Source: an uncultured Methanosarcinales archaeon (lineage in GTDB: Archaea > Nanobdellota > Nanobdellia > Woesearchaeales > JANQNQ01). From it: a stretch of 64,000 nt of DNA. Both the position numbers and the translations under genes were made by a program. The stretch covers positions 36,860 through 100,859 of the forward strand of contig CAZJZJ010000001.1 in the NCBI GenBank assembly GCA_964550525.1, read 5' to 3'. Below the pieces are notes generated by a model. That model saw only the letters and a program-made list of their open reading frames with translations, did no database searches and had not been told where the DNA came from. Positions within the stretch are counted from its first letter, which is position 1. Every line of letters starts with the position of its first letter. Of the stretch, positions 1 to 64,000 are shown piece by piece.

Positions 1-331
1 CAAGCCAACAAGTAAAACTTGGAAAATAAGGGAAATTCTGGCAATCTATAACATCAAACCTTTTTTTAAATAAATGAGAAAACAATTTCAATGAAAAGAT
101 TATTGGTTGTAACAATCCGCGTCTGCCTTTATAATAAAGCCTCCTAGATCTACAAACACCATGATAGTAAACACCATACTTTTTAATCACATTATTTCCT
201 TTCCAAAACTTCATTCCAAATACATGTACTTCATGTTTCCTGGAGAGCCTATTAGCTATTTCAAATACCCTTCGTTCAGCCCCACCTTTAGTATAGGGGA
301 AGATTAGATCATATACTATAGCAATCTTCAT
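1..331 (-). CDS. Glycosyltransferase family 4 (GT-B fold), N-terminal ~110 aa only; the gene runs off the left edge of the window
   Basis: The reverse-complement translation begins MKIAIVYDLIFPYTKGGAERRVFEIANRLSRKHEVHVFG, a typical GT4 N-terminal domain. Its ATG overlaps the stop of the upstream GT2 gene (ATGA). It is absent from the ORF track because it is open to the window edge. Confidence 0.6.
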   Translation of the reverse strand, partial: MKIAIVYDLIFPYTKGGAERRVFEIANRLSRKHEVHVFGMKFWKGNNVIKKYGVYYHGVCRSRRLYYKGRRGLLQPIIFSLKLFSHLFKKRFDVIDCQNFPYFPSFTCWL

Positions 332-1455
332 TTTCTTTCTATCCCTAATACACTTAAAAAAAACGATGAAAAGATAGTCTGTGTACCTAAAAGTATTAAA
401 GTTAGGCCTACAATAGTTTTTCTAACCTCAAATAAACCTCCAAAACCTGACCCAACCCAGCTTATTAGTACTATTAGATTAAAAACAAAACCTATGCCTA
501 AGAAAAATAAACCAATTAATAATCCTCTTTCAAGGCTAATGATCTTTGTTATAAAATCAATTAACCTATCCTTTTCTTTTAATTGTGTAACTAGATATAA
601 CCTTGCATAAAGCCAGAGTATGATTAATTGATAACCTAATAAAATCAACAAAGCACCTAAGATAAGGAAATGGTAGTCAATACCAAAACCAAAAACCAAT
701 TTAGGGCCACGGTACAAATATGACATTAAAACTGTGCCAATTATGAAAAAAAGTAGGCCTGGCAACAAAAAAAGATGTCCTGGACTATATAATAACATAA
801 AACGTAGATATTTCCAACCATCATGAAATGATTTAAGTTTTGACCTTCCTCTACGTCTATAATAGGTTATTGGTATCTCTTTAATCCTTAATCTCTTTCT
901 TATTGCTTTAATAACCATTTCTGATGCAAACTCAAAACCCGTGGTGACCAATTGTAGTTTTTCCAGTGCTTTTTTCCTTATAGCTCTAAACCCAGAAAGT
1001 GAATCAGAGATTTTAGCACCAAAGAATAACCTAAGTATAAAAGACAATACAGGATTGCCAACATACCTGTGCAAAACAGGCATAGCATTCCTTACAATCC
1101 TGCCTTTTAGCCTAGTACCAATAACAAAATCATATCCCTTACTAAGCTGTTCTACAAAACGATGTAACTCTTCAAGATTATAAGTACCATCAGAATCAGC
1201 CATAATAATAAGATTTCCTTTAGCAACAGAAAAACCTTTTAGATAAGCATTACCATAGCCTTTAATTGGACACTGAACAACTTTAACATCAAGGGATCTA
1301 GCAATCTTAGCTGAGTTGTCTGTACTTCCATTATCAACCACGATAATTTCTCCATCTATCCTGTGTTTTCTAAACGCTTGTTTAGCTGATTTTATACATC
1401 CAGCTATAGTTTCCTCTTCATTTAGACATGGCAGTACTAAAGAAACTTCTGTCAT
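328..1455 (-). CDS. GT2 family glycosyltransferase, dolichyl-phosphate sugar synthase-like (DPM1/AglD-like), with C-terminal transmembrane helices
   Basis: The N-terminal catalytic domain reads LVLPCLNEEETI...VVDNGSTDNS...MADSDGT (DxD region), typical of GT2. The C-terminal ~150 aa are hydrophobic and form several TM helices. Confidence 0.75.
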   Translation of the reverse strand: MTEVSLVLPCLNEEETIAGCIKSAKQAFRKHRIDGEIIVVDNGSTDNSAKIARSLDVKVVQCPIKGYGNAYLKGFSVAKGNLIIMADSDGTYNLEELHRFVEQLSKGYDFVIGTRLKGRIVRNAMPVLHRYVGNPVLSFILRLFFGAKISDSLSGFRAIRKKALEKLQLVTTGFEFASEMVIKAIRKRLRIKEIPITYYRRRGRSKLKSFHDGWKYLRFMLLYSPGHLFLLPGLLFFIIGTVLMSYLYRGPKLVFGFGIDYHFLILGALLILLGYQLIILWLYARLYLVTQLKEKDRLIDFITKIISLERGLLIGLFFLGIGFVFNLIVLISWVGSGFGGLFEVRKTIVGLTLILLGTQTIFSSFFLSVLGIERK

Positions 1456-1499
1456 CCATTACCCCCTCACAACAAAGAAAAAGTTTAAGCTATATAAAG

Positions 1500-3128
1500 T
1501 TAATTGTGTTCAAGAGGCAATATCTCGATTTGCCCTACTTTTCGCCTTAGATCGTTACCTGCTTGTGGAATCGGGATAACTTCGCCAGAATCTGGATCAC
1601 CTACAGCAATTTTTATAGAGTACTTTCCAGGATTTATCGATTTAGCTATATTAATATTATAGGTTTCTTCAAATATTTCGCCTGCAGCCCATTTAGAGGT
1701 CTGTTTTTGCGGGGAATGATCATGGTGAAAAACAATATTGCCTTTACCATCAAGAAAATGTACAAAGAATCTGTAATCCTTATTCATCTTCTTAATAGAT
1801 TGCCATACATAAGTTATATCAAAGCTATCTCCTTGTGTAATTTTACCATTATTGGTACTATAGTTAATAAAATCTATCTCAAACAACCCCATGCCCTTAA
1901 CTAAAGGGGTAAAAACCCATTTGTTCTGTCTTTGATGTGGATAAAGGCATTTGTCTACTTGGATATAGAATAACTCGTCATTGTTTATACATTTATACAG
2001 GCTAAGGTTTTTGGGATAACCATCAAATGCAATGTACTTATGTTCATGGAAAGAGTAGTAGTTATAGAAAGCGCTTATAAGTACAGATAGGACAATTACT
2101 ACAGCAATAATAGCTTGTTTCTTTTTAGCAATAAAAACAAATAGATAATAAAGACCAATAGCAGATAAAGGCACAAAACCAAGCAATAAGTAGTAGACCA
2201 GTCTTTCGTAAGCAATAAGATATGTGTACTTCTTGATCTCAAAAAATAAAAACATGAAAATACCGACGATAAACCAGCTAACAAAGACCTTGCTGATTTT
2301 TTTCTTAAAAGAATAAAACAATCCTAAAAAAGATACTAATAAAGGTAAAACACCGTAAACAAAAAATAAGTTATAATTGATCTGCGGTTCTGTCCACCCA
2401 AACCTGAATACCATAGATTTAAGAATGAATTGCCTATTTAGATTGTGTTTAGTGAAGAAGTAAATAATAATTACAAAAACAGCTGCAGATAGAATTGAAA
2501 CAACTATAAATTTAATATTGAGTTTCCTAAGATTCTTAATTATTTTTGGTAAACTAAATAGTAAAAATACTAAAGTGACTAAAAGAACATATAATGCCGA
2601 GAATGCGTGTATATAGAGAAGTAAGATTAGTGTTATTAATGTTAATAGGATATAACGTATTTTAAAACTACCAATAGCCTGTACCATAAAGAAGGTATAT
2701 AAGTAAACAAAGACAAACGCCATTGTTAACGGTACAAAGAACCATGGCCCAAGAATGTTTGAGTTTGTTTTTAATGAAGCAAAGAATATCATTGAAAAAA
2801 GAGAAATCCAATAATTCTTTGTAGTTGATTTAACTAAGGAGAACAAAGCTAAAGATGCTAAACAAGCAAATATTGCTGGAAGAAACCTATAGAACCACAA
2901 AATATTCACAAATTTGCCCAAAAAACCAAGAAAATAGATAAACCCTATCTCTGGTTTGTAAGTTTGCCCAGTGTCATGGGTTAAAGAGTAGGATATCCTA
3001 GCCCATTCATCCCCATGAAAAGGATACTTATAACTGAAATGGGGGCTATAAACCAGAATAAATGTAGCTAACAAGACCAAAACAACCAGAATTGTCTGTA
3101 GATTCTTCTTTTTAAGCTTAAGTTTCAA
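1500..3128 (-). CDS. Polytopic membrane protein, probably a GT-C fold glycosyltransferase (ArnT/PMT-like) with a C-terminal soluble domain
   Basis: About 12 predicted TM helices lie in the first ~400 aa, with a DE/HGDEW-type acidic loop motif near the N-terminus and a C-terminal ~130-aa soluble domain. It sits beside a GT2 dolichol-phosphate-sugar synthase-like gene. The family assignment is inference. Confidence 0.45.
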   Translation of the reverse strand: MKLKLKKKNLQTILVVLVLLATFILVYSPHFSYKYPFHGDEWARISYSLTHDTGQTYKPEIGFIYFLGFLGKFVNILWFYRFLPAIFACLASLALFSLVKSTTKNYWISLFSMIFFASLKTNSNILGPWFFVPLTMAFVFVYLYTFFMVQAIGSFKIRYILLTLITLILLLYIHAFSALYVLLVTLVFLLFSLPKIIKNLRKLNIKFIVVSILSAAVFVIIIYFFTKHNLNRQFILKSMVFRFGWTEPQINYNLFFVYGVLPLLVSFLGLFYSFKKKISKVFVSWFIVGIFMFLFFEIKKYTYLIAYERLVYYLLLGFVPLSAIGLYYLFVFIAKKKQAIIAVVIVLSVLISAFYNYYSFHEHKYIAFDGYPKNLSLYKCINNDELFYIQVDKCLYPHQRQNKWVFTPLVKGMGLFEIDFINYSTNNGKITQGDSFDITYVWQSIKKMNKDYRFFVHFLDGKGNIVFHHDHSPQKQTSKWAAGEIFEETYNINIAKSINPGKYSIKIAVGDPDSGEVIPIPQAGNDLRRKVGQIEILPLEHN

Positions 3129-3265
3129 TAAAACCCCCTTTAGCAGTTATTTGTCGGAATTATTTAAATTTTTAGTTTATCCACATTAAAAACCAAAATA
3201 TTTATATACCTACTTCCCAAATATTAACATTAATTAGATGACACTATAAAAATCCGGGTGATAGC

Positions 3266-4471
3266 ATGTTTAAACATAAAAAAAGGGGACAACAAGGCGG
3301 TGGAGCTGCTGCTGTGCTTGTCGCATTAATTGGTTTATTTGTTGTGTTGTATATTATATTTCTACCACAGGCTGAGCGTGAAGACTTACTTGGTGAAGGA
3401 AATGGAGATTCTGATGATAATGGGGATTCAGATAGCAAATATAATAAAACGCTACTACTAGCACATCCAGGAAACCTGGATTATTTAAGCCAAACTGAGG
3501 TTGAGCATCGGATGCCTTCGCTGAATCTATATACAAAAAAAGAAGGTGAAGTTCTAAAAGAACTAAATTCTATGTATCTTAAACATAGTTTATTCACACA
3601 GAAATACGAGACTTTAAGATTTGATGTTGATGATCCAGCTAACACTGAGAATGCACTGATTAGTTTTCTAGTTGATGCTCATGATGGAGTGCTATCAGTT
3701 GATGTAAATGAGAATAACATATTCAATAAAGAGATTGAAACTGCAAATATAGAGCCAATCAAGATACCAGAAGAACACATTAAACAGACAAACGAAATCG
3801 TGTTTAAGGTTTCTGGTCCTGGTTTTGCATTCTGGAAAAGTAACGAATATATTCTACAAAAGGTTACTGTAACCGCAGATGTTGCTGATATAAGTGGTCA
3901 AGAAAGCACAACAACCTTTATAGTTGAAGAGAGTGAAAAGAATAACTTGAAAAAGGCTTATGTAAAATTTTTCCCAGATTGTGTGCCAGGAGAAGTAGGT
4001 AAGCTGGTTGTTAACCTCAATAACCAAAACATATTGTCTGCTGTGCCCGATTGTGGGATATTAAACTCATACGAATTTCTGCCACACCACTTAGTGGAAG
4101 GGGAGAATAGGTTAGAATTTAGGGCAGAATCAGGTAGATATCTCATTGACCAGATTAAAGTAAAGTCTGAGTTAAAACAGCCAAGGAATTATATCTATGA
4201 TTTTGAATTAGATAGTGACCAATATAGTGATATTGTATCTAAAGGAAACAAGACGCATGTTAACTTGACCATGTTGTTTGAGAATGATGATAAATACAAA
4301 GAAGCAGAGATAATAATTAATGATAGGCAAAGACATATGGAAACAAAGGATAAGATGTATTACAGGTTGATTGATGATTTTGTAAAAGAGGGTTACAATT
4401 ATATCAAGATAGTACCAAAATCGCAAATGTACATCGTTGATCTTAAAGTAGAAATCAGAAAACGAAAGTGA
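3266..4471 (+). CDS. Hypothetical membrane-anchored extracellular protein (N-terminal signal anchor, acidic Gly/Asp-rich linker)
   Basis: The N-terminus has a basic stretch followed by the hydrophobic helix AAAVLVALIGLFVVLYIIFL. The remainder is hydrophilic. I recognise no catalytic motifs. Confidence 0.5.
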   Translation: MFKHKKRGQQGGGAAAVLVALIGLFVVLYIIFLPQAEREDLLGEGNGDSDDNGDSDSKYNKTLLLAHPGNLDYLSQTEVEHRMPSLNLYTKKEGEVLKELNSMYLKHSLFTQKYETLRFDVDDPANTENALISFLVDAHDGVLSVDVNENNIFNKEIETANIEPIKIPEEHIKQTNEIVFKVSGPGFAFWKSNEYILQKVTVTADVADISGQESTTTFIVEESEKNNLKKAYVKFFPDCVPGEVGKLVVNLNNQNILSAVPDCGILNSYEFLPHHLVEGENRLEFRAESGRYLIDQIKVKSELKQPRNYIYDFELDSDQYSDIVSKGNKTHVNLTMLFENDDKYKEAEIIINDRQRHMETKDKMYYRLIDDFVKEGYNYIKIVPKSQMYIVDLKVEIRKRK

Positions 4472-4521
4472 TTGAAACCAAAAGAGGTGGATTATAGGGT
4501 TTATTCTAGTTTAGAAAGAAA

Positions 4522-6597
4522 ATGGTAAGTGAAGAGGAATTAGCAAAGGAGATAGTAACAGAGCTTCTTAAGAGATACTCCAAACATGGTATGACTAAAG
4601 AAGAAGCCAGAACTTATGGTGCTAGGTTTGAAGGTGTAACTAGATCTGAAAATGAGCATGTTAGAAGGGTCTGGTACGATAACCATCTTAAGTCTATTCT
4701 TCAAAAAGCTGCTAATTCAGGTGATAATAAGGCGCAAGCATGTTTACAGGGTAGGTTTTATGAAGAAGTAAAAGAAAAAAAGCAAGACGAAAAAACAAAA
4801 CGAAAACAGGCTAAAGCACAAGAAAAAACTGCCAAAGCCCAACTAGAGACTGCTGAAGCTGAAAAAGCTGCAGCACCCCTAAAACTATTCCCCCATGGAG
4901 CATTTGATGTTTTGATTATTGTAGGTATCATCAATCACCTCTCTGATTGGTGGTTTTGGGGTTTTCAAAAGACAGGAATGAGCTTTTTGTTTGATTTTTT
5001 GATTGCGTTTTTCACTTTTCTATTCGCATTCGGCCCATTTAATGATAAAGGTAATATCAATGTTAAAGGCGCGTCTGCCTGTATTGTTGCTTGGTTTATT
5101 GAAGTTGAATTATTTCCAATGCTAGGTAGCCGGATTATTGGTACTTCAACACCAACTCTAATAAAAGTGTTGCTAGCAAAGCATCTCTGGCCAGTATGGG
5201 TGTTTTTTGGGTTGATGTATACTGGAAAAACAGAAGGAGGATTCACTTGGATTGCAAAGTTTGCTAGATGGTGTCTTGCTGTTTTCTGGATTTTTATATT
5301 GATAACACCGATGAAAGCCTACATGATGGATGCTTATTTAGAGGATATGTCAGAAGAACAGAGAGAGGAGGTTTTTGGTGCTGTTACTGAAAGTTTTAAT
5401 GAGAGTAAAACAAGTTGGGCAGCAGTTTGGGAGTGTTGGAGGCATTCGATCTTCGGCTTGGGTGCAGGCCAAGCAGGGGCATACGAGAAATGTATTGAAG
5501 AGAAAAGGAACCCGCCTGAAAAACAAACACAGTACGAGGTTGCTAGGAGCGAGGACTCTATAATTGTTGCTCTTAAACCAATTAAGAGTAAAAAAACATT
5601 CAAAGCAGAAGAAGATATTAAAGTTAGCGCAGTATTTGAGATAAAAAGCGAATCTAAAGATGTTAAGATAGAAGGGGCTTCTTGTTCTTTCAACAAAGGT
5701 CCAAAAGGAAAAGAAGAAAAGGTCGTACAAGGTGTTGCAAAATTTGAAGGGATAGGCATAGAGGGCGGAACTTTTAGGAACAGACAATTTGATTTAACCT
5801 GTGAGTTAAACAAAGGGGCTCTTGAAGAGGGAGAGTATACACCAGTATTTAATGTTGATTTGGCTAAACTAGATAACAAAGCCACTTGGGAACTTTACTT
5901 CATGTATAAAGATACTTTAGATGAATATATTGGGCACACCAGACAACCACAAGAACTAATCAAGAAGATAAGAGCCAGTGAAGAATTTGGAGAACTTGTT
6001 GGTGGGTTGACTATTGGAAAAAGGGGAATAGTATCAACATGCGATGGTGGAGTAGTTTGCCTTAACCTTGGTAGATCTAAAGAACTTATTACACCACCCA
6101 TATATGGAATAACACCTACAAATTTCATAAAGATTTTTGCTAGGGTCAAAAACCAGAATAAAGGTAAAATAAGAAAACAAGGTAAGATTACACTAACAGT
6201 ACCAGAAGGATTTGAAGCTGTCAAAGGAGAGGGAGAAAACGATCGATGCAAGGACTTCGGTAGAGAAAGTATGACAGAAGAAGGTGATAGGCTTTATGAG
6301 TTAGAAAGTAAGATAGACCTCACATCGTTTGGTAAAGACGAGGAAGAGTATGGTAAGGAATTTGCTTCGTGCACTATTGCTGTGACAGGTTATAGAAATT
6401 TGGTTGGTGTCTCCACTGATAAGATTAAGAATGCTGAGATCGAAGTTATGTCTAACGCGCTTGGAAACATCAATGATGCGCATCCTGCTAGGTTCGGTTT
6501 AAGTGTAGATGGTTTTGAATACAGATTAACTGAACGTGCAGAACAAATTACTATAAAAGGATCTGAAAATGAAGAAGACGCGAGAGCAGTTACATAA
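4522..6597 (+). CDS. Hypothetical polytopic membrane protein with an N-terminal cytoplasmic coiled-coil and a large C-terminal extracellular domain
   Basis: A K/E/A-rich coiled coil occupies aa ~80-120, followed by roughly 5-6 TM helices (aa ~125-265) and a ~400-aa hydrophilic C-terminal region. It is encoded between other surface protein genes. Confidence 0.5.
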   Translation: MVSEEELAKEIVTELLKRYSKHGMTKEEARTYGARFEGVTRSENEHVRRVWYDNHLKSILQKAANSGDNKAQACLQGRFYEEVKEKKQDEKTKRKQAKAQEKTAKAQLETAEAEKAAAPLKLFPHGAFDVLIIVGIINHLSDWWFWGFQKTGMSFLFDFLIAFFTFLFAFGPFNDKGNINVKGASACIVAWFIEVELFPMLGSRIIGTSTPTLIKVLLAKHLWPVWVFFGLMYTGKTEGGFTWIAKFARWCLAVFWIFILITPMKAYMMDAYLEDMSEEQREEVFGAVTESFNESKTSWAAVWECWRHSIFGLGAGQAGAYEKCIEEKRNPPEKQTQYEVARSEDSIIVALKPIKSKKTFKAEEDIKVSAVFEIKSESKDVKIEGASCSFNKGPKGKEEKVVQGVAKFEGIGIEGGTFRNRQFDLTCELNKGALEEGEYTPVFNVDLAKLDNKATWELYFMYKDTLDEYIGHTRQPQELIKKIRASEEFGELVGGLTIGKRGIVSTCDGGVVCLNLGRSKELITPPIYGITPTNFIKIFARVKNQNKGKIRKQGKITLTVPEGFEAVKGEGENDRCKDFGRESMTEEGDRLYELESKIDLTSFGKDEEEYGKEFASCTIAVTGYRNLVGVSTDKIKNAEIEVMSNALGNINDAHPARFGLSVDGFEYRLTERAEQITIKGSENEEDARAVT

Positions 6598-6601
6598 AAA
6601 G

Positions 6602-7600
6602 ATGTCAAAAAGATATATAATCGGATTAGTACTAATCCTAGTATTTATTCTAGCAACAGGAGCTAAGTGTAAATCCTCTAATCTATTAAAAAAAGATCGT
6701 GGGGGTGGGGCGGCGTTGCCAACATCCAAGCAATTTAATACTGGTACAAAGGGCTTAGAGATCGAATTCTTAGAGTACATGCCGCCAGAAGATATACTTG
6801 AAGACTCAGATTTCAGGATTGGTCTAAAAGTAACTAATGCAGGTACACACGATTTAGATGATGCAGTGCTTTACATGAATATTGATGACGATTTAATAGG
6901 AATACAAGAGACTGATGAAGACATTGAATTAATACCTAGTCTAAAAGGGAAGAATCAGAATTATCCTGAAGGTGAATTCCATGATATTGAATTTGGTGCA
7001 AAGACAAAAAGAGTAAAAGCAGATAAGACCACCACTATAAAGGCCTTGGTATGTTATAAGTATACAACAAAAGCAAGTGTAGATGTCTGTATCAACCCAT
7101 ACTCATTAAAGAAGCTTAAGATAGGTGGAGAAGAAGGGTGTAAAGTAGGTGACGTTTCTTTGTCAGGTGGGCAGGGTGCGCCTGTAGCTATAGAAAAGGT
7201 TGAAGTAAAACAAACTTCGTTAGATGCTAGTTCTTTTGAGATTACTTTTATTATACATATAGATAATAGAGGTGGAACAAAGGATCATGTCAGAAAACTT
7301 GAATCCTATGACAAAGAATGTAAAGGCAAGAAATTGTTTAAGAAAGTGGAAGATGCAGATTATGTCAAGGTTAATAATGTCCAGATTTCAAAGTACAGCC
7401 TAAAAGAAGGCAGTGTAGAGTGTAAACCGTTGGAGAAAGGGCAACTCAAATTAGATGATGGTGAAGGAGAACTGGTGTGTAAAGCAAAGCTAATGAAGAA
7501 GTATGGTTCGTACCTAAGCCCGCTTAGGGTAGACTTATCCTATGGTTACATAAGTACCATAAAAGAGACTATTAAGATAGAAAACATCGCTAAGGTTTGA
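6602..7600 (+). CDS. Secreted or lipid-anchored protein, paralog 1 of 3, with two CARDB-like beta-sandwich motifs
   Basis: The track ORF begins at 6569; the likely start is the internal Met at 6602 (MSKRYIIGLVLILVFILATGAKC, a signal peptide with a Cys after the h-region). Motifs shared with the next two ORFs are GLEIEF, xVTNAGThDL, CYxYxTKA..VC, SGGQGAPV and LSYGYI. Confidence 0.6.
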   Translation: MSKRYIIGLVLILVFILATGAKCKSSNLLKKDRGGGAALPTSKQFNTGTKGLEIEFLEYMPPEDILEDSDFRIGLKVTNAGTHDLDDAVLYMNIDDDLIGIQETDEDIELIPSLKGKNQNYPEGEFHDIEFGAKTKRVKADKTTTIKALVCYKYTTKASVDVCINPYSLKKLKIGGEEGCKVGDVSLSGGQGAPVAIEKVEVKQTSLDASSFEITFIIHIDNRGGTKDHVRKLESYDKECKGKKLFKKVEDADYVKVNNVQISKYSLKEGSVECKPLEKGQLKLDDGEGELVCKAKLMKKYGSYLSPLRVDLSYGYISTIKETIKIENIAKV

Positions 7601-7647
7601 TAATTACCGAAAAACTTAAATATGCTCAAAAGAAGTATTGATTAAAA

Positions 7648-8604
7648 ATGTATTCCAACTGTAAAAAAAGGTGCATATTAGTGTTCTTACTAATAGTAGT
7701 TGTATTAATGAGTACTGGAGCTAGATGTAGCCCTAAAAAAACTATAGGCAAGGAAAAAGGCGAGAGTGCTGGTGGCAAAGTTATTGAAAGCGAGGTGTAC
7801 AAAGGTAAAAAAGGTTTGGAGATGGACTTTGTAAAGGATCTCCCGCCAAACAAGATTTATTCTACAAACGAGCTAAATCTGTTAGTTGAACTAAGGAATG
7901 TGGGTGCATATGCAGTAAAACCAAAAATCCTTATAAGTGGCTATGACCCTGATATTATCACTGGAATTGAGGCTATACAGTACCCAGAGGAACTTGAAGG
8001 AAAAAAGAGGTTTATGCCTGAAGGTGGTTATACCACAGTACAGTTTGACTCAAATGAGATAGGACTACCAGAAGGCACTGATTCTTATAAACCTAAATTT
8101 GTTGTAACTGCCTGTTATGAGTACGGTACTAAAGCGAACCCTGTAGTATGTATAGACCCTAGTTTATATGATGTGGCTGTAGAAGAAAGAGCATGCGAAG
8201 TTAGGTCTGTTTCAATGAGTGGAGGCCAGGGTGCACCTATAGAGGTTAGTAGTGTTGATGTTGATACCATAGGTAATAAAGCCCATTTTAAGATACATTT
8301 ATCTAATGTTGGTGGAGGAAGGGTTGTTGAATACATTCCTTGTCCAAACGAACTAGAATATAAAGAATTAAACATGGTAAGTTATGATGTTCTTATGTCC
8401 AGTCGTGGCCCTGATAAATGCAGTCCACATGAAGATGGTGATTATAGTGTAAGACTAGTGAACGGTAAAGCAATAATCTATTGTACCTTCACTATACCCA
8501 ACGAAAACACCAACGCTTATTCTACTCCTTTAGAGATTGAACTAAGTTATGGTTATATGCAATCAATTTCAAAGGATGTTGAGATTATTAGGATAGACGA
8601 ATAG
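7648..8604 (+). CDS. Secreted or lipid-anchored protein, paralog 2 of 3, CARDB-like
   Basis: It has the signal peptide LVFLLIVVVLMSTGARC and the shared motifs GLEMDF, ELRNVGAYAV, CYEYGTKA..VC, SGGQGAPI and LSYGYM. Confidence 0.6.
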   Translation: MYSNCKKRCILVFLLIVVVLMSTGARCSPKKTIGKEKGESAGGKVIESEVYKGKKGLEMDFVKDLPPNKIYSTNELNLLVELRNVGAYAVKPKILISGYDPDIITGIEAIQYPEELEGKKRFMPEGGYTTVQFDSNEIGLPEGTDSYKPKFVVTACYEYGTKANPVVCIDPSLYDVAVEERACEVRSVSMSGGQGAPIEVSSVDVDTIGNKAHFKIHLSNVGGGRVVEYIPCPNELEYKELNMVSYDVLMSSRGPDKCSPHEDGDYSVRLVNGKAIIYCTFTIPNENTNAYSTPLEIELSYGYMQSISKDVEIIRIDE

Positions 8605-8672
8605 AAACCTTTAAATATGCATAATAATATTATTATTAAGATAATTACAAAAACAAAGAGGAGGTTTAGAAT

Positions 8673-9656
8673 ATGAATAAAAGGATTATAAGCATAATAA
8701 TGGTTGGTTTTCTTTTAATTGCTCTTGGTTGTGGAGATAAAGATAAGGGAACTACTGCCGATGGTGGAGGTACCACTTCTAGAGGTGGTTCAACAGATTC
8801 ATTTATTGGTGGAGATGTTGGTCTAGATGTTAAGTTTATGGAAGGTGCTCCTCCTAGCGAGGTATATGACCTAGAATATAGCTTTGGTATAAATGTAAGG
8901 TTAGAAAACCAAGGTGAATATGATGTTCCAAAAGATTCAGTAACCCTAAAAATCACTGGGATAGATCCTTCTGATTTTGGTAAAAACGGTTCTGCATTAA
9001 CTAAAACAAACAGCGAAGAATTACTTGGAGCAAAGATAGATCCCCAAGGTAATGAAATTGCTGGCGGTATTGCAAATATTGATTTTGAGGGTTTACAAGC
9101 TAAACCAGTTACAGGCAATGTACAGTTTAATATCAGATCTGAAGTATGTTATCCATATGGCACAACAGCAATTGCGCAAGCATGTATACTTGAAGATTTA
9201 CTAGGAACAACCAGGAAAGCTGGTGAAGAGCCATTTTGTGAGGTTACTGGAGAGAAAACTGTGGAGAATTCTGGCGCCCCAGTACAGATAACATCATTCA
9301 GCCAATCTGCTACTGGAAAGGATAAGGTCTCTTTCACATTTGAAGTTGGCCATGTAGGGGAAGGTCTATTGTTTAAGAATGCCTCTAACTGTGAAGCTGG
9401 CCTAGCTAACAAAGATAAGGTATATGTTAAAGTTGTCAGTGATATGCCTGACTTATCTTGTAGCGGTCTAAGTGGAAGCAATGAAGGAGAAGTCTCTTTA
9501 TATGGTGAAGAAGGTGGCGAAAAGAGGTCTGTTGTATGTACACAGAAACTTGCTGCAGACAGGACAGATTCAGAAAAACAGGTAAAGATTACATTACAGT
9601 ATGCCTATAAAGAGAAGGTTGATACAGAACTACTTGTTAAACATGTAGAGGAATAG
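8673..9656 (+). CDS. Secreted or lipid-anchored protein, paralog 3 of 3, CARDB-like; preceded by a strong GAGGAGG Shine-Dalgarno sequence
   Basis: It has the signal peptide IIMVGFLLIALGCG (a lipobox-like LALGC) and the shared motifs GLDVKF, RLENQGEYDV, CYPYGTTA..AC, NSGAPV and LQYAYK. Confidence 0.6.
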   Translation: MNKRIISIIMVGFLLIALGCGDKDKGTTADGGGTTSRGGSTDSFIGGDVGLDVKFMEGAPPSEVYDLEYSFGINVRLENQGEYDVPKDSVTLKITGIDPSDFGKNGSALTKTNSEELLGAKIDPQGNEIAGGIANIDFEGLQAKPVTGNVQFNIRSEVCYPYGTTAIAQACILEDLLGTTRKAGEEPFCEVTGEKTVENSGAPVQITSFSQSATGKDKVSFTFEVGHVGEGLLFKNASNCEAGLANKDKVYVKVVSDMPDLSCSGLSGSNEGEVSLYGEEGGEKRSVVCTQKLAADRTDSEKQVKITLQYAYKEKVDTELLVKHVEE

Positions 9657-9685
9657 ATTTTTTATTCTTTCTTTTTTTATTAATT

Positions 9686-10642
9686 CTATTTTTTACTTAG
9701 AAGAACAAAGTTAGCTAGTAAGGACTCTAATTGTACAAACTCATCACTACCTTCAACCATTCTAAACTCAATTTCACCACATTTATCTACCATTTCAACC
9801 TTTTTAGTGTTATCTATGTCTAGCCCCCATACTTGTTTTTGTATTTGTTTTACAACATCCAACCCAGAAAGACCATAATTTTGCATGACATTCAAGAGTT
9901 TATTGCGTGCGTCAATAAATTTATTCTGAACAGCTAAATCGAGGATTGCCTTGATTTCCTTTGGTTGTGCCACAGAAGCCATTGAGTAGATAAGCTCTTC
10001 TGTAATGTTCTTGCTTATTGCTGCACAACTTTGAAGAACATTCTCAGCTTTCCTGCAATCTCCGCCACTGATTTCATATAATGCCTCCTTTACCTTATTG
10101 TCTACCTTAAGTTTTTCTTTTGTAATAATGTTATCTATTACAGAAACCAAGTCCTCTTTGCCTAAAGGCTTAAACTTAAACACTGCGCATCTTGATTGGA
10201 TTGGGTCTATAATTTTTGAAGAGAAATTGCAACTTAAGATAAACCTACATGTTTGAGTAAAGTTCTCCATTGTTCTTCTTAAAGCTTGTTGGGCTTCTTT
10301 TGTAAGCGCATCACATTCATCAAGATAGATTATTTTGAAAGGCACATCCCCTATTGCTTTGGTTCTTGCAAAATCCTTAACCTTATTCCTGATTATATCA
10401 ATACCTCGTTCATCTGATGCGTTTAGTTCTAAAAAATTGTTTCTCCAACCAGAATCAAATATGCTCTTTGCTATTACAAGGGCTAAAGTAGTCTTACCAA
10501 CACCAGCAGGACCAGAAAACATCAAATGAGGCATGTTCTTTTGTTCAACAAAGGCCTTGACTTTACTTACAACATCGTTCTGGCCTTTAATATCTGCAAA
10601 CATCTGTGGCCTATACTTTTCTGTCCATATAAGTTCACTCAT
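9686..10642 (-). CDS. rfcS: Replication factor C small subunit (clamp loader AAA+ ATPase)
   Basis: It carries the Walker A motif GPAGVGKTT, a DEAD-type box in YLDECDALT, SRC in IQSRCAVFKF, and the N-terminal WTEKYRP motif. Its length, 318 aa, is typical for an intein-free RfcS. Confidence 0.9.
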   Translation of the reverse strand: MSELIWTEKYRPQMFADIKGQNDVVSKVKAFVEQKNMPHLMFSGPAGVGKTTLALVIAKSIFDSGWRNNFLELNASDERGIDIIRNKVKDFARTKAIGDVPFKIIYLDECDALTKEAQQALRRTMENFTQTCRFILSCNFSSKIIDPIQSRCAVFKFKPLGKEDLVSVIDNIITKEKLKVDNKVKEALYEISGGDCRKAENVLQSCAAISKNITEELIYSMASVAQPKEIKAILDLAVQNKFIDARNKLLNVMQNYGLSGLDVVKQIQKQVWGLDIDNTKKVEMVDKCGEIEFRMVEGSDEFVQLESLLANFVLLSKK

Positions 10643-10718
10643 ATAATCGCCCCACGTACAAGAAAAGACTATTCTATTTATATTTTGTGATTACAGATCA
10701 ATAAAAAGAAAAAGAAAT

Positions 10719-10982
10719 CTAGATAATGTCTTCTTCAGCAATGACCATGAAATCTCCAATAGCCAGTACTGCGCTAAAAGGGATAAGTATATTACTCGCT
10801 TTATCCTTCTCCAGTTCCAATTTCTCAGTGTATGATGTTGGACTTGTAAGTACAATGTGGATTAATTCTCCAGAACGTGTTTCAAAGATAATATCCCCTA
10901 CTTCACCAAACCTTTTGCCGGTTTTACTAACTACTGTTTTACCAATAAGTTGCCTAGAAAATTTTTTTTCATCGTCTGCCAT
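10719..10982 (-). CDS. PRC-barrel domain protein
   Basis: This 87-aa protein shows the pattern LIGKTVVSKTGKRFGEVGDIIFETRSGELIHIVL, typical of archaeal PRC-barrel proteins. Confidence 0.55.
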   Translation of the reverse strand: MADDEKKFSRQLIGKTVVSKTGKRFGEVGDIIFETRSGELIHIVLTSPTSYTEKLELEKDKASNILIPFSAVLAIGDFMVIAEEDII

Positions 10983-11178
10983 TTACAATCCCCTCTCCTT
11001 TGATTATGATTCAAACTATGTTCAATGATTAGTGTAAGTAATATTTAAATGTTTCTATTTTCCGATAAAATGAACCTACGCAAGAGTGGATGCAAATTTT
11101 TTCGTTTTTATGACTGTGGTCAAGTGACGCTTTTTTTAAAGAAACATTTTTATACCAAAACCATATTTTTTAGGATAG

Positions 11179-12267
11179 GTGGTTAGTTTGGACATTGAAA
11201 CAAAAATCGATCTTATAAAACAAGTTGGTGAAGAGATTATCACTGAAAAAGATCTAAGAACGCTTCTTGAGACTAAAGCTCACCCAGTTGCTTACGATGG
11301 ATTTGAACCTTCTGGTTATACTGTACATATTGCACAAGGCTTGCTTAGAGCAATAAATGTTAATAAGATGATTAAGGTTGGTATTAAGTTTTACATGCTT
11401 GCTAGTGAATGGACAGCATGGGCTAACAACAAGTTGGGCGGCGATTTTGAAAAGATTAGAAAAGCCGGGGATTTTCTTATTGAAGTCTGGAAAGTTTCTG
11501 GGATGCAAGTTGATAAAGTTAATTTCATAAGAAGCACTGAAATAGTAAAAAAGGATACATATTGGAAAACTGTAATGAGAATAGCAAAGAGTGCAACAGT
11601 AAAAAGGATGATAAGATGTGCGCAAATAATGGGTAGATCTGAAAGTGAATCTCTACAAGCTTCACAAATAATTTATCCTTGTATACAGGCTGCTGATCTT
11701 TTTGAGTTAAAAGCAGATATGTCACAGCTAGGAATGGATCAAAGGAAGGTATACATGTTATGTAGAGAAATTGGCCCAAAATTGGGGTTTTGGAAACCAG
11801 TGATAGTAAGCCACCACATGCTAATGGGATTAGGAAAACCAGTATCGAAAGAGAAGGATGCTGTTGAACGAGCCATTGACCTTAAGATGAGTAAATCCAA
11901 ACCAGACACTGCAATATTCATGATAGATGCTGAACAAGACATAAAAAGAAAAATCAATAAGGCCTATTGTCCAGAGAAAATAATCCAAGACAACCCAATC
12001 CTTGAATACTGTAGATACATCATATTTGAGAAGTTTAAAAAATTTAAGATTGAACGCCCTGCCAAATGGGGTGGTGATCTTGAGTTTGCTTGTTACGCTG
12101 AATTAGAGAAAACGTTTGCTAAAGGTAATCTTCATCCTGCAGATTTGAAACAAGCTGTAAGCGGATATATTAATGAATTGATTAAGCCAGTAAGAACCCA
12201 TTTTGAAAAGAACAAAAAAGCAAAAGCCTTGTTAAAAGAGGTACAAAGTTATAAAATAACTAGATAA
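11179..12267 (+). CDS. tyrS: Tyrosyl-tRNA synthetase (class I, archaeal type), GTG start
   Basis: It has a KMSKS motif (LKMSKSKP) and an archaeal TyrRS-like C-terminus (KAYCP...RPAKWGGDLEF...LHPADLKQAV). The GFEPSG block upstream of the HIGH-region equivalent is present, but the motif itself is degenerate (HIAQ). Confidence 0.8.
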   Translation: MVSLDIETKIDLIKQVGEEIITEKDLRTLLETKAHPVAYDGFEPSGYTVHIAQGLLRAINVNKMIKVGIKFYMLASEWTAWANNKLGGDFEKIRKAGDFLIEVWKVSGMQVDKVNFIRSTEIVKKDTYWKTVMRIAKSATVKRMIRCAQIMGRSESESLQASQIIYPCIQAADLFELKADMSQLGMDQRKVYMLCREIGPKLGFWKPVIVSHHMLMGLGKPVSKEKDAVERAIDLKMSKSKPDTAIFMIDAEQDIKRKINKAYCPEKIIQDNPILEYCRYIIFEKFKKFKIERPAKWGGDLEFACYAELEKTFAKGNLHPADLKQAVSGYINELIKPVRTHFEKNKKAKALLKEVQSYKITR

Positions 12268-12275
12268 CTTCTAAA

Positions 12276-13634
12276 ATGTACAGTAAAATAGCAAAGTTGG
12301 CCGATAAAGATAAGAATATTAAATATTGGGATTATAGAGAGGGCACTGTTAACAGCACAAATGTTTCTGCATGGAACAATCAAGTAAAAGAGATTAGTTC
12401 AACAAAGAACAGAGGTTATTCTTTTCGTGTTTTGTATAAGGGCGGTTGGGGTTTTTCTTATTCTGATATTCCAGATATAAAAAGACTAGTTAAAAACTCT
12501 GTTAATGCTGCAAAAAAAACAAGCCAATATATTAAAAAAACTAAGAGTGTTGCATCTTGGGAAAAGACAGTAAAAAATAAAAAAAGCGTGTTCAAGATTA
12601 ACCCGTTAGATGTATCTCTCAAAGAAAAAAAAGATTTAGTTGTAAAAGCCTCTAAAATAACACACAAAAGAGTTAAGAATAAGCAGATAAATTATGTGGA
12701 TATTACAAAAGATTCTGTTTTTATAAATTGTGAAGAGAGTCATATCAAACAAAGATTAACTTATTGTTATTGTAGTGCAAATGTAACCGCCAGTGGGAAA
12801 ACACTTGAGAAATCAAGAAAGTCTATTGGCGGCCTTAAGGGGTTTGAGGTTGTGTCAGGATTGAATTCTACAGTTAAGTATGCTAAAGAAAGAGCTATTG
12901 AGTTATCCAATGCCGAGGTACCAAAAGGAGGCATGTTTCCTGTAGTCTGCGATGGTGTGCTTACTGATGTTTTCATTCATGAAGCATTGGGGCATGCTGC
13001 AGAAGCCGACATAGTGATATATGATAATAGTTGCTTAAAAGAGTTAGTAGGCAAAAGAATAGCACCAGAGCATGTAAGTGTGATTGATGATGCTACAATA
13101 AAAAAAGAATGGGGTAGTTTTTTCTATGACGATGAAGGTATACCTGCGCAGAAAACTGCAATTATAAAACAAGGTGTACTAAACTCATTTTTACATACGA
13201 GAGAAACAGCTAGTATACTGAGCACAAAACCTACAGGTAACAGCAGAGCACAAAACACTGCTTCTTTCCCACAAGCAAGAATGAGCAACACTTACTTAGA
13301 AAAAGGCAAGTACAAGTTTGAAGAACTTATTGAAAGCATTAAAAAGGGATTTTTTCTAAAAGGCAGCATAGGTGGCCAGGTTGATCCTACTAAAGGAAAT
13401 TTTCATTTCTCTGCTGCAGAAGGTTACATTATAAAAAACGGTCAACTTAATAAGCCAGTAAGAGGTGTTTCTTTAGCAGGCAACAGTTTAAAGACCCTAC
13501 ATGACATAAAAATGATCAGTAACAAGTACGAATACGGTTTTCCGGGCCATTGTGGTAAAGGCGGTCAGTTCGTGCCTGTAATGGGAAATTGCCCATCAAT
13601 AAAGATCAGTAAAGCTAGGGTTGGAGGAAAATAA
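12276..13634 (+). CDS. tldD: TldD family metallopeptidase
   Basis: It has the HExxxGH motif (HEALGHAAE) and the conserved TldD block GNSRAQNTASFPQARMSNTYLE. It forms a pair with the downstream PmbA-like gene through an ATAATG overlap. Confidence 0.85.
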   Translation: MYSKIAKLADKDKNIKYWDYREGTVNSTNVSAWNNQVKEISSTKNRGYSFRVLYKGGWGFSYSDIPDIKRLVKNSVNAAKKTSQYIKKTKSVASWEKTVKNKKSVFKINPLDVSLKEKKDLVVKASKITHKRVKNKQINYVDITKDSVFINCEESHIKQRLTYCYCSANVTASGKTLEKSRKSIGGLKGFEVVSGLNSTVKYAKERAIELSNAEVPKGGMFPVVCDGVLTDVFIHEALGHAAEADIVIYDNSCLKELVGKRIAPEHVSVIDDATIKKEWGSFFYDDEGIPAQKTAIIKQGVLNSFLHTRETASILSTKPTGNSRAQNTASFPQARMSNTYLEKGKYKFEELIESIKKGFFLKGSIGGQVDPTKGNFHFSAAEGYIIKNGQLNKPVRGVSLAGNSLKTLHDIKMISNKYEYGFPGHCGKGGQFVPVMGNCPSIKISKARVGGK

Positions 13635-14896
13635 TGTCATATGGAGATGCTTGTAATAAGATACTGAAATTTGCAGACAAACAATGCGATTACGTACAAG
13701 TAAATCTATCTCAAACAAACCAAAAGAGTGTAGATTCCAAAAAAGAAGAGTTACATTGCCTTGACAATACTGTTACTGCTTCTGTTAGTGTAGATGTGTG
13801 GATTAAAGGAAAGAAAGGGTCATCAAGTTCAAATATTGTAGATCTAGAAGTAGCTAAACAAGCCATTAAAATCGCTAAAACCAATAAGAAAGAGGAATAT
13901 TTTTATGGTATACCAGAAAAGTCCAAGTATCCTAAGCTAAATGTTTATGATAAAAAAGTGGCTGGATTAAAAGATGTGGATATCCTAGATGTTTCAAAGC
14001 AGATTATAGAGGAGATTAAGAGTAACAAGACTATTGCTTCTCAAGCAGGTGTAAATTGTTCTGTTGATAGAGAGTTACTACTAAATTCCAACGGAATTGT
14101 TGCTAAAGAGAAAACAACGAATTATTCAATGTATGCTGTTGCAATCACAAAAAAAGGGAAGGTATCTACATACTGGGACTCTAAAGAAAACCCGTTTTAT
14201 TTTGAATTAGGTAGTTTTGCGAAAAACATAAAACAAAAGACTATTGAATTTGCAAACGCCAAAAAGATCAAGCAAAAACCTGGCGTTGTTGTGTTTAATA
14301 TTAAACCACTAGCCGAAATCCTAAAATTTGCATTGTTAAGCAATTTTAATGGGAAGATTGTAGAAAAAGGCAGGTCTGTGTTTACAGGAAGTCTTAATAA
14401 GAAGATATTTTCAGATGACATATCTGTAATCGACAATGGAATTATGGAAAAAGGTATAAATTCGTACAGGTTTGACGATGAAGGTTCACCTGCTCAGAAA
14501 ACTGTTTTAGTAGATAAAGGCGTATTAAAGAATTTTTTATATGACTTCAATACAGGCAAACATAACAATGCAAGATCTACAGGGAATGCAGCTGGCAAAG
14601 GTATCGTATGTTCGAATATAGTGATTAAAGGTAAACAAAATAAGATAAAGAACGCTTTGATTGTTGAAGCGATTATAGGTGCGCACACATCTAACCCAGT
14701 AACAACTGCGTTTTCTGTTAAGATAGAGCAAGGATACTTATTACAAAATGGCAAGAAAGTGCCTGTGAAGGACGCAATGTTGTTTGGTAAGGTCACTGAA
14801 ATGCTGAAACAGGTTGTATCCATAGAAAAGAAAAAACAAGAGCATTCTGGGATATATTCAGGTAGTCTAGCGTGTAAAGGTGTAAAGATCATATGA
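13634..14896 (+). CDS. pmbA: PmbA/TldE family protein (TldD partner)
   Basis: It shows TldD/PmbA-fold similarity (GSPAQKTVLVDKGVLKNFLYD, NAAGKG) without an HExxxGH motif, and it is translationally coupled to tldD. Confidence 0.75.
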   Translation: MSYGDACNKILKFADKQCDYVQVNLSQTNQKSVDSKKEELHCLDNTVTASVSVDVWIKGKKGSSSSNIVDLEVAKQAIKIAKTNKKEEYFYGIPEKSKYPKLNVYDKKVAGLKDVDILDVSKQIIEEIKSNKTIASQAGVNCSVDRELLLNSNGIVAKEKTTNYSMYAVAITKKGKVSTYWDSKENPFYFELGSFAKNIKQKTIEFANAKKIKQKPGVVVFNIKPLAEILKFALLSNFNGKIVEKGRSVFTGSLNKKIFSDDISVIDNGIMEKGINSYRFDDEGSPAQKTVLVDKGVLKNFLYDFNTGKHNNARSTGNAAGKGIVCSNIVIKGKQNKIKNALIVEAIIGAHTSNPVTTAFSVKIEQGYLLQNGKKVPVKDAMLFGKVTEMLKQVVSIEKKKQEHSGIYSGSLACKGVKII

Positions 14897-15963
14897 ACCT
14901 GAATAAAATAATGAAAAAGGAGAAACTCGATGTTGTTGTATTATTAAATCTTAATTCTAGTGAAACTAATAGCAATGTGTTTTATTTTACTGAGTACCAA
15001 GGTGTTGGTTGTTTGATCATTACCAAAACAGCAAAAAAAGTGTTGGTTGTACCTGAGATGGAATATGAACGCGCAAAAAAGACTTTTAATGGTAAGATTA
15101 TTAACTGGAATAAGGGTAGGTTTTATCCGTTTCTGGGTAGGGTTATAACAAGAATGCAAATCAAAATAAAAAAAGCAGGGCTTGACATGGGTAGTTTAAA
15201 CAAAAGACAAAGTTCTGCTCTTAAAAGGAATCTTAAGATAAATAAAACAAAAGACATCTCAAAACAACTTAGACAAATTAGATCAATCAAATCAGAAAAA
15301 GAGATTCAAAATATAAAAAAAGCATGCCGCTTGTGTGATAAAATTTTCAAAAAGATAATTAGTAATTTCAAATTCAAAACAGAAGCAGAGATTATGGGAT
15401 TTATAATGTCGGAGATGTATAAAAACGGCTATGAACATGCATTTAAGCCAGTAGTAGCATCAGGAAACAATGCTAGTCAACCACACCATGATGCAGACAA
15501 CAGAAAATTGAAAAAAGGGTTTTGTATAATCGATTTTGGAGCAAGATATAGGGGGTATTGTTCAGATGTGACAAGAACAATATACTTAGATAAACCAAGT
15601 AAGAAAGAAATTGAGTTATATAACCGACTTCTCAAAATTCAAAAAAATACAGTAAAACACATTAAACTAGGGATGAAATGTCACCAGATCAACGCTTTTT
15701 GTAGAAAAGAGATGGGTAAACTGAGTGAAAACTTTATTCATGGCCTAGGTCACGGTATTGGATTAGATATTCATGAGCTTCCTAATCTAAAAAAAAGAAG
15801 TAAAGATATTATAAAAAACAACATGGTATTTACTATAGAACCAGGGATTTATTTTGAAAACAAGATAGGCATAAGAATAGAAGATACTGTCTTATTTAAC
15901 AAAAAACCAATTATATTGACAAAAAGCCAGAAAAGCCTAGTTATTATAAGAAGATTTAAATAA
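14893..15963 (+). CDS. M24 family metallopeptidase (Xaa-Pro aminopeptidase/prolidase-like)
   Basis: The pita-bread fold metal ligands are present: DFGARYRGYCSDVTRT, HGLGHGIGLDIHELP and VFTIEPGIYF...IRIED. Confidence 0.85.
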   Translation: MNLNKIMKKEKLDVVVLLNLNSSETNSNVFYFTEYQGVGCLIITKTAKKVLVVPEMEYERAKKTFNGKIINWNKGRFYPFLGRVITRMQIKIKKAGLDMGSLNKRQSSALKRNLKINKTKDISKQLRQIRSIKSEKEIQNIKKACRLCDKIFKKIISNFKFKTEAEIMGFIMSEMYKNGYEHAFKPVVASGNNASQPHHDADNRKLKKGFCIIDFGARYRGYCSDVTRTIYLDKPSKKEIELYNRLLKIQKNTVKHIKLGMKCHQINAFCRKEMGKLSENFIHGLGHGIGLDIHELPNLKKRSKDIIKNNMVFTIEPGIYFENKIGIRIEDTVLFNKKPIILTKSQKSLVIIRRFK

Positions 15964-15976
15964 CCTAACCTTATAG

Positions 15977-17749
15977 GTGATTTGTATGAAATATGACGAA
16001 GAAAGATTTATTCTAGCAGTAAACCAGTATCAAAAAAAGCTTGAGAAGATTAAAGGGAATAGTGTACTGATTATTGTGAACATTAACAACAAAAATGCTT
16101 TTTTCTCCTTAGCACCGTTAACAAGAGCAATCCACAATGTGGGAAAAGATGTACATATAATGTGTAAAGACATTAATCTTGAGGTACTAAATGATATATG
16201 GGCAGTACAGTGCGATATTAAGAAGAAGATTGAAAGCGATAAATGCCATACTATGAAAGATTTTATAAAAAGTGTTGACGATAGGACAGAAAAAAAGTTT
16301 AGTAAACTCTTTATAATACCAGAAGTTGTTATTGAGGCTAAACGCAAGGGGTTTGAAGGAAGCCTATCTTTAGATTATATGCCTAGCTGGTTTAAGAAAT
16401 ATAGATGGAACGAGTTACTACAGACCTGTAATAATATACTTAAGAATTGTTATGCTATTAAGAAAAAAGAAGTACTTAATCTTGTTTTCGAGACTATACC
16501 AAAAGAAGAAAACCTAGATATGCCTCTAGATGACTACTTTGATAACTATGCTATTGCATGGGCTATGCTTACTGCTGCTAAAAAGAAGTGTAGAGTAAAG
16601 TTAAGTGCGTCTTCTCCAAGATGGTCTTTACTTGATCCTGTTGAAAGGGTTGCAGACCTAAAATCTACTTTAATTGGTTGTGAGATGACTAAAAATGTTA
16701 AAGAAGATATTTTTATTAAATATAAAGATTTTTCAGATGCACTTGGTTTAGATAGATTAGAAATAAGTGATGCTGTTTTTGCTATACGTGGTAAGGGTTA
16801 TGCAGGTAAACACATGTTTGGCAATGCAATAGGATATCCTTCTCCAAATAAAAAAACAAGGTGGTCTTCAGCTGGTTCAATGTTATATAAATTTGATTGG
16901 TATCCACAAACAAAACTAGATGATAGAGAACCACAGACAAGGTTAGGGTTTACTTCCACATTACCAATAAATGTATTTATCAAGTCATGCAACATAAATT
17001 ATGCTACTATGCGTAAAAGAAATAAAAAGATTCAAGAGATATTAGATAAATGTAAATCTGTTAGGGTTGTTGGTGAAGAGGTCTCTGGTTACAAAAGTGA
17101 TTTTGATGTTTCTCTGGTAAGGAGAAATGGTAAGCACCGCATAGTTAAGCGTTCTGATTCAGATGTAAGATATAAAACACACCCTTATTTTTTGAAGAAA
17201 TACAAGACTAAAGCAGGGATGATGGCTAATATCCCTGGGGGAGAAGCCTTTGTAACCCCTGAAAAGGTTGTTGGTAGGATAATTGGAGATGTGGTTATAA
17301 GCGTTGATAGGAGTTATAGGATAGATGAGAAAAAGCCACTAATAGTTGATGCAGATAAGAAAGGGTATAAGATTCTTAAAGGCCAAAAAAAGATTATAGC
17401 AGCATTAAAAAAGAAAAAAGAAGAATGTTGGGAACGTATACTTGAATATCAAAAAAACAAGAGTATGCCACAAAAGATTATAAACACCTCTATTAAAAAC
17501 TTTGAGAATATAGGTGAATTTTCAATAAACACCAATCCAAAAGCAAAACTTTGTGATTATCTGATTGTAAATGAGAAAATTGCAGGCATGTTACATGTTG
17601 CACTTGGTTCAGGATATGAACCAGATAAAAACACAGAGTACCATGTAGATATTGTGATTAACTCTCCAAGACAAAAATTGGATGTATATGGAATTACATC
17701 TAATGGCAAAAAGAAATGGATTATAAAAAAAGGTGGCTTTGTAGTATGA
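15977..17749 (+). CDS. M29 (aminopeptidase T/PepS)-like protein with a long N-terminal extension
   Basis: The C-terminal region GEFSINTNPKAKLCDYLIVNEKIAGMLHVALGSGYEP...HVDIVI is paralogous to the next ORF and matches the M29 family pattern. The N-terminal ~250 aa has no recognisable motif. Confidence 0.5.
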   Translation: MICMKYDEERFILAVNQYQKKLEKIKGNSVLIIVNINNKNAFFSLAPLTRAIHNVGKDVHIMCKDINLEVLNDIWAVQCDIKKKIESDKCHTMKDFIKSVDDRTEKKFSKLFIIPEVVIEAKRKGFEGSLSLDYMPSWFKKYRWNELLQTCNNILKNCYAIKKKEVLNLVFETIPKEENLDMPLDDYFDNYAIAWAMLTAAKKKCRVKLSASSPRWSLLDPVERVADLKSTLIGCEMTKNVKEDIFIKYKDFSDALGLDRLEISDAVFAIRGKGYAGKHMFGNAIGYPSPNKKTRWSSAGSMLYKFDWYPQTKLDDREPQTRLGFTSTLPINVFIKSCNINYATMRKRNKKIQEILDKCKSVRVVGEEVSGYKSDFDVSLVRRNGKHRIVKRSDSDVRYKTHPYFLKKYKTKAGMMANIPGGEAFVTPEKVVGRIIGDVVISVDRSYRIDEKKPLIVDADKKGYKILKGQKKIIAALKKKKEECWERILEYQKNKSMPQKIINTSIKNFENIGEFSINTNPKAKLCDYLIVNEKIAGMLHVALGSGYEPDKNTEYHVDIVINSPRQKLDVYGITSNGKKKWIIKKGGFVV

Positions 17750-18699
17750 GTTTAGAAACCTCTTCTGAGATTATAATTAACATCTGTATGCATGTAAAGA
17801 AAGGAGAGAAAGTTCTTGTTTTATATGATAAAAATAAAAAAAAGATAGCTAAACACATTGCAGAAGCAGCAAAAAAAGTTACAGAGAATACAAAGTTGTT
17901 TGAGATGCCCACAATGCAACGTAATGGTCAAGAACCTCCTACTAAGGTAGCTAAAAAAATGCTAGGGTTCGATGTAGTGATCATGACTACAACAAAATCA
18001 TTATCTCACACCAATGCAAGAAAGAATGCAAGTAAAAAAGGCACAAGAATTGCTTCTATGCCAGGAATCACAGAAGAAATAATGGAAAGAACTATGTTAG
18101 CTGATTATGAAAAAATTAAGAAATTAACCAATAGGCTAGCAGACCGTATTGATAAGGCAAGTAAAGTTAGAGTAATCACAGATAAAGGTACAGATATTTC
18201 AATGGATATTAAAGGTAAGAAATGTCATGGAAGAAGCGGAGGTATCTTTATTAAAAAGGGTGAATGGGGGAACCTACCTGAAGGAGAAGCATGTCTTGCT
18301 CCAAATGAAGGGACAACTAATGGTGTTTTCGTTGTAGATGCTTCTATCTTAAATTCTAAAGTAAAGAAGCCATTAAAGGTTATTGTAAAAGGTGGTTATG
18401 CTGTTTCTTTTGAAGGAGAGCAAAGTGATATTAAGAGATTAAAAGGAATCTTAGAGCCATTAGGTAGGGATGCATTTAATATCGCAGAATTGGGTGTAGG
18501 GACCAATCCAAAAGCAAAGATCACTGGGAACGTGCTTGAAGATGAAAAGGTGTTTGGTACAGCACATATAGCGCTTGGAAATAATACTGCTTTTGAAGGA
18601 AAAGTGGATGTTCCAGTACATGTTGATGGTGTTTTTACTAAACCCACTATTTTTCTTGATAAAAAGAAGATTATAGAGAAAGGAGTATTTCTTTTCTAG
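17746..18699 (+). CDS. M29 family aminopeptidase (AmpS/PepS-like)
   Basis: It carries the block ELGVGTNPKAKITGNVLEDEKVFGTAHIALGNN...HVDGVF. The likely start is the Met at 17746 (MSLETSSEII), which overlaps the upstream stop with ATGA; the track ORF starts at 17716. Confidence 0.65.
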   Translation: MSLETSSEIIINICMHVKKGEKVLVLYDKNKKKIAKHIAEAAKKVTENTKLFEMPTMQRNGQEPPTKVAKKMLGFDVVIMTTTKSLSHTNARKNASKKGTRIASMPGITEEIMERTMLADYEKIKKLTNRLADRIDKASKVRVITDKGTDISMDIKGKKCHGRSGGIFIKKGEWGNLPEGEACLAPNEGTTNGVFVVDASILNSKVKKPLKVIVKGGYAVSFEGEQSDIKRLKGILEPLGRDAFNIAELGVGTNPKAKITGNVLEDEKVFGTAHIALGNNTAFEGKVDVPVHVDGVFTKPTIFLDKKKIIEKGVFLF

Positions 18700-18786
18700 A
18701 GTATAGAATAAGGAATTAGTACTTTTTCAACATACCACATTAGGGAGAGTAATATTTATAAAGAGATTAACGCTTACCAACATAAT

Positions 18787-19929
18787 ATGGCAACTAAAGA
18801 TCAGCTGGATAAGGTAATTTATAGTTATACTGCACAGTCTAATGCGTTAGATGAAGAGAATAAGTTACTTAAACAGACAATAAACCAATTAAGAAGTGAG
18901 TTAGATAAGTTTAGGCAACCACCATTGATGATTTGTGAAGTAAAAGATTTTAAAGAGGATAAAGTTATAATAAGGACACCAAACGGTAACCAGTTTTTAG
19001 TTAACATGGCTTCTAATTGTAAAAAACCCAGTATAGGCCATTCTGTGGTTGTTGAACAAAAGAACCTTACTATTGTTGAAAGCCTTACAAAATCTAAGTC
19101 TTTTGATGTCGAGAAATTTGTGATTATTGATAAGCCTAAGATGGGTTGGGATGTAGTTGGTGGATTAAATGAACAAATAAATGAGATTAGAGAGGTTGTA
19201 GAGTTACCACTTAAAAAACCACATTTGTTTAAGAATGTAGGAATACAACCTCCAAAAGGGATTCTGCTTTACGGTCCACCTGGAACAGGTAAGACCCTAC
19301 TTGCAAAAGCAGTTGCAGCGTCAACAAAATCAACTTTTATTGAGATTGTAGGTTCTGAGCTTGTACAGAAGTTTATAGGTGAAGGTGCAAGACTGGTTAA
19401 AGAGGTTTTTGAACTTGCTAGAGAGAAAGCTCCAGCAATTGTTTTCATAGACGAGATTGATGCGCTTGCTGCTAAAAGGATTGAGATAGGTACTAGTGGT
19501 GAAAGAGAAGTACAAAGAACTTTTATGCAATTGTTAGCAGAGCTAGACGGATTTAAGCCATTAGGTAATGTAAAGATTATTGGAGCTACAAACAGAAAAG
19601 ATATCCTAGATCCAGCTGTAGTAAGACCGGGTAGATTGGATAGACTTATTCATGTACCATACCCTACATTTGAGAGTAAAATAGAGATCCTGAAGATTCA
19701 CACAAGGAAGATGAAACTTGCGAAAAGTGTAGATTTAAATAAGATATCTAAGCTTATGCCAGAGAACTTTTCAGGAGCAGAGATTAAAGCCACATGTACT
19801 GAAGCAGGTTATTTTGCTATAAGACGTAACAAACGTATGGTTCGGGCTGATGATTTCAAACGAGCTATTCAAAAGGTCAAGAGACATGAAGAGCTAGAAG
19901 GTAAGGATTATCTAAATATGTTCGGTTAA
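18787..19929 (+). CDS. pan: Proteasome-activating nucleotidase (PAN; 26S Rpt-like AAA ATPase)
   Basis: It has an N-terminal coiled coil, an OB region, then an AAA+ module with Walker A GPPGTGKTLLAKA, Walker B IVFIDEIDA and the second region of homology GATNRKDILDPAVVRPGRLDR. Confidence 0.9.
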   Translation: MATKDQLDKVIYSYTAQSNALDEENKLLKQTINQLRSELDKFRQPPLMICEVKDFKEDKVIIRTPNGNQFLVNMASNCKKPSIGHSVVVEQKNLTIVESLTKSKSFDVEKFVIIDKPKMGWDVVGGLNEQINEIREVVELPLKKPHLFKNVGIQPPKGILLYGPPGTGKTLLAKAVAASTKSTFIEIVGSELVQKFIGEGARLVKEVFELAREKAPAIVFIDEIDALAAKRIEIGTSGEREVQRTFMQLLAELDGFKPLGNVKIIGATNRKDILDPAVVRPGRLDRLIHVPYPTFESKIEILKIHTRKMKLAKSVDLNKISKLMPENFSGAEIKATCTEAGYFAIRRNKRMVRADDFKRAIQKVKRHEELEGKDYLNMFG

Positions 19930-19962
19930 AAGCCGAACGACCAAAGAACCAAAGGTTCTTTG
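19920..19962 (+). terminator. Two consecutive stem-loops overlapping and following the PAN stop codon (GTTCGG-N7-CCGAAC; CAAAGAACC-AAA-GGTTCTTTG), with a T-run at ~19983-19990
   Basis: Both inverted repeats are perfect and readable directly in the sequence, within the convergent intergenic region between pan and trm5. An oligo-T tract follows, as is usual for archaeal terminators. Confidence 0.45.
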
Positions 19963-20138
19963 AGTATGTTTGGTTAATCCAATTATTTTTTTCTGGTTTT
20001 ATATAAAAATAAGTGGCGTGTGTTCATAAGTTACTTCCGTTAATCATCTTCTCTTTCGAGAATCTTAGGGTGTTCACTAAATCATCACACACGCCGATAT
20101 AAAGGAGAAAAAGAGTCTTTTTAATGTTTTCTAATCTA

Positions 20139-21167
20139 TTAGCTAACCCGGAAATCTATACATATCCTGAATACATATGGGGCATGGTGCCCACATTTAT
20201 TATACCCCAGAATTTTGTACTTCTTTTTTGCTTTTTTACATGCCATATCGATTTTTGCTATAGCAACATGTGGTATCTCCCTTTCGTTTAAAAAGTCATA
20301 GAAATGGATTACACCATTCTTTTTTACAGTTGATAGGGCAATATCAAGGAAATCTTCAGCCCCCTTAGGTAAAGGCATTAAAACCCGATCAAATTTTTTC
20401 TTTAGTTTAGGAACAACCTTACGCACATCGCCATTGAAGAACTTAACATTATTAAACCCGTTGATAGAAAGATTTTCTAAAGCATATTTTTGTGCAACAG
20501 GATTTATCTCGATAGCACATATCTCTTTTGGAAAAGCGTTTTTAGCTATAACAAACGCGTAAACACCGCAACCAGAAAACATTACAAGAACAGATTCTTT
20601 TTTTTTTGTTAGCCCAGATATACGTTTGCGTTCTGTAGCAAGGCGTGGAGAGAAGTAAACTTTTTCTACATCTAGTTTAACTTTAATACTGTTTTCAACA
20701 TGGATGGATTCCTTTGTTTTTTTTCCTGCTAGATATTTTAATTTTTGTGTTCTAAAAACTCCTGTATGAATCCCGGATTTTCTTAAGACTGTCTTAATGT
20801 TTTTGTTTGTCTCTAAAAGAGTCTTTGCAATTAATTTTTCTTTTTTCTTTAATATGTCATCAACCTCGAGGATCGCTATTGACCCTACAGTATCAAAGGC
20901 AGTTTTAAGATGTTTAAGTTCTTTTTTAGATAGTTTACTCAGAAGAGCTGTTTTAAGGTCACGTGGTTCTTTTTTTAATTTCTTTAACGTTTTGTTTGAA
21001 AATTTGATAAAAGGGTATTTCTTCGGTGCCTGAAATTTTTTAATTATAGGAAAATATATGTTGTTTTTATCTTTTGCAATACAGTACTCTTTATTGAAAT
21101 TGCCTGTTTCTAATAGGTACTTCTTAACATGCTCTGCTTTCTTAAGGGGAGTTTTTAGTGTTAACAT
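20139..21167 (-). CDS. trm5: tRNA (guanine37-N1)-methyltransferase Trm5 / TYW2-like class I SAM methyltransferase
   Basis: The SAM-binding motif VLVMFSGCGVYAFVIA is followed by ICAIEINPVAQKYA and the NVKFFNGDVRK...FDRVLMPLP pattern, characteristic of the Trm5/Met-10 family. Confidence 0.7.
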   Translation of the reverse strand: MLTLKTPLKKAEHVKKYLLETGNFNKEYCIAKDKNNIYFPIIKKFQAPKKYPFIKFSNKTLKKLKKEPRDLKTALLSKLSKKELKHLKTAFDTVGSIAILEVDDILKKKEKLIAKTLLETNKNIKTVLRKSGIHTGVFRTQKLKYLAGKKTKESIHVENSIKVKLDVEKVYFSPRLATERKRISGLTKKKESVLVMFSGCGVYAFVIAKNAFPKEICAIEINPVAQKYALENLSINGFNNVKFFNGDVRKVVPKLKKKFDRVLMPLPKGAEDFLDIALSTVKKNGVIHFYDFLNEREIPHVAIAKIDMACKKAKKKYKILGYNKCGHHAPYVFRICIDFRVS

Positions 21168-21206
21168 ATTAGGAATAAAAAAACAACCTACTTAATAAGC
21201 TTTTTG

Positions 21207-22241
21207 TTAGAAAAAGTCACCAAGTCCTTTTTGATTTTTCTTTTTCTGCTCTGCCAGGATTTTTTTAAGACTATTTTCAACCCTTTCTAAAGAGAAATCA
21301 TGTTTTTCTACAAGCAAATCCTTGATTTTTTCTGCGTCTGGGTTAGTCCACTTAAGACCGTAATCTGAGGTTATTGGCATGTTCTTTATTGTGTTAAAGA
21401 TTTTTTCCCAAGAAATATCAAAATGCTCGTCCCATTTTACTTCTTTAAACAACGAATTAAAATCTTTACCGAATTTAGTTACATGTTGAAGCGCTTTTTT
21501 AGGCCCTATACCTTTGATACCTTTGTTGTTGTAGTCAGTACCAATTAACATACCAAGAGCGATTAATTGGTCTCCATCTATACCTAACGAATTTAATACT
21601 TTATCCAACTCGATTAATTCAGGTTTAACAATAGTATAACTTAACGCCCCAGTTTTCTTTCTTTTGCCTGTTACAGAAAGGTTTTTTACTAGCCTAGATG
21701 CGCCAAACATAAAACAGTCTGCATCTTGACTACCCACTGCGTAAGCATCTCCTTTTTTGACAATATGTGCTGCTTGTGCTTCACCTTCTGATGGGGCCTG
21801 TATCACAGGTACTCCGAATGCTTTTAGAAGTTCCATAGACTCAGTGATATGCTCTTTAGTTAATCGGGTTGTTCTTGAAGCGTATTTCTTCATACCGTCA
21901 ATATCTCCAACAAGTTCTGCTTGTTTATAGTTCCTTTCTGCTTCTTTTTTGATTGCTGCACGTTTCTCTCGTTCCTCTTTTTTTAGTAAGGGGGGTTTTC
22001 CGTCAAAAACAAAACAGGGTCTGATACCAACTTTAAGGAAATTTGTGAGTCTGCTAAATAGCCCAGTAAGATGGGAAGTAACATTACCATTAGAATCCAT
22101 TAACAACGAACCATCTCTCTGCCTTATTGTAGTTAGAAACTGGTAAAGGATTAGTGGCGCGTCTATAGCAACTACTTTGTCTTTTAAGTCCTTTAACTCA
22201 ATCTCTTTTGTAGGGATGAGTTCGAATATTTTTACACCCAT
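21207..22241 (-). CDS. fen: Flap endonuclease 1 (FEN-1)
   Basis: It has the N-terminal MGVKIFELIP...VVAIDAPLILYQFL block, the acidic active-site residues of the XPG N and I domains, and a C-terminal PIP box QKGLGDFF. Confidence 0.9.
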   Translation of the reverse strand: MGVKIFELIPTKEIELKDLKDKVVAIDAPLILYQFLTTIRQRDGSLLMDSNGNVTSHLTGLFSRLTNFLKVGIRPCFVFDGKPPLLKKEEREKRAAIKKEAERNYKQAELVGDIDGMKKYASRTTRLTKEHITESMELLKAFGVPVIQAPSEGEAQAAHIVKKGDAYAVGSQDADCFMFGASRLVKNLSVTGKRKKTGALSYTIVKPELIELDKVLNSLGIDGDQLIALGMLIGTDYNNKGIKGIGPKKALQHVTKFGKDFNSLFKEVKWDEHFDISWEKIFNTIKNMPITSDYGLKWTNPDAEKIKDLLVEKHDFSLERVENSLKKILAEQKKKNQKGLGDFF

Positions 22242-22244
22242 TTT

Positions 22245-23393
22245 TTATCCGAATTTTTGAAATATTATATTCTTAAAATCTGTTGAAAGCTGTTCAGAAG
22301 CACGTTTAGTAAGCTCTCCAGGGGTCAAAAACACTACTGGAAGTTTCTTCGTTTGCCCTTTAACAAAAGCAGCTGATAAATCACCTTCATTACACCTCTT
22401 TTTCTTTTTTGCTTTACAATAATACTCAACCTTACCGACTGCAGAAGGCACAGAAATGATTAAATCAATCTCAGATTTTTTCCGTATAATCTCAAATTCT
22501 TTGATTTCTATATCTTTCTTGTTGAAGAAGGTTTTTATTTGTGTTAAGAAAGGATCGTTGATTCCTTTTACTGTTGGTTTTGGTTTAGCTTCGACAAGTT
22601 TCTCCTGTTTATCTTCTACCTCTTTTTCTAGTTGTGGTTTTGGTTTAGCTTCATGGAGCTTCTCGATCTTTTTACGTTCTTCTTCTATTTTTTTTCTCTC
22701 TTTCTCCAGCCCAAGTTTTTCTTTTTCTAGTTTTGAAAGAATATCTTCGTACTTTTTCAATTCGTCTTCGAACTGTTTCTTTTTTTCTTCTTTTACTTCT
22801 TCTTTAGGTTGTTTTGGAGTAAGCTCTTTCACTGGTTGTACTGGTTTTATTTCTTTTTTTGGTTGTTCAACACTTAAGGAAGGTTCTTCTGTAAAGGTCT
22901 GTTGCTGTTGTAAAAATTTGCCAATATCATCATTAGGTAACATATACCATTTCCAGAATTTGTGTGCATTGCCATTTAATTTGATTGTCAACGGGATTGC
23001 AAAATCCTTTAGATTATTTAATGAAGCTTTTTGAAAAGGTGTAAGATCCTGATCCTTTAATAGCTTCTTTTCTTTAAGAATGTTAAAGGTCTGTTGATCT
23101 TTTGGGTTAAGATGCGGGTAGAGCACGTTTTGTAGTTTTGTTTCTTGCCCTTTAATGTAATAAACAGGGCTACTGCCAATACGTTTATTAGACATAAAGA
23201 GTTTGCCAGAAGAAACTAATTGAGACAAAAACGCGCCAGCAAAGGTTAGACTAACCTGTGCTTCTTTTGTTAGTTGCGCTGGAAGGACTGGTCCCCTACG
23301 CTGTACTGCTCTTAAAATCTTTTCTGAAACATTCGCATCCATGTGAAATAGAATAAGATAAGAATATAAAAATTTTGTTATGGTCTCATCCAC
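22245..23393 (-). CDS. Hypothetical protein with an N-terminal winged-helix-like domain, a central K/E-rich repeat (coiled-coil) region, and a C-terminal minimal PD-(D/E)xK-like domain
   Basis: The likely start is the internal MDANVSEKILRAVQRRGPV (wH-like). The central region carries repeated EAKPKP units; a direct DNA repeat of tggttttggtttagcttc appears at ~22575 and ~22632. The C-terminus reads EIDLIISVPSAVGKVEYYCKAKKKK, which resembles the D...E.K signature of Hjc/NucS-type nucleases. The 3' end overlaps endA by 16 nt. Confidence 0.4.
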   Translation of the reverse strand: MDETITKFLYSYLILFHMDANVSEKILRAVQRRGPVLPAQLTKEAQVSLTFAGAFLSQLVSSGKLFMSNKRIGSSPVYYIKGQETKLQNVLYPHLNPKDQQTFNILKEKKLLKDQDLTPFQKASLNNLKDFAIPLTIKLNGNAHKFWKWYMLPNDDIGKFLQQQQTFTEEPSLSVEQPKKEIKPVQPVKELTPKQPKEEVKEEKKKQFEDELKKYEDILSKLEKEKLGLEKERKKIEEERKKIEKLHEAKPKPQLEKEVEDKQEKLVEAKPKPTVKGINDPFLTQIKTFFNKKDIEIKEFEIIRKKSEIDLIISVPSAVGKVEYYCKAKKKKRCNEGDLSAAFVKGQTKKLPVVFLTPGELTKRASEQLSTDFKNIIFQKFG

Positions 23394-23974
23394 TTAATCT
23401 CCCAATAGGTAACATCTGCTTCTTCGTCAACTACACCAATAAGAAGCCTCTTACGAGTAGAATGTGCAACCCTATTTTTAGCAGCAAACTCATACCAAGT
23501 CAGTGTCTCGCCTTCATGCACAGGGTAGATAATCCATCTTGCGTGGTCTTCACCTGGCTTAACACCTCTATCATATACCCTAAAATCTGCACCGAATTTT
23601 AAGGCTGTTTTGACAATATAGCCTCTATTTCGCATATCTTTGAAAACACAGTAACGTATCCAGAAATTTGGTTCTATTTTTCGTGCTTTTTTAATTAGTT
23701 TTTCAGGTTTTATTGGTTTGTTACGTCCGTCTAAAACCCTAATCTTCCCTTTTTCAAGCAAATAAAGGGCTTCTATAAGTGAAAGTTGAACCTTTTTATT
23801 GTCTAGGATTGCCCCAAACCTACTTTGATTATAGAGTTCTCTAGCTAAATCTGAATCCTCTGTTATCACCCGTTCTCTGGTGAATACTGTATCAATTGGT
23901 TTTGCCTTACCCATATTAGACTTCTGGAACAACCCATGTTTATTAATCTTTCTTTTTAAAACAAGCTTGACCAA
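23378..23974 (-). CDS. endA: tRNA-splicing (intron) endonuclease catalytic subunit
   Basis: The catalytic-domain signature RYCVFKDMRNRGYIVKTALKFGADFRVYDRG...H...K is present, in a 198-aa protein. Confidence 0.8.
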   Translation of the reverse strand: MVKLVLKRKINKHGLFQKSNMGKAKPIDTVFTRERVITEDSDLARELYNQSRFGAILDNKKVQLSLIEALYLLEKGKIRVLDGRNKPIKPEKLIKKARKIEPNFWIRYCVFKDMRNRGYIVKTALKFGADFRVYDRGVKPGEDHARWIIYPVHEGETLTWYEFAAKNRVAHSTRKRLLIGVVDEEADVTYWEIKWMRP

Positions 23975-24049
23975 GCAGATTTATTTTCCATATAGAAGAT
24001 AAAAAACAAAACAAAAAGCATTAAATACTTTACCCACACCCCAAAATAC

Positions 24050-24943
24050 ATGATAGAAATAATTTTCCTTGGTACATCTTGCATGCAACCAACTAAAGAA
24101 AGAAACCATTCCGGTATTTTGATTAGATTCGGCCCTGAAAATATACTTATGGATTGTGGTGAAGGTATCCAAAGGCAGCTTAAGATAGCAGGCATAAAAC
24201 CTGCAAAAATCACTAAAGTGTTAATAAGTCACTGGCACGGTGATCATGTTTTAGGTTTACCTGGACTTATCCAAACCATGGGTGCAAACGAGTATAGTAA
24301 AAAACTATTGATATACGGCCCAGAGAACTCAAAAAACTATATGCAACACATGATGAAAGCTTTTTTCTCTAAAGGCTCGATCCAATTTGAATTAAAAGAA
24401 ATTAACGAAGGTGTATTCTTTGAAAACAATACGTTCAAACTTACGTCTATGCCTCTAAAACACGGCATAAAAACAGTTGGGTTTAGTTTTATAGAGAAAG
24501 ACAGGCGTAGGATTAAGGTTAGTCATATAAAAAAACTAGGTATCCCTGATGGACCGCTATTAGGCAAGCTCCAGCGTGGACAAAAGATTAAGTGGAAAGG
24601 TAAAGAGATTAAAGCAGATGATGTAACCTATGTTGTTAAGGGTAAAAAAATAGCATATATTGCAGACACACTATCATGTAATAATGCAGTTAAACTCGCT
24701 GAAAACGCTGATTTGTTAATAAGTGAGGCTTCGTTTATAACAGAACATCTTGAAAAAGCAGAAGGCTATAAGCACCTAACTGCTAAGGATGCTGCTTTGA
24801 TAGCAAACAGTGCAGGTGCAAAGAAACTGATCCTAACCCACTTTTCTCAACGTTACAAAGAAACTAAAGACATAGAAGAGGAAGCAAAGGATTATTTTAA
24901 CGATGTTACTTGTGCTTACGACTTTATGAAAATTAAGGTGTAA
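24050..24943 (+). CDS. rnz: Ribonuclease Z (tRNA 3'-processing endonuclease, metallo-beta-lactamase fold)
   Basis: It has the HxHxDH motif (ISHWHGDHVLGLPGL) and an N-terminus IIFLGTSCMQPTKERN typical of RNase Z, in 297 aa. Confidence 0.85.
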   Translation: MIEIIFLGTSCMQPTKERNHSGILIRFGPENILMDCGEGIQRQLKIAGIKPAKITKVLISHWHGDHVLGLPGLIQTMGANEYSKKLLIYGPENSKNYMQHMMKAFFSKGSIQFELKEINEGVFFENNTFKLTSMPLKHGIKTVGFSFIEKDRRRIKVSHIKKLGIPDGPLLGKLQRGQKIKWKGKEIKADDVTYVVKGKKIAYIADTLSCNNAVKLAENADLLISEASFITEHLEKAEGYKHLTAKDAALIANSAGAKKLILTHFSQRYKETKDIEEEAKDYFNDVTCAYDFMKIKV

Positions 24944-24950
24944 TAAGATA

Positions 24951-25340
24951 ATGTCTCGTAAATCTAAGGGCATAAACGCTGAACGTGAACTAATACACTT
25001 ATTTTGGCAAACAAAGGATTGGTCTGCTTGTAGGGTAGCTGGTTCTGGTTCAATTAAATACCCTTCCCCAGATATCCTTGCAGGGAATAGGATTCGTAAG
25101 CTTGCAATAGAGTGTAAGGTGTCAAACAATAGGAGTAAGTACTTTTCTAAAGAAGAAATAGGTCAACTAAAGGGTTTTGCAAACCGGTTTGGAGCTGAAC
25201 CATGGGTTGCTATTAAATTTAGCAAGAACCAATGGTATTTTCTAAATATCGAGGATTTAAAGAAAACACCAGCCGGATATGCTCTTTCAAAAGGTATTGC
25301 GAAGAGCAAAGGCCTTATTTTTGAAGAGTTGTTGGGATAG
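24951..25340 (+). CDS. hjc: Holliday junction resolvase Hjc
   Basis: The Hjc signature reads GINAERELIHLFWQTKDWSACRVAGSG...PDILAGN...LAIECKVS, in 129 aa. Confidence 0.8.
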   Translation: MSRKSKGINAERELIHLFWQTKDWSACRVAGSGSIKYPSPDILAGNRIRKLAIECKVSNNRSKYFSKEEIGQLKGFANRFGAEPWVAIKFSKNQWYFLNIEDLKKTPAGYALSKGIAKSKGLIFEELLG

Positions 25341-25568
25341 GTGGGCGTTTGTTATCCGGAAGTAGTCATTACCTGCTTTTTAAGCGTTTCTAGCCAAAAT
25401 ACCTTTTTTCCCGCCTTTTTTAGCAAGTAAAAGGCTTTTTTTTGCTGTTTTGCCCAGTAAGAGCCGTTGTGTTTAAGAATAACCAAGAAAAAGGCCGAAA
25501 ACCGCTATTTGAAAAACGAAAGATTTATAAAGGTTACTATCTTAAATTAACACATATCTGGGGCAAAG

Positions 25569-26075
25569 ATGAAGCTTTCAAACAAGATTATTGAACAAGT
25601 AGTAAGTGAGGCTGCTGGCCAAGATGTGATTGCTTTAGTCAAATTCCTAAAAAACAGGAAGAACATTTCTGAGTTCAAGATTGCTGATGCATTGGGAGAA
25701 GAGATAAACACAGTAAGAAACATGTTGTATCGCTTACTAGATGTAAATTTGGTGAGTTTTACTAGGAAAAAGGATAAGAAGAAAGGATGGTACATCTACT
25801 ACTGGACATTTAATACAAAAAGAATAAAGTATTTGGCTGTTAGCTTAAAAAAGAGGCGGTTAGATAAACTAAAAGACAGGCTATCCAGAGAGGTTGGTGG
25901 ACATTTTTACCTCTGCCCCCAGGGCTGTATTAGGCTTGATTTTGAACAGGCGATTAACTTCGAATTCAAATGCCCAGAATGCGGTAGTTTAACCACCCAA
26001 CAGGACAATGATGCAGTTGTAGCCAATATAGAGAAAGAAATAGCAACCTTAGAAACAGAATTAAAAAAGCCCTAA
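25569..26075 (+). CDS. tfe: Transcription factor E (TFE alpha; TFIIE-alpha homolog)
   Basis: It combines an N-terminal winged helix (IADALGEEINTVRNMLYRLLDVNLV...KKKGWYIYYW) with a C-terminal zinc ribbon (CPQGC...CPECG). Confidence 0.8.
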   Translation: MKLSNKIIEQVVSEAAGQDVIALVKFLKNRKNISEFKIADALGEEINTVRNMLYRLLDVNLVSFTRKKDKKKGWYIYYWTFNTKRIKYLAVSLKKRRLDKLKDRLSREVGGHFYLCPQGCIRLDFEQAINFEFKCPECGSLTTQQDNDAVVANIEKEIATLETELKKP

Positions 26076-26221
26076 GATACCCAATTCCGATGTTTTCTTA
26101 TTTCCCCCACAAGAGTGTTTGGTTTAGATATACCTAATCTAGGGGTAATGCTCATAATACGTGCCACTATATCCTCAAAAATTTGGCAAAAAGTTGTATT
26201 ATTAAAAAACAAAAAGAAAAA

Positions 26222-26452
26222 TTATTTTCTTTTCTTGACTCTTTTTGGTTTGCTTAATCTCTTTAGGATTGCTTTTTCCTGTTTTTCTATCCTTACTTCC
26301 TCTTTAACCATTTTCAGAGCAATCTTTTCGAGATTCTCGTCAATACGTTCCATCTTTCTGTCCATCAGAACAAGTATCCTTAAGCTATAAACAATAGCGG
26401 CAAGCGTACCAATAATTATGCTAAGTGTTACCTCTTCAATTGCAAGCGTCAT
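26222..26452 (-). CDS. Small single-pass membrane protein with a basic C-terminal tail (hypothetical)
   Basis: One TM helix (LSIIIGTLAAIVYSLRILVL) is followed by a K/E-rich tail. I preferred it over the overlapping plus-strand ORF 26115..26390, which has a low-complexity composition. Confidence 0.35.
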   Translation of the reverse strand: MTLAIEEVTLSIIIGTLAAIVYSLRILVLMDRKMERIDENLEKIALKMVKEEVRIEKQEKAILKRLSKPKRVKKRK

Positions 26453-26551
26453 ACGAAAGCACCTCTTTTGTTTTGTTGAATATATTTAAAGCAATGCTTA
26501 TATATAAAGCTTTTTATTAGAAAAGAATATGCCATTAAAAACTGCGTATAT

Positions 26552-27346
26552 TTATTGTGCGCTTGACCAGGTAGAATCAAACATTTTTTTAAGTGCCGAA
26601 GAAAAATAAGGGGAATTTACCCAAACGCCCACATCATAATTTGGGTGCACGTCGCTGTCGCTTAACAACATAAAGAAGGTTTCTTTGCCATCTACAATAC
26701 ACATCCTGGCGTCGACATCTTTAACAACCCTAACATCTGTTCCCTGCTTAGTTAGTTCCCCAAGGAAGCCGGGGTCTGTTTTTGTTAAAGAGGCAATAAC
26801 CCTTGTTTTGACGCCTTTTTTTGATGCTGTGTTCAACAGCTTAGCAAACTTAGTTTTGCCAGCTACCTCCTCATTACCGATAACCAAAGAAAGATGTTTT
26901 TTAGCAGATTTAAACATAAGCCCAAGTTGATCCATAATATTACTCCTGCCCTTAATGCTGCCAACAAGCTCGTTTGGTTCAATTTGATCTTGGCCTTGCG
27001 AATGCAATAGATTGAGTTCACTCAAAAGCTTACCTTTTTTCAGTTCTTCAACAAGTCTTTCATTCTCTTTTGCTTGTTTTTCAATCTTGTTTTTTATTCT
27101 TTCTAAAACATCCACAGGAGAGACAGCAACATATTTAATAGGTTTACCTGGTTTAGTAATAATAAACCCTTTTCGTTCAAGACTTTCTAACACATCATAA
27201 CTCCTAGAACGGGGGACATTAGCAATATCTGAGAGCTCGCCAGCTGTGCTGGTTCCTCTAGACAACAAAGCAGCCCAGAGCCTACTTTCATACGTATTCA
27301 AACCAAAATCCCTTAATTTTAATAAAAACGCCTTTTCTACGACCAT
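26552..27346 (-). CDS. TrmB family transcriptional regulator
   Basis: It has an N-terminal wHTH (LRDFGLNTYESRLWAALLSRGTSTAGELSDIANVPRSRSYDVLESLERKGFI), a coiled-coil linker and a C-terminal TrmB effector-like domain. The likely start is the Met at 27346 rather than the track start at 27394. It is transcribed divergently from orc1/cdc6. Confidence 0.7.
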   Translation of the reverse strand: MVVEKAFLLKLRDFGLNTYESRLWAALLSRGTSTAGELSDIANVPRSRSYDVLESLERKGFIITKPGKPIKYVAVSPVDVLERIKNKIEKQAKENERLVEELKKGKLLSELNLLHSQGQDQIEPNELVGSIKGRSNIMDQLGLMFKSAKKHLSLVIGNEEVAGKTKFAKLLNTASKKGVKTRVIASLTKTDPGFLGELTKQGTDVRVVKDVDARMCIVDGKETFFMLLSDSDVHPNYDVGVWVNSPYFSSALKKMFDSTWSSAQ

Positions 27347-27499
27347 TGAATCACAACCAGTAGTTTTTAAGGATTTTTTGCTGAAAAAGACCAATTAGCG
27401 CCGATTCAACAAAAAACAACCAATTAAACCAGGTTAAACACATTATAAACCGGTAGTTGAACACCTATTTAAATGTTTTCTTTTTGTTGCTATTAAAGA

Positions 27500-27800
27500 G
27501 TAATTAAAGAGTCACACCTTCCAAACGAAATTTCCAGTTTATTACACGCCCTTTTGGTATCTGACACCTTTGTTTCCTTTGGAGATATCTTGTTTTGTTT
27601 TTTTGTTTTTTTGTTTTTTGTTTTCTATATAGAAAATAATAATAAAAGAAAAAAGTCGACGACAAAAAAATACAAAAAACAAAAGAAAAAACTTAAACAA
27701 CAACTAAAAACAAAGAAGAACCACAATTACACAGGAAACAAAAGGGTAGCAGACAAAAAACAAAAACTTTAAATACCTCCCTTTCGTTTGCAGATTGGAA
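27500..27800. other. oriC: Putative chromosomal replication origin (oriC): inverted ORB-like elements flanking a long T-run/A-run duplex-unwinding element, immediately upstream of orc1/cdc6
   Basis: Four ORB-like boxes are visible. At 27567-27584 the minus strand reads CTCCAAAGGAAACAAAGG. At 27734-27746 the plus strand reads GGAAACAAAAGGG. At 27776-27799 the minus strand reads TCCAATCTGCAAACGAAAGGGAGG. At 27517-27537 the plus strand reads TTCCAAACGAAATTTCCAG. A (T)n-rich stretch at 27590-27625 switches to an (A)n-rich stretch at 27640-27765. The orc1/cdc6, DP1, DP2 gene order follows downstream, as at the Pyrococcus oriC. Confidence 0.55.
27767..27776 (+). promoter_or_regulatory. TATA-box-like element (TTTAAATA) ~27 nt upstream of the orc1/cdc6 ATG, overlapping an ORB-like box
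   Basis: The sequence ctttaaatacc sits at the expected archaeal TATA distance from ATG 27802. Confidence 0.4.
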
Positions 27801-27801
27801 A

Positions 27802-29013
27802 ATGAAAACCGGGGGTTTAGTTAACTTATTTGAAAAATTCTTAGACAGACAACCGCTTTTTAGAAACAAAAGCATCCTGCAATCAGATTATGCACCAAAC
27901 AACATCATACACAGAGACCAACCAATAAAACAACTAGCAAACATACTTATGCCTTCTCTCAGATTAGATAAACCATCCAATGTTTTTGTGTATGGAAAAA
28001 CAGGGACAGGCAAAACATGTGTTGTTAATTACGTAACTGAACAGATGGTTGGTGTAGCCAATAAAAAAAACATTCCATTAAAAATCTTGTATCTGAACTG
28101 TAAATTAAAAAGAGTGGCTGACACCGAATATAGATTAATTGCGCAACTAACAAGGCAGCTTGGTAAAGAGGTTCCACCAACTGGTTTGCCTACAGATGAG
28201 ATATATAAAATCTTCTTTAAAACAATCGACTCAAAAAAACATCTTTATATTATTGTACTAGATGAAATAGACCAACTAATAAAAAAAGCAGGCGACGAGA
28301 TTCTATACAACCTGACTCGGATAAACACTGCGCTAGAGAACTCACAAGTATCTATTGTTGGTGTGTCTAATGATCTCTTTTTTACCCAAAACATTGATCC
28401 TAGAGTAAAGTCGTCTCTATCTGAAGAAGAGATTGTTTTTCGACCCTACAACGCCTTACAGCTGCAAGATATATTAAGACAACGAGTTTTGGATGCCTTT
28501 AAGGAAGGTACAGTCTCAACTGGTGTAGTAGAAAAATGTGCAGCCTATGCTGCAAGGGAGCACGGTGACGCTAGACGGGCTATAGAGCTTATGCGTGTCG
28601 CAGGGGAAATTGCAGAAAGGGAAAACAAGGAAAACGTTGATCTTGAACACATAGACAAAGCAGAAGAAAAAATTGAACGTGATAGGACCATAGACACAAT
28701 AAGTGTGCAACCCAAACAATACCAGGCAATTTTATATGGTGTGGTGTTGCTTTCAGCACAGCAAAGGAAAGAGGGAATTTCAACTGGTGAAGTTTATACA
28801 ATTTATCAAAATCTATGCACAAAGTGCGGCCTGAGACCTCTTACTCAGCGTAGAGTTACAGATATAATCGGGGAGTTTGATATGCAGGGCATAATAAATG
28901 CGAAAACTGTTTCAAAAGGAAGATATGGCAGGACAAGAGAGATTTCTTTGGCAGTGTTAGAAACAACAGTGCCGAAAATAAAGAAAATTATTGAAGCCTC
29001 GCTTAACCTTTGA
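27802..29013 (+). CDS. cdc6: Orc1/Cdc6 replication initiator
   Basis: It has an AAA+ module (Walker A YGKTGTGKTCVV, Walker B IIVLDEIDQL, sensor motifs) and a C-terminal winged helix, in 403 aa. Confidence 0.9.
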   Translation: MKTGGLVNLFEKFLDRQPLFRNKSILQSDYAPNNIIHRDQPIKQLANILMPSLRLDKPSNVFVYGKTGTGKTCVVNYVTEQMVGVANKKNIPLKILYLNCKLKRVADTEYRLIAQLTRQLGKEVPPTGLPTDEIYKIFFKTIDSKKHLYIIVLDEIDQLIKKAGDEILYNLTRINTALENSQVSIVGVSNDLFFTQNIDPRVKSSLSEEEIVFRPYNALQLQDILRQRVLDAFKEGTVSTGVVEKCAAYAAREHGDARRAIELMRVAGEIAERENKENVDLEHIDKAEEKIERDRTIDTISVQPKQYQAILYGVVLLSAQQRKEGISTGEVYTIYQNLCTKCGLRPLTQRRVTDIIGEFDMQGIINAKTVSKGRYGRTREISLAVLETTVPKIKKIIEASLNL

Positions 29014-29028
29014 TCAGAACTTCTGCAT

Positions 29029-30657
29029 GTGTATGTATATAAAATGTTGGATTTAAAAACAGAGCAAAAAAGGAAAGAAATAATCAGGTTTTTCATCAAG
29101 AATAACCTGTTAATTAGTCAGGATTTTCTTGATGACTTAAGCGAGGCAGATATCTTGGAATCTAATCAGGGGTTGTTAGATTTAGCAAAACAAAAAGATG
29201 CTCTGGTTTTAGACAAAGCCCTAAGAAGTAACTTTAGTAAGAATTCTGGTGCCGGGGTTTGTTGGAGAGAGCTTGAAAAATCAAAAACATACAAAGATCT
29301 TGGAAGAGATAACAAATCATATAGCCATTTTGTTGATTATTTGCTTGAACATCAAGATACACAGGCAGTTCATGGTGACATAGAAAATATTGAGCAAAAC
29401 AAGAAGGTCCAAATTATCTCCTCTTACGAAGGAAAAAGTAGGAAAATTGGTGTGCAAGATTTTGTTCAACATTTAAACCTTAGATATAGGTTTTTAGAGG
29501 GGGTCCTTTCAAAAAGACAAGAACTAACAAATATTCTTTCTGTCTCGCGCGTTTTACAAAAAAAAGAAAGAGAAACAGTTTCAATAATTGGCGTGGTAGA
29601 AAGTATGCAATATACTAAAAACAACAACATCATTTTGAACCTAGAAGACCCCACAGGTAAGATTAAGGTATTGGTCAACCAAAATAAACCAGAACTATTT
29701 GAACAAGCGCAAACAATTGTGCCTGATGAGGTTATAGCTGTTATAGGGGTAAATGGCGATAATATCGTCTTTTCTAACAATATTCTTTGGCCAGAGGTAC
29801 CCTTAAATCGTGAACTTAAGAAGTCACCTGAAGAAGAATATGCCTTGTTTTTATCAGATCTGCATATTGGGTCAAACAATTTCTTACCCAGGGAATTTGA
29901 TAAGTTTATTAGCTGGATGAACCAGACGGTTGGCAATGAAACACAAAGAGAAATATCTAAAAAAGTAAAATACGTCTTTATTGTTGGAGATCTTGTTGAT
30001 GGTGTTGGCATTTATCCTGGGCAAGAAGAAGAGCTTGTTATTAACGATGTTAAACAGCAGTACGCAGAATGTGCGAGATATCTAAAACAGATTCCCTCAG
30101 ATGTTGCGATTATCATCTGCCCTGGCAACCATGATGCGCAAAGAATATCAGAACCACAGCCGGCGTTAAGAAAAGAGTTTGTAGAACCTTTGTTAGAATT
30201 ACCGAACGTTACTCTTGTAAGCAACCCAGCCTATGTTTGTATAGGAAAAACAGAAGATTTCTCTGGTTTTGTTGTTTTGTTGTATCATGGTTTTTCATTT
30301 GACTATTATGTTGCAAATGTGGATTATATCAGGGCACATGGTGGTTATGATCGAGCAGACGTTATCATGAAATTTCTTTTACGAAAAAGGCACCTTGCAC
30401 CTACACACACGTCTAGTTTATATCAACCAGACCTTACATCAGATAATCTTGTGATCACTCAGATTCCCGATTTTTTTGTCACAGGACATATACATAAGTC
30501 CGTTATTTCACACTACCGTAATATCACTTTAATCTCTGGCTCATGTTGGCAAAGTAAAACATCTTTCCAACAAAAAGTAGGGCATAACCCTGAGCCCGCA
30601 AGAGTTCCTTTAGTAAACCTACAAACAAGAGAAGCCAAAATATTACGGTTCGGTTAA
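29029..30657 (+). CDS. polB: DNA polymerase II (PolD) small subunit DP1 (calcineurin-like phosphoesterase/exonuclease)
   Basis: The MPP-fold motifs are present: LFLSDLHIGSN, FIVGDLVDGVG, ICPGNHDA and GHIHK. It lies immediately downstream of cdc6. Confidence 0.85.
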   Translation: MYVYKMLDLKTEQKRKEIIRFFIKNNLLISQDFLDDLSEADILESNQGLLDLAKQKDALVLDKALRSNFSKNSGAGVCWRELEKSKTYKDLGRDNKSYSHFVDYLLEHQDTQAVHGDIENIEQNKKVQIISSYEGKSRKIGVQDFVQHLNLRYRFLEGVLSKRQELTNILSVSRVLQKKERETVSIIGVVESMQYTKNNNIILNLEDPTGKIKVLVNQNKPELFEQAQTIVPDEVIAVIGVNGDNIVFSNNILWPEVPLNRELKKSPEEEYALFLSDLHIGSNNFLPREFDKFISWMNQTVGNETQREISKKVKYVFIVGDLVDGVGIYPGQEEELVINDVKQQYAECARYLKQIPSDVAIIICPGNHDAQRISEPQPALRKEFVEPLLELPNVTLVSNPAYVCIGKTEDFSGFVVLLYHGFSFDYYVANVDYIRAHGGYDRADVIMKFLLRKRHLAPTHTSSLYQPDLTSDNLVITQIPDFFVTGHIHKSVISHYRNITLISGSCWQSKTSFQQKVGHNPEPARVPLVNLQTREAKILRFG

Positions 30658-30663
30658 GAGAAG

Positions 30664-33600
30664 ATGGCAGCAGAATCAAAAAAACTTAGCAATTATTTCT
30701 TATCCTTAGATGCAGAACTAAAAAAAGCATATAAAATTGCGTCTGCAGCAAGAAAAAAAGGCCTAGACCCTGAAGACAAAGTTGATGTACCTCTTGCTAG
30801 GAACATGGCACAAAGAGTTGAGGGTCTTGTTTCAGATATGATCCCACAACTAGTCAACACAGGTATGACTAAACGCATAGGCGAACTGGAAAAAGCGTAT
30901 AGCAAACTAGATTGGAGAGTTGCACTCAAAATTGCAGAAGAGGTAGCTAAAGGTAAATTCTGTAAATTTAAAGATAAAAAAGAAGCCATGGAAGCAGGTA
31001 TAAGAACCGGTTTCTCTTACATGACTCAAGGCATAGTGTCTGCACCGCTTGAAGGTTTTATTGGTCTTGAAATAAAAAAACGTAGAGATAGTAAGGGGCA
31101 GTACCTATCAGCTTGTTATGCTGGTCCAATAAGGGGTGCAGGTGGAACAGGTGCAGCATTTTCTATTGTACTAACTGATTATATCCGTTCAGTTATGGGC
31201 TATAGTAGGTATGATCCTTCTGAGCATGAAATAAAAAGGTTTGTTTCCGAGATCTACGACTATCATGAACGTGTAACAAACCTACAATACCTACCAACAC
31301 CAGAAGAAATAGAATTCCTAAGTCAAAAACTTCCTGTTGAAGTGAGTGGAGATCCGACAGAAGAGATTGAAGTTTCAAACTATAAGGATCTGCCTAGGGT
31401 TAAAACCAACCGGATTCGTGGGGGCATGTGTCTTGTAATGGCAGAAGGGCTTGCACAGAAAGCACCAAAATTATGGAAACGGTTGGTCAAATGGGGCAAA
31501 GAATATGGTTTAGATTGGTCATTTTTAGAGGCTTTCTTGATTTTACAAAAAAAGATTAAAGCAAAAAGTGATAAAACAGTGGAAGGAGAAACTAAGATAA
31601 CTCCGAACTATACTTTTATTAAAGACATTGTTGCGGGTAGGCCTGTATTAACACACCCTATGGCCCTTGGCGGGTTTAGGTTAAGGTATGGCCGTAATAG
31701 GTTATCTGGTTTTTCTGCTGCCTCAATCCATCCAAATACAATGAGGGTATTAAACAGCTATATTGCTACAGGCACACAATTAAAAATTGAAAGGCCAGGA
31801 AAAGGAGCAGCACTTACTCCATGCGATACAATAGAACCGCCTATAGTCAAATTAAATGATGGTAGCGTCATTAAATTAGATTCAGAACAAAAGCTTAGAG
31901 ACAACAAAAAAAAGATTAAAGAGATTTTATTCCTAGGAGATATCTTATTTAATTATGGAGATTTTTCAGAGAATGGGCAACGGCTTGCCCCTGCAGGGTA
32001 TTGTAAGGAATGGTGGGTTCAGGAGCTGGAAAAGTCAATAGTAACCACCTTTGGCAGCCTTGACCTAGAAAAAACATCAGGGTTTGCTGGGGTGGAAACA
32101 AAAGTTGTTCAAGACGTAATAGACCACCCATTAACCCACAACATTGGATCTAAGCAGGCTTTTGCGATCTCTACTAAGATGGGTTTGCCATTACACCCCT
32201 TACACACATACTACTGGAACTCTATACAAATAAAACAACTGGGTTCTTTATTAAACTGGTTTAGTAAAGCAAATCTGGTTGATGAGAAAGCCACCAATAT
32301 AAAACTGATCTTGCCCTTGGATAGAGAGCCTAAGCGCATACTTGAGCTTGTAGGAGTCCCGCATTTAGTGGTTTCTTCAGAATATATTGTTATTCTAGGG
32401 GAGGCCCTAATGTCTTTATTATTCAATCTCGGTTTTGAATCTGGGATTGCGGTTAAAGCTGCGATTGAAAAAGTTGCAAAACTAGATGGTAACCAGAAAA
32501 CCATTAATGCAATTAATCTGTTGGCAAATGTAAAGGTCAATGATCTATGTGGAACTTTTGTTGGGGCCAGAATGGGTAGACCTGAAAAAGCAAAAATGCG
32601 GAAACTTACAGGCAACCCGCAGGTTCTTTTCCCTGTTGGTGATCAAGGAGGTAGACTAAGGAGTTTTCAAGCAGCGATGGAAACAGGCAAGATCAAAGCA
32701 GATTTTCCGCTTTTTCGTTGTGATAAATGCAATAAGGATACAATATACAAAACATGTGAACATTGTGGGAAGAAAGCAAAACCAAAATTTTTCTGCCCAA
32801 TATGTGGGATAATTGACTCTGAAACCTGCCCCAAACATGGTAAAACAAAAACGCACGCCAGACAAGAGATAGATATTAAATATTATTTCAATTCTGCATT
32901 AGGTAAATTAGGTATGAATACCTATCCAGATTTAATAAAGGGTGTGAGGGGTACATCAAATAAGGACCATATCCCGGAAAACCTAACAAAAGGCATACTG
33001 CGTGCAAAACATAGTGTGTACGTGAACAAAGACGGTACAACAAGGTATGATATGTCAGAATTACCAATAACTCATTTCAAACCAAAAGAGATTGGTACAC
33101 CTTTAGATAGGTTAAAACAACTTGGTTATACTCACGATATTAATAATAAACCACTTATTGACGTAGAGCAGATTCTTGAGATCTTCCCTCAGGATGTAAT
33201 TCTTCCATCAGGTACACAGACCACAGATGAATCTGCAGATGTGGTTTTGTTGCGTGTTGCAGCGTTATAGATGAGTTACTTGTAAAGCATTATAATCTAC
33301 AGCCATATTATGGGATAAAAAATAAGTCTGATCTTGTTGGACAAGTTATACTTGGTCTAGCACCACATATCTCTGCAGCAACTGTTGGAAGGATAATTGG
33401 TTTTTCAGAAACACAAGGCTGTTTTGCACACCCCCTTTGGCATGCAGCCTTAAGAAGAGACTGTGATGGCGACGAGTGCAGTGTGATTTTGTTAATGGAT
33501 ACTTTACTTAATTTTTCTAGACAATACTTACCTGATAAACGTGGTGGGAGGACAATGGACAGCCCATTGGTACTAACTTCCAAGGTTGTGCCATCCGAAG

Positions 33601-34214
33601 TAGATGACCAGGTTCTTGGTTTAGATGTAACTTGGAAATATTCTTTGGATTTTTACCAAGCCACATTAAACAAAAAGTTTCCATGGGAGATAAAGGTCGA
33701 ACAACTTAATTCAAGAGTTGATACAGAAAAACAGTACGAGAAGATTGGTTTTACCCACGATACTAGCAATGTAAACTCAGGCATTAATTGTTCAGCATAT
33801 AAGACTTTACCAAGTATGAGAGAAAAACTCGAAGGGCAGATGGAGATAGCAACAAGAATTCGAGCCGTTGACGAAAAAGATGTAGCCAGGTTGGTTATAG
33901 AAAAACATTTTCTAAGAGATATTAAAGGCAACCTACGGAAGTTTTCTCAGCAGAAGTTTCGTTGTGTAAAATGTAATGAAAAGTATCGTAGACCACCACT
34001 TATTGGAAAATGTACTGCTTGTGGCGGTAAGATTATTTTTACTATCTCAAAAGGCTCTATTGAGAAGTACCTCGGACCAAGTATTGAGCTTGCTGAAAAA
34101 TTTGATCTGCCACCTTACCTTAAACAAACGTTAGAGCTTACTAAAACCAGGATAGAAGGGGTATTTGGTAAGGAAAAGGAAGTGCAAAGCGGTTTAGGTG
34201 CGTGGTGTGGTTAG
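30664..34214 (+). CDS. polC: DNA polymerase II (PolD) large subunit DP2, encoded in two frames and interrupted by an apparent -1 frameshift at ~33265-33270 (868-aa N-part in frame 1; C-part continues in the -1 frame)
   Basis: The N-part (30664..33270) has DP2-like sequence throughout and ends ...DVVLLRVAAL*. The -1 frame is open from 33231 and reads SVIDELLVKHYNLQPYYGIKNKSDLVGQVILGLAPHISAATVGRIIGFSETQGCFAHPLWHAALRRDCDGDECSVILLMD, which is the conserved DP2 catalytic segment with the Asp triad motif. A single-base slip at TTA|TAG restores an uninterrupted ~1183-aa DP2 of normal length. Confidence 0.85.
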
Positions 34215-34220
34215 TGGGTT

Positions 34221-34493
34221 TTAATATCTAATCTCAAAACAAGAGAATTCTTTTTTGTATTCTTGTTTTTTAGTACTTATACCATCTACCATTGCATGTT
34301 CTGGACCGTGTTCACAGAATTTAATTAGTTTTCGTAATTTGTCCTCTGATCCTTCTGCAACAACCTCAACTTTGCCATCCATTGTATTTTTAACAAAACC
34401 ATGAAGTCCTAATTTCTTAGCAATCTTGTCTACATTATATCTAAAAAATACTCCTTGTACTTTACCAGAAATAAGTAGGTGTACTCGTTTCAT
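34221..34493 (-). CDS. acyP: Acylphosphatase
   Basis: The acylphosphatase signature ISGKVQGVFFR is followed by GFVKNTMDGKVEVVAEG, in 90 aa. Confidence 0.8.
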   Translation of the reverse strand: MKRVHLLISGKVQGVFFRYNVDKIAKKLGLHGFVKNTMDGKVEVVAEGSEDKLRKLIKFCEHGPEHAMVDGISTKKQEYKKEFSCFEIRY

Positions 34494-34507
34494 TTTCTGT
34501 TTTTAAT

Positions 34508-34810
34508 TTAACTTTCTTTGACAATAACAATCTGGATGTGCGGTATACCTGCGATCTTTATTACTCTATCTTTATCAACCAAACCTCGTTTTTCGCAAAA
34601 AGCAACACTCTCTTTTCCAACAACATTTAATGCATTTGCATTTTTGATTATTTCTTCTAATTCTGCTTCAGTGGTTTTTTCTCCATTATAAAAAGAAGAC
34701 GTAAGGTCTAACTGCAGTTTACCTTTTTCAAACTTTTTACCCAAAAGATCATCATCGCAGATAGCAATAATGATTTTACCTTCAATGCTTTTATGTCTTT
34801 TAGCAATCAA
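34508..34810 (-). CDS. Conserved small archaeal protein (DUF424/COG2412-like), function unknown
   Basis: This 100-aa protein has the pattern IIIAICDDDLLGKKF typical of a small conserved archaeal family. The family name is from memory and not certain. Confidence 0.35.
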   Translation of the reverse strand: MIAKRHKSIEGKIIIAICDDDLLGKKFEKGKLQLDLTSSFYNGEKTTEAELEEIIKNANALNVVGKESVAFCEKRGLVDKDRVIKIAGIPHIQIVIVKES

Positions 34811-34825
34811 TGTGTATCCCGGGTT

Positions 34826-35236
34826 TTAGATTTTAGATTTTAAGCTGTGTCTAGCACCACAAGCATGACATTTAATAAATGTAAGATTACTCTCTTTAAT
34901 AATTTTAGTATCAGGTTTTCCGCATTCTGGACACAGGACATATTGTCTTGCATACAATCTAATCTTATCGTTTATCTTTGACGCTGATACTTTAGTACCA
35001 ATAATCACGCTACCACTCTTTTTTATTTCGCCAGGTGCAGCAAGCTCTTTTAGAATAAACTTTAACATATGCTCTGCTGGTCTGCGTAGTTTCGTAGCTA
35101 TTTGTAAAAAGTTGCTCAATATGGTTCTGTTTCCTTGGAGATGTCCCATTACTTTAGGTATTTCAAACCTTTCAGAAGTGAATACTGCTTTTGGGAGATT
35201 CTTCCTTCCATCTTCTAACATCTTCTTATAATCCAT
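34826..35236 (-). CDS. eif2b: Translation initiation factor 2 beta subunit (aIF2-beta)
   Basis: It has the eIF2-beta/eIF5 domain and a C-terminal C4 zinc ribbon (CPECGKPDT...CHACGA), in 136 aa. Confidence 0.8.
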   Translation of the reverse strand: MDYKKMLEDGRKNLPKAVFTSERFEIPKVMGHLQGNRTILSNFLQIATKLRRPAEHMLKFILKELAAPGEIKKSGSVIIGTKVSASKINDKIRLYARQYVLCPECGKPDTKIIKESNLTFIKCHACGARHSLKSKI

Positions 35237-35333
35237 TTTAGTGAGTGTAATTTTAGAAGGTATTTAAACTCTTCGTTTTTTAATATTGTCTTTTTCAAAA
35301 AGTATTTAAATACAGAAACCCAGAATCAGGTAT

Positions 35334-36185
35334 ATGGTATTAGAATCATTACTAAATCCGGTCAAAGCAGAGAAAAGACCATGGGATGCTTTTTTCTTAG
35401 GTTTGCTATACTCAACTATTGCCATATTCCTATCGTTGTGGGTATTTCCTGACCAAGCTAGTTTAATTTCAGTTTTTCTTATAGTATTAGGAAGTGTACC
35501 ATTGGTCTTGGGAACAATTAGGTTAGAAGAAAAGAAAGATCTGGTGATAGAAAGCGAAAGAGCTATATTAAAAGAACATAGTAAAGCACTATTTTTCTTA
35601 ATTATCTTGTTTCTCGGATTTACAGTTGCATTTGCGTTCTGGTATACGGTTTTGCCTCAGAAAACAGTTAGTCTAGTATATAGTGTACAAGAGCGTACTA
35701 TCCTTAGTATAAACAATCGTGTCTCAGGACAACCAGTGTTTCTTTTTAATTCGTTTACTGCTATACTTATGAATAATCTCAGGGTACTTACATTTTGCGT
35801 GTTGTTTGCCTTTTTGTATGGGGTTGGTGCAATATTTATTCTAACATGGAATGCGTCTGTGGTGGGTGCAGCTATAGGTAACTTTATTCGCACTAAATTA
35901 AGCTATTACACTCAGAGTGTAGGCGCTTTATCCTTAGGGCACTATTTCCAAGCAACTACCCTAGGTTTGTTACGTTATATAGTGCATGGTTTGCCTGAGA
36001 TGCTAGCTTATTTTGTAGGTGGCTTAGCAGGAGGAATAATTTCCATTGCAATAATTAGACATGATTTTAGAACAAGGAAGTTTGAAAAAATACTTTTTGA
36101 TTCATCTGAGTTAGTATTGTTGGCAATCGTTATCCTTGTAATTGCTGCAACAATCGAAGTATATGTTACACCTCTTTTATTCTAG
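35334..36185 (+). CDS. DUF95/SpoIIM-like polytopic membrane protein
   Basis: About 6 TM helices are predicted, with an N-terminal RPWDAFFLGLLYSTIAIFLS pattern typical of SpoIIM-family membrane proteins. Confidence 0.5.
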   Translation: MVLESLLNPVKAEKRPWDAFFLGLLYSTIAIFLSLWVFPDQASLISVFLIVLGSVPLVLGTIRLEEKKDLVIESERAILKEHSKALFFLIILFLGFTVAFAFWYTVLPQKTVSLVYSVQERTILSINNRVSGQPVFLFNSFTAILMNNLRVLTFCVLFAFLYGVGAIFILTWNASVVGAAIGNFIRTKLSYYTQSVGALSLGHYFQATTLGLLRYIVHGLPEMLAYFVGGLAGGIISIAIIRHDFRTRKFEKILFDSSELVLLAIVILVIAATIEVYVTPLLF

Positions 36186-36881
36186 AATCTTTACTCTACC
36201 TGGGCGTATTGTAAACAGGTCTCCTCGTTTCAAGAGCATATCCAATACTTCTTCAGAATTAGTAACATCGCTCCCCTTCTTAACCTCTTCAATATCAGCA
36301 CCATCCCCTGAATCAAGTTCTTTAATAGTCTGAATTACCTTTTCAATACTAGTTGTTTCAACCTTCTCATTAGTATCATCTGTAATTATTTCCTCTTTTG
36401 AAGCATCTAACAGGGCATTGTCCTGATGTTGTACATTAATCTCTTCTTGGTTTATTCTCGGGAGTTTACTATATATCTTCATGTGCTCAAGCTTTCTTAC
36501 TTCAATCCATTTTTTATCTTTTATCTGTTTTATTATCTCCGGTACAATATACTTCTCTGAACCATACTCTCTTGGTCTACCAATAACCGCGATCATATCT
36601 CCTATTTGTAATATGCTTAACATCTTATTCTCTTCAAAAGATCTTAACCCAATTTTACCAGAACCATCATCAATTATTACTGTTTCCTGTTTACCAGCTT
36701 CACCTGTTTGTATTTTCTCTAAAACAACGCCCACTAAATTAACTCTAGAAACTCTTAGATTGTATGGTGTAATAACATAATTTGGTTTCCACCCATCTTC
36801 AACAACATAGTTGCCTTCAAGCAAATCCTTAATCTTAATCTTATAAGCAGTTTGTCTTTTATTATTCTCTGGCATAGTCAT
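36177..36881 (-). CDS. OB-fold protein with a C-terminal winged helix, RPA32-like ssDNA-binding candidate; immediately downstream of mcm on the same strand (6-nt spacer)
   Basis: The N-terminal ~120 aa has an OB-fold-like beta pattern (LVGVVLEKIQTGEAG..VIIDDGSGKIGLRSFEE..IGDMIAVIGRPREYG). An acidic linker follows, then a C-terminal wH-like segment EEVLDMLLKRGDLFTIRPGRVKIL. The architecture matches RPA2/RPA32. This call is inference. Confidence 0.4.
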   Translation of the reverse strand: MTMPENNKRQTAYKIKIKDLLEGNYVVEDGWKPNYVITPYNLRVSRVNLVGVVLEKIQTGEAGKQETVIIDDGSGKIGLRSFEENKMLSILQIGDMIAVIGRPREYGSEKYIVPEIIKQIKDKKWIEVRKLEHMKIYSKLPRINQEEINVQHQDNALLDASKEEIITDDTNEKVETTSIEKVIQTIKELDSGDGADIEEVKKGSDVTNSEEVLDMLLKRGDLFTIRPGRVKILE

Positions 36882-36887
36882 TCCCTC

Positions 36888-38906
36888 TCAAATCCTTTGT
36901 ACAAACCCTGATTTTGGTTCGAATATATCACCGCTTCTTTTTAATTTTTCTATTGCATCTTCAACCTTGTCTTCTTCAATGCCTCTTTCACCTGCTTCCT
37001 TTAATATGTCGTCTATTGGGATGGTTTTACCTATCTTGTTTTCTAAATCGGCTATTATGTCTTTGACAACAATAATCTTACTACGTTGTGATGCAGGGAT
37101 CCCTGTAGATATCTTATCTATGTCAATCTTACCTGTCTCCATATCAGTTGCAACCTGGGCCAAACAAAAATTTAACAACTCAGTCGCCCTTTTAGCATCT
37201 TTCTTACCTACTTTCTTAGCTAACCTTAATTTAGCAGTACCCTCAGCTAACCTGATCAATGCTTCAAGTTGCCTTGGTGATATAGGTACAGATTTAATCC
37301 CACCCTCTTCACTACCTGAAGCCCTCATCTTTAGATAATAATTCTTAATCTCTTCAATTGCGCCATCTGTTAGTACAGGGAAACAAGTCTGCCTAGCATA
37401 AGCAACGTATTTCTTGAGTAAGGTTGTATCAATATCAGGATGTATGTCTTCTGGCTTTTGGTGTAATAATAGTATATGTTTAGCCATACGCTCATCTTTT
37501 TTCTCGTCAGGCAAATCTTTTACAGGAAATATTAAATCAAACCTATTAATCAAAGCTGGCGGCAGGTTTATTTGTTTAGCAATTATGTCGTATGGGTCAA
37601 ACCTGCCAAACTTAGGGTTAGCAGCAGCCAGTACAGTAGTCTCACATCTTAATGTTGCTTGAATATTTGCTTTACTTATGCTAACTGTCTGTTGTTCAAG
37701 TGCTTCATGCATTGCAGCTCTATCTTCTGGGGTCATCTTATCCATCTCATCAATACATACTAGCCCCCTGTTTGCAAGAACTAATGCACCTGCTTCCAGA
37801 GCCCATCCTTTCAAAAACTCGTCTTTAACAACTGCAGCAGTCAAACCTGCGCCACTTACACCTTTACCACTAACATACCTTGCTTTTGGTGCAACCGTTG
37901 ATGCCCTTTTCAACAACTGAGATTTACCTGCACCAGGATCTCCTATTAATAGAACATGCATATCCCCCCTAGTAATCATGCCATCTGGACGTTCCTTTTT
38001 CACACCACCAACTAACTGAAGCAACAATGCTTCTTTTACTTTACCATAACCAAATATAGATGGCGCAACAGATTTAATAAGCTTAGAATATACCTTTGGG
38101 TCGTTTGATAATTTTCTTATTTGTTCTACCTCTTTTTCATTAATCTCCAATTCTAGATAATCTTCTTGCATGGTCTCAACATGGTTTGCTTCAACTAATA
38201 GGTCAAACCTAGTAGACTGAACTCCGCTGTGAAGAGTGATAGGCACTTCTTTGATTATTCCACTTACCTGGATTCTGCTTCCCGGATTGGTTTTTTTATC
38301 AGAAATAGGGCTGACTAGGTCCTCTTTAAGAAATATGTTCATTCTTTTAGGCTGTTCACCGCCTTCAAGATCCTCTGGTGATTCTTCAAGCACTATACCT
38401 TGTACATCTATTAGCTCTTTTCCTATCAATCTAAATTTGCCTTTTCTACCGCAACCACATGTAGCTGGTTCTTTAAACTTTTTATCTACTTGCAAAACAG
38501 AGATAATATTTCCGCAACTTGGGCATTCAAATCTTGCAGATGTAACTTGAGGGCGTACATCAGATTTTTGTCTAACTACTCCCTCTAAAACAAGAAATTT
38601 GTTGATATGTTCACTTCTAATATTCCTAACCATTATCTTTTGTGATTCTGGTAGGTTTGAAACCCTAATCTTAACATCTTTAGCAGCTTTAGGCAGGTCA
38701 AATTGTTCAATTGCTAGTTCTGCAGCTTTGATTAGATCCTCTGGTTGGTCTAGCATTAGATCAGCTAGTTTTGGGTTGAACTTTGATAACTCTGTAAAAT
38801 CTATAACTAGGTAATAAAGAGATTTTCTGAGATTCTTTTGTAGAATAGCTAAATAATTGGTTTCTATAAATTCTTGGAATAGTTTTATTTGTTCGGCTGT
38901 ATTCAT
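36888..38906 (-). CDS. mcm: MCM replicative helicase
   Basis: It has an N-terminal Zn-finger region (CPSCGN...CGCG), Walker A LLIGDPGAGKSQLL, Walker B CIDEMDKM, an arginine finger and a C-terminal wH. The probable start is MNTAEQ at 38906, with a TATA-like tatttaaact ~25 nt upstream. The track ORF extends to 38984 through ORB-like repeats. Confidence 0.9.
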   Translation of the reverse strand: MNTAEQIKLFQEFIETNYLAILQKNLRKSLYYLVIDFTELSKFNPKLADLMLDQPEDLIKAAELAIEQFDLPKAAKDVKIRVSNLPESQKIMVRNIRSEHINKFLVLEGVVRQKSDVRPQVTSARFECPSCGNIISVLQVDKKFKEPATCGCGRKGKFRLIGKELIDVQGIVLEESPEDLEGGEQPKRMNIFLKEDLVSPISDKKTNPGSRIQVSGIIKEVPITLHSGVQSTRFDLLVEANHVETMQEDYLELEINEKEVEQIRKLSNDPKVYSKLIKSVAPSIFGYGKVKEALLLQLVGGVKKERPDGMITRGDMHVLLIGDPGAGKSQLLKRASTVAPKARYVSGKGVSGAGLTAAVVKDEFLKGWALEAGALVLANRGLVCIDEMDKMTPEDRAAMHEALEQQTVSISKANIQATLRCETTVLAAANPKFGRFDPYDIIAKQINLPPALINRFDLIFPVKDLPDEKKDERMAKHILLLHQKPEDIHPDIDTTLLKKYVAYARQTCFPVLTDGAIEEIKNYYLKMRASGSEEGGIKSVPISPRQLEALIRLAEGTAKLRLAKKVGKKDAKRATELLNFCLAQVATDMETGKIDIDKISTGIPASQRSKIIVVKDIIADLENKIGKTIPIDDILKEAGERGIEEDKVEDAIEKLKRSGDIFEPKSGFVQRI

Positions 38907-38949
38907 ATTATTAACACTTCTTTTATAGTTTAAATACCTCACGCGTACA

Positions 38950-39052
38950 CATGTCCAGTGTCCAGTGGCTCCCCCAAACGCCAAAAAACAGATAGCTCAA
39001 GCTATAATAACGCAGTTTTCCACTGGACACCCTGCTTTGTCCAGTGGCTCTA
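38950..39052. repeat. Cluster of ORB-like TCCAGTGG dyad elements between TBP (stop 39058) and the mcm promoter
   Basis: 38954-38975 reads TCCAGTGTCCAGTGGCTCCCCC. At 39015-39030 the minus strand reads GTGTCCAGTGGAAAAC, which matches the ORB core TCCAGTGGAAAC. 39040-39050 reads GTCCAGTGGCTC. All are read directly from the sequence. Confidence 0.5.
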
Positions 39053-39057
39053 GAATT

Positions 39058-39600
39058 TTACGTTTTGATCTTCTTTAGGTTTTTAATTAGCTTGTCTAGT
39101 GCTTCTTTCACAGCAGATTCGCTTTTTGTACCTGTACAAACTACTTTTCCGTTACTGAATAAAAGGAAAGTTGCCCTAGCTTCTGTAAGCTTATACACTA
39201 AACCTGGGAACTGTTCTGGTTCGTACTCTGTATTGTGTAGCTTCATTGCAAGGATATTCAGGTTAAGATCCATACCAACACTACCAGAAGCTACAATGTT
39301 CTGTATGTTTACTTTTGGTTGTATCTTAATGTTGATTCCTATCTTTTTTAGACTCTTTATAATCTTCTTGATAGACTCGTGTACCTTGTCTATGGTCCTT
39401 GCACCAGTGCATACAACCTTTCCTGAACTAAATATTAAAGCAGATGTTTTAGGCTCTTTAATCCTAATAACAAGCCCAGGGAATTGTTCTGGGTTGTATT
39501 CAGTGTTACTGAGCGTTGCTGCCATCTTTTCAAGAGGTATAGCATGCTCTAAATCAGTTGAAACCACGATATTTACTACTTTTATGTTTTTTTCAGCCAT
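39058..39600 (-). CDS. tbp: TATA-box binding protein
   Basis: Two direct TBP repeats are present (NIVVSTDL...FPGLVIRIKEPKTSALIFSSGKVVCTGA and NIVASGSV...FPGLVYKLTEARATFLLFSNGKVVCTGT), in 180 aa. Confidence 0.9.
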   Translation of the reverse strand: MAEKNIKVVNIVVSTDLEHAIPLEKMAATLSNTEYNPEQFPGLVIRIKEPKTSALIFSSGKVVCTGARTIDKVHESIKKIIKSLKKIGINIKIQPKVNIQNIVASGSVGMDLNLNILAMKLHNTEYEPEQFPGLVYKLTEARATFLLFSNGKVVCTGTKSESAVKEALDKLIKNLKKIKT

Positions 39601-39951
39601 AATATCGCCCCCATAAGCGTTTTATTTATAAGGGTTTAAAAAGCAAGCTTATTTATAAATACTTTGGTTTTTAAATGAAACCATTCTAAACTAAATGATG
39701 CATTTGGTATGCCCCTTTGATTTCATTTGTAATATTTCTGGTATTAAGCCTTAAAATAGCTGTTTTTGCCTGTTTCAGAAAGTGTTCAAGATGTAACGCC
39801 CCTGGTTTTCCATTGGAAAAACAAGCACCTCAGGCCCTTAAGCAATAAGTTACAAAAATGGTTGCTGCAAAATACATATTCCAAAACAATGGTATGCCTA
39901 TATAATATAACCACAAAATTTAAATATTCTACCTTAACTATCGTTAAGTTC

Positions 39952-40317
39952 ATGAAATTAATGCCACAAGAGATTGAGGTTTGGTATATCCTGCCTGCTA
40001 TTAGGAAAGAGATTGCCATTGAAATGAAAAAGCTTGGCTTGAAACAGAATGAAATAGCTCAAAAGCTTGGTCTGACAGAAGCTGCAGTTAGCCAATACCT
40101 TAAAGGTAAACGCGGTAATGATGTTGATCTGGATAAAGAGATCAAAACCAGGATAAAAGAGATCACAAAAAAACTGATTAAAGACCAGACCTGTTTAATT
40201 AAAGAAATAAACGAGTTATGCAAAAGGGCAAAAAAATGTTTGTTGTTGTGTAAAGTACACAGGAAGCATGATCATGGGCTTTCAAAGGACTGTAGCGCTT
40301 GTTTAGAACAATACTAG
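39952..40317 (+). CDS. Small HTH (XRE-like) transcriptional regulator with a C-terminal Cys/His-rich putative metal or Fe-S binding tail
   Basis: The likely start is MKLMPQE at 39952, with a TATA-like tttaaata at 39919-39926. The HTH reads NEIAQKLGLTEAAVSQYLKGKRG. The tail reads QTC..ELC..KKC..LLC..HRKHDH..DCSAC. The 3' end overlaps the iscS start. Confidence 0.5.
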   Translation: MKLMPQEIEVWYILPAIRKEIAIEMKKLGLKQNEIAQKLGLTEAAVSQYLKGKRGNDVDLDKEIKTRIKEITKKLIKDQTCLIKEINELCKRAKKCLLLCKVHRKHDHGLSKDCSACLEQY

Positions 40318-41465
40318 GTGATAATATGGAAGTATATCTTGATAATGGAGCAACCACAAGAGTGGATCCAGAAGTAGTTAAAGAAATGCAACCCTTTTTT
40401 TCAGATAAATATGGCAATGCATCTTCTCTGCACAAGTTTGGTAGAGAAGCTAAAGAGGCACTTGAGAATGCACGCGAAACAATAGCTATTTCGATTGGTG
40501 CAGAACCAAAAGAGATTATATTTACATCTGGAGGTACAGAATCAGATAACATGGCTCTACGCGGTGCAATATTCTGTGGCGAAAGAAAAGGTAAAAACAT
40601 AATTACAACCAAGATTGAACACCCAGCTATACTTAATACGTGCAAATGCCTTGAACAACAGGGAGTAAAGGTACATTATCTTGATGTAGATAAAAATGGT
40701 GTAGTGGATCTAGAACAAGTAAAAAAGCTTATTGACAAAAACACCCTACTTGTTTCAATCATGCATGCTAATAATGAGGTTGGTACAATCCAACCAATCA
40801 AGCAAGCGGCAAAGATAGCTCATGACAATGGTACTTTGTTTCATACAGACGCAGTGCAAAGTTTTACTAAAACAAAGTTTGATGTAAAGGAACTAGGTGT
40901 AGATTATGCAAGTTTTTCTGGGCACAAAATCCATGGACCTAAAGGCGTAGGTTTCCTTTACAAAAGTAAAAAAGCTCCACTCTGCCCAATGGTATATGGC
41001 GGTGGGCACGAGTTTAGTTTAAGAGCAGGTACAGAGAATGTCCCAGCAATAGTGGGCTTAGCAAAAGCAGTAAGCCTAGATACCAAATCTGATTACATCA
41101 GAAAACTTAGAGATAGATTGATTAAAGGTCTTGAGACAATACCTGATGTGAAGCTTAATGGACCAAGAAAACAGCGTCTAGTCAATAATGTCAACATGTC
41201 GTTTGCTTTTGTTGAAGGCGAAGCAATGTTGTTGCACTTAGATGAAAAAGGCATAGCTGTTTCAACAGGTTCAGCATGTTCTTCACATAGCTTAAAACCA
41301 AGCCATGTTTTGGAAGCTATAGGTGTACCCCCTGATATGATGCATGGTTCATTACGTTTTACATTATCTAGATTTAATACAGAGAAGGAGATTGACTATA
41401 CAATTAAATCTGTAAAAGAAGTAGTAGAAAAACTTAGAAAAATTAGCCCGTTTGGCAAAAGGTGA
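40299..41465 (+). CDS. iscS: Cysteine desulfurase (IscS/NifS, class V aminotransferase)
   Basis: It has the PLP-lysine region FSGHKIHGPKGVGFLY and the catalytic Cys loop STGSACSS. The probable true start is MEVYLDNGATT at ~40326. Confidence 0.85.
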   Translation: MFRTILGDNMEVYLDNGATTRVDPEVVKEMQPFFSDKYGNASSLHKFGREAKEALENARETIAISIGAEPKEIIFTSGGTESDNMALRGAIFCGERKGKNIITTKIEHPAILNTCKCLEQQGVKVHYLDVDKNGVVDLEQVKKLIDKNTLLVSIMHANNEVGTIQPIKQAAKIAHDNGTLFHTDAVQSFTKTKFDVKELGVDYASFSGHKIHGPKGVGFLYKSKKAPLCPMVYGGGHEFSLRAGTENVPAIVGLAKAVSLDTKSDYIRKLRDRLIKGLETIPDVKLNGPRKQRLVNNVNMSFAFVEGEAMLLHLDEKGIAVSTGSACSSHSLKPSHVLEAIGVPPDMMHGSLRFTLSRFNTEKEIDYTIKSVKEVVEKLRKISPFGKR

Positions 41466-41959
41466 TAACTATGTATTCAAAAAAGGTAATGGAACATTTC
41501 CGGAACCCACACAATCAAGGTAAAATCAAAGATGCAGACGGTATAGGTAAGGTTGGCAATATTAGTTGTGGAGATGTAATGTGGATCTACATCAAGGTAA
41601 AGGATGATGTTATTGTAGACATTAAATTCTCAACCTTTGGTTGCGCAGCTGCAATAGCTACAAGTTCAATGATAACAGATTTGGTTAAAGGCAAAACCGT
41701 CAAAGAAGCACTTAAGATAACTAACAAAGATGTAGCAGATTCTTTGGATGGGTTACCTCCAATAAAAATTCACTGTTCAACACTTGCAGAAGAAGGTCTT
41801 AATGAAGCTATCTATGATTACTTAACTAAAAACAAACTACCTATTCCTAAAAGTGTTGAAGAGAAACACAAAAGAATACAGGCAGAACTTGAAAAAATAA
41901 AAGAGAAATACAAGGATTTCAAAGAATTTGAAGAAGAGTTAATGAAAAACAGCAAATGA
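41462..41959 (+). CDS. iscU: Fe-S cluster scaffold protein IscU/NifU-like
   Basis: It carries the three conserved Cys (ISCGDV, FSTFGCAAAIATSS, IHCSTLAEEGL). Confidence 0.85.
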   Translation: MITMYSKKVMEHFRNPHNQGKIKDADGIGKVGNISCGDVMWIYIKVKDDVIVDIKFSTFGCAAAIATSSMITDLVKGKTVKEALKITNKDVADSLDGLPPIKIHCSTLAEEGLNEAIYDYLTKNKLPIPKSVEEKHKRIQAELEKIKEKYKDFKEFEEELMKNSK

Positions 41960-42789
41960 TACTTGTACGTTACGCAGAACTTGCTTTGAAAGGCGGAAAC
42001 AGAAATTATTTTGAAAAACGTTTAGTTAGGAATCTAAAGGATTGTCTGAAAAAAAACAAAGTTTCTTTTGAAAAGATCGAGCGTTTGCCAGGCAGGATAC
42101 TTATTCATACAGATAATTCTTGTAAACAATTAAAAAATGTTTTCGGAGTGCACTCTTACAGCAACTGTGTTGTTGCCAAGCTTGATATTGTGGAGATTAA
42201 GAAAGCAGCATTACCTTTAATTAAGAGTTTGGATAATAAAAAAACATTTAGGGTAAGTGCACATAGATGTGACAAAAGCATAAAACTCAAATCTGCGCAA
42301 ATTAATCAAGAGTTAGGGCAGTTTATTGTCGAGAAAACATGTGCAAAAGTTAGTCTTAAGGATTTTGATTTTGAACTTGGTGTAGAACTTATTAGTGGCA
42401 ATGCATATATCTTTAACGAACGTGTTAAATGTCTTGGCGGGTTGCCTTTAGGTGTAGAAGGTAGAGTGATTGCTTTAATTGAAAACAAGAAAGACCAGCT
42501 TGCTGCATTACTTATGATGAAACGTGGTTGCGCTGTTATACCAGTTGGACTTAGAAAAGTGGATATTTCTCTACTTAAAGTGTATTCCTACGGAACAAAA
42601 CTAGAACTTGAACTAGTTAAAGATTTAAAAGAATTAGGTGTGCTAGCAAAAAAATATTGTGTTGAACTTTTTGTAACTGGCCAAACACTTAAAGATTTTA
42701 AAGAACTTGGATTAGATATGGTACATCTAATGCCTTTAATTGCATTTGATGAGAATGAAATAAAACAGAAACTTGAAGAATTAAAATGA
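41956..42789 (+). CDS. ThiI-like THUMP-domain protein with a degenerate, truncated PP-loop (probable pseudo-enzyme or tRNA-binding partner)
   Basis: The N-terminus ILVRYAELALKGGNRNYFEKRL matches ThiI ferredoxin-like plus THUMP. The ThiI block GLPLGVEGRVIALI-ENKKDQ-LAALLMMKRGCAVIPV at 42481-42498 has ENKKDQ in place of the SGGxDS PP-loop. Only ~90 aa follow it. It is ATGA-coupled to the next gene. Confidence 0.6.
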   Translation: MILVRYAELALKGGNRNYFEKRLVRNLKDCLKKNKVSFEKIERLPGRILIHTDNSCKQLKNVFGVHSYSNCVVAKLDIVEIKKAALPLIKSLDNKKTFRVSAHRCDKSIKLKSAQINQELGQFIVEKTCAKVSLKDFDFELGVELISGNAYIFNERVKCLGGLPLGVEGRVIALIENKKDQLAALLMMKRGCAVIPVGLRKVDISLLKVYSYGTKLELELVKDLKELGVLAKKYCVELFVTGQTLKDFKELGLDMVHLMPLIAFDENEIKQKLEELK

Positions 42790-43640
42790 CTAATATGTTT
42801 ATTAAAAAAATCGAGAATAAAGTTAAGAAAACTATAAAAGATTACAAACTTTGTAATAAAAAAGAAAAGATACTTGTAGCTTGTAGTGGTGGTAAAGATA
42901 GTACAACCATTCTTTATATTTTAAAGAAACTTGGCTATAATGTAGAAGCTATAACAGTCAATGCTGTTATTGGTAATTATTCACAAAAAAGCCTTGACAA
43001 TCTGGTTGCTTTTTGTAAAAAACATTCTGTTGTACTACATCTTCTTTCTTTCAGAGATGAGTTTGGTTACTCTTTATGTTATCTTAGAAAAGTTATTAAT
43101 TCTAAAGGGCATAAACTAAAATCCTGTACAATCTGCGGTGTATTAAGAAGATATCTTTTGAACCGTAAAGTAAGAAAGTTAAAGGCTAGCAAAATTGTAA
43201 CTGGCCATAACCTTGATGATGAAGCGCAAGCAGTAATGATGAATTTCCTAAGAGGCAGCCTAGAACTTAATGCGCGTATGGGTCCTATGACAGGCATAGT
43301 TAGACACAGTAGTTTTGTACCAAGGATAAAACCCTTGTATTTCTGTACAGAAAACGAGGTTGAAAGATATTCAAAACTAATGAAATTTCCCGTCTCTTAC
43401 AAAGAATGCCCTTGTAGAACAGATGTATACCGTAATATGGTTAGAAAAGAACTTAACAAGTTAGAGAAAACAGATGCGGATGTTAAAGCAAACATTATTA
43501 AATCATACCTGAAACTACTTCCTAAGCTAAAAAAACATTTTAAAGCTGTAAAAGAACCAAACAACTGTAACATGTGCGGTGAGCCTGCTAAAAAAGAGGT
43601 TTGCCAATCTTGTAATATTTTGGGTTTAGTGAAAAAATGA
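42786..43640 (+). CDS. PP-loop ATP pyrophosphatase of the TtuA/NcsA/Ctu1 tRNA thiolation family
   Basis: An intact PP-loop SGGKDS sits at 42885-42902. Cys clusters include CNKKEK...CS, CTICG, CPCRTD and CNMCGEP...CQSCN, as Zn-finger or Fe-S ligands. It is co-operonic with iscS and iscU. Confidence 0.65.
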   Translation: MTNMFIKKIENKVKKTIKDYKLCNKKEKILVACSGGKDSTTILYILKKLGYNVEAITVNAVIGNYSQKSLDNLVAFCKKHSVVLHLLSFRDEFGYSLCYLRKVINSKGHKLKSCTICGVLRRYLLNRKVRKLKASKIVTGHNLDDEAQAVMMNFLRGSLELNARMGPMTGIVRHSSFVPRIKPLYFCTENEVERYSKLMKFPVSYKECPCRTDVYRNMVRKELNKLEKTDADVKANIIKSYLKLLPKLKKHFKAVKEPNNCNMCGEPAKKEVCQSCNILGLVKK

Positions 43641-44221
43641 GAGATATTGTGTTCCCAAAGAACAATGAGAAAGAGTTTATTTCATTAGCTGAAAAACTAG
43701 GCTACAATGAACTTATTTTTGTTTATGATCAGAAAAACCTCAAAAAACAAATATTCAAAACAAAAATTAAAATCATATTTGGTGTAAAAACAAACCCAAA
43801 ACAAATCCAGAAAGCAAGAAACAAATCAGATTTTGTAATTGTAGAAGCAGATGAACATTCTAGAATGGCTTTTGAAAACAAGCATGTTTCTTTAATTTAC
43901 GCTCTTGAAAAACTTGAAAAACATGATCATATGCATTTTCGTAAATCTGGCCTTAACCAAGTACTATGTAGTCTTGCTTGTAAAAAAGACATAATTGTTG
44001 GTTTTAGTTTCAACTCAATATTGAATTCTTCAGAAAAATGGAGATCTAGATTACTCGGCAGGATGATGCAGAATGTCAAACTTTGCAGAAAGTACAAGGT
44101 TAAAACAACAATTGCTTCTTTTGCAACAAAACCAATGGAAATGCGTTCACCAGCTGAACTAAAAAGTTTTGGCATAATTCTAGGCATGCACGCTAAGAAA
44201 GCTAGAGAAAGTCTGCACTAA
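43637..44221 (+). CDS. rnp3: RNase P protein component 3 (Rpp30)
   Basis: The block IIVGFSFNSILNSSEKWRSRLLGRMMQNVKLCRKYKVKTTIASFATKPMEMRSPAELKSFGIILGM aligns well with archaeal Rpp30, as recalled from Pyrococcus Rpp30. Confidence 0.7.
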   Translation: MRDIVFPKNNEKEFISLAEKLGYNELIFVYDQKNLKKQIFKTKIKIIFGVKTNPKQIQKARNKSDFVIVEADEHSRMAFENKHVSLIYALEKLEKHDHMHFRKSGLNQVLCSLACKKDIIVGFSFNSILNSSEKWRSRLLGRMMQNVKLCRKYKVKTTIASFATKPMEMRSPAELKSFGIILGMHAKKARESLH

Positions 44222-44295
44222 TTACGTAGAAACATTTATATATAAGTCTGCCATAAAATAACTCATCCTAGATAATAATATAAAAAGAGGGAAAC

Positions 44296-47200
44296 GTGGT
44301 GAAAAATAAGTTAGCGATTTTATTACTCTTTATTATCATTAGTTTAGTTTCTGTTAGTTTTGTGAGTGCACGTGCGTGTGATAATATATGGAAATGGCGA
44401 AATCATTGGTGTCCTATTGTACCTACTTCAGAAGATTTCCGAGAAGTTTCAATGGATGATGATTTTAATTTCCAGGTATTAAGTATTTGTTATGATGAGA
44501 CCAATACGGGCGTTTATTATACTTATTTTTATCTGGATGAAGATAAAGATGTAAAGTTTTATTTGACTAGTACAGGTTCTGCAGGTGTTAAATTATCTAT
44601 TGATGGCAAAAAAGTAGCTACACACGGGAAAGAAGCAGAAGTCGTTCTTGAAAAGGGATGGCATTATGCAGAGATTGTTATCCGAAGATGGGGGCATATT
44701 AATTTTGATGTAAGCCTTGAAGTAAACGATGGAACATTATCAAAAATAGCCACAAAAGCAGGTACAATGGAAGGATGTGAATGGGACGAAGATAAGGATG
44801 GTTTTGTTGAAGGAGACGATTATACTGAGGATGATTGTGATGATTCTGATCCAACTATCTACCCTTTTAGAATTTTTGAAGAAGAGCCATGCGATGGGAT
44901 ACTTCACGATTGTAAGAATAGGCAAAGATTTGAAATTGATGGCGAGTCTAGAGAAGCTGTCTATAACGAAATCTGTGAGGGTGATGATAATCTTGCAACA
45001 TGTGAAAGCCGTTGTGGTGAGTGGGGTGAAACAATAACACCTGACACGAACAGATGTTGTGGTGATGATAGCATCAGTGAATTTGGTTTAATACAAGAAA
45101 AGAATGATGATGAAACGATTTGTAAAAAAGGCGAAGATTCGTGTGATTGGGGATGGCTAACCACATCAGAGGCAGGTTCAGGTAAGATACTTACTGTAAG
45201 AAGAGATATTGTAAAAAATGAAGACATTATAATGGATAAAAACCGGGAAATAATCAAACAACAAGGCAAAACAAAATTTGTACCCTGTGGTAATTTTTCA
45301 GCCGTAGTTGAGAAATATGGCCCCAATAATTGTACTGTTAATGTAGATTTTGGTGCAATTATATGTGAAAATCCGCCACTCTCAACAGAACTTGTAGAAC
45401 TGGGCGGTCCAAATAAGGATAACTTATCTATAGAAAATGAAGATGGCGTTTACCAAAAAAAGATTGATTTTTATATCTATTTAAATGAAGATATAACAGC
45501 AACAAAGACTGCAAAGATTTCTGCTAAAGCTGACAACAAATTAACATACTTACTTGATGGTAAACAAATCTTTAGTTTTACAAAAGAAGATCTTGCAGTG
45601 TGGGATCAGGAACCAGAAGTCTTTGAAACAGAATTTAAATATGGTAGCCGTGCTGGTTGGCGACACATTAGTTTACTTCTTGATAACTGGGGTGCTTATG
45701 GTGGCCTTGAAGTCTGGCACGAAATAGAGGGTTTTGAGACCCCTATTACAGATGTAGATACTGCAGGAGAATGCGATAATATTATTCCTTTAAGCGAGGC
45801 AGAACCAGTTACTGTACCAGACCCAGACATCAAATCAACAATCTATGATGTTATCCCTTTCAATAAAAAATGGTATGTGTGTGATCCAGAGGGAACTATT
45901 AGGTTGGATCCTGGTTATGGGACGAATATATTGGATGAATTTGATACACCACAGGTAGAGACCTCTACTGCTCTTCAATCAACTATCTCTTTGGATAGCC
46001 AGGGTGCTGGCGATACTGATTCTTATATTGGAGATGGGATTGATATTGATGCTGTTGCAATTGAAGATGCTTTAGAGGGGTTTAGTATTGGAGGTAGTCC
46101 TGTATCTGCCTCTTTAGGGAGTAGTGGTACTCCAGGGAGCAGGAGCAGTACTGAAATTGAGTATGATGCTTTTATGTGTTACAAAGAAGGTGATATGGGG
46201 TCAATTGGAGAATGTTGTGGCAATGATTTAGGTATCTGTTTTAACAAAGGAATATTAGGGCTACCAAAAGTAAGGCGTATGGGGGAGCCGTTATCCTATA
46301 TCGTCGAAGTCCATGATTTAAACAAGAAGAAACACAACACAGTTCTTCAGATACCTGTAAAACATAAAGCACGTGAAGATATTCCACCCTATACCTATTC
46401 GATTCCCGGTGGCGATGTGCCAATTTTACATTATACAAATTGGAAAGGGTTCAAGGCGCTTGAATTCTATTTTGCTTCTTTACGTCCAGCTTTAGTTAGA
46501 CTGATCATTAAAGATACAAATGAAAAAGAACATGATTTTGGTCCAATCCTAAAATACGCTATTGAAAATAAAAGAATAACTGAAGACGGTGAACTAGCAC
46601 CCTCGCAACAGATGCGACACATTTATATTCCTATTGATGGCGAACTCGGGGAAGTAGATAAAGGCAATATCTCTGAGATAATATTTACAGCAAGGAAGCA
46701 AGATCTACCAGCGGACTACATTGAAACAAAGATTATAGACAAAATGGATCGTGAAAGCTACAATGTATGGGTTTTCGATAGAATGCATCTTACCTATGAT
46801 TATGAGACAGAATCTGAAAAAAATAAGTACTGTTCCTTTACAAAGGAATGGGTTTATGACTTTGATGTAGAAGATAATGAAGCAAACCCCATCTGTAACC
46901 AGATACCTTCATTCACTTGGACAGGTACACAATGTTGTGGTGATGATATCGTATATACAGATGAAACATACGAGGATGAAAGCGGTGGCTGCTGGAAAGG
47001 CAACTTTATTGCAGATGATACAACATTGATGGAGATAGAATTTGAACATGATACCTATAACGGAAAACACACAGATATCTGTAGAGGTACAAGATGCGAA
47101 TACCCTATTTTATATCAAGATTGGCCTTCTGAAGTAACTGAGATAGGCGATGTAAGTACAGATTCTGATTTTTATAATGTTAGGATAACAAACACAGAGG

Positions 47201-49101
47201 ATGCAAAAGAAGCAACCATCTCTGTAGAGTACGTACCGCAACAAATCTTGTTTTTCGGTGGTGCGTTTAGAGGCTGTGCTGCAGATGGTTTTGAAGATAT
47301 TATCGATGCTGAACATGAATATGGTTATTGTAAAGTGATTTCAGGCAGCAACCATTTCTGTTCTTATGGAAGTAAGTTTGCTGGTGCTTTTAATAATGGT
47401 AAACCATATTGGAGTTCTGAATCTTCTGGCACAGCTCCTTCTTACCTAAGGAATAATAGCAAAGAGTTACCTGGAGATAACACAGATGATCATTTTGGTA
47501 CAACTGAGATTAATCCAGATCATAATGATAAAGGTTGTTGTCCAGCTGATTATTGTTGGAACGGGACTGTTTGTGTAGAAGGGATAGAAGAACCTTTTAG
47601 TATAAGCAACTATGAATCTAGCCCAGAAGCATTCACAAAAAAGTTTAGTTACAATAATCCAACTGCAGATTTTGACATGTATGTTTGTTACAAAGAAGAT
47701 GCTGTAGCTAACTGGAACAAAACACATTACAAAGAAGATTGGTATGATTCAGCAGATACAGCTGGCAGACGTATAGGTAGAGGTTATTGTATGGATGGTA
47801 GCCAGTGTTGGACAAGTGCTGGTTGTAAAGATAACGGCTGGTATACTAATGAAGAAAGAGGTTATTTCTCTGTAGGCAATGAGATGACTGACCGTTTCTG
47901 TGAAAATGGTAATTGGTCAACCAGGACAAAGCTGATAGCATTAGAGTTACTAAATTTTGTTAAAGATAAAGGGGATTACACCTTGTTTTGTGATACAAAC
48001 AAGAATGCACTTAATTTTTATACAGATTCCTGGAAACCCATAAATGAAGATACTAATAATTTCTGCGTGCTTGTATACAAAGAAAACAATGATGCTGATG
48101 TTGAGAAGAAAGTAGCTGTAGGTACATCATTGAATAAGCCTATAGAGGCGATAAAGCAGGTATTGTTGAACGAAGGCGTATTAAAAGGGGACACAACTCT
48201 TAGTATTTGTACAGATGCACCTGCCACAGAGGACAGTGTCTATGGGACTTATGTAAATTGTGACGGGAGCACCGATGTTGAAGAACAAAAACTCTGGTAC
48301 AATGCAAAAACAGAATCCCTGATCTATAGTGCACATGGTATAAATTTGCAATCTACAACAATCGTTTTTGCAGATTTCATGAACCTGCTTTTCAATCCTA
48401 TCATGGCTTTCACAGACATTGTCATAAATATTATTAGGCCCCAAACGACAGAGAGTCCAACTAATATACCTGTACCTGTTGAATACTGGGATCTATTCCA
48501 GTCAAAGGATTTCAAGACAGTTTATCTGGAAGAAAGCGGCGATATGACTGTAAGGGGTATAATCGAGCAAACAACTAGGGGCAAGAAATATCTTGCTATT
48601 GATTATGAGAATTCTCCAGTGGATATCTGCTCAGCAATCAGCCTGTACAATAAAAAGATAGGTGGGGAGTTTACTTGCCAACCTACAATAAACAATTCAG
48701 TATTAACATATAGGATTGCTTCTGAAACCACAGACATGATAGTCGGTTTCAAGGTATGGAAAGAAATCACTGCAAAGATTAGGTCAATAGATTTTGGAAG
48801 CGAATTAGGTGATACCGGTCCAGGAGCAGTAGTTAAAGATCTAGAAGAAAGCCATTATGCAAGAAAATACATTAAATTTGAAGCTGAAGAAAACGAAGAA
48901 GTTCTTTCTTATTATTGGGATCTAAATGTTACATCGACTGAGGAAGCAATTAACGGAGAAAGGTTTGGCAGGAAGATCACACACTACTATGAAGGGCCAG
49001 GAGATTATACAGTCACCTTAATTACAATAGGTAATGACGGTTCTTACTCAACTGATTCAATAGATATCGAAGTTACTGAAGAACCCGTAACAACTGGTTA
49101 A
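44296..49101 (+). CDS. Giant secreted Cys-rich surface protein 1 (1601 aa) with a cleavable signal peptide, a MopE-like acidic Cys motif, CCGDD motifs and a C-terminal PKD domain
   Basis: It has a GTG start and a GAGGG Shine-Dalgarno sequence at ~44286. The signal peptide is LAILLLFIIISLVSVSFVSARAC. The block CEWDEDKDGFVEGDDYTEDDCDDSDPTIYP lies at ~44776-44865. The motifs RCCGDD and QCCGDD are present. The C-terminal segment YYWDLNVTS...HYYEGPGDYTVTLITIGNDG is a PKD fold motif at ~48830-49098. Confidence 0.7.
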   Translation: MVKNKLAILLLFIIISLVSVSFVSARACDNIWKWRNHWCPIVPTSEDFREVSMDDDFNFQVLSICYDETNTGVYYTYFYLDEDKDVKFYLTSTGSAGVKLSIDGKKVATHGKEAEVVLEKGWHYAEIVIRRWGHINFDVSLEVNDGTLSKIATKAGTMEGCEWDEDKDGFVEGDDYTEDDCDDSDPTIYPFRIFEEEPCDGILHDCKNRQRFEIDGESREAVYNEICEGDDNLATCESRCGEWGETITPDTNRCCGDDSISEFGLIQEKNDDETICKKGEDSCDWGWLTTSEAGSGKILTVRRDIVKNEDIIMDKNREIIKQQGKTKFVPCGNFSAVVEKYGPNNCTVNVDFGAIICENPPLSTELVELGGPNKDNLSIENEDGVYQKKIDFYIYLNEDITATKTAKISAKADNKLTYLLDGKQIFSFTKEDLAVWDQEPEVFETEFKYGSRAGWRHISLLLDNWGAYGGLEVWHEIEGFETPITDVDTAGECDNIIPLSEAEPVTVPDPDIKSTIYDVIPFNKKWYVCDPEGTIRLDPGYGTNILDEFDTPQVETSTALQSTISLDSQGAGDTDSYIGDGIDIDAVAIEDALEGFSIGGSPVSASLGSSGTPGSRSSTEIEYDAFMCYKEGDMGSIGECCGNDLGICFNKGILGLPKVRRMGEPLSYIVEVHDLNKKKHNTVLQIPVKHKAREDIPPYTYSIPGGDVPILHYTNWKGFKALEFYFASLRPALVRLIIKDTNEKEHDFGPILKYAIENKRITEDGELAPSQQMRHIYIPIDGELGEVDKGNISEIIFTARKQDLPADYIETKIIDKMDRESYNVWVFDRMHLTYDYETESEKNKYCSFTKEWVYDFDVEDNEANPICNQIPSFTWTGTQCCGDDIVYTDETYEDESGGCWKGNFIADDTTLMEIEFEHDTYNGKHTDICRGTRCEYPILYQDWPSEVTEIGDVSTDSDFYNVRITNTEDAKEATISVEYVPQQILFFGGAFRGCAADGFEDIIDAEHEYGYCKVISGSNHFCSYGSKFAGAFNNGKPYWSSESSGTAPSYLRNNSKELPGDNTDDHFGTTEINPDHNDKGCCPADYCWNGTVCVEGIEEPFSISNYESSPEAFTKKFSYNNPTADFDMYVCYKEDAVANWNKTHYKEDWYDSADTAGRRIGRGYCMDGSQCWTSAGCKDNGWYTNEERGYFSVGNEMTDRFCENGNWSTRTKLIALELLNFVKDKGDYTLFCDTNKNALNFYTDSWKPINEDTNNFCVLVYKENNDADVEKKVAVGTSLNKPIEAIKQVLLNEGVLKGDTTLSICTDAPATEDSVYGTYVNCDGSTDVEEQKLWYNAKTESLIYSAHGINLQSTTIVFADFMNLLFNPIMAFTDIVINIIRPQTTESPTNIPVPVEYWDLFQSKDFKTVYLEESGDMTVRGIIEQTTRGKKYLAIDYENSPVDICSAISLYNKKIGGEFTCQPTINNSVLTYRIASETTDMIVGFKVWKEITAKIRSIDFGSELGDTGPGAVVKDLEESHYARKYIKFEAEENEEVLSYYWDLNVTSTEEAINGERFGRKITHYYEGPGDYTVTLITIGNDGSYSTDSIDIEVTEEPVTTG

Positions 49102-49172
49102 TTCTTTATCCACATAAAAAACACTATATTTATATATTCTTTAACTTAATTTAAAACTTAAAAGAGGGGAAA

Positions 49173-52100
49173 ATGGTAAAGAGGTCTCAGATTACTATGT
49201 TTATGCTACTTGGGATAGTATTGTTAGTCATATTTGGGTTCTTATTCTTCACATCGCAGGTTGTTAATAAGATGAGAATCCAAAAACGTGTTGAGCAGAT
49301 CAGCACAGATATTTCACAGACCTCTGTAGTAAAAGATTATGTGACCCTTTGTTTAGATAAAGCAGCAAAAGAAGGATTAATACTTCTCGGCGGCCAAGGT
49401 GGCTCAATCTATGCACATCAAGGCGGCACAATCAATAAAGATGAAGCAATACCTTTCAGACTTCAACATTACGGTACAGAAAGAGATTTTGAAGTTGATT
49501 TAAACATTAAGAAACCTGTTGCAGGTGAATCACCTTGGATCTTTCCACCTGATTATCCTGTAGCTTATAGGTTGTTGGCTGTGGATCATAGGTCTTTATC
49601 TGTAATTGACAGCCTTTATAGCAGCCGCAGCTTGTATGGTAATCTTAGTTTATCTCAATTGTGTGATCGTGAAGGTCCAAACAAATTTGGTGGCAGATTA
49701 TCAACATGTCATGAAAATTTTTACGATCGTGTAGGACAAATCATATCTATTCAAGAACAGCTTTCATATTTCATTGCAAACTATACTGAAATGTGTGCAG
49801 ATTTCTCTACATTCGCAACATTGTTTGGTTATAATGTAAGTTTGGATCTTAGTGCAGGTGATGTAAAATCGACTGTGACACTTGGAGAAAAAGATGTTGC
49901 TATAGATCTTTTGTTTCCGCTTGTTGTAAGGGTTGAAAACTATGTTCCTGTAACTAAAACAATCTCATTTACAACCAGAGTACCTGTAAGACTAAAAAGA
50001 ATCTATGGTTTGGTTTACTTTATTACTCAATTCGATTCAAGAAGCATATTCTTTAACGCAACATCTAGACATAACATATCTCTGATTGGAGCACTGTGTA
50101 AAGATGCAGATGACAAACCTGTAGATTGTCTAGACCAATCAATGTCTATTGTAAAATATAAAACCGTCTGCAGACTTTGTGAAAAGAATTATACAGATGT
50201 AATCCAGATTATTGATAGAGCTTCAAACCTTGCAGGAAACCCTTATATTTTCCAATTTGCAGTAGAAAACAGGAACCCTGCTTTGGATTACATCGGCCAG
50301 GCAGTAACAGACGAAGAATTAGCTAAAGATTATGACGTGTTTTATTCTTACAAACGTCCGATCGAACTAACACCTAAAGCAGAAGACCCTGACGAAGATA
50401 CAACATTTTTTAGTTATCATGGTTGGAAAGCAGATTATGAAGAACAATGGGGAGTTACAGCAGATAATAGTGTAGAGATTATCAAAACCCCTCTTACTCC
50501 ACCAGACCAAAACCAATGGCATGCTTCAGATCCATATCAAAACACAAGAAGAGATGCAACCATACAATTGACAGATAAGGACATTGGCCCTCATAATGTA
50601 ACTATAATGGTTAAAGATGATGAAGGCTTGTGGGATTCTCAAAAGATCCGTATGGTTATATACGATGATCCAGATCTACATAGCAATGGTACAAACATGT
50701 ATGATGATATAGATGATGACCGTGGATCTATTGAAGATCCTTACGTCTTAGATGCGCGAAGAGCCGGTACTATACTTGGCCAGATAATTTCTAATTTTAG
50801 GGTTGATTATGAATGGAAGGATCTTTTTGAAGGCGTACAGCATGGTCCTGTAAGTACTCCACGATACATCCTACCATCTGATGCTCCTGATATTATTACC
50901 ATCCCTCTTGAGTCTTTCAAAAGAGATTTCTTCGAAGAAAAATTAGCAACCACACCTGCTCCTCAGAAACATGAGATCTTGCTTAATAGTCTTTTGTTTG
51001 GTCAAGGTGGCGCAGTTGCACAAGAAAAGGTGGAAGTTGATGTATACAAATGCCTTCCGCATAGAAACTCAAGCTACTCTTATCCTTTCCATCTTTATTT
51101 TAAGCAAATGGACCCGTTCCAAGCTAACCATACTTGTTGTAAAGATGGGATAGATTCATGGGGTACAATCGTTGGAAAAAACGAGAATAAAGAATGTTTT
51201 AGATTAGAAGAAAGCATGGATGGGTACTATATGTGTGGTAGACCTATTCAAGATACTTTTTATCCTCCTGCAAAAGAAGGAGCATATGCATTAAAGAATA
51301 CTTCGGCCGAATTCAAAAGAGACGAGAGCAACTACCCAAGTGGTTCTGCTGGACAGAATGATGTTTATAAAAGAGAATTCACTGTAATGTGTGGTGGTGA
51401 AAGAGGTAATATCTGTAACGGTACTTCAAAAGATATATGGGAGATTGTGAATCCAACTGGGTGCACAGATCTTGTTGACGGTGGCCAGGATGAACGTTGT
51501 AAAGGTTGTGACAGATATGGGTTAAGCAACCCCAGAGCCGGATGTACTGTATATCCGCCAGGCAAAACATTTGAATCTGTAAATAAAGATGCACTAGGTT
51601 TGACTGGCACAAGAGCAGACGGTATATGCAACAACCATTGGAAATGTACAGATAACGTAGATGGGAAATATTATGATCGAACACAAGACACAGAAGAAGT
51701 AGAATTCATAGCACAAGCATTTTGTAAGGATGGTGTTTGTAAATTTGTAAAACACCCTTCTGAAACACATAACGGAAATATTGTAACCCAATCCTGTGAT
51801 TCGTTTGATAAGTATGAGGCACTAGGTAGTCCACCTTACACTAAACGTGCAACTACTTATTGTGTAGAAAAATCAACGATACCACCTGGTTCACTTACAG
51901 ATAGCTCCATTAAACCAGAAACATTCTACGTAACCAGAGATTATTATTGTTCAGCTAATTCAGATGCAAACCAAGACGATAAATGTGCTTTTAGGTACGT
52001 AGACCTAGAATCACTTGATGGTACACGGAAGTGGTGTGGTGCTTGCGCTAGTAAGGGTGTTGAACTTATTAAAGCAGGTGAAACTGGTTTAGGTGGTTAT

Positions 52101-53345
52101 GTTGATGTAAACTTAAATATAAAAGCATGTTGTGGTGATGATATAAATGAAAATGTTATTTTAGAAGAACAAACAGGTGAAAATTTTTGCTGTAACAAAG
52201 AAGATGATTGTGTGGATGATAGCGAATGTTTTGACGATGCTACTTCCAGGAATATAGGCGAAACAGCAGGTTTAACATCCAATAGAGCAGATTACGAGAT
52301 CTGTCATACAAACAAATGGTATGATCAGGATTCAGTAAATGTACCTGATGGAATCGGTGGTCAATTATCAGATGGTGCATTGTGTTTAAAAGCATTAGAT
52401 GGATCATCACTAGAAAACGCATGTAACCTTGGAAGTTGTTGGGTTGAAGAAGGAGAAACTGTTTCTTTTGGCGGTTACTACCACTTAAACCAGAACGATG
52501 TAACTGCTGGCTGCTGCGGTGATGATGAAAACGAAAACTTTGTTACGAGAGGTATAGGTACTAAAGCTTGCTGTAAATCTGGCTTGCCAAACATCTGCGT
52601 AGATTCTGGTAATGACTGCAGAGACGAGTATCCAGAAGAACAAACCTGTAATGATGGACTTGACAATGATTGCGATGGGGAAGTAGATTGTGAAGATGAT
52701 GATTGTTTAGGTAAAACTTGTGATTCAGGTGCTGTTTGTATTCAGAACGAATTATGTGTAACTGAATACTGCCAGGATTCAAATGGTAATAATTATCCTG
52801 GTTGTAGTGATTCAAGATGCGCAACCAATGACTTTTGTGATACAACACCTAGTACAACAGATATGGATGGTAGATGTATATTGGATGTATGTTGTACGAA
52901 AAGCCAAGCAGCTTCAGATGGTTCAAATGTGGTTTGTAGTAATGATCCTAACGCAAATTGCGTGGGTAATGATGGCTGGAAATGTGGCAACCTTGGGGCC
53001 ACTGATGGTTGGGAACCTGACAGTACACCGATTACAAGATGTGATGGTAGTACTGGTAGTTGTGTGATATGTGCTGAGCCAAATATAGAAGGTGACTACT
53101 GCGAAAGCGGTTGCGGCGCACCTTTAGAATGCGATGAAGCACAAAAAAGTTTAACTTATGATTTCCTATATGCAACTTCATCAAAACTTTGTATAAATGC
53201 TTGTTCAAACGCTTGCACTACCGTTTCCAAAGTAGGCTCATCATATGTTTGTGGTTGTGTTGATGGTAGTAGCCAATGTTGGAAATTAGATCATAACAAT
53301 AATATTGTAGAAGGAAACTGCAATGGGTTAGTTTGTGAAACATAA
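49173..53345 (+). CDS. Giant Cys-rich surface protein 2 (1390 aa) with an N-terminal signal anchor and a C-terminal MopE-like, EGF-like Cys-dense region
   Basis: It has a GAGGGG Shine-Dalgarno sequence at ~49163. The N-terminal TM helix is ITMFMLLGIVLLVIFGFLFF. The C-terminal 300 aa is extremely Cys-rich, with CNDGLDNDCDGEVDCEDDDC at ~52646-52710 and ACCGDD and GCCGDD motifs. Confidence 0.7.
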   Translation: MVKRSQITMFMLLGIVLLVIFGFLFFTSQVVNKMRIQKRVEQISTDISQTSVVKDYVTLCLDKAAKEGLILLGGQGGSIYAHQGGTINKDEAIPFRLQHYGTERDFEVDLNIKKPVAGESPWIFPPDYPVAYRLLAVDHRSLSVIDSLYSSRSLYGNLSLSQLCDREGPNKFGGRLSTCHENFYDRVGQIISIQEQLSYFIANYTEMCADFSTFATLFGYNVSLDLSAGDVKSTVTLGEKDVAIDLLFPLVVRVENYVPVTKTISFTTRVPVRLKRIYGLVYFITQFDSRSIFFNATSRHNISLIGALCKDADDKPVDCLDQSMSIVKYKTVCRLCEKNYTDVIQIIDRASNLAGNPYIFQFAVENRNPALDYIGQAVTDEELAKDYDVFYSYKRPIELTPKAEDPDEDTTFFSYHGWKADYEEQWGVTADNSVEIIKTPLTPPDQNQWHASDPYQNTRRDATIQLTDKDIGPHNVTIMVKDDEGLWDSQKIRMVIYDDPDLHSNGTNMYDDIDDDRGSIEDPYVLDARRAGTILGQIISNFRVDYEWKDLFEGVQHGPVSTPRYILPSDAPDIITIPLESFKRDFFEEKLATTPAPQKHEILLNSLLFGQGGAVAQEKVEVDVYKCLPHRNSSYSYPFHLYFKQMDPFQANHTCCKDGIDSWGTIVGKNENKECFRLEESMDGYYMCGRPIQDTFYPPAKEGAYALKNTSAEFKRDESNYPSGSAGQNDVYKREFTVMCGGERGNICNGTSKDIWEIVNPTGCTDLVDGGQDERCKGCDRYGLSNPRAGCTVYPPGKTFESVNKDALGLTGTRADGICNNHWKCTDNVDGKYYDRTQDTEEVEFIAQAFCKDGVCKFVKHPSETHNGNIVTQSCDSFDKYEALGSPPYTKRATTYCVEKSTIPPGSLTDSSIKPETFYVTRDYYCSANSDANQDDKCAFRYVDLESLDGTRKWCGACASKGVELIKAGETGLGGYVDVNLNIKACCGDDINENVILEEQTGENFCCNKEDDCVDDSECFDDATSRNIGETAGLTSNRADYEICHTNKWYDQDSVNVPDGIGGQLSDGALCLKALDGSSLENACNLGSCWVEEGETVSFGGYYHLNQNDVTAGCCGDDENENFVTRGIGTKACCKSGLPNICVDSGNDCRDEYPEEQTCNDGLDNDCDGEVDCEDDDCLGKTCDSGAVCIQNELCVTEYCQDSNGNNYPGCSDSRCATNDFCDTTPSTTDMDGRCILDVCCTKSQAASDGSNVVCSNDPNANCVGNDGWKCGNLGATDGWEPDSTPITRCDGSTGSCVICAEPNIEGDYCESGCGAPLECDEAQKSLTYDFLYATSSKLCINACSNACTTVSKVGSSYVCGCVDGSSQCWKLDHNNNIVEGNCNGLVCET

Positions 53346-53348
53346 AAA

Positions 53349-53972
53349 ATGGCAAAAAAACAAATCGTGGATTACATTCAGGAAAACTGGGATAAAGGTT
53401 GCGATATTAAGGAGATTAAAGAGAAGCTAGTTAATTCTGGCTACTCTGATGATAATATTCATGAGGCAATCGATCATATGTTTAAGACAAAGAAACCTAG
53501 ACGTAAAGTATCTTACAAAAGGATTTTTTTAGTGTTGTTCTTAATTGTTTTAGTTGTTTTTATCTCTTATTTTTCTATAGGTTTCTTTAGGAACATGGTT
53601 ACACAGACAAAGCAACCAACAATGTTACCTGCAGAGTGTGAACTTGAAGATATTAAACAAAAAACAGAGTGTTTTATTGATTCAACTATAGAAAACGGAA
53701 ATCCGGAACTATGTACTGCATTGGAAAAAACAAAAAACATCTGTCTTCTTGCTTTTGTAGAAGAAACCTTGGATAGCTCTGTTTGTAGTATGATGGATAT
53801 GGAATATTATGAAGTAACATGCAAGGCTATAATCAAAAAAGACCCCTCTATCTGCGATAAACTAGAGAAAGCAGACGCATGTTACCTTAAAATGGCGGAA
53901 TTCTTGGAAAATCCCTTACTTTGTTCTAAAACTGGTGTTTTTGAAGAGCATTGTAAAAAAACATTGGGTTAA
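53349..53972 (+). CDS. Small bitopic membrane protein: N-terminal cytoplasmic domain, one TM helix, extracellular Cys-rich (10 Cys) domain
   Basis: It reads MAKKQIVDYIQENWDKGCDIKEIKEKL..., then TM IFLVLFLIVLVVFISYFSIGFF, then a C-terminal domain with regularly spaced Cys. It is embedded between the giant genes on the same strand, 4 nt after the stop of giant 2. Confidence 0.5.
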   Translation: MAKKQIVDYIQENWDKGCDIKEIKEKLVNSGYSDDNIHEAIDHMFKTKKPRRKVSYKRIFLVLFLIVLVVFISYFSIGFFRNMVTQTKQPTMLPAECELEDIKQKTECFIDSTIENGNPELCTALEKTKNICLLAFVEETLDSSVCSMMDMEYYEVTCKAIIKKDPSICDKLEKADACYLKMAEFLENPLLCSKTGVFEEHCKKTLG

Positions 53973-54114
53973 ACCAAAAAGCTTATAAATGCAAACCCCT
54001 ATTTTCAATTAAAAAAAGGTGTAGGGTGTATTTGGTTTTTATAGACGTGAGTTGCCTCACTTAGTTATCATTTTCATTAATGAACAGTAATGTAAATAGA
54101 AAAGGGGAATATTA

Positions 54115-57100
54115 ATGCCTAAAAAGAGGTTTTTGTTACTTGGAATAATAATGTTGGTTCTTCTTTCTATTTCTGTGTATGTAGTTGGTGAAGGTTGTTG
54201 CGCTAGCCCTGAAGAAGGATGTGTTATGGTTGTAAGCTCTAATGATTGTTCTGGAACCTATAACGATGGGAAAGCCTGTTTTGATGTTGATGTTTGTGAT
54301 GAGGGCTGTTGTGCGTATATGCTTAATGGAGAAAAAGAAGGATACCCAGCTATGGAGAAAATTAGTTGTGAACAAGAGTACAGTGGAACATTCTATCCAA
54401 TAAGTGAGTTTGATCCTGGCGATATAGTATTTGGAGCTATCACTAGTGATGCTTGTAAAGCTAAAGCAGGTGTAGCCCCTGATACAGCAACTGCTTGTAC
54501 AAAGACTGGATGTAATGACGCAGAACCTGGTTGTTGGTGTGGCAACCGTAAAACAGAAGATGATTTTGCTTATTGTTGTGCTAATAATACACTTGGTTTT
54601 ACTACAACCTTTAAGACAAAAGAAGAATGCCAAGCTGCATGTAATCTTGTTTCAACAGTTTACTCTGTCTCAGGCAAGGTAAAAAGGAAAAGCGATGGGA
54701 CAGTTCTACGTAATGCTCTTGTTACAGATGGCACAAAGCTGGTTAAAACTGATGCAAGCGGAAATTATAAAATATACGGATTGTCTGCAGGAACACCTAG
54801 TCTCAAGGCTTCTAAAGAGACATTTGCAGATGTTACTCAAAGTGTTACAATCTCTAATACTGATCTTGAAAATATAGATTTTGAACTAGTACCTCAAAGA
54901 TGTGACGCTGAAAAACCTAGAGCAGAATCTGATTGCGACTGTAGTGGTAATGGTGTATTTGACACATTAGTTGGTTGGTATTGTTGCCAGTATCCAGATG
55001 GAAGGAGTGTTGTTTCTCAGACTAAGCCTTGCGAGAATTGCACTAATCGTATTGATGATGATGAAGATGGGAACATTGATTGTGACGATCCAAAATGCAC
55101 AAAACCAGTTTCGTCAGTACAATGTAAAGAGTATGTATGTAAAGCTGAAAAACCTTGGGAACTGGAAACAGTTGGTGATGGTTGTTTACAGGATACAGAT
55201 TGCACAGGTAACAAGGTTTGCCAAAGTTGTAATTGTGTAGATCCAGGCGAAGAACCACCTACAGGAACAGTTGAGATTTGTACAGATGGGACAGAAGATG
55301 AGGATGGTGATGGGAAGGTTGATTGTCTAGATCCTGATTGTTTTGGTAAAGCCTGTAAGCTTCTTACTGATGGTTGCTGTGGTTATTCAGATCAAACAGG
55401 GGAACAAGCATTAGGTATATGTTGTCCAGATAACCAATACTGTAGTATTGATAAAACTGGGACAGGTGGTAATCCTGATGGTAATCCTGATACATGTTGC
55501 CAGTATGCTCCAGACCAGGTCCAGGATTGTGATGATCCTCAGGACGGGTTCAAAGAAACCTGTGCTCTATCTTGTAATGAATGTGAATACCGTTCTTGTA
55601 AAGTGGATAACTCTGAACATTTTGGTGAAGGTGTAGATTCATGCTTATGTACACCTGGGTATTCTGCAACAAAAGAAAACCCGTTTTGTTGTAGGATACA
55701 AAGTGGACAATCTGCTTTTGAGAATAGTTCTGAATGTTATCTGCAGACTTTATGTGATCCTGATTGTCGTTGGGATAATGTACGCAGTATTGAATATTTC
55801 TTAGATGAGATGAATTATGATAAATGTGTTTGTCAAGGTTCAACAAGAACTCAGGGGTTTTGTTGTAAGAATGGTTTGCATTCTAATACAGCAGATGGGT
55901 GTGCAGTTGAAGAAGGTAAGTATACCATCTCAGGTAAAGTGACAAAGCAAGGAACAAACAGCCCTGTTTATGGTGCTGTAGTCACACTAACGAGTAAAGG
56001 TAGATCTTATCAATCTTTACCTACATCAACGAGCGGCACATATGCAATTTCAGCTGTAGAGCCAGGAAAATACTCTGTTTCTGTTGCAGCTTGGTGTTAT
56101 GAAGAAAAAAATCTAGAAACAAATATCTACAGGAACGAGGAAATTAATTTTGAGATTAAACAAATGCAAAACTTCCCTGTAACCGGGTTTGTTACAGATA
56201 AAGAAACAGGTGATGCAATCAAAGATGCAACAGTAACTTTTGGAGATAGCTTTTCTATAAAAACAAATAATCAAGGTAAGTTTACTAAATCTGCGGTCTG
56301 TGAAGGTGAGTACCAAGTTAAAGCCTCTGCAGAAGGATACGGTACTAATAGAACTAATGTGCGTGTAACTCAAAGAACCACAGTAACTTTTGAACTTTCA
56401 AAGGTACAATGTTATTATCCAGACCTCAGACCTTCACCAACATTGCTTGATGTAGCTCATGCAAGAGCTGAAAAACTTACTATCACCTGGGAAAACGATT
56501 GTGAACCAGAGGATTTCACCATCTACAGATGTGAAGGTGAAGATTGTAACAGTGATTACGATCCAGTCTCTGGTAAACTAAGCCCAGATACTACAGAATT
56601 CGAAGATACAACTGTCAAACCAAACACGCATTACTGTTATGTTGTTAGTGCGTTTTATTTACAAGACGAGGATCTGTTTGGTTCTGGTATTCATAATTCT
56701 CAGAAGAAATGTATGGCAACAGGTGATGAGCTTTGCATGAAAACAGATACAGAACAATTCTGTGTTACAGGAGATAATGATGTAAGTTGGGTTTCAAGCT
56801 GTAACGCAGATAATGAGGTTGAGAAGGAGATAAATTGTCGAGAAGATGAACCTTATGGTGAGGATTTTGTATGCATGGGGCCTGATGATTTTGGTGATGC
56901 ACATTGTAGATATAAAAGTAAATGCGTACAGTGCGGTACACCTTTTAGTATGTTTTCAACAAAGTCATTTGGTTCAGTCCCTTATGGTAAACGAGATATA
57001 CCACAAGTGTGCCAACAGATACCTTATTGTTATTATGATTACTCTGATACTACTGCTGATCAATTCTATGAATGCCAAGGTATAGAATCCTGTTATGATT

Positions 57101-60100
57101 ACAGATCGCAGAAAGCTTGCGAAGAAGATGATACTGCCGAGACTATACAGAACAACAAATGTTTGAACAGGAATTGTACCTGGAATCCAGATCCAAGGTA
57201 TGGTGCACTCGGTGTAGGTATTTGCGCAGAAAAGGATGAAGAATTTCAGAACTGTAGTCTTTGTGACAATGAAGATGGATCAAATATGTTCAGGAAATGT
57301 GATAGGACAACCTGTGATTTGTACGGTGATTGCTATTATGATGCTAGTGAACCAACTTGCAGAAACAAACGCGATATGGCATGTATTTATTATGCTACTA
57401 AAAATGATTGTATAGGTGACCAAGAGGTTGTTATAAACGTCCTGGTTGATGGTGATCAACCAAGCCTTGAATACAGTGAACCGCAAAATTCTGTTCACAA
57501 AGAAAGCCATGACTTAAAGCACCTAGGCAAGTGTAAGTGGCAGGTAGCAGATATTTCAGCTGGAGGTTATTGTTATAAGGATGCTGACAATAATTCAGAG
57601 GAGGATTGTGAGGAAATTGGAAAAGGCATCATTAATACAATCTGTGAAAAAGATAATGAACCACCAGTAACTTCAATCCTACCAAAAATTCCTGTTTTAA
57701 AGGATGCAGTGTTCAATGTAACTGTAGAAGACAATAATCCAGATGCAGAAATAGAAACATATTTCTGTAATGTCTCTGGTAGTTGTGATAATGTATGTTA
57801 CCCAGATATCTTGGCAACTGAAAATCAAATCTACAAAGAACTCCAGGATGGTCAACAATGTATCTACTATTATTCTAAGGATGATGCAAATAATCTAGAG
57901 GTTGCACAGAATATTGGTTTTAAACTAGACAGTACACCTCCAAATATCACTTACGAGGATTCTCATAGAATCTATAAGATAGTTAAACAAGATGGAGAAG
58001 ATGAGTATTTGACAGACTTAACAGTTGCGATAAATATCTTAGATGAAGAAGAGGATGTTTCTTGTGATTTTGTACTTAAAAACACCAATGATGAACCTAC
58101 AGATACACCTGCTTACGAAGAATTTAAGTCGGTTGGTTTTGAGTTCTCTTTTACTAAAGAAAGGTTAGCAGACGGTTTTTATGACCTTTTAATAACATGT
58201 ACAGACCACCTGGGCAATGTTGCAGAAGAACAAGGCTTAATAAGAACAAGTTCAGATAATAGGCTCTTTGATCCGCTTCCTTCAGATACACGCAGTGAAA
58301 ATACAGGTATACTTTTATCAGTACATACCCAAAACTCAGCAGAATGTAGATGGGATACAGAAGATAAAGAATTCTCAGAGATGGAGTTAGCCAGCGAGGT
58401 ATTTGATATGGAGGGAAAAGCAGATACTGATTATCTACATACCTATACTCTTGATTTACCAGATGAGATTGCAAAGACCATTATTCTTTTTGTTAAGTGT
58501 AAATTCACAGAAACAGGAGAGATTGTAGGTAATGATGGAGATATCATCAGATTTACAATAGATATGCAAGAGCCTGAGTCTTTCTTATTGAAACGAAAAA
58601 TTGATGAAGAGGATTATGATACAGAGCAATGGTTGAAACCAACAAACCAGGTTCCGTTTAAGATAAGGTGTAGAGATAAAAAAATACTGGATCCTCCTGG
58701 AGAGTTTAAATGTAATGCAAATAGTGTTCATTATTGCGAAGGTTATGGTTGTACCCCTTTGCCTAAACAAGGCACAGTAACAGGGAAGATAACAGACTAC
58801 ACTCCATCTAAAACAGAGAACCTGCCAATCTATGCATGTTATTATTCCAAGGATGCAGGAGGTAACCCTGAACAACCCACTTCAACCTGTTTCTTGCAAA
58901 GGCTTGATGGTGCCAGCCCTCTTGTAGAAAACCTAGAAGTGGATGTAGTGGGCGACCTTTCTATTAAACAAACTATAGGAGCAATTGAATATGATGTACC
59001 TATAACAAATCAAAATTCAGTAGATGTTAGCGGAGAAGTAGAGAACGTGGTTATCTATGATACTAAAGATGGAGAACTTGCTCCAGGTAAACTATATGAT
59101 CTAAGCCTTTCTAATTATAAGGTTAAACTTGCTTTTGAGATTGAATATGCAGGTACAGTTAATAGACATTACGAATTAGTGCGTTTTGGTTACCATGGGA
59201 AGAATGGTGAGTATTATAAACTTATTCTAGATAGATCAGGAGAACCTAAATTACGTCTTAGGAGCTCTGATCCAGATGCAGTTGGTTGGGAAGAAGTGGC
59301 ATTATTCACTTTTGGTCCTGGCAGTTACGTGTTAACAATTGCACAGCAAGGTAAGGCTATAGGGTTTGATCTTGATAGCGAAACTAGTAGCGGGTCAGTT
59401 AACTTTGTAAATTTCAAGCAAGCACAATCCCACAGTAAAATAGGTATACCTCCTACAGACAGCCCAGAACATGGAACAGGTTTGAGTGTAACCTATGATA
59501 CCATTAAAATCATTGCTGATGATCTTTCTTCACCAATTACAACAACAGTATTAAAACTTAATGGTGAAAATATCCCTGCAGATATTACCTTAACTAACAA
59601 TCAATTTACTCACCAAGGGCTTACATTAGAGCAAGAAGGCCGCAACATAGTTTCCTTAGAGGTAGTTGATGAAGCAGGCAACTCACATTTGGAATCAACC
59701 TATGTTATACGAGATACAACAGGGCCAGTGTTTAGTAGGAAGGAACTTGTACAGGATGAATGTAGTGTAAAAAGAGCTTATCTTAAAGATGGTGATGACC
59801 TTGGTGGAGATCATATAAAACTCGAATACAGTTGCCCTGCTAAACTTACAGTAGAAGCTGAAGACACAGAATGGACAAATGAAGTCAAGAAGATTCAAGT
59901 TAATCTTGAATGTTTAGAAAACTGTTCTGCTGACATTAACCTAGGAGATATGACTAAAGCTGAAGGCTCTTTTAGTGTAGATGTTGATAACATTGATGCA
60001 GGAAGATACAAAGCAGTAATACATGCTTTCGACGCTTTAGATAATCTAGGTGAAACAAACTTTACTTTTGTAGCAGTGGATTCAATTGAACCAGCGTTTA

Positions 60101-62487
60101 ACATATCTATAGTCTATCCAGAAGGTTATCCTTATGAAGGTGTTCTTGTGCACAAGTATAATGGGCAGACACCTATGGAATACGAAGTTATTATTGAATC
60201 CAATGAAAAGTTAAGTGAAACTCTTCCTAAACTAACTTATTCCTGGGGAACATCTATGGACGAGGTAACCGGGTTAGTAAAAGAAGATGATAACACTTAC
60301 ACGGGTAAGATAACTATCGGCCGTAAAGGGCTACTTTATTTTGAGATTGATAATAAACCAGCAGAATTTAGTATTGAATGCTTTGATAAGCAAGGAACTA
60401 AAGGTACAAGGATTGATGAAGGTAAGGACTTTATCATCGATACTAAAGGCCCAGAAGCCCCTGTTAAGGATTATCCAACAGATACAATCATATTTACACA
60501 GAACCCTGTTTTGATAGCAGGCCATGAGATAGTAAAGATGCCTAATTACAAGATCTATATCTATGCTAATGACGAAGTTGTTGATTCTAATGATCTGCAG
60601 CGCTTTGATTCTTGGTCTTATGATGATCATTATGAACTCAAAAGCGGAAATGTGTCAGGGATACATAATGACAAAACTTTTGTAGCTCGTGATTATACTG
60701 CTAATGAAGGAGATAAACAAGAAATTATCTTTAAGCCACAAGTTAGTTCGTTTGGCCAGGGTTTGTTTAAGCATATTGAATTTGAGAATCATCCTTCTCC
60801 AGATGTTCTGTATTATAATATCACAAGTGACCTTGTGCAGGATCCGACCCACGAAGAAACAAAACTAGAAATAACTCCTGCATTAAAAACAGATATCCCA
60901 GCTGGAACCAAGGTTTTCTTGCATAATACCACAAAACCTCAGGGATATTTCCACCAGCAGATAGATCCGCCTGGTCCAGAAAAAACAATGCACCTCTATT
61001 TCCAGGCAGAGGACGAACATGGTTTAAAAGGTGATGTTTCTGAAAACCTTCTGACAATTGTGTTTGACCAGGTTCCACCATTTGTTGAAGAATTTGTACC
61101 TGCAGATGGTTCAGTAAGCAGTGATGATGTGGAAAAAGTGACAGCCAAAATCAAGGATGCTTATTCTGGTATTGATACAGGTACTGTAATACTTTCAATC
61201 AATGATACTGCATACAAATGCGGAGCTGGGATTACTTGTAAATATGTTGGTACAAGTAACAGAATAGTTACTTTGGAGCTAACTAAGGATCATGATCGGG
61301 GCGACTATAACTGTTCATTAGAATTTCATGATAAAGCTGGCAATTACTTCAAACACACATCATCGTTTGAGGTTTCCGATGAGGTACCTGCACACCCCAC
61401 AATTACTCTATCAGGTGGTGTAGAAGCCTATAACACTGGAAAAGGTGAACCATATTATCTTTATACTTCAACAAAAACACCAACCATTACACTTAATTTT
61501 GAACGTGGTGAGTTGGATAAAAAGATTCAAGTAGTCAAAGCCGAGATAGTGGATAGCTCTAATATTAAACAGCCTGCTTTAACTATAGAAAGGAAAGGTG
61601 ATAGGGAGTTTGAGTTAAGCAACATAGACCTAGATGAAGGTGTTTATACTCTACATCTAGAAGCTAAAAAAGAAAAAGCAGACGGGGTTTACTGGGACAA
61701 ACTTGGTATACTGACTGCTACCATTTTTATCGATACAACCACTCCTGAAATAACTCCAGACGCAATTATCACAAGCGAAATAGAAGATATAAAAATAACT
61801 GGATCATATGTTGAAGCAAATCTAGAGGGGATAAATCTAAGCTCTCCTACTACAGGCGAGGGGCTTCTTGGTGATGGAACAGTACCTTGGGTTCCTATAG
61901 AGAATACAGGTAAGTTTGAGATAATAACAGATTTTGCAGGATCTGATTCACATGGCACAAGAACCCTGGAATATACTATATTTGATAAAGCAGGCCATAC
62001 TAAATCTACAACTGTAACAGCAACAGTAGATAAGAAAGGGCCTGGTTTAACTATAGCTGATGTTACTGCAGATTATCCCGAGGGCAGTGTTAAGAAGATA
62101 TCTGAATTGAAATATACAACTGGCGGTAACGTTACTATTAGAGCAAATTATTCAGATGAAACAAATGCAAAAAGTGTAGATATCTTAGATACAGATACAA
62201 CCTTGGAACTTGGAGATAAAAAAGGTGAATTTAGTATTGGCATTAAAGTTACAGCAAACAAGAATGTTACTTTTGTAATTAAAGATTCAGCAGATAACTC
62301 TATAAATCACACAGTTGAACTTATTTTTGATACAATTGGTCCAGAAATAATTGGGGAAGATGTTACAATATCTGGTGGCGGTGGTTCAGCAGTATTATCA
62401 AATGAAGAATCAAGAATGTTATCTACAGCAAGGATTATAGGAAATGAAGATATTCAGAGCAAACTTCAAGATGCTTTAAATAGATAA
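54115..62487 (+). CDS. Giant Cys-rich surface protein 3 (2790 aa), with multiple beta-sandwich domains (carboxypeptidase-regulatory-like x3, FN3-like, LamG/ConA-like, Ig-like) and MopE-like motifs
   Basis: It has a signal sequence or anchor LLLGIIMLVLLSISVYVVG and a dense run of CC dicysteine motifs (GCCASP, GCCAY, YCCANN, YCCQYPDG, GCCGYSD, ICCPDNQYC, TCCQY, FCCRIQ, FCCKNG). Three repeats follow of the type SGKVxxxxDGTxLxxAxVT...GxYxIxxLxxGxYxL. MopE-like blocks CENCTNRIDDDEDGNIDCDDPKC and CTDGTEDEDGDGKVDCLDPDC lie at ~55027-55341. Confidence 0.7.
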   Translation: MPKKRFLLLGIIMLVLLSISVYVVGEGCCASPEEGCVMVVSSNDCSGTYNDGKACFDVDVCDEGCCAYMLNGEKEGYPAMEKISCEQEYSGTFYPISEFDPGDIVFGAITSDACKAKAGVAPDTATACTKTGCNDAEPGCWCGNRKTEDDFAYCCANNTLGFTTTFKTKEECQAACNLVSTVYSVSGKVKRKSDGTVLRNALVTDGTKLVKTDASGNYKIYGLSAGTPSLKASKETFADVTQSVTISNTDLENIDFELVPQRCDAEKPRAESDCDCSGNGVFDTLVGWYCCQYPDGRSVVSQTKPCENCTNRIDDDEDGNIDCDDPKCTKPVSSVQCKEYVCKAEKPWELETVGDGCLQDTDCTGNKVCQSCNCVDPGEEPPTGTVEICTDGTEDEDGDGKVDCLDPDCFGKACKLLTDGCCGYSDQTGEQALGICCPDNQYCSIDKTGTGGNPDGNPDTCCQYAPDQVQDCDDPQDGFKETCALSCNECEYRSCKVDNSEHFGEGVDSCLCTPGYSATKENPFCCRIQSGQSAFENSSECYLQTLCDPDCRWDNVRSIEYFLDEMNYDKCVCQGSTRTQGFCCKNGLHSNTADGCAVEEGKYTISGKVTKQGTNSPVYGAVVTLTSKGRSYQSLPTSTSGTYAISAVEPGKYSVSVAAWCYEEKNLETNIYRNEEINFEIKQMQNFPVTGFVTDKETGDAIKDATVTFGDSFSIKTNNQGKFTKSAVCEGEYQVKASAEGYGTNRTNVRVTQRTTVTFELSKVQCYYPDLRPSPTLLDVAHARAEKLTITWENDCEPEDFTIYRCEGEDCNSDYDPVSGKLSPDTTEFEDTTVKPNTHYCYVVSAFYLQDEDLFGSGIHNSQKKCMATGDELCMKTDTEQFCVTGDNDVSWVSSCNADNEVEKEINCREDEPYGEDFVCMGPDDFGDAHCRYKSKCVQCGTPFSMFSTKSFGSVPYGKRDIPQVCQQIPYCYYDYSDTTADQFYECQGIESCYDYRSQKACEEDDTAETIQNNKCLNRNCTWNPDPRYGALGVGICAEKDEEFQNCSLCDNEDGSNMFRKCDRTTCDLYGDCYYDASEPTCRNKRDMACIYYATKNDCIGDQEVVINVLVDGDQPSLEYSEPQNSVHKESHDLKHLGKCKWQVADISAGGYCYKDADNNSEEDCEEIGKGIINTICEKDNEPPVTSILPKIPVLKDAVFNVTVEDNNPDAEIETYFCNVSGSCDNVCYPDILATENQIYKELQDGQQCIYYYSKDDANNLEVAQNIGFKLDSTPPNITYEDSHRIYKIVKQDGEDEYLTDLTVAINILDEEEDVSCDFVLKNTNDEPTDTPAYEEFKSVGFEFSFTKERLADGFYDLLITCTDHLGNVAEEQGLIRTSSDNRLFDPLPSDTRSENTGILLSVHTQNSAECRWDTEDKEFSEMELASEVFDMEGKADTDYLHTYTLDLPDEIAKTIILFVKCKFTETGEIVGNDGDIIRFTIDMQEPESFLLKRKIDEEDYDTEQWLKPTNQVPFKIRCRDKKILDPPGEFKCNANSVHYCEGYGCTPLPKQGTVTGKITDYTPSKTENLPIYACYYSKDAGGNPEQPTSTCFLQRLDGASPLVENLEVDVVGDLSIKQTIGAIEYDVPITNQNSVDVSGEVENVVIYDTKDGELAPGKLYDLSLSNYKVKLAFEIEYAGTVNRHYELVRFGYHGKNGEYYKLILDRSGEPKLRLRSSDPDAVGWEEVALFTFGPGSYVLTIAQQGKAIGFDLDSETSSGSVNFVNFKQAQSHSKIGIPPTDSPEHGTGLSVTYDTIKIIADDLSSPITTTVLKLNGENIPADITLTNNQFTHQGLTLEQEGRNIVSLEVVDEAGNSHLESTYVIRDTTGPVFSRKELVQDECSVKRAYLKDGDDLGGDHIKLEYSCPAKLTVEAEDTEWTNEVKKIQVNLECLENCSADINLGDMTKAEGSFSVDVDNIDAGRYKAVIHAFDALDNLGETNFTFVAVDSIEPAFNISIVYPEGYPYEGVLVHKYNGQTPMEYEVIIESNEKLSETLPKLTYSWGTSMDEVTGLVKEDDNTYTGKITIGRKGLLYFEIDNKPAEFSIECFDKQGTKGTRIDEGKDFIIDTKGPEAPVKDYPTDTIIFTQNPVLIAGHEIVKMPNYKIYIYANDEVVDSNDLQRFDSWSYDDHYELKSGNVSGIHNDKTFVARDYTANEGDKQEIIFKPQVSSFGQGLFKHIEFENHPSPDVLYYNITSDLVQDPTHEETKLEITPALKTDIPAGTKVFLHNTTKPQGYFHQQIDPPGPEKTMHLYFQAEDEHGLKGDVSENLLTIVFDQVPPFVEEFVPADGSVSSDDVEKVTAKIKDAYSGIDTGTVILSINDTAYKCGAGITCKYVGTSNRIVTLELTKDHDRGDYNCSLEFHDKAGNYFKHTSSFEVSDEVPAHPTITLSGGVEAYNTGKGEPYYLYTSTKTPTITLNFERGELDKKIQVVKAEIVDSSNIKQPALTIERKGDREFELSNIDLDEGVYTLHLEAKKEKADGVYWDKLGILTATIFIDTTTPEITPDAIITSEIEDIKITGSYVEANLEGINLSSPTTGEGLLGDGTVPWVPIENTGKFEIITDFAGSDSHGTRTLEYTIFDKAGHTKSTTVTATVDKKGPGLTIADVTADYPEGSVKKISELKYTTGGNVTIRANYSDETNAKSVDILDTDTTLELGDKKGEFSIGIKVTANKNVTFVIKDSADNSINHTVELIFDTIGPEIIGEDVTISGGGGSAVLSNEESRMLSTARIIGNEDIQSKLQDALNR

Positions 62488-62490
62488 AAA

Positions 62491-64000
62491 ATGAAAAAAA
62501 AGAGGTTAATCTTATTTTTTGTACTAATTTTATTAGCTTCAATCCCTGTATATTCTTGGTTACGTACACATGAAATAAGACCCAAGATTACTGTACCTTT
62601 TACAGAAGAAGCAACTATCATGAGTCCAGATACATTAATCTTTGATCACCAAACAGAAGAGCTTATTGCTGTTGTGTATGAACCAGAGTCAGGCCTTTCA
62701 AGAGAGTTTAATTTCACTTTAGCTGCTAACGAGGAAGCTCTTTCTGACGGTTTCTATACGCTTTTTGTTAAAGCAAAAGATGAGTTGGGCAATATCCTGA
62801 CTGATGAGATTGTTTTTGAAATTGATACAAGTGCACCTGGACTCGATAGGGTTATACTTATCCCTACAGAATTACATCCAGATACAATTATTCTATCAAC
62901 CCAAGTGAGCCGCTCTATCTTTAATTCAGATTTTAGTATAGATCTACTTTTTAACGAAACTGTAAATCTGACAGAGGTTTCTATACAGGGTGGAAGCGAT
63001 CCTCAAATTCTTACAACAGCCTTCAAAACGAAATCAGGCGGTGCAGGAGTTATGACTACACTTGAAGAAATAGATGATGGGAAACAAATACTCTTTGTGA
63101 AAGCAGCAGACCTGGCTGGCAACATTGTCTCAAAGAGATACGAATTTTTTGTGAATTCAGAACCAATCAAGATAAAAATTGTAACTCCAAGACACGGTGT
63201 AGCTATAACAGATACATACAACGTGACAATTGAGGTTGATGAAGATGGTGCAAAATGCAGGTATTCTTTCTTACCTCCACAAACATTTATAGAAATGGAA
63301 GAATTTGGAAATGTCCCTGGTAGTAATAGGAGGTTCAATAAATCGGGGATTACAGGTTCATCTCCATTCTATGTGTGGTGTAACGATTCTATGGGTTCAA
63401 TCAATAATGCAACTTTTGATTTTGTTGTTGATAAAGAAGCACCAATAGTTAACTTAATCCTAGATCCAGCAGATTACAGTTCTGGTTCACCTATAGTAAC
63501 AGAAAAAACCCTTACTACAAACCTTAAAGTTTCTACAGATGATAAAACCATCTGTAAATATAGTTCAACTACAGCAAACTACTCTAAAATGCAACCCATC
63601 ACACCCTATGACCCAGATGATGCTGAAGCTTTCAAAACCCAGCATACCCAACAACTTAGTGATCTTGAAAATGGTAAAACCTATACTTACTTTGTTGTAT
63701 GCGAACATCTTGGTGGTTTGTTATCCAGTGCGAAATCTGTAACATTTAAAGTTGATATTACAGCAGGTCCGCAGATTCTTATTAATGCACCTAAAGGAAC
63801 AACCAATAATAAAAATATTTACTTTAACATAACCACAAACAAAGATACAACATGTACTTATTGGATAAATGAAAGCGATGTTAAATCTGATGGTACATTT
63901 AATGCTGAAGGGAAACATCACGTAAGCGCGAAAAACACGGTCAAAGAAGGCAGTTACAAATATTTTATTCAATGCATTTTTCTTAAAGAAGGCGCAATAA
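62491..64000 (+). CDS. Secreted protein 4 (more than 503 aa; runs off the right edge of the window) with tandem Ig-like beta-sandwich repeats, each carrying a conserved C-x-Y
   Basis: It is not in the ORF track because it has no in-window stop. A manual translation from ATG 62491 shows no stops to 64000. The signal peptide is MKKKRLILFFVLILLASIPVYSW. Repeat units of ~95 aa carry KCRYSF, ICKYSS and TCTYWI. It starts 3 nt after the giant 3 stop. Confidence 0.6.
   Translation, partial: MKKKRLILFFVLILLASIPVYSWLRTHEIRPKITVPFTEEATIMSPDTLIFDHQTEELIAVVYEPESGLSREFNFTLAANEEALSDGFYTLFVKAKDELGNILTDEIVFEIDTSAPGLDRVILIPTELHPDTIILSTQVSRSIFNSDFSIDLLFNETVNLTEVSIQGGSDPQILTTAFKTKSGGAGVMTTLEEIDDGKQILFVKAADLAGNIVSKRYEFFVNSEPIKIKIVTPRHGVAITDTYNVTIEVDEDGAKCRYSFLPPQTFIEMEEFGNVPGSNRRFNKSGITGSSPFYVWCNDSMGSINNATFDFVVDKEAPIVNLILDPADYSSGSPIVTEKTLTTNLKVSTDDKTICKYSSTTANYSKMQPITPYDPDDAEAFKTQHTQQLSDLENGKTYTYFVVCEHLGGLLSSAKSVTFKVDITAGPQILINAPKGTTNNKNIYFNITTNKDTTCTYWINESDVKSDGTFNAEGKHHVSAKNTVKEGSYKYFIQCIFLKEGAI

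Follow-up and report, generated by a model that had tools for sequence, protein, structure and literature searches.

The window, by which we mean the whole 64,000-nucleotide stretch of DNA analysed, carries five consecutive genes on the + strand, all recovered by ORF calling where a preliminary description had placed them. The first two encode protein A (401 aa, 3266..4471) and protein B (691 aa, 4522..6597), followed by three C proteins: C1 (6569..7600), which has 343 aa if translated from the ATG at 6569 and 332 aa from that at 6602, C2 (318 aa, 7648..8604) and C3 (327 aa, 8673..9656). A GGTGA ribosome-binding site, read from the + strand sequence, lies 5 nt 5' of the start of A, and AT-rich TATA-like elements in the intergenic sequence upstream of A (3130..3265, +) mark a putative operon promoter region. 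Downstream, a T-rich spacer (9657..9685) between C3 and a convergent gene is a likely bidirectional terminator. The two genes beyond it, convergent with the operon and conserved as neighbours outside the module, encode the small subunit of replication factor C (RFC; 9686-10642, -) and a PRC-barrel protein (10719-10982, -; together 9686..10982), their families having been assigned by Pfam in syntenic loci. The surroundings are a stable housekeeping region that also includes TyrRS, PAN, FEN1, Cdc6, PolD and MCM.

Among 42 loci, the median intergenic gaps along A-B-C1-C2-C3 are 39, -4, 42 and 34 nt, the negative value being an overlap of B and C1 that is typical of translational coupling. In the window, a C1 gene that begins with the ATG at 6569 runs 29 nt into B, whereas the alternative at 6602 lies 4 nt past the B stop and would give C1 a more typical signal peptide (MSKRYIIGL...), a small probable correction to the start given earlier. 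The five genes are tightly spaced in a common orientation. The earlier suggestion of a cell-surface module is supported, and transmembrane (TM) predictions together with signal peptides ending in Cys place all five products, as predicted, in the membrane or at the surface.

The C proteins

C1, C2 and C3 had been described as clearly related but highly diverged, and pairwise comparison bears this out. BLASTP aligns C1 with C2 at E = 1e-33 (28% identity over 323 columns), C1 with C3 at 2e-13 and C2 with C3 at 4e-13 across 286 columns, so that the similarity greatly exceeds chance and reaches beyond the signal peptide; identities among the paralogues are 25-31%, with C2 the best conserved and C3 the most diverged. 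The sequence blocks listed for the trio hold in part: GL(E/D)(I/M/V)xF (GLEIEF, GLEMDF and GLDVKF in C1-C3), N-x-G and CYxYxT...C are common to all, whereas SGGQGAP and LSYGY occur in C1 and C2 but are replaced by SGAP and LQYAY in C3.

The proposal of two beta-sandwich repeats per protein is confirmed for C2 by an AlphaFold model (mean pLDDT 88.6), in which a flexible linker after the signal peptide leads to two beta-sandwich domains. These cover approximately residues 57-169 and 198-314, with the conserved SGGQGAP segment connecting them. By homology, C1 and C3 probably share this architecture. Fold searches and the C2 model describe a plain tandem Ig-like sandwich. The more specific assignment of these domains to CARDB, which with other E-set and PapD-like Ig-like domains is among the closest known systems, is not supported by sequence: PF07705 scores 13.6 bits (E = 0.081) in C1, under its gathering threshold of 22.7 bits, and matches neither C2 nor C3, while none of 24 C homologues found by word-indexed search carries a precomputed Pfam domain in the database. 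A full HMM search with C2 shows that the C family comprises 3,297 clusters at 50% identity. Despite the size of this family (~3,300 clusters), none of the families of the module is represented in Pfam.

Each C protein begins, as had been noted, with a hydrophobic segment ending in Cys (..TGAKC in C1, ..TGARC with Cys27 in C2 and the lipobox-like ..LALGC in C3), and this Cys is invariant across 24 aligned family members. Among 55 orthologues of each protein, a Cys follows the hydrophobic region in 49 (C1), 53 (C2) and 54 (C3), or 89-98%, and a strict bacterial-type lipobox is present in 32, 30 and 34, respectively (55-62%). Defined as a signal peptide followed by [LVI][ASTVI][GAS]C with a conserved Cys, the lipobox is a property of the C family, which GAKC, GARC and ALGC of the window fit in relaxed form only. 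C1-C3 are thus predicted lipoproteins. Lipobox proteins are reported to be prevalent in DPANN archaea, and the C proteins resemble the AliA/AliB-dependent lipoproteins of archaea in their Sec-type signal peptide, lipobox-like motif and invariant Cys (Nat Commun 2025, PMC12462473). They differ in the non-canonical charged residue at position -1 in two of the three window copies (Lys in C1, Arg in C2), and here lipidation is a prediction.

Protein A

The predicted N-terminal anchor of A is confirmed as a single TM helix, making the protein bitopic. A short basic N-terminus (KKRGQ) precedes this strongly conserved helix (AAAVLVALIGLFVVLYIIFLP.AERE), beyond which an acidic linker leads to two to three beta-rich repeats of ~100 aa outside the cell. 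Repeats 1 and 2 are related with an hhalign probability of 97.7% (E = 2.5e-12), and repeat 3 is weakly similar to them. The proteins encoded at the head of the corresponding cluster in loci L001 and L003 share 38% and 33% identity with A. The family was aligned from 32 sequences, and A matches nothing in Pfam or NCBIfam.

The N-terminus of A raises the question of a secretion or surface-filament system, in which A would be pilin-like, its signal peptide belonging to class III, and B would be a platform-like membrane protein. Indeed, [KR][GA]Q stands just ahead of the conserved hydrophobic helix in 30/42 A orthologues, and archaeal prepilins of the EppA type typically have Gln at +1. However, the full FlaFind class III pattern, [KRDE][GA][ALIFQMVED][ILMVTAS]x3 directly before a hydrophobic helix, is found in only 5/42, a spacer of 0-8 small residues separating motif and helix, and the signals of the C proteins are of the lipobox rather than the pilin type. 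The cognate peptidase, ATPase and platform protein that complete the definition of archaeal type IV pilin-like systems were not found either: no type IV filament (TFF) machinery is encoded by the scanned ORFs of the window or by genes called in the syntenic loci that were examined.

A system predicted by Makarova, Galperin and Koonin (2015, PMC5898192) around arCOG01314, described as a novel archaeal secretion or S-layer-associated complex, is among the closest known parallels. It too is a conserved neighbourhood of nearly all membrane and secreted proteins predicted from genome context only, and it includes 5-TM proteins and Ig-like proteins of three distinct families, of which some have 2-4 TM helices (PMC5898192), features that favor the filament interpretation. 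Its hallmark components, arCOG01314/DUF4350, the MoxR AAA+ ATPase, vWA proteins and DUF1616 (PF07760), were not found among the five module proteins, the 25 other window ORFs scanned with Pfam or the genes called in L001 and L003/L004. The same set also yielded no secretion ATPase, prepilin peptidase or TadC/PilC platform. Pfam scans of the orthologues of B and A likewise gave no arCOG01314/DUF4350, MoxR or vWA match, and PF07760 (arCOG02884, arCOG03442) matches none of 36 B or 32 A orthologues. We regard a filament or secretion system as quite improbable.

Conservation of the module and selection

Of 84 loci fetched from Woesearchaeota/Nanoarchaeota, about 55, all from different species, have the genes in the order A-B-C1-C2-C3 with RFC and PRC-barrel genes convergent behind them, and adjacency to RFC and PRC is seen in nearly all loci. 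Most loci outside these 55 are truncated by contig ends or have a reduced two-gene form. The three paralogues fall into clean orthologous groups, C1 (T1), C2 and C3 (T3), each with 55/55 best hits at the matching position, and orthologues hold 35-50% identity across the order. The reduced form consists of C2 and C3 orthologues, its D2 falling within T3. Because 19 loci manage with the C2-C3 pair alone, with no adjacent A or B, the five proteins are not an obligate unit everywhere.

Selection on the C genes is purifying, as pairwise dN/dS is 0.05-0.31 (0.05-0.38 for all five genes), and looser than on RFC (0.04-0.08); at non-synonymous sites the module evolves 2-5 times faster than RFC. B is its fastest-evolving member, and variability is greatest in B and C1. 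Recent duplicates and gene-conversion tracts are absent, as is copy-number variation except for one ancient three-versus-two split, and the divergence between the C paralogues is old rather than ongoing. With RFC controlled for, the five proteins still co-vary in their distance matrices (partial r 0.33-0.72, versus 0.01-0.39 against the unrelated PRC neighbour), a mirror-tree signal that is confounded by saturation and by the fast evolution common to surface proteins.

These data bear on the proposal that the trio reflects diversifying selection at the cell surface, for instance in host recognition or phage evasion. Under this explanation, the paralogues would act independently as a tandem array of antigens or adhesins diversifying under selection by a host, partner or phage. 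Their identity of just 25-31%, the rapid non-synonymous change relative to RFC and the variability of B and C1 would be in keeping with it. Copy number and order are nevertheless fixed in ~55 species, positional orthology is perfect, gene-wide dN/dS of the C genes is low and signs of recent copy turnover are missing. The diversifying-selection proposal fails because synteny and conservation of this trio extend to distant relatives (~55 loci), the very outcome that the preliminary description had set against it. An antigen array is already contradicted at the gene level, and we consider it very improbable. The similarity of the three surface proteins is therefore genuine, but it reflects an old trio, fixed within an operon that dozens of tiny DPANN archaea (Woesearchaeota) have kept.

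Protein B and the muramidase fusions of relatives

B had been described as polytopic with a large extracellular domain, and its AlphaFold model agrees, with a helical cytoplasmic N-terminus, about five TM helices (residues 128-274) and an ectodomain of ~360 aa made up of two beta-sandwich domains (347-462 and 512-680). Mean pLDDT is 68.9, with values of 87-92 in the first ectodomain and low-confidence values of 50-65 in the TM part. In Foldseek searches, B matches the same generic tandem beta-sandwich structures of the PDB as C2 does, and the two proteins thus share an architecture. The window's B has no Pfam family. An enzymatic or transport role for B may still be considered, as its TM part is modelled at low confidence and has no fold match. 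In 44/46 loci the position of B is taken by one ORF, which encodes 494-1125 aa and for which 2-8 TM helices are predicted, and jackhmmer unites all 43 B orthologues across residues ~120-595 of the window protein.

Six relatives have a B protein that ends in a muramidase domain, of either the GH23 or a GH73-like type. The GH23 SLT domain (PF01464, cut-off 21.3 bits) scores 36.1 bits in L065 and 26 bits in L036 and falls just under the cut-off in L003 and L029; in all four, the motifs we required (catalytic Glu-Ser, GLMQ and AYNxG) are represented by E-S/T, GLMQ and YNG. The GH73-like domains are those of L046 and L053. The window's own B has no SLT HMM match, and the muramidase domain is missing from it and from about 38/44 orthologues.

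The muramidase fusions could also be accommodated if C1-C3 were independent extracytoplasmic lipoproteins that scavenge or bind substrates, such as host wall fragments or lipids, and were simply co-transcribed with two unrelated membrane proteins. Many lipoproteins of other archaea are solute-binding proteins (PMC12462473), DPANN cells rely on scavenging, and muramidase-bearing B variants could free wall fragments. The C fold, however, has no pocket of the periplasmic-binding-protein or lipocalin-like kind, no ABC transporter or permease adjoins the module in the window or in the examined syntenic loci, and strict co-retention of the three paralogues with A and B fits an assembly better. We therefore consider independent scavenging lipoproteins improbable.

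A proposed envelope complex

Our preferred interpretation, which we hold tentatively and at a little under even chances, is that this five-gene operon, specific to DPANN archaea of the Woesearchaeota type, encodes a single membrane-anchored envelope complex on the outside of the cell membrane, most likely with a structural or adhesive role. A would be held by its single conserved TM helix and display two to three beta-sandwich repeats, and B would be held by a bundle of ~five TM helices and display its tandem beta-sandwich ectodomain. C1, C2 and C3, with two Ig-like domains each, would be secreted and tethered by lipid through the Cys that ends the signal peptide. We infer physical assembly and a stoichiometry in which each paralogue would occupy a distinct, non-interchangeable place in a heteromer, because all three are kept, in fixed order, in every complete copy. 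We see the complex as a fixed scaffold rather than a variable set of antigens, and it might organise the envelope at the site of contact between the small cell and its partner or a substrate.

An alternative that we find rather unlikely is that A, B and C1-C3 form the membrane-proximal base or stalk of an S-layer, like SlaB of Sulfolobales, tethering a canopy of much larger Ig-like proteins, for example those of 1,390-2,790 aa whose genes lie further along the window. All five products are membrane-tethered with Ig-like ectodomains, the module is kept in the stable core genome as a housekeeping-like unit, three paralogues could provide pseudo-threefold symmetry, and giant beta-sandwich proteins are indeed encoded in the window. 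In addition, the S-layer proteins 7ptp and SbsC appear, although low, in the C2 fold-match lists, and an earlier prediction already described archaeal complexes in which several 'S-layer-like' membrane proteins with Ig-like domains come together (PMC5898192). N-glycosylation sequons, in contrast, are few (none in C1 or C2, two in C3, three in A and one in B), whereas proposed DPANN S-layer proteins have 13-17 in about 1,000 aa (bioRxiv 10.1101/2023.10.27.564410). The conservation of the orthologues across the order is also unlike that of S-layer proteins, which according to the cited review usually lack detectable similarity above the genus level, and a muramidase on B is unexpected for a purely structural anchor. 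The module resembles SlaA/SlaB-type S-layers and the proposed DPANN proteins NEQ300, Micr_00292 and MJ1_0160 in comprising membrane-tethered, Ig-like, multidomain, operon-encoded envelope proteins, but its proteins are much smaller, sequon-poor and far more conserved across the order, and it has five distinct subunits with both lipid and TM anchors.

For the proposed envelope complex, the muramidase fusions suggest a specific contact. In lineages with a muramidase-bearing B, the complex may face a bacterial cell wall, since B there carries the GH23/GH73-like domain at the tip of its ectodomain; such a role in wall contact may be limited to some lineages, as the domain is absent from the window's B and most orthologues. 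Woesearchaeota and Pacearchaeota have extracellular murein lytic-transglycosylase proteins, stand-alone giants of up to about 3,000 aa (Castelle et al. 2021, PMC8204110; Vigneron et al. 2022, PMC9723730), which according to these authors may bind or degrade the bacterial walls of a host or of prey. Those proteins and the B fusions alike expose a GH23 SLT domain on the exterior of a DPANN cell; here, in contrast, the SLT or GH73-like domain, which the window's B lacks, is an optional C-terminal addition to B in the six relatives.

Operon content and conservation among relatives

The module is read from the forward strand as five closely spaced genes encoding a bitopic protein A (3266–4471, 401 aa), a polytopic protein B with an ectodomain (4522–6597, 691 aa) and three paralogous secreted proteins, C1 (6569–7600, 343 aa), C2 (7648–8604, 318 aa) and C3 (8673–9656, 327 aa). 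An alternative ATG for C1 at 6602, 4 nt past the B stop, leads into the signal peptide MSKRYIIGL.... In the window, an AT-rich spacer of 137 nt with a GGTGA ribosome-binding site precedes A, and C3 is followed by a T-rich one. Across 42 loci the median gaps between the genes are 39, −4, 42 and 34 nt, the negative value being the B/C1 overlap.

To collect relatives, we took a single genome for each GTDB species and scanned it for the motif GGQGAPV[SAG]V, drawn from the C2 orthologues; the contigs of two homologues were added. The scan returned 127 relatives, and 80 of the 127 loci were retrieved, all from Woesearchaeota/Nanoarchaeota MAGs. Many syntenic loci are TPA records that bear the title "uncultured Methanosarcinales", yet in gene content and gene order they resemble Woesearchaeota; the title is apparently a placeholder and looks like an annotation artefact. 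HMM searches of all ORFs indicated that the order A, large membrane ORF, C, C, C, followed by convergent genes for the RFC small subunit and a PRC-barrel protein, holds in ~55 loci, and most loci without the full order are interrupted by contig ends. In 44 of 46 loci, A and C1 are separated by exactly one ORF, of 494–1125 aa. For C1, C2 and C3 alike, the best match outside the genome was the gene at the same position in another genome (55/55 for each), so the triplication is older than the radiation of these species. A two-gene form, which marks a second lineage and was found at 19 loci (L017, L019–L021, L024, L031–L033, L035, L038, L039, L042, L045, L048, L050, L051, L057, L071 and L082), has only two C genes, adjoining RFC, which in the 17 loci analysed are the orthologues of C2 and C3. 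In the four loci whose flank was read, this pair sits between fibrillarin/Nop5, which precedes it, and RFC, and A, B and C1 are missing from its immediate surroundings.

The preliminary description had read the tandem paralogues as a sign of diversifying selection at the cell surface. Because the same three C genes are syntenic and conserved in distant relatives, an outcome that the preliminary description itself had named as refuting, that reading is not supported at the gene level. Nei–Gojobori dN/dS values from ten moderately close genome pairs were 0.10–0.31 for C1, 0.07–0.17 for C2 and 0.05–0.28 for C3 (0.05–0.31 over the three), alongside 0.08–0.22 for A, 0.16–0.38 for B and 0.04–0.08 for RFC. 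With its composition fixed in ~55 loci, the C array appears to be ancient and fixed, not diversifying, and we regard an array of diversifying antigens as very improbable; the case corrects the tempting inference that a tandem paralogue array signifies antigenic diversification. The unusually high conservation of the module also speaks against its serving as the base or anchor of an S-layer, as does the small number of sequons, and we consider that role unlikely. The distance matrices of the five proteins intercorrelate when RFC is controlled for (partial r 0.33–0.72, versus 0.01–0.39 for the same correlation with the unrelated PRC neighbour), which is only suggestive of co-evolution within the module, as saturation and common fast evolution confound the comparison.

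Genomic setting

The window has a G+C content of ~35%, and no tRNA genes were found in it. Around the module lie archaeal housekeeping genes (the RFC small subunit, a PRC-barrel protein, archaeal-type TyrRS, TldD/PmbA, PAN, Trm5, FEN1, a tRNA-splicing endonuclease, Cdc6, PolD and MCM), and the closest database relatives carry the name Candidatus Woesearchaeota. Together these indicate that the window is chromosomal DNA of a DPANN archaeon and not a mobile element. Just upstream, divergent from the operon on the reverse strand, are genes for a GT2 glycosyltransferase with C-terminal TM helices (328–1455) and a 542-aa polytopic protein (1500–3128) whose C-terminal domain weakly matches the glycan-binding Wzt_C. 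The upstream neighbour at the related loci L001 and L003/L004 is Pelota, so the link of the module with the GT2 and Wzt_C-like genes is not conserved. Further downstream, three giant ORFs in a row, of 1601, 1390 and 2790 aa (44296–49101, 49173–53345 and 54115–62487, all forward), encode the beta-sandwich domains PKD, CarboxypepD_reg (three copies) and Big_13; no SLT domain was found in these three ORFs, which are better candidates for an S-layer canopy or adhesins than the C proteins are.

Fold and anchoring of the C proteins

The paralogy of C1, C2 and C3 stands far above chance, with BLASTP E-values of 1e-33 (C1/C2), 2e-13 (C1/C3) and 4e-13 (C2/C3) and alignments that extend through both domains. 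The shared motif blocks listed in the preliminary description are present in the C proteins, with SGGQGAP and LSYGY degenerate in C3. An AlphaFold model of C2, computed with 24 family members as input, is confident (mean pLDDT 88.6); in it, an N-terminal helix leads through a disordered linker into two beta-sandwich domains. The two sandwiches proposed earlier for each paralogue are thus modelled in C2, and by homology C1 and C3 probably share this architecture. The proposed CARDB identity of the repeats found no support at the sequence level, as C1 alone matches CARDB, at 13.6 bits against a cut-off of 22.7. Scans of all five module proteins against Pfam, NCBIfam and PHROGs gave no match at a meaningful level, and a C-family HMM had zero matches among PDB sequences. 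In a Foldseek search of the PDB, the C2 model matched tandem Ig-like proteins, among them integrin alpha-V leg domains, complement MG domains, the AglB C-terminal domain, RbmA and WxLIP, at TM-scores no higher than 0.23. By sequence the C proteins thus stand as a family of their own, and their fold is a generic Ig-like double sandwich. It is a large family: when 1.84 billion representatives of 50%-identity clusters were searched in full with its HMM, 3,297 clusters matched at E ≤ 1e-3, of which 1,662 reached E ≤ 1e-30. A search of long C variants for domain fusions yielded nothing informative; one protein carried an fn3 domain.

Several features point to a lipid anchor on the C proteins. The Cys at the end of the signal peptide is invariant in a 24-sequence alignment, and a Cys stands immediately after the hydrophobic region in 49/55 orthologues of C1, 53/55 of C2, 54/55 of C3 and 16/17 for each protein of the two-gene loci. 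Six more Cys are invariant or nearly so in the family alignment, leaving no partner for the N-terminal Cys. The proportion of C-type sequences with a strict bacterial-type lipobox is 55–94%, depending on the group; the −1 position in C1 and C2 of the window is an atypical Lys or Arg. Lipobox proteins are reported to be prevalent in DPANN (PMC12462473). Given this prevalence, the lipobox and the conserved, unpaired Cys, we predict that the C proteins are lipoproteins. They might act as independent scavenging lipoproteins, an explanation that we hold to be improbable.

Membrane proteins A and B

Protein A is, as first described, signal-anchored by one N-terminal TM helix. The helix and its flanks are strikingly conserved (AAAxLIAIIxLLIILYILFLPPxERxxLL), which suggests that the helix has an intramembrane partner. 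Over 42 loci the N-terminus (window 3266–3370) consists of [KR][GA]Q, a spacer of 0–8 small residues, the near-invariant helix and LPPxERxxLL, with [KR][GA]Q ahead of the helix in 30/42 orthologues. It resembles an EppA-type class III signal, though the full pattern is rarely fitted; only 5/42 orthologues conform to the class III (pilin-type) pattern, and we rejected A as a true type IV pilin. The ectodomain comprises at least two homologous repeats of ~100 aa (hhalign probability 97.7%, E = 2.5e-12) and a third repeat weakly similar to the others. The 565-aa A orthologue of one relative (L003:3845–5542) carries ~170 extra residues that separate repeats 2 and 3. This insertion has a high content of Cys, Asp and Glu (CGDVDGECISGCDEDEDIDCC...) and could bind metal or form disulphide knots.

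B is the fastest-evolving member of the module, its orthologues being 13–24% identical to the window copy, and jackhmmer nevertheless joins 43/43 positional orthologues over window residues ~120–595. Those matched to database entries by exact look-up are annotated "hypothetical" except for one TctB family protein (P0189), probably a mis-annotation. The AlphaFold model (mean pLDDT 68.9) agrees with the earlier view of B as a polytopic protein with an extracellular domain: it has a helical cytoplasmic N-terminus, ~5 TM helices in a poorly defined bundle (pLDDT 50–65) and an ectodomain of ~360 aa made of two beta-sandwich domains, the first at pLDDT 87–92. The PDB match list of the model is essentially identical to that of C2. 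Comparison of the B and C family profiles was not significant (hhalign probability 10%), so the likeness of the B ectodomain to C, which derives from the model and the common fold matches, is structural only. The sole invariant residues of B are three ectodomain Cys, with none in the TM helices, a pattern that speaks against a catalytic membrane domain. A pilin- or secretion-type system akin to the arCOG01314-type system predicted by Makarova in 2015 (PMC5898192) would be a further explanation of the module. Its defining components were not found among the Pfam-scanned module proteins, window ORFs and B orthologues, and we judge it slightly less probable still than independent scavenging.

Muramidase heads and proposed role

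When all B orthologues were scanned against Pfam, six relatives proved to have a lysozyme-like domain added at the C-terminus, a head that B of the window lacks. A GH23 SLT domain scores above the gathering score in L065:4485–6920 (36.1 bits) and L036:4474–6894 (26 bits) and just under it in L003:5585–8962 and L029:4573–6930, and the catalytic E-S/T, G[LIV]MQ and YNG motifs are intact in all four. This C-terminal SLT occurs in at least three lineages. In L046:4500–7004 and L053:4695–6962 a GH73-like glucosaminidase domain occupies the same place. These two sister species belong to one clade with L065 and L036 (RFC 89–94% identical), so the head was swapped within that clade. Woesearchaeota and Pacearchaeota are already known to encode giant stand-alone SLT proteins, for which a role in the binding or degradation of bacterial walls has been proposed (PMC8204110, PMC9723730). 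The B heads would tie the module, in some lineages, to the long-standing hypothesis that some Woesearchaeota live on bacteria, and suggest that in those lineages, a minority, it acts where the cell meets the wall of a partner.

The reading with the most support, which we put at a little short of an even chance, is that the module forms a lineage-specific heteromeric envelope complex. Its parts would be A with its repeats, the C-like ectodomain of B and three lipoprotein paralogues, C1–C3, that are not interchangeable; the conserved TM helix of A, the TM bundle of B and three lipid anchors would hold them at the outer membrane face. A bolder version, which we rate about as unlikely as the S-layer base, is that A-B-C1-C2-C3 is an undescribed cell-contact machine defining Woesearchaeota-type DPANN, a lipid- and TM-anchored Ig-like platform that docks the tiny cell onto a partner envelope and in some lineages breaches bacterial peptidoglycan with interchangeable GH23 or GH73-like heads. 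If this is true, the operon would offer a first concrete molecular entry point to the attachment of these uncultured archaea to bacterial hosts and to their feeding on them.

Few uncultured archaea are as widespread as the Woesearchaeota, and the module bears on how they build their envelopes and attach to partners. A full-text literature search found no description of the A-B-C1-C2-C3 operon. Multi-subunit Ig-like envelope assemblies and archaeal lipoproteins are already known in kind; what is new is the make-up of the module, its fixed trio of paralogues and a muramidase head that is optional. Castelle et al. 2021 (PMC8204110) described a module of 51 families, mostly of unknown function, specific to Pace- and Woesearchaeota, which probably includes the A/B/C proteins, left uncharacterised there. 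The module offers cryo-ET, proteomics and heterologous expression a well-defined target: five co-inherited surface proteins of the stable genome core, without a family in Pfam or NCBIfam and found in large numbers in metagenomes (~3,300 C clusters). For annotation, it supports between three and five new protein families, and its position beside RFC can serve as a synteny marker.

Irregular reading frames in neighbouring genes

Two housekeeping genes show unusual reading frames. The ORF for the PolD large subunit (window 30664–33270, forward) has only 868 aa, with its catalytic-domain match ending at profile position 100 of 299, and a separate 243-aa ORF (33483–34214, forward) begins ~210 nt after it; the pair could reflect a split gene, an intein remnant, a frameshift or an assembly error. 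In four relatives the RFC small-subunit ORF is 765–1012 aa long instead of the usual ~320 aa (L013:9839–12724, L014:8359–10908, L035:12180–15218 and L039:10337–12634, all reverse), and these ORFs probably contain inteins.

Follow-up and report, generated by a model that had tools for sequence, protein, structure and literature searches.

Does the intergenic DNA upstream of orc1/cdc6 in this archaeal genome serve as the origin of chromosome replication, or do its conserved boxes serve some other purpose? We conclude that the 455-bp interval 27347-27801 is very probably the Orc1-dependent chromosomal oriC of this Woesearchaeal (DPANN, Nanobdellota) genome, at which replication would be expected to fire. 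The preliminary description had already read the region as an oriC, and our analysis supports that reading. The sequence has the features of Orc1/Cdc6-type origins: it is intergenic and adjoins the initiator gene, it carries inverted origin recognition boxes (ORBs) around an AT-rich, strand-asymmetric unwinding element (DUE), its orc1-DP1-DP2 synteny is that of Pyrococcus, and a further ORB lies in the initiator's promoter. Throughout, "the window" is the whole 64-kb stretch of DNA that was analyzed.

Genes around the candidate origin

The genes named in the preliminary description, encoding a TrmB regulator, Orc1/Cdc6 and the two PolD subunits, were all borne out by Pfam (Table 1). The TrmB-family protein matches PF01978 (E = 9.7e-21) and is 264 aa long in the ENA gene call for the contig; a longer version of the ORF would start from a TTG at 27394. 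TrmB was found upstream of orc1 in only four of the relatives' loci, so we regard it as a non-obligatory part of the origin. On the other side, DP1 directly follows orc1 in most relatives. The order oriC, cdc6/orc1, dp1, dp2, which is the Thermococcales-type neighborhood, is present here, and the synteny extends to most relatives. The Pfam assignments, this synteny and the description of the Pyrococcus locus all agree with the earlier claim that the order is as in Pyrococcus. DP2 is interrupted by a 1-nt frameshift at approximately 33265-33272, a point across which the relatives' ORF is continuous.

Two further ORFs, at 27554-27772 (+) and 27693-27875 (-), were judged to be artifacts of the T and A runs. 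An Rfam scan of 26-41 kb yielded no match, and a scan for sigma-70 promoters and terminators, which is unsuited to an archaeon, showed no enrichment.

The encoded Orc1 matches the PDB entries 2qby_A (S. solfataricus Orc1-1, E = 1.5e-101) and 2v1u_A (A. pernix ORC1, E = 1.1e-95). When aligned to 2qby_A, it keeps the counterparts of the S. solfataricus Orc1-1 DNA contacts G120/L121, R341 and R365, which are the Gly-Leu of the ISM, the Arg of the QRRV recognition helix (HTH) and the Arg of the GRYG wing. It is an ortholog of Sulfolobus Orc1-1/ORC1. Orc1 has been reported as a single-copy gene across Nanobdellota. The Sulfolobus loading model also needs an MCM with a C-terminal winged helix, and such an MCM is encoded 9 kb from the candidate origin, in an operon with TBP (Pfam E = 1.4e-62 for TBP; Pfam OB, lid and C-terminal archaeal winged-helix domains for MCM).

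Table 1. Coordinates in the window of the candidate origin's elements and of the neighboring genes and boxes.
Feature	Position	Strand	Sequence	Remarks
TrmB-family regulator gene	26552-27346	-		Divergent; ATG at 27346 per ENA gene call
mini-ORB	27519-27531	+	TTCCAAACGAAAT	Core alone, without G-rich tail
ORB-L, left origin recognition box	27564-27584	-	CTCCAAAGGAAACAAAGGTGT	TCCA end towards DUE
DUE T-rich arm	27590-27620			G(T)n repeats on top strand
Perfect 16-bp palindrome	27621-27636		TTTTCTATATAGAAAA	Exactly at T-to-A switch
DUE A-rich arm	27637-27726			Within A-run block
ORB-R, right origin recognition box	27727-27747	+	TTACACAGGAAACAAAAGGGT	Inverted relative to ORB-L; TCCA-type end towards DUE
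orc1 TATA box, putative	27768-27775	+	TTTAAATA	Read from sequence
ORB-P, promoter-proximal box	27773-27793	-	CTGCAAACGAAAGGGAGGTAT	Fused to TATA box, between TATA and start codon
orc1/cdc6 initiator gene, Orc1-1 class	27802-29013	+		Pfam Cdc6_C, Cdc6_lid, AAA
PolD small subunit DP1	29029-30657	+		Pfam DNA_pol_E_B, Metallophos, OB fold
PolD large subunit DP2	30664-34214	+		Pfam PolC_DP2 N-terminal, central and catalytic domains, over two ORFs
TBP and MCM helicase operon	36888-39600	-		TBP 39058-39600; MCM 36888-38984; 3' of secondary boxes
Secondary Orc1 box, proximal, upstream of TBP-MCM	39712-39732	-	TTACAAATGAAATCAAAGGGG	PWM 15.4 bits
Secondary Orc1 box, distal, upstream of TBP-MCM	39798-39818	-	TTCCAATGGAAAACCAGGGGC	PWM 15.9 bits

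Origin recognition boxes upstream of orc1

Patterns drawn up by eye were enriched only weakly in the window (CANNGGAAACNAAAGG with up to 2 mismatches, 5 matches against 2.4 expected; TYCMANNNGAAA, 8 against 5.4), so we adopted a scoring matrix (PWM) trained on relatives. The training set consisted of 66 boxes lying upstream of orc1 in the genomes of 25 DPANN relatives (Woesearchaeota/Nanobdellota), with the window excluded. Five matches of at least 15 bits were found in the 64-kb window, compared with 0.29 expected and a maximum of 2 in 200 dinucleotide shuffles. ORB-L is the top match in the window at 28.9 bits, a score reached by 0/200 shuffles. ORB-R is degenerate and scores 16.8 bits. Since 24/200 shuffles give a match of that strength anywhere in the window, we estimate that one lying within 200 bp of the top match would arise by chance with a probability of the order of 4e-4.

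The preliminary description had reported three ORB-like words, CTCCAAAGGAAACAAAGG at 27567-27584 (-), GGAAACAAAAGGG at 27734-27746 (+) and TCCAATCTGCAAACGAAAGGGAGG at 27776-27799 (-), and each is present at its position. A fourth element, the mini-ORB, had been overlooked. With a PWM of the 14-nt core it scores 14.8 bits, one of the four highest 14-mer scores in the window, and an identical 13-mer forms the core of one relative's right-hand ORB.

Members of the ORB/mini-ORB family have a 13-bp core with invariant TTCC and GAA (TTCCAnnnGAAAT), which is seen in the mini-ORB (TTCCAAACGAAAT) and ORB-L (CTCCAAAGGAAAC); ORB-R (TTACACAGGAAAC) and ORB-P (CTGCAAACGAAAG) each differ from TTCC by one or two bases. 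A G-rich extension lies 3' of the core in ORB-L (GGTGT), ORB-R (GGGT) and ORB-P (GGTAT). The consensus among relatives is TTCCAnnnGAAAnnnnGGTGT at orc1 and TTCCAnAGGAAAnnAnGGGGG at TBP. This plan, in which a G-rich tail comes after a core TTCCAnnnGAAA(T/C), agrees with that of ORBs whose binding was determined experimentally, namely P. furiosus ORB1 (TTCCAGTGGAAATGAAACTCTGGGGGG) and the S. solfataricus mORB (TTTCAGATGAAAC).

ORB-L (-) and ORB-R (+) are inverted, with their TTCCA ends pointing inward across a gap of 142 bp that is 80% AT. The same ORB(-)/AT-rich gap/ORB(+) arrangement was found upstream of orc1 in 22/26 loci, with gaps of 75-94% AT. The 22 are the loci in which both flanks were readable; the other four were truncated, had an N gap, or had a partner box outside the scanned zone. 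The layout is kept whether the upstream gene is TrmB, SpoIIM or DP2.

The third of the words described earlier does overlap the orc1 promoter as an ORB, and only its register had to be changed: relatives favor CTGCAAACGAAAGGGAGGTAT, with TGCA replacing TCCA, rather than a start at the TCCA of 27796-27799. ORB-P is weak and degenerate at 8.8 bits, with a chance of about 0.8% of arising in the promoter zone. The junction TATA+ACC-ORB(-) scores at least 15 bits in seven of the relatives' loci and 7-8 bits in five more, and TATA-like boxes occur at the same position in relatives. The distance from the end of the TATA box to the ATG is 27 nt, so the orc1 mRNA would be leaderless or nearly so.

The AT-rich element and a proposed mechanism

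Approximately 180 bp of T runs followed by A runs had been noted between the boxes, and our calculation gave a very similar length of about 183 bp (27590-27628 plus 27634-27772). The T-run block is 82% T; in the A-run block, A makes up 65% and T 10%. Of all T-to-A switches in the window, the one at 27626 is the strongest, with a statistic of 1.36 (about 7.5 sd) compared with 0.73 for the next best. Based on nearest-neighbor dG, 27590-27654 ranks among the least-stable 0.1% of windows and the inter-ORB segment 27590-27726 among the least-stable 1% (z = 2.5), yet the latter is not the window's minimum because A-tracts are relatively stable in the nearest-neighbor model.

The palindrome at the center of the element is the sole exact match to TTTWCWATATWGWAAA in the window. 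It recurs in relatives, and its core CWATATWG is found in 8/22 inter-ORB gaps against 0.45 expected from shuffles. We grade this enrichment as modest because, despite the large excess over shuffles, it is only 2.7-fold relative to other AT-rich DNA (p = 0.047). TrmB is unlikely to be the protein that binds it, since the palindrome persists where trmB is not a neighbor. The Sulfolobales ucm/UBP motif (A)TTATACAAAC had no match within 1 mismatch in 27347-27801, and the palindrome is an analogue of ucm in position only. A cruciform or hairpin formed by the T-rich and A-rich arms was unconvincing, given a DNA fold z of -1.84 that was equaled by 11/200 shuffles.

By analogy with Sulfolobus oriC1 and Pyrococcus oriC, Orc1-1-type monomers would bind each box with fixed polarity. 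Orc1 in its ATP form would then recruit MCM, via the C-terminal winged helix, onto the inter-ORB DNA from both sides, so that the two helicase N-tiers would end up face to face. The T/A-run region would melt, and bidirectional replication would follow. The T-rich strand is the top one to the left and the bottom one to the right, so that each of the two templates for leading-strand synthesis would be oligo(T); more speculatively, such templates might favor purine-initiated priming outward from the palindrome. When bound at ORB-P, in the stretch from TATA box to start codon, Orc1 should act as a repressor of orc1.

The candidate origin invites comparison with oriC1 of Sulfolobus (Saccharolobus), which consists of an ORB3-DUE-ORB2 core plus ORB1 beside orc1-1. 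Both adjoin a gene of the Orc1-1 class, both have three boxes, of which an inverted pair flanks an AT-rich DUE with an extra cis element in its middle, and both have boxes of the core plus G-rich tail type and an MCM whose C-terminal winged helix is suited to Orc1-directed loading. They differ in that the central element here is the 16-bp palindrome rather than the 11-bp asymmetric ucm (ATTATACAAAC), and in that the putative DUE here is strand-asymmetric, with T runs and then A runs. The tail also differs: the Sulfolobus ORB tail is a string of Gs, and here it is GGTGT or GGGT.

The origins of Pyrococcus abyssi and P. furiosus share with this locus the order of oriC and the three genes, as well as a combination of the mini-ORB core with longer ORBs that form an inverted repeat around AT-rich DNA. 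Unlike in Pyrococcus, where the G-rich tail lies 9 nt after the core, here the distance is 4 nt. Mini-ORBs are numerous in Pyrococcus, with a second cluster located within dp1; the present locus has a single mini-ORB, and its second cluster precedes TBP-MCM. The 4-nt spacing matches the core-to-tail spacing of Aeropyrum ORBs.

The interval also agrees with published annotation rules for CDC6-type origins. As in the Type I class of Ori-Finder-Arch/DoriC, it is an ORB-bearing intergenic region next to an initiator gene, and it has the ORB(-)/DUE/ORB(+) pattern that is reported for 67% of predicted CDC6-type oriCs in an account that counts Nanobdellota among the phyla covered. The kind of element is thus textbook, and our finding is confirmatory, since such oriCs have already been annotated computationally in Nanobdellota. 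The part of that account available to us does not describe the lineage consensus, the palindrome or the TBP-side boxes.

DPANN archaea are uncultivated or depend on a host for growth, and to our knowledge no DPANN replication origin has been examined experimentally. A well-supported oriC provides a lineage-specific ORB consensus (TTCCAnnnGAAAnnnnGGTGT) and a fixed point for genome orientation. It could also aid peak-to-trough estimates of growth rate in metagenomes and yield DNA substrates for biochemical experiments on recombinant Orc1 and MCM in vitro.

Origin, operators and the boxes upstream of TBP-MCM

The boxes could instead be transcriptional operators only, for autoregulation of orc1-polD and perhaps trmB, with the T/A runs as a promoter spacer and replication starting elsewhere or independently of any origin. 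We consider this unlikely. It would account for the fusion of ORB-P to the orc1 TATA box and for the same-family ORBs that look like operators upstream of TBP and that abut the mcm TATA in two relatives. Orc1 paralogs such as Orc1-2 have also been described as transcription regulators. A pure operator has no need, however, of an inverted pair set 54-585 bp apart around so AT-rich a gap, nor would it explain why this layout is kept across 22 loci regardless of the upstream gene. ORB-L lies at least 218 nt from the orc1 start, beyond the promoter, and Sulfolobus oriC1 has been shown to need this same layout in order to function.

Strand composition would also be compatible with the operator explanation, in that no skew signal was seen in the window, 64 kb being too little to resolve GC skew. 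Cumulative GC skew, calculated over the 64-kb window as one part of the replicon, tracks the direction of the genes, without an extremum at 27.6 kb. When GC3 and AT3 skew were regressed with a correction for gene strand and a scan for breakpoints, the GC3 skew of the 64-kb window did contain a step, whose position was not placeable within 21-51 kb, with giant genes dominating the weights. Most genes to the left of the site lie on the + strand, an orientation head-on to a fork moving leftward. In some archaea, of which Thermococcus kodakarensis is an example, the canonical origin is reported to be dispensable.

Boxes alone are no proof of an origin, because TBP-MCM too is preceded by ORBs of this family, and these lack an inverted partner. 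At least one ORB was present upstream of TBP in 45/73 related loci, and 54/58 of these TBP-upstream ORBs are oriented as TBP. A second or even the main origin might therefore be sought at 39.6-39.95 kb, leaving the orc1 module as one of two origins or as dormant; we think this less probable still than operators alone. The site does adjoin the helicase gene, its two ORBs of at least 15 bits are conserved in the 45 relatives just mentioned, and in five relatives the pair is closely preceded by a palindrome of the DUE type. The boxes are nevertheless tandem rather than inverted, with no inverted partner of at least 14 bits, and the spacer between them is unremarkable in composition (about 63% AT as judged by eye) and holds another conserved word. 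Where mcm is apart from TBP, a lone ORB abuts the mcm TATA in the manner of an operator.

We tentatively suggest that the single Orc1 of Woesearchaeota and other Nanobdellota may run a minimal replication regulon, an idea that we regard as possible and not as probable. Orc1 would mark the origin at the inverted ORBs, repress its own promoter from the TATA-fused ORB, and control the TBP-MCM(-OB-fold) operon from a phased tandem pair, and a lineage-specific palindrome at the T-to-A switch would be bound by some dimeric factor in a ucm/UBP-like role. ORB-P and the TBP/MCM boxes may find an analogue in control by Orc1-2 in Sulfolobales, where an Orc1-family protein is reported to regulate genes from promoter-proximal sites. 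Unlike Orc1-2, a single-copy, initiator-class Orc1 would fill both roles here, and it would do so at canonical ORBs rather than at the Orc1-2 damage-response motif. The TBP-MCM boxes and the DUE palindrome could open the question of how, where there is only one initiator, licensing is coupled to the expression of helicase and TBP.

Motif density had been proposed in the preliminary description as a check on the origin reading, and it gave nothing against it: ORB matches are sparse outside the regions upstream of orc1 and TBP. Beyond these two intergenic regions, the density is about 0.02-0.05 per kb. In loci that the matrix had never seen, it is 1.25 per kb upstream of TBP compared with 0.021 elsewhere. 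In the orc1 loci, the 211 kb not used for training contained only 10 matches (0.047 per kb); the figure of 4.2 per kb upstream of orc1 is a given, since that DNA supplied the training boxes. The idea that the ORB-like words arose by chance in AT-rich intergenic DNA, and that the T/A runs are mere low-complexity sequence, fits the weak enrichment of the by-eye patterns. It is refuted by these densities, by the score that an independently built matrix gives to ORB-L and by the conservation of box positions and orientations.

The tandem ORBs 5' of TBP-MCM are approximately 84 bp apart, with a spacing of 86 bp in the window and 80-85 bp in relatives.

Boxes and predicted origin anatomy upstream of orc1

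Hand-drafted patterns for the origin recognition box (ORB) showed only weak enrichment, so relatives were used instead. In 25 related loci we examined the 500–700 nt that precede orc1, where an element reading TTCCAnnnGAAAnnnnGGTGT recurs. A 31-column scoring matrix (PWM) was built from 66 instances of this element at no more than 3 mismatches, with the window left out, and both strands of the 64-kb window were scanned. The top score averaged 13.7 over 200 dinucleotide-preserving shuffles and reached 23.7 at its highest, compared with 28.9 bits at ORB-L, the left box of an inverted pair upstream of orc1. Five matches of at least 15 bits were found, compared with a mean of 0.29 per shuffle. The ORB density upstream of orc1 in relatives is 4.2 per kb, a value that is partly by construction because the PWM was trained on those regions; outside them, only 10 matches of at least 14 bits occur in 211 kb (0.047 per kb). 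Neither the result for the window nor that for the TBP loci (below) depends on the training set. Rather than being spread over AT-rich intergenic DNA, ORB-like words are restricted to two promoter regions of replication genes.

The fifth match (33679–33699, + strand, 17.7 bits) lies within the coding region for the DP2 C-terminus and is probably due to chance; no counterpart of at least 14 bits was found in the relatives for which this region was fetched. Single matches also occur within DP1 in two relatives (L004 and L006), reminiscent of the Pyrococcus ORB cluster in dp1.

Features of the predicted origin region and of the TBP–MCM region (window coordinates)
Feature	Position	Strand	Remarks
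TrmB-family regulator	26552–27346, or to 27394 with upstream TTG	-	Pfam
Mini-ORB (core only)	27519–27531	+	TTCCAAACGAAAT; among the window's four top-scoring core sites
ORB-L	core 27564–27584 (PWM match 27559–27589)	-	28.9 bits, best in window
T-rich arm	between ORB-L and palindrome
Palindrome	27621–27636		TTTTCTATATAGAAAA; perfect, 16 bp
A-rich arm	between palindrome and ORB-R
ORB-R	core 27727–27747 (PWM match 27722–27752)	+	16.8 bits
TATA box of orc1	27768–27775		TTTAAATA
ORB-P	27773–27793 (PWM match 27768–27798)	-	8.8 bits
Orc1/Cdc6	27802–29013		Pfam
PolD DP1	29029–30657		Pfam
PolD DP2	30664–34214		Pfam
OB-fold gene	36177–36881		operon with TBP and MCM
MCM	36888–38984		same operon
TBP	39058–39600		same operon
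Proximal TBP-side ORB	39712–39732	-	at least 15 bits
Distal TBP-side ORB	39798–39818	-	at least 15 bits

A preliminary description had proposed an origin at 27500–27800 on the basis of three ORB-like words flanking T and A runs, next to a TrmB gene and an orc1-DP1-DP2 cluster. The gene assignments were borne out by Pfam, and the words lie exactly where they had been placed. They flank a 39-nt block of 82% T (27590–27628) followed by a 139-nt block of 65% A and 10% T (27634–27772). The first two words are ORB-L and ORB-R, whose TTCCA ends point toward the AT-rich gap and whose G-rich ends point outward. The third overlaps a weak ORB-like element, the promoter-proximal box ORB-P, in a register other than the one proposed: relatives favour CTGCAAACGAAAGGGAGGTAT, with TGCA for TCCA as in the related locus L012. 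ORB-P is joined to the TATA box and ends 9 nt short of the ATG.

No other T-to-A switch in the window comes close to the one at 27626 (statistic 1.36, about 7.5 sd, vs 0.73 for the next best). By nearest-neighbour energies, the inter-ORB DNA, a candidate unwinding element (DUE), belongs to the least stable 1% of windows and its core (27590–27654) to the least stable 0.1%; the absolute stability minimum of the window (35% GC) is not within it. Folded as single-stranded DNA, the region gave a z-score of only −1.84, and an Rfam scan of it returned no family match.

Of 22 inter-ORB gaps, 8 contain CWATATWG, the core of the palindrome at this switch, compared with 0.45 expected from shuffled gaps (maximum 4). 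T exceeds A on the left and A exceeds T on the right in 7 of those 8, and the aligned instances read TTTWCWATATWGWAAA. Measured against AT-rich DNA elsewhere in these loci, the core is enriched only 2.7-fold (p = 0.047). The palindrome holds the position of ucm in Sulfolobus origins, an element that the nucleoid protein UBP binds and that firing requires, but the two sequences are unrelated, and a search of the origin region for ucm did not find it. In our view the palindrome is plausible as an accessory site, and the support for this is modest. A copy with 2 mismatches, TTTTCCATATAGAAGA (23984–23999), precedes an A-run and a TATA-like box and sits 50 nt upstream of an unrelated metallo-beta-lactamase-fold gene (24050–24943); this one copy is within the 2.25 expected by chance.

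Conservation and comparison with characterised origins

An adjacent ORB(-)/ORB(+) pair around a gap of 75–94% AT was present in 22 of 26 loci. Among the exceptions, the L012 contig is truncated and L025 has an N gap, while the left box of L003 lies 858 nt upstream, past a tandem-repeat expansion, and the right box of L004 extends into the start codon. The layout is independent of the gene upstream: some loci have TrmB there, L007 has SpoIIM, and L009, L010 and L013 have DP2 on the opposite strand; orc1-DP1-DP2 synteny is kept in most relatives. In about half of the loci a (-) ORB is joined to the orc1 TATA box via the same TATA+ACC junction as in the window, and where this fused box is missing the (+) ORB itself comes within 14–60 nt of the ATG. 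In two close relatives, tandem repeats replace or expand the AT-rich region: L003 has GTTGTTGTTATGTTATTATAAT-like units (about 4560–4780) and L025 has GTTCTTGTGTTAGTCTTGTT units (about 225–560), located between the distant left ORB and the right one.

The window boxes have a 13-bp core in common with P. furiosus ORB1 (TTCCAGTGGAAATGAAACTCTGGGGGG on the relevant strand; invariant core TTCC and GAA), which binds Cdc6/Orc1 in gel shifts, and with the S. solfataricus mORB (TTTCAGATGAAAC), which is bound by Orc1-1; a G-rich tail lies 4 nt downstream. S. islandicus oriC1 has ORB2 and ORB3 inverted about the DUE, and firing needs each of them. Each takes one Orc1-1 monomer with defined polarity, and jointly they direct MCM to the DNA between them via its C-terminal winged helix, a domain that the window MCM also carries in its archaeal form. 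The window Orc1 aligns much better with S. solfataricus Orc1-1 (2qby_A, E = 1.5e-101) and with A. pernix ORC1 (2v1u_A, E = 1.1e-95) than with Orc1-3 (E = 3.6e-41). It retains counterparts of G120/L121 (ISM), R341 (HTH) and R365 (wing), mutation of which lowers mORB affinity or specificity. Orc1 is reported to be a single-copy core gene throughout Nanobdellota.

The inverted ORBs around an AT-rich gap, their conservation in relatives and the adjacent Orc1-1-type initiator support the proposed origin, and we predict that the region upstream of orc1 is likely an Orc1-type oriC module. ORB(-)/DUE/ORB(+) beside orc1 is the canonical archaeal layout. It was found in 67% of CDC6-type predictions in a 2026 preprint that annotated 17,472 archaeal oriCs automatically, with Nanobdellota among the phyla covered; another preprint rotated 208 complete Nanobdellota genomes to ORC1 and did not analyse the origin sequence. 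Since the layout is canonical and already annotated by automation, we regard the predicted oriC as the correct identification of a familiar origin type. No description of the lineage consensus, the TATA-fused box, the TBP–MCM boxes or the palindrome was found in the open-access literature searched.

By this prediction, Orc1 would occupy ORB-L and ORB-R with opposite polarity and load MCM from each side onto the intervening T/A-run DNA, which would melt and allow bidirectional replication. Orc1 at ORB-P would block its own promoter. More speculatively, both leading-strand templates would be T-rich, because oligo(T) is on the top strand to the left and on the bottom strand to the right, and the palindrome could be the departure point of both leading strands.

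Boxes upstream of TBP and MCM

The TBP-side ORBs form a tandem pair, 86 bp apart, in the divergent intergenic region upstream of the operon. For comparison, we collected 80 metagenome loci with TBP homologs (L029–L108), of which 73 had at least 300 nt upstream. One or two ORBs were located at −107 to −571 in 45 of these 73; orientation was the same as that of TBP for 54 of 58 boxes, and all 12 pairs were spaced 80–85 bp. Density was 1.25 per kb upstream of TBP vs 0.021 per kb elsewhere. In L057 and L058, where mcm is apart from TBP, one ORB adjoins the TATA box that immediately precedes mcm.

This sequence pattern suggests that Orc1 regulates TBP and MCM, or that the boxes mark a half-origin. 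The region may instead be a second or vestigial origin, and several relatives do have a DUE-type palindrome just upstream of the pair. We favour regulation of TBP/MCM by Orc1 over a second origin because the boxes are in tandem, the spacer composition is ordinary, and some copies abut a TATA box.

The TBP gene has two TATA boxes (39620–39631 and 39649–39663, minus strand), among them a strongly conserved word, GTATTTATAAATAAG, that is present in most relatives too, and a G-rich Shine-Dalgarno-like GGGGG(T)G ahead of its ATG. This arrangement may reflect TBP autoregulation. Between the two TBP-side ORBs, some 20 nt upstream of the proximal one, is a near-palindromic TTAAGSCTTAA-type word (about 39755–39775); it is conserved in L030, L033, L041, L042, L073 and L087 and may be a site for another factor. 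The TBP-MCM-OB-fold-SpoIIM and oriC-orc1-polD blocks adjoin in many relatives in varying relative orientation (TBP-MCM-OB-SpoIIM-oriC-orc1 in L007, compared with 27.6–39.9 kb of the window), and together are one rearranging replication island.

Source lineage, gene neighbourhood and skew

The nearest genomes are Woesearchaeota/Nanoarchaeota (Nanobdellota, DPANN) MAGs, with Orc1 identities of 51–63%, and a 6.3-kb metagenome scaffold encodes an identical Orc1 protein. Hjc and TFE are encoded upstream of the Orc1/Cdc6 neighbourhood. The DP2 ORF is split by a single-base frameshift at 33260–33275 (…RVAAL* then IDELLVK… in the next frame). The frameshift may be genuine, or DP2 a pseudogene; the ORF is continuous across this point in 8 of 8 relatives examined, and an assembly or sequencing error is the probable cause.

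Cumulative GC skew across the window follows gene orientation, with no extremum at 27.6 kb. When third-position skew was regressed on gene strand and breakpoint side, the step was significant, with any breakpoint between 21 and 51 kb fitting equally well. Genes to the left of the predicted origin are mostly oriented head-on. Composition statistics of the right half are dominated by three giant ORFs in succession on the + strand (44296–49101, 49173–53345 and 54115–62487; 1601, 1390 and 2790 aa). Pfam, run on the first and third, assigned PKD domains to the former and CarboxypepD_reg, Ig-like and PEGA domains to the latter. The three ORFs resemble the giant surface proteins that are common among DPANN archaea.

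Follow-up and report, generated by a model that had tools for sequence, protein, structure and literature searches.

A PolD large-subunit (DP2) gene of an uncultured, Woesearchaeota-like DPANN archaeon is interrupted by one missing T, most likely through assembly error or a recent private mutation rather than programmed recoding

The stretch of DNA analysed here (the window, 64 kb in length) is tightly packed, with 93% of its sequence coding and a G+C content of 35.8%, and the whole of it contains no tRNA genes and no Rfam families above threshold. A replication and information-processing island at 23378-38984 includes genes for a tRNA-splicing endonuclease, a metallo-beta-lactamase-fold protein, the Hjc resolvase, TFE-alpha, Orc1/Cdc6, the small (DP1) and large (DP2) subunits of PolD, an acylphosphatase, a DUF424 protein, eIF-2 beta, a SpoIIM-like protein, and MCM (36888-38984, minus strand). 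The Orc1/Cdc6 initiator (27802-29013, plus strand; Pfam Cdc6_C, Cdc6_lid, and AAA) is the first gene of a cdc6-DP1-DP2 cluster, and an identical protein is encoded on L081, one of the same-population contigs described below. The DP1 gene follows (29029-30657, plus strand; Pfam Metallophos, DNA_pol_E_B, and OB fold); its likely start is the ATG at 29044, and the resulting 537-aa product is identical on contigs L081, L090, and L091. The DP1 gene stops 6 nt before DP2 begins, which places the DP2 gene directly beside its partner subunit. The AT-rich intergenic region upstream of orc1/cdc6 (27395-27801) contains long T-rich tracts (27590-27624, TTGTTTTGTTTTTTTGTTTTTTTGTTTTTTGTTTT) that face inverted A-rich copies at 27644-27770, and this region is probably a replication origin with an unwinding element and initiator-binding repeats.

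Several other gene groups were noted in the window. A tandem TldD/PmbA metallopeptidase pair occupies 12276-14896, and an ORF at 14893-15963 separates it from two adjacent ORFs (15977-18699) with weak similarity to M29 aminopeptidases. A sulfur-relay and tRNA-modification cluster at 40299-44221 comprises an IscS-like cysteine desulfurase (with an apparent TTG start), NifU/IscU, a 277-aa ThiI-like THUMP protein, a PP-loop ATPase, and RNase P p30; if the preceding HTH gene (39766-40317) is included, the genes up to RNase P p30 meet at six junctions, four of which have 4-nt start/stop overlaps. The remainder of the window (44296-64000) is taken up by four consecutive, very large ORFs on the same strand (1601, 1390, 2790, and >500 aa). 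The first has only a sub-threshold PKD match, the second no Pfam match, the third a CarboxypepD_reg domain and Ig-like repeats, and the fourth a signal-peptide-like start (MKKKRLILFFVLILLASIPVYS); the four ORFs probably encode giant surface proteins of the kind that is typical of DPANN archaea.

The DP2 gene is present on the plus strand in two pieces. Part 1 (30664-33270, frame 1) has 868 codons, and its translation ends with DVVLLRVAAL in front of a premature TAG at 33268-33270. An open stretch of the -1 frame begins at 33231, after a TGA at 33228-33230, runs to a stop at 34212-34214 and reads ICRCGFVACCSVIDELLVKHYNLQPYYG...GLAPHISAA...RRDCDGDE... (also given as SVIDELLVKHYNLQPYYG), giving a 40-nt overlap of the two frames (33231-33270). 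ORF calling and translation confirmed both of these features of the initial annotation. Part 2 (33267-34214, -1 frame) contributes 315 codons, from IDELL to GAWCG and the stop, and carries GLAPHISA, RRDCDGDE, and the C-terminal Zn finger. The N-terminal, central, and catalytic domains of DP2 are all present in order. PolC_DP2_N, PolC_DP2_central, and positions 6-100 of the 299 in PolC_DP2_cat match the N fragment, and positions 106-299 match the C fragment (1.3e-86 for PF03833 and 1.4e-114 for PF24844, with PF24846 split 6-100 / 106-299 over the two frames). The 868-aa fragment does not include the catalytic RRDCDGDE motif. In the -1 frame no ATG, GTG, or TTG occurs between 33231 and 33483, the first canonical start (33483) lies downstream of RRDCDGDE, and the ATG directly 3' of the TAG is out of frame and encodes MSYL before the next stop. 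Judged from these reading frames, neither ORF as deposited would encode an active polymerase. Addition of one base yields a DP2 of 1183 aa in which the catalytic residues R931-E938 (RRDCDGDE) are invariant and which aligns over the junction with no gap to 119 homologues, to a 30-sequence alignment (A1), and to residues 827-979 of 6KNB_B, the solved T. kodakarensis DP2 chain. The earlier estimate that a single nucleotide separates the locus from an intact protein of ~1183 aa is thus borne out by both homologues and structures.

Conserved residues (L862, R-V-A, F868, and D870) flank the break on both sides, Phe868 having a conservation of at least 90% and D870 being invariant. Because of these flanking residues, the frame change is placed inside the single codon 33265-33267 and not elsewhere in the 40-nt overlap; the interval 33231-33270 originally assigned to the event was correct and is now narrowed to this codon. 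The gap-free junction alignment, the codons of 61 relatives, and the end of scaffold L086 at 33265 all bear on this point. The sole T-rich stretch of the overlap, G GTT TTG (33243-33249), was ruled out as the shift site because the conserved LxRVA motif would be destroyed, and its run of four Ts (33245-33248) was rejected as a slip site on the same grounds. Among the matches listed, the junction residue in the 61 related loci is Phe (57), Tyr (3), or Leu (1, L026). The junction codons of the relatives are TTT or TTC for Phe followed by ATH or GTN, mostly TTT and then ATT or ATA, and the window has TTA in place of the Phe codon and reads GCG TT ATA GAT. When TTT is put back, the sequence becomes RVAAFIDELL with the conserved Phe; a ribosomal slip gives Leu. 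The initial annotation had joined the frames by a slip between TTA and TAG to give RVAAL-IDELL, a solution that places Leu where 57 of the 61 relatives among the matches listed have Phe, and a dropped T is simpler. The codons are read most simply as a change of GCG TTT ATA to GCG TT ATA, in which a Phe codon that hardly varies among relatives would have dropped one T (or C). What had been TTT (or TTC) in front of ATA would then be left as TT-ATA, the triplets TTA TAG would arise, and the last 315 codons would fall into the -1 frame. We refer to the sequence with two Ts as the T2 allele (GCGTTATAG) and to those with the base restored as T3 forms (GCGTTTATAG or GCGTTCATAG).

The two-frame layout is confined to this assembly. 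We compared the gene with 80 related DP2 loci from species-representative genomes, among the matches listed, and with the 119 top homologous proteins. A single open DP2 frame of at least 1107 codons was present in all 80 loci, and the two-frame layout was found in none of these loci and in none of the proteins. Conservation in related genomes had been set beforehand as a test, and the two-frame structure was not conserved. The 868-aa protein identical to part 1 (P0001) and the product of the 239-aa C-terminal ORF (P0268) are both singletons, each from a single 111,378-bp NCBI contig, and a separately called C-terminal DP2 ORF occurs in no other assembly. The 868-aa product had no exact match in the contig index, JGI metagenome contigs gave 0 matches when scanned with exact or degenerate DNA patterns that span the site or lie just past it, and queries of 160 and 490 aa over the junction retrieved no near-identical protein fragments among matches of ~0.65-1.75x the query length (fragments of ~278-320 aa fall outside this range). 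The nearest other DP2 proteins, from Woesearchaeota/Nanoarchaeota (DPANN), show 59-64% identity and are made in one piece of ~1155-1216 aa, or ~1650 aa with an intein; above 64% identity there are only the same-population contigs, and the site is crossed by none of them. We considered an intein, or the scar of one, and rejected it, as there is no extra sequence at 868/869; the inteins of the relatives are located between RRD and CDGDE (933/934), 65 codons downstream of the break. Among 147 DP2 fragments from short contigs, termini were not enriched at residue 868. Other frameshifted DP2 genes with out-of-frame tails were found, namely P0146 and P0143 (on one 21,298-bp ENA contig) and P0128 (on a 465,255-bp NCBI contig). 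These resemble the window gene in being out-of-frame-tailed ORFs on contigs long enough for a whole DP2, but they are broken at other positions. DP2 breaks are thus scattered over public assemblies, as expected of errors or private mutations, and do not mark a conserved site.

The portion of the gene past the break retains the character of a functional DP2. Its 315 codons contain no further stop, every invariant column of alignment A1 is kept, and the ratio of C-terminal to N-terminal identity is 1.199, compared to 1.208 +/- 0.024 in 29 intact homologues. Neither relaxed constraint nor further disabling mutations were found downstream of the lesion, and the gene does not have the features of a decaying pseudogene. 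The lack of decay leaves an artefact, a very recent lesion, or one that is somehow decoded.

Decoding by programmed -1 ribosomal frameshifting, as raised in the initial annotation, would use GCG UUA UAG as a "shifty stop": with the stop codon waiting in the A site, tRNA-Leu would slip back one base to give full-length DP2 with Leu-Ile at the junction, possibly along with a truncated 868-aa product. The short overlap, the A-site stop codon, and the perfectly conserved downstream frame are consistent with such an event; Leu at the junction would probably be tolerated, as L026 has Leu there, and -1 frameshifting is known in archaea from fucA1 of S. solfataricus (PMC8211752). We applied the criteria of that archaeal recoding review, a slippery heptamer and a structure 5-9 nt downstream (PMC8211752), and the signals were absent. 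No X XXY YYZ heptamer occurs in the zero-frame overlap codons (GAA TCT GCA GAT GTG GTT TTG TTG CGT GTT GCA GCG TTA TAG). The conserved residues confine any shift to GCG TTA TAG, and re-pairing fails there, a P-site tRNA-Leu that slips from UUA to GUU being mismatched at the first and third codon positions. A stimulatory structure 3' of the site, which the initial annotation had proposed to look for, was not supported, as the 100 nt 3' of the stop fold with -18.3 kcal/mol, which is not significant (z = -0.64; 49 of 200 shuffles were at least as stable). The review gives fucA1 as the experimentally shown cellular case and names no PolD example (PMC8211752), and a literature search for PolD/DP2 frameshifting returned nothing relevant. 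The absence of the layout from the 80 loci among the matches listed and from the 119 proteins also argues against frameshifting, and it is implausible that a replicase would depend on inefficient slippage where the sequence is not slippery. We consider programmed frameshifting very unlikely. Transcriptional slippage requires a long A or T homopolymer, of ~7-9 nt or more, and the run at the site is TT.

A natural split was weighed against the same region. DP2 would here be made as polypeptides 1-868 and 869-1183 that assemble, the second arising by termination-reinitiation or from a non-canonical start such as AUA 33267, which overlaps the stop (UUAUAG). Large archaeal enzymes can be split, as in RNAP A'/A'' and B'/B''. 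A split gene should have its own start codon at the split, however, and the first ATG, GTG, or TTG of the frame is at 33483, past the catalytic motif; there is no promoter-like site near the junction, the ATG after the TAG is out of frame, and none of the relatives compared is split at this position. We give this arrangement almost no credence. The broader proposition that T2 really exists and has become fixed in a thriving DPANN population (at least eight samples), with DP2 made by a non-slippery shifty stop or as a reinitiated two-piece protein, is highly improbable. If true, it would be the first recoded archaeal replicative polymerase.

The quality of the assembly was assessed from the rest of the window. 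The other ~47 genes are intact, including the ORFs of 1601, 1390, and 2790 aa, and the coding homopolymers (489 of at least 5 nt, 72 of at least 7 nt) are all evidently of the right length. No other adjacent ORF pair in the 64-kb window has the appearance of a broken gene. Three pairs were examined as possible indel breaks and rejected: 15977-17749 / 17716-18699 are two separate M29-like genes, 39766-40317 / 40299-41465 are the HTH protein and IscS, and 41956-42789 / 42786-43640 are the THUMP protein and a complete PP-loop protein. The window is not a homopolymer-noisy long-read assembly. The clean window and a lesion in a run of only three make the prior for a random error somewhat lower, yet they indicate no biological mechanism. 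The initial annotation had suggested an assembly or homopolymer indel error; we favour assembly error, and the homopolymer part is only weakly apt for a change of T3 to T2 when 489 longer coding runs are intact. A repeat within the window as the cause of a graph break was also rejected, there being no shared k-mers of at least 14 nt near the site.

Independent assemblies of the same population were located in ENA, JGI, and Logan by exact-protein look-ups of the neighbouring genes and by blastn, and contigs 99.99-100% identical to the window were recovered from at least eight other samples. To the left of the site these cover window positions 25839-32101 (L081), 27867-32075 (L090), and 27867-31126 (L091). 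To the right, L082 and L085 run from 34078 rightwards (L082 to 45236), and L083, L087, and L084 cover 34118-35733, 34126-36114, and 34304-35545, respectively. Scaffold L086 (ENA ERZ23499057) covers 37552-34118, then 10 N, and then 34095-33265. Positions 32102-33264 are represented in none of the same-population contigs (L081-L091) and only in the source assembly. The second piece of L086 is identical to the window except for one mismatch (34083) and, on the plus strand, starts TTATAGATGAG; it stops precisely at 33265, where the first T of the site lies. By a rough estimate over about a dozen ends, the chance that a contig ends on exactly this base is ~1%. An end just 3' of 33264 fits a graph in which two bases precede TTATAG, namely G (T2) and T (T3), or a SNP at 33264. 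The L086 end makes the site a discontinuity in an independent assembly, one that is compatible with either allele.

The remaining contig ends indicate heterogeneity of the population. They cluster at 27867, 32075/32101, and 34078-34126, and these clusters, together with 33265, suggest that strain-level variation is concentrated in the 3' 60% of DP2. Contigs L088 (SUTE22-1) and L089 (SCRA20-1) are identical to the window right of 33962 and, left of 33947, switch to one shared, divergent, and mostly synonymous DP2 sequence; the switch (33931-33962) suggests a second lineage or a recombination boundary within DP2. The end clusters and the L088/L089 divergence indicate that co-occurring lineages differ within DP2.

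We conclude that the DP2 break consists of one missing T and that its most likely source is an error in assembly or a private mutation that arose recently, as opposed to programmed recoding. Between the first two, a consensus or assembly artefact is the probable cause, a real deletion ranks next, and recoding comes last. The gene would be an ordinary, functional-looking DP2 for which the deposited consensus is short of one base, an error introduced where the graph of a strain-diverse population may branch or dead-end; the organism's real DP2 gene would probably be intact, and there would be no special decoding of the break. The contig ends count in favour of an artefact, as the L086 end at 33265 is what a branch just 5' of TTATAG would give. 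Counted against it are the rarity of a random indel error in an otherwise clean window and the fact that a real T2/T3 polymorphism, or a SNP at 33264, could explain the end at 33265 just as well. We infer the artefact, with somewhat better than even confidence, and did not see it, because no second assembly crosses the DP2 site.

A real, recent one-base deletion, in the sampled genome or in part of the population, is possible although the less probable cause. The defective DP2 allele would not yet have decayed and could be maintained at minority frequency or by hitchhiking; alternatively, it might be tolerated if PolB, or co-occurring cells with a second, intact allele, sustained the lineage. 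The absence of other indel-type breaks in the assembly means that the base call may be right, a branch at precisely 33265 in the graph of an independent sample is in keeping with a T2/T3 polymorphism, DP2 is visibly heterogeneous within the population (L088/L089 diverge left of 33947, and contig ends cluster), and the intact downstream frame is compatible with such a mutation provided that it is recent. Against a deletion, PolD is essential in archaea where tested, and a null allele, whose product before the stop lacks RRDCDGDE, should not be the majority consensus. Moreover, no second copy of DP2 is present within the 64-kb window, and no other assembly has the separately called C-terminal ORF.

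With either an artefact or a private mutation, the significance is limited to annotation: the 868-aa and 239-aa ORFs belong together in a single entry marked as a frameshifted DP2, and surveys of DPANN replication genes should not score them as a truncated or split polymerase. If T2 were real and fixed, for which we see very little chance, recoding in an essential archaeal replicase with no canonical signals would be remarkable.

Compared to known systems, the window gene is closest to the archaeal PolD DP2 proteins (PolC/PolD; PF03833, PF24844, PF24846; structures 5IJL, 6HMS, 6T8H, and 6KNB), with which it shares all three domains, RRDCDGDE, and the C-terminal Zn-finger cysteines; it differs in lacking one base at codon 868, which breaks its frame, all relatives examined being single-frame. 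The fucA1 gene (alpha-L-fucosidase) of Saccharolobus (Sulfolobus) solfataricus is the one cellular case of -1 frameshifting in Archaea that has been shown by experiment (PMC1616953, PMC8211752). The two genes are alike in their 40-nt ORF overlap, in the downstream ORF being in the -1 frame, and in the full-length, active-looking protein obtained by a one-base insertion. In contrast to the window DP2, which lacks slippery sequence, structure, and conservation, fucA1 has an A-AAA-AAT slippery heptamer, flanking rare codons, a putative stem-loop, and recurrence in a second strain. Bacterial dnaX (DNA polymerase III tau/gamma) likewise encodes a subunit of a replicase and involves a change to the -1 frame. 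There, an A AAA AAG sequence, an upstream SD-like element, and a downstream hairpin direct a shift that gives the shorter product; these signals are absent from the window DP2, in which it is standard decoding that leads to a truncated, catalytically dead product.

Follow-up and report, generated by a model that had tools for sequence, protein, structure and literature searches.

The short repeats between tbp and mcm in this stretch of DNA are elements of a promoter and, as judged by their sequence, are not ORBs. The box nearest mcm opens a compact module of box, CGCGT and TATA box, and in Woesearchaeales this module serves as a promoter class of its own, at mcm and at genes for DNA transactions and selfish genes. 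The class is marked by its anatomy, its conservation, its fixed geometry and its use before many genes, and its boxes fail a clade-specific ORB test. We think it probable that the boxes form an array bound by a putative regulator of a special, leaderless promoter class. As a kind of thing this is ordinary: a promoter-proximal regulatory motif that defines a regulon.

The window, by which we mean the whole 64-kb stretch of DNA analysed, derives from a Woesearchaeota-type (DPANN) archaeon and has ~36% G+C. Two minus-strand genes, mcm (36888-38906; 672 aa; Pfam MCM_N, MCM_OB, MCM, MCM_lid and MCM_WH_arc) and its upstream same-strand neighbour tbp (39058-39600; 180 aa; Pfam TBP in two stretches), are separated by a spacer of 151 nt, which is identical in seven metagenome contigs of the same strain (the seven sharing the TBP). 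The tbp-mcm synteny is kept in most relatives, and across the order the genes run tbp, mcm, an OB-fold gene and then, ~8-10 kb on, cdc6.

Within the 64 kb there are four copies of the 9-mer CACTGGACA (reverse complement TGTCCAGTG), all inside 38952-39046, a span of 95 nt, against a chance expectation of 0.33; none of 100 shuffles gave four copies. No copy was found elsewhere in the window, despite the cdc6, PolD, RFC, FEN1, Hjc and TFE genes there, and one-mismatch copies elsewhere in it were at chance level and in coding sequence. The exact string GTCCAGTGG is present three times in the 64 kb, always within 38960-39047. The promoter-proximal box (38952-38960, minus strand, offset 0) is an exact match and the first element of a 32-nt module, and it is overlapped by a second exact match in tandem at offset -7 (38959-38967, minus strand; CACTGGACACTGGACAT). 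An inverted box, copy B, lies at offset -69 on the plus strand (39021-39029) and reads, flanks included, GTGTCCAGTGGAAAAC on the minus strand, while a distal direct box at offset -86 (39038-39046, minus strand) sits within the 13-nt repeat GAGCCACTGGACA. A repeat search of the spacer returned inverted arms of 10-11 nt and a 13-nt direct repeat, TGTCCAGTGGCTC, at 38959-38971 and 39038-39050, which corresponds to the boxes at -7 and -86. The array in the window is therefore one of offsets 0, -7 and -86 plus one inverted box at -69.

The sequence-only reading had noticed TCCAGTGG-like repeats between the two genes, and these are real; the strings that it quoted stand where it placed them (TCCAGTGTCCAGTGGCTCCCCC at 38954-38975, plus strand; GTGTCCAGTGGAAAAC at 39015-39030, minus strand; GTCCAGTGGCTC at 39039-39050, plus strand), the first of its strings, TCCAGTGTCCAGTGG, being the -7 tandem. 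It had called the units dyads, which they are not, and in relatives only the asymmetric CACTGGACA is conserved. The copy that it described as perfect, TCCAGTGGAAAAC, has one A more than TCCAGTGGAAAC, and loose matches to the TCCAGTGGAAAC consensus were not enriched in the window (8 found vs 4.9 expected).

Copies A and B form an inverted repeat with a perfect 10-bp stem and an 8-nt loop (39020-39047), 11 nt past the tbp stop codon and with a T6 run ~30 nt downstream, and could be read as an RNA hairpin with a role in termination or stability of tbp mRNA. We regard this as very unlikely. The fold of the spacer is ordinary (z = -0.78; 39 of 200 shuffles fold as well), Rfam at the gathering threshold and ARAGORN gave no RNA family or tRNA match in the window, relatives with a single box have no hairpin, and extra boxes are mostly direct, not inverted, repeats. 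The T6 run as read on the gene strand (38983-38988, minus strand) lies between the inverted copy B and copy C1, 3' of a small palindrome, ATAGCTTGAGCTAT (38992-39005), and the run after this palindrome is probably the tbp terminator. Relatives also have T-runs placed 3' of the tbp stop codon and 5' of the box.

On the gene strand the module in the window reads CACTGGACAT-GTGTA-CGCGT-GAGG-TATTTAAA over 32 nt and is followed by 22 nt and then by the ATG at 38906. The CGCGT element (38941-38945, minus strand), part of the module logo, lies between the box and the BRE/TATA region; GAGG (38937-38940) precedes the TATA box TATTTAAA (38929-38936, minus strand), which had been correctly recognised as a TATA-like element. 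In its general form the module takes 30-32 nt, as CACTGGACAT, 3-5 nt, CGCGT, 3-5 nt and TATTTAAA. Its BRE region (CGCGTGAG) is G+C-rich, in contrast to the A-rich BRE that the same genomes have at the promoters of cdc6 and tbp. The mcm open reading frame from 36888 has its upper end at 38906 or, in a longer reading of 698 aa, at 38984. In that longer reading the MCM_N domain starts at residue 35, close MCM homologues (the 120 best) are mostly 668-677 aa long, and metagenome gene callers pick the same ATG at 38904-38906 (minus strand), giving 672 aa. These lengths and called starts, together with the 22 nt from TATA box to ATG, bear out the earlier suggestions that the N-terminal extension of mcm is non-coding and that the start is at 38906, since 22 nt is the modal spacing of the promoter class. 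An ATG at this distance from the TATA box implies that the mcm mRNA is leaderless.

We compared the spacer with 1.29 Mb of sequence from 80 relatives, in which the 9-mer CACTGGACA was found 38 times. At 29 loci the 9-mer precedes mcm on the strand of that gene, with 50-210 nt between it and the ATG. The box stands upstream of the mcm TATA box in 29 of ~62 related genomes, in most of them with a gap of 10-15 nt (mostly 13), and the flanking intergenic sequence is not conserved. CGCGT or CGCGC follows the box in most of the relatives' mcm promoters, although only the box had been searched for. The remaining matches fall in coding sequence (including the tbp ALDKL codons), apart from a second full module in one relative (L066), whose contig carries one module at mcm and another before a TnpB-like gene. 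Most relatives have only one box, at a set distance from the TATA box, and no hairpin. This fixed TATA geometry in 29 relatives supports the earlier view of the boxes as a cis-regulatory feature of the mcm promoter.

In a neighbour-joining tree of MCM the box occurs in two deep clades with repeated losses, a distribution which marks the mcm box as old and under selection. The nearest relatives by MCM identity (71%: L008, L009 and L088-L091) are without the box, which indicates that it is dispensable. The idea that the four-box architecture is kept in close relatives was dropped, as seven contigs are identical and the next-nearest genomes (71% MCM identity) are boxless. The -7 overlap is also present in L060, and L029 and L051 have the variant CACTGGTCACTGGACA. 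When the 24 window ORFs were compared between box-positive and box-negative loci, their presence and absence carried phylogenetic signal only; no transcription-factor gene in the 20-kb neighbourhoods correlated with the presence of the box, and the HTH gene adjoining tbp is not conserved at the compared loci.

To define ORBs in this clade, a PWM was built from the cdc6-upstream regions of the window and 32 relatives by iterative refinement, yielding 85 sites with the consensus TTCCAtAgGAAAT-N3-GGgGTG. Each cdc6 region has a distal inverted ORB, a very A/T-rich stretch centred on TTTTCTATATAGAAAA and a proximal ORB; as a rule a third, inverted ORB also lies downstream of the cdc6 TATA box and ahead of the start codon. 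In the window cdc6 is at 27802-29013, and an ORB lies at 27563-27584. True ORBs of the lineage score 16-32 bits, with those next to cdc6 in the window at 27.2, 19.9 and 16.1 bits. The maximum in the tbp-mcm spacer is 9.9 bits, reached by copy B (9.6 bits with the core, 9.9 with the full matrix), and 15 unrelated core matches in the window score higher. The 29 orthologous boxes average -3.2 bits (core) and -7.8 bits (full), at about the 99th percentile of background. It is therefore wrong that the boxes of the spacer fit the ORB consensus better than those beside cdc6, as had been claimed.

The boxes also lack the parts of which an ORB is made. Copies A, C1 and C2 read (G)CCACTGGACA / TGTCCAGTGGCTC, with GACA or GCTC in place of GAAA, and so depart from the ORB core (TTCC-N-GAA, or TCCA-N3-GAAA in the clade), which copy B fits with one mismatch. 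The G-string (GGGGT) expected 3-4 nt past the core is absent, the flanks being CTCCCCC, AAGCAGGG and CTGCGTT, and copy B, the sole copy with a mini-ORB-like core, is without it too. The invariant C of the box's GGACA aligns with position 11 of the ORB, where ORBs always have A and none of the 85 has C; positions 6-8 are variable in ORBs and invariant (CTG) in the box; and the TT/TC left arm (TTCC) is not conserved in the 29 species. The identity of the boxes as Orc1/Cdc6 ORBs, proposed in the sequence-only reading, is not upheld by the clade PWM, the core or the G-string.

That reading had further offered the cluster as a possible secondary origin, given that repeated elements in both orientations lie beside the gene for the replicative helicase, and multiple origins do exist in some archaea. 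We consider this extremely improbable. The spacer has 42% GC and at most 65% A+T per 60 nt and contains no DUE, whereas the cdc6-proximal origin, with its inverted ORBs around a 20%-GC stretch, reaches 88% A+T per 60 nt and has 136 nt of such sequence with the conserved TTTTCTATATAGAAAA. With no A/T-rich unwinding element in the spacer there is no case for a second origin; the failure of the boxes in the ORB test, the single TATA-fixed box of most relatives and the presence of the same module before dozens of unrelated genes count against it as well. Cumulative GC skew over the 64 kb tracks gene orientation and has no specific inflection at 39 kb. To take the ORB-looking boxes beside mcm for origin sites is a tempting misannotation that is corrected here; the clade-specific model puts its better ORB matches in the cdc6 origin, across the promoter of cdc6 and in the region upstream of tbp.

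The last of these places holds ORBs in much of the order. Of 62 relatives, 43 have one or two ORBs (13-30 bits) in the orientation of tbp and mcm at 110-300 nt upstream of tbp, and the first of several TATA-like boxes follows after ~30 nt. Their counterparts in the window, at 39797-39818 (16.0 bits) and 39711-39732 (11.4 bits), are weaker than those of the relatives. In a nested clade (L032, L040, L050, L054, L056 and L063) the tbp ORB is missing; there a canonical ORB scoring 18.6-24.6 bits takes the place of the box, ~80 nt upstream of mcm and in the box's orientation. Orc1-linked control of tbp and mcm in the order is therefore plausible, but not by way of the boxes at 38950-39052. There is a precedent for Orc1 sites outside the origin proper in the conserved second ORB cluster of Thermococcales, which lies in the replication gene dp1 next to oriC (PMC1904270). 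The dp1 cluster is made up of true ORBs, to which Cdc6 binds in ChIP (PMC1904270), a point in which it differs from the tbp-mcm boxes.

Could the boxes nonetheless be mini-ORBs through which a single Orc1/Cdc6 regulates mcm? Like ORBs and mini-ORBs they are short, asymmetric and near replication genes, with a layout of CCA-N3-GA.AT followed ~3 nt on by a G-containing element. Copy B, GTCCAGTGGAAAA, matches the TCCAGTGGAA core and differs at one position from the TTCC...GAA core that mini-ORBs have in Pyrococcus (PMC1904270). The order uses Orc1 sites at the cdc6 and tbp promoters, the nested clade has its canonical ORB where the box would be, and Orc1-family proteins are able to act as transcription regulators (PMC6061795). 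We still judge this explanation to be quite unlikely. The boxes of the 29 species average about -3 and -8 bits vs the 16-32 bits of true ORBs; the box has no TTCC arm, GGGGT string or DUE; its C at position 11, its invariant CTG and its unconserved left arm have no parallel in ORBs; and it is fixed to the TATA box and also stands before dozens of genes that have no part in replication. Genomes with the box retain canonical ORBs at cdc6 and at tbp as well, and the cdc6 origin has no box. Orc1/Cdc6 is reported to be single-copy in Nanobdellota (bioRxiv 10.64898/2026.05.13.725050), which argues against a specialised paralogue resembling Sulfolobus Orc1-2 (PMC6061795).

The wider use of the module emerged from a metagenome scan with the pattern CACTGGACAW-N{3,5}-CGCGT-N{3,5}-TWTWTAWA, for which fewer than about 10 chance matches were estimated. 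At least 120 loci carry the full module. The pattern required both CGCGT and TATA, and the census of gene classes, taken from the 120 matches listed, is accordingly a biased sample. Only 5 of the 120 listed modules precede a recognisable MCM, together with one or two fragments too short to score; the downstream ORFs of the listed modules belong to ~40 unrelated gene families. Among the matches listed, Pfam confirmed LAGLIDADG, RadC, N6/N4 methylase, Bro-N, KilA-N, TnpB, PIN, tyrosine integrase, PD-(D/E)XK/Cas4-like nucleases, Y-family polymerase, Mrr and an RNase_H-fold exonuclease downstream, and nearly all of the module-driven families act on DNA or are selfish genes. The listed loci have 27-44% G+C, 51 of 121 matched loci have proteins in common with Woesearchaeales loci, and among 2.9 million viral contigs a single one holds the module. 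ARAGORN (on 40 loci) and Rfam found no match directly downstream of the modules, including at sequences that looked tRNA-like.

The geometry seen at mcm recurs in this set. The modal distance from TATA box to start codon in the listed modules is 22 nt, as at the window's mcm, and in the 29 mcm promoters and the 120 listed modules the box, on the gene strand throughout, generally stops 10-15 nt (mostly 13) short of the TATA box. Extra boxes accompany 62 of the 120 listed modules at preferred offsets: -7 in 26 cases, -20/-21 in 15, -70 to -74 in 10, -15/-16 in 7 and -86 in 3 (L125, L150 and L170), with inverted boxes in 6. Information content at the listed loci falls to background just outside the 30-nt module. 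A motif frequent across genomes or part of a dispersed repeat would have spoken against the sequence-only reading, and dispersal of a kind is indeed what we found: the module is a promoter scattered over dozens of unrelated genes. It is not a dispersed repeat of the MITE type, as conservation is limited to the 30-nt module and neither a conserved flank nor a terminal repeat is present.

The prominence of selfish genes downstream allows another reading, in which the boxes are targets or hitch-hikers of selfish elements (LAGLIDADG, TnpB) and mcm acquired one by chance. Among 105 listed downstream ORFs ~30 are LAGLIDADG and 3 are TnpB. A LAGLIDADG target is a roughly 22-bp asymmetric site with two half-sites, and the module offers a ~22-bp asymmetric site of this form. 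Many of the LAGLIDADG ORFs downstream of the module also have a conserved leader in common, and part of the spread may reflect one multi-copy LAGLIDADG family copied with its promoter and leader. As an account of the box at mcm this has little probability: there deep lineages of Woesearchaeales have kept the box in orthologous position and at a constant distance from the TATA box, the spacers of 3-5 nt are too variable for a rigid endonuclease site, no conserved flank or terminal repeat is seen, and many cellular genes use the module (RadC, Y-family polymerase, nucleases). A single-linkage cluster joining MCM with LAGLIDADG depended on one weak 33-aa link and was judged not meaningful.

Returning to the regulator-binding array, which we consider the probable explanation, promoter anatomy suggests how it might work. 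The proximal box begins the conserved module of 30-32 nt, and the transcript would start ~22 nt past the TATA box, at the ATG at 38906. A putative sequence-specific regulator would occupy the box at ~-52 to -43 from this start site, just upstream of the unusually G+C-rich BRE region, would fill extra boxes at their fixed offsets cooperatively and would thereby control recruitment of TFB and TBP. That a protein binds the boxes is inferred, as are which factor this would be and which way it would regulate. Going by geometry, we lean slightly towards an activator at a weak BRE over the main alternative, a repressor that masks the BRE. Archaeal activators that aid TFB/TBP recruitment, such as Ptr2 and TFB-RF1, typically have a similar geometry. 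The 7-nt spacing of the tandem boxes fits less well, being awkward for simultaneous occupancy by typical DNA-binding domains.

Instead of a separate regulator, a variant of a general factor, such as a sigma-like TFB paralogue, might read the whole module as an extended core promoter. Box, CGCGT and TATA box are conserved as one unit with constrained spacing, orientation and distance to the TSS are strict, and the BRE CGCGTGAG is unlike the A-rich BRE that the promoters of cdc6 and tbp have in these genomes. In structures of TFB-TBP-DNA, however, the helix-turn-helix of TFB on the BRE does not reach 13 nt upstream of the TATA box, where the box lies, and a single preinitiation complex would not easily accommodate further boxes at -21, -72 and -86. 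We consider this explanation unlikely.

The putative regulator array has partial parallels among known systems. Sites of Ptr2 (Methanocaldococcus) and TFB-RF1 (Pyrococcus) lie directly upstream of BRE/TATA at promoters with a non-consensus BRE, and they resemble the box in position and BRE in a way that fits facilitated TFB/TBP recruitment. Those sites are palindromic or dimer-type and lineage-specific, whereas the unit here is an asymmetric 9-10-mer, often in direct arrays at fixed offsets. The DNA-damage response (DDR) element of Sulfolobus (5'-ANTTTC-3', -23 to -55 from the ATG) is regulated by Orc1-2 (PMC6061795). It too is a short promoter-proximal motif over DNA-repair and transfer genes in an archaeal regulon; it differs in sequence and position, and its binder, a second Orc1 paralogue, is known, whereas one Orc1 is reported for Nanobdellota. 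As a functional analogy only, the bacterial SOS box of the LexA regulon places one operator over genes for a translesion polymerase, recombination, nucleases, toxin-antitoxin and mobile elements. That system belongs to another domain of life with other transcription machinery, no LexA homologue is implicated here, and the box of the module is non-palindromic and clear of the TATA box and start.

More tentatively, a second dedicated promoter class of Woesearchaeales (DPANN) might couple mcm to a regulon of repair, restriction and mobile-element genes in an SOS-like or mobilome-control circuit, an idea that we hold to be doubtful as it stands. The factor of such a circuit could be the single Orc1/Cdc6, binding here otherwise than at an ORB, a WhiA-like regulator derived from LAGLIDADG proteins, or a TFB variant that works like a sigma factor. 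Almost nothing is known of gene regulation in uncultivated DPANN archaea, and the searchable literature has no description of the motif, the module, Woesearchaeal ORBs or promoter motifs in Woesearchaeota. What is gained is a sharply defined cis-element with fixed geometry, a predicted TSS and a candidate regulon of mcm, repair genes and selfish DNA. If the regulator were found, the control of replication and repair in reduced-genome archaea would open up, and a portable promoter for these lineages would be at hand. The ACGCGT in the spacer resembles the yeast MluI cell-cycle box by coincidence only.

Upstream of tbp, the window carries two matches to the origin recognition box (ORB), the site of Orc1/Cdc6, scored with a weight matrix built from 85 cdc6-proximal ORBs. 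The matches, at 39797-39818 (minus strand, 16.0 bits) and 39711-39732 (minus strand, 11.4 bits), are both in the orientation of tbp and mcm and are spaced by 86 nt. By the same score, 43 of 62 related genomes have one or two ORB-type sites of 13-30 bits upstream of tbp. In relatives L008-L076 these sites lie 110-300 nt upstream of tbp, again oriented like tbp and mcm; paired sites in relatives are often 84-86 nt apart, and the sites stand ~30 nt ahead of the first TATA-like box. Six relatives have no ORB sites upstream of tbp and carry an ORB ~80 nt upstream of mcm in their place. This placement, 5' of tbp or of mcm, suggests that the tbp-mcm pair would be under Orc1-linked control across the order.

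The tbp promoter (39620-39700, minus strand) contains three to four TATA-like boxes in succession (CATTTAAAAA, GTATTTATAAATA, CTTTTTAAAC, CTTATAAATA), which might serve as decoys for TBP or in autoregulation; AAAAGTATTTAAATA is nearly invariant among the tbp promoter regions of relatives. Divergent from tbp is a gene for a 121-residue HTH_3 protein with a Cys/His-rich C-terminus (39952-40317, plus strand); relatives do not conserve the gene at this position. The 183-residue ORF listed for this gene, which begins at 39766 and overlaps the ORB region, probably overstates its length. Within the spacer of the mcm promoter, ACGCGT (38941-38946, minus strand) is identical in sequence to the yeast MluI cell-cycle box, which is found at G1/S genes including MCM genes. 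We took this match to be a coincidence, the element conserved here being CGCGT/CGCGC.

The region between the TrmB-like gene and cdc6 (27395-27801) is, judged by its layout, a textbook origin. It contains ORBs at 27563-27584 (minus strand), 27727-27748 (plus strand) and 27772-27793 (minus strand) as well as a palindrome at 27621-27636, and a 20%-GC stretch is flanked on both sides by inverted ORBs and centred on TTTTCTATATAGAAAA, which is kept in relatives. A third, inverted ORB separates the TATA box of cdc6 from its ATG, both in the window and in most of the relatives; this geometry would suit autorepression of cdc6. The gene order cdc6, DP1, DP2 is the same as in Thermococcales. The large subunit of PolD (DP2) is encoded by two plus-strand ORFs (30664-33270 and 33483-34214) separated by 212 nt, with ~85 residues of the catalytic-domain profile missing. 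A frameshift, pseudogene or assembly error might account for the break, as might a genuine split of the gene. DP2 is a single ORF of 1196 residues in relative L066.

In L066 the box-TATA promoter module is located 206 nt upstream of mcm (9795-10001), with unrelated inserted sequence intervening. A second, non-identical module (18271-18406) drives a TnpB-like gene (MKSVATIKLKIP...) beside PolD. In L155 a homologue of this TnpB-like gene product has OrfB_IS605 and Cas12f1-like TNB domains. Downstream of the module three 5' leader types recur in metagenome loci, some preceding unrelated ORFs: AATCATTTACATAGTTTCAAC...GGTGATTTAAAATG (e.g. L107, L108, L123, L139, L183), TTGAAATAAAAnGCGAAnAGCAAAGAGGTG (e.g. 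L093, L096, L112, L182, L194, L210) and a long hairpin, GAGAACACGCAAAACTGCC...GCAGTTTTGC...GTTCTC (e.g. L098, L109, L135, L184, L197, L209). None of the three matched Rfam, and tRNA-like-looking sequences in L115, L132, L164, L170 and L201 received no ARAGORN or Rfam call. A family of small proteins of ~95-105 residues (…EKKFxxGxISATIWxN…SFxRxYKDKxGxWxxT…; L160, L182, L194, L210) had no Pfam match. All four of its genes are under the module with the same leader ahead, and by eye the family resembles single-stranded-DNA binders of the PC4/YdbC type.
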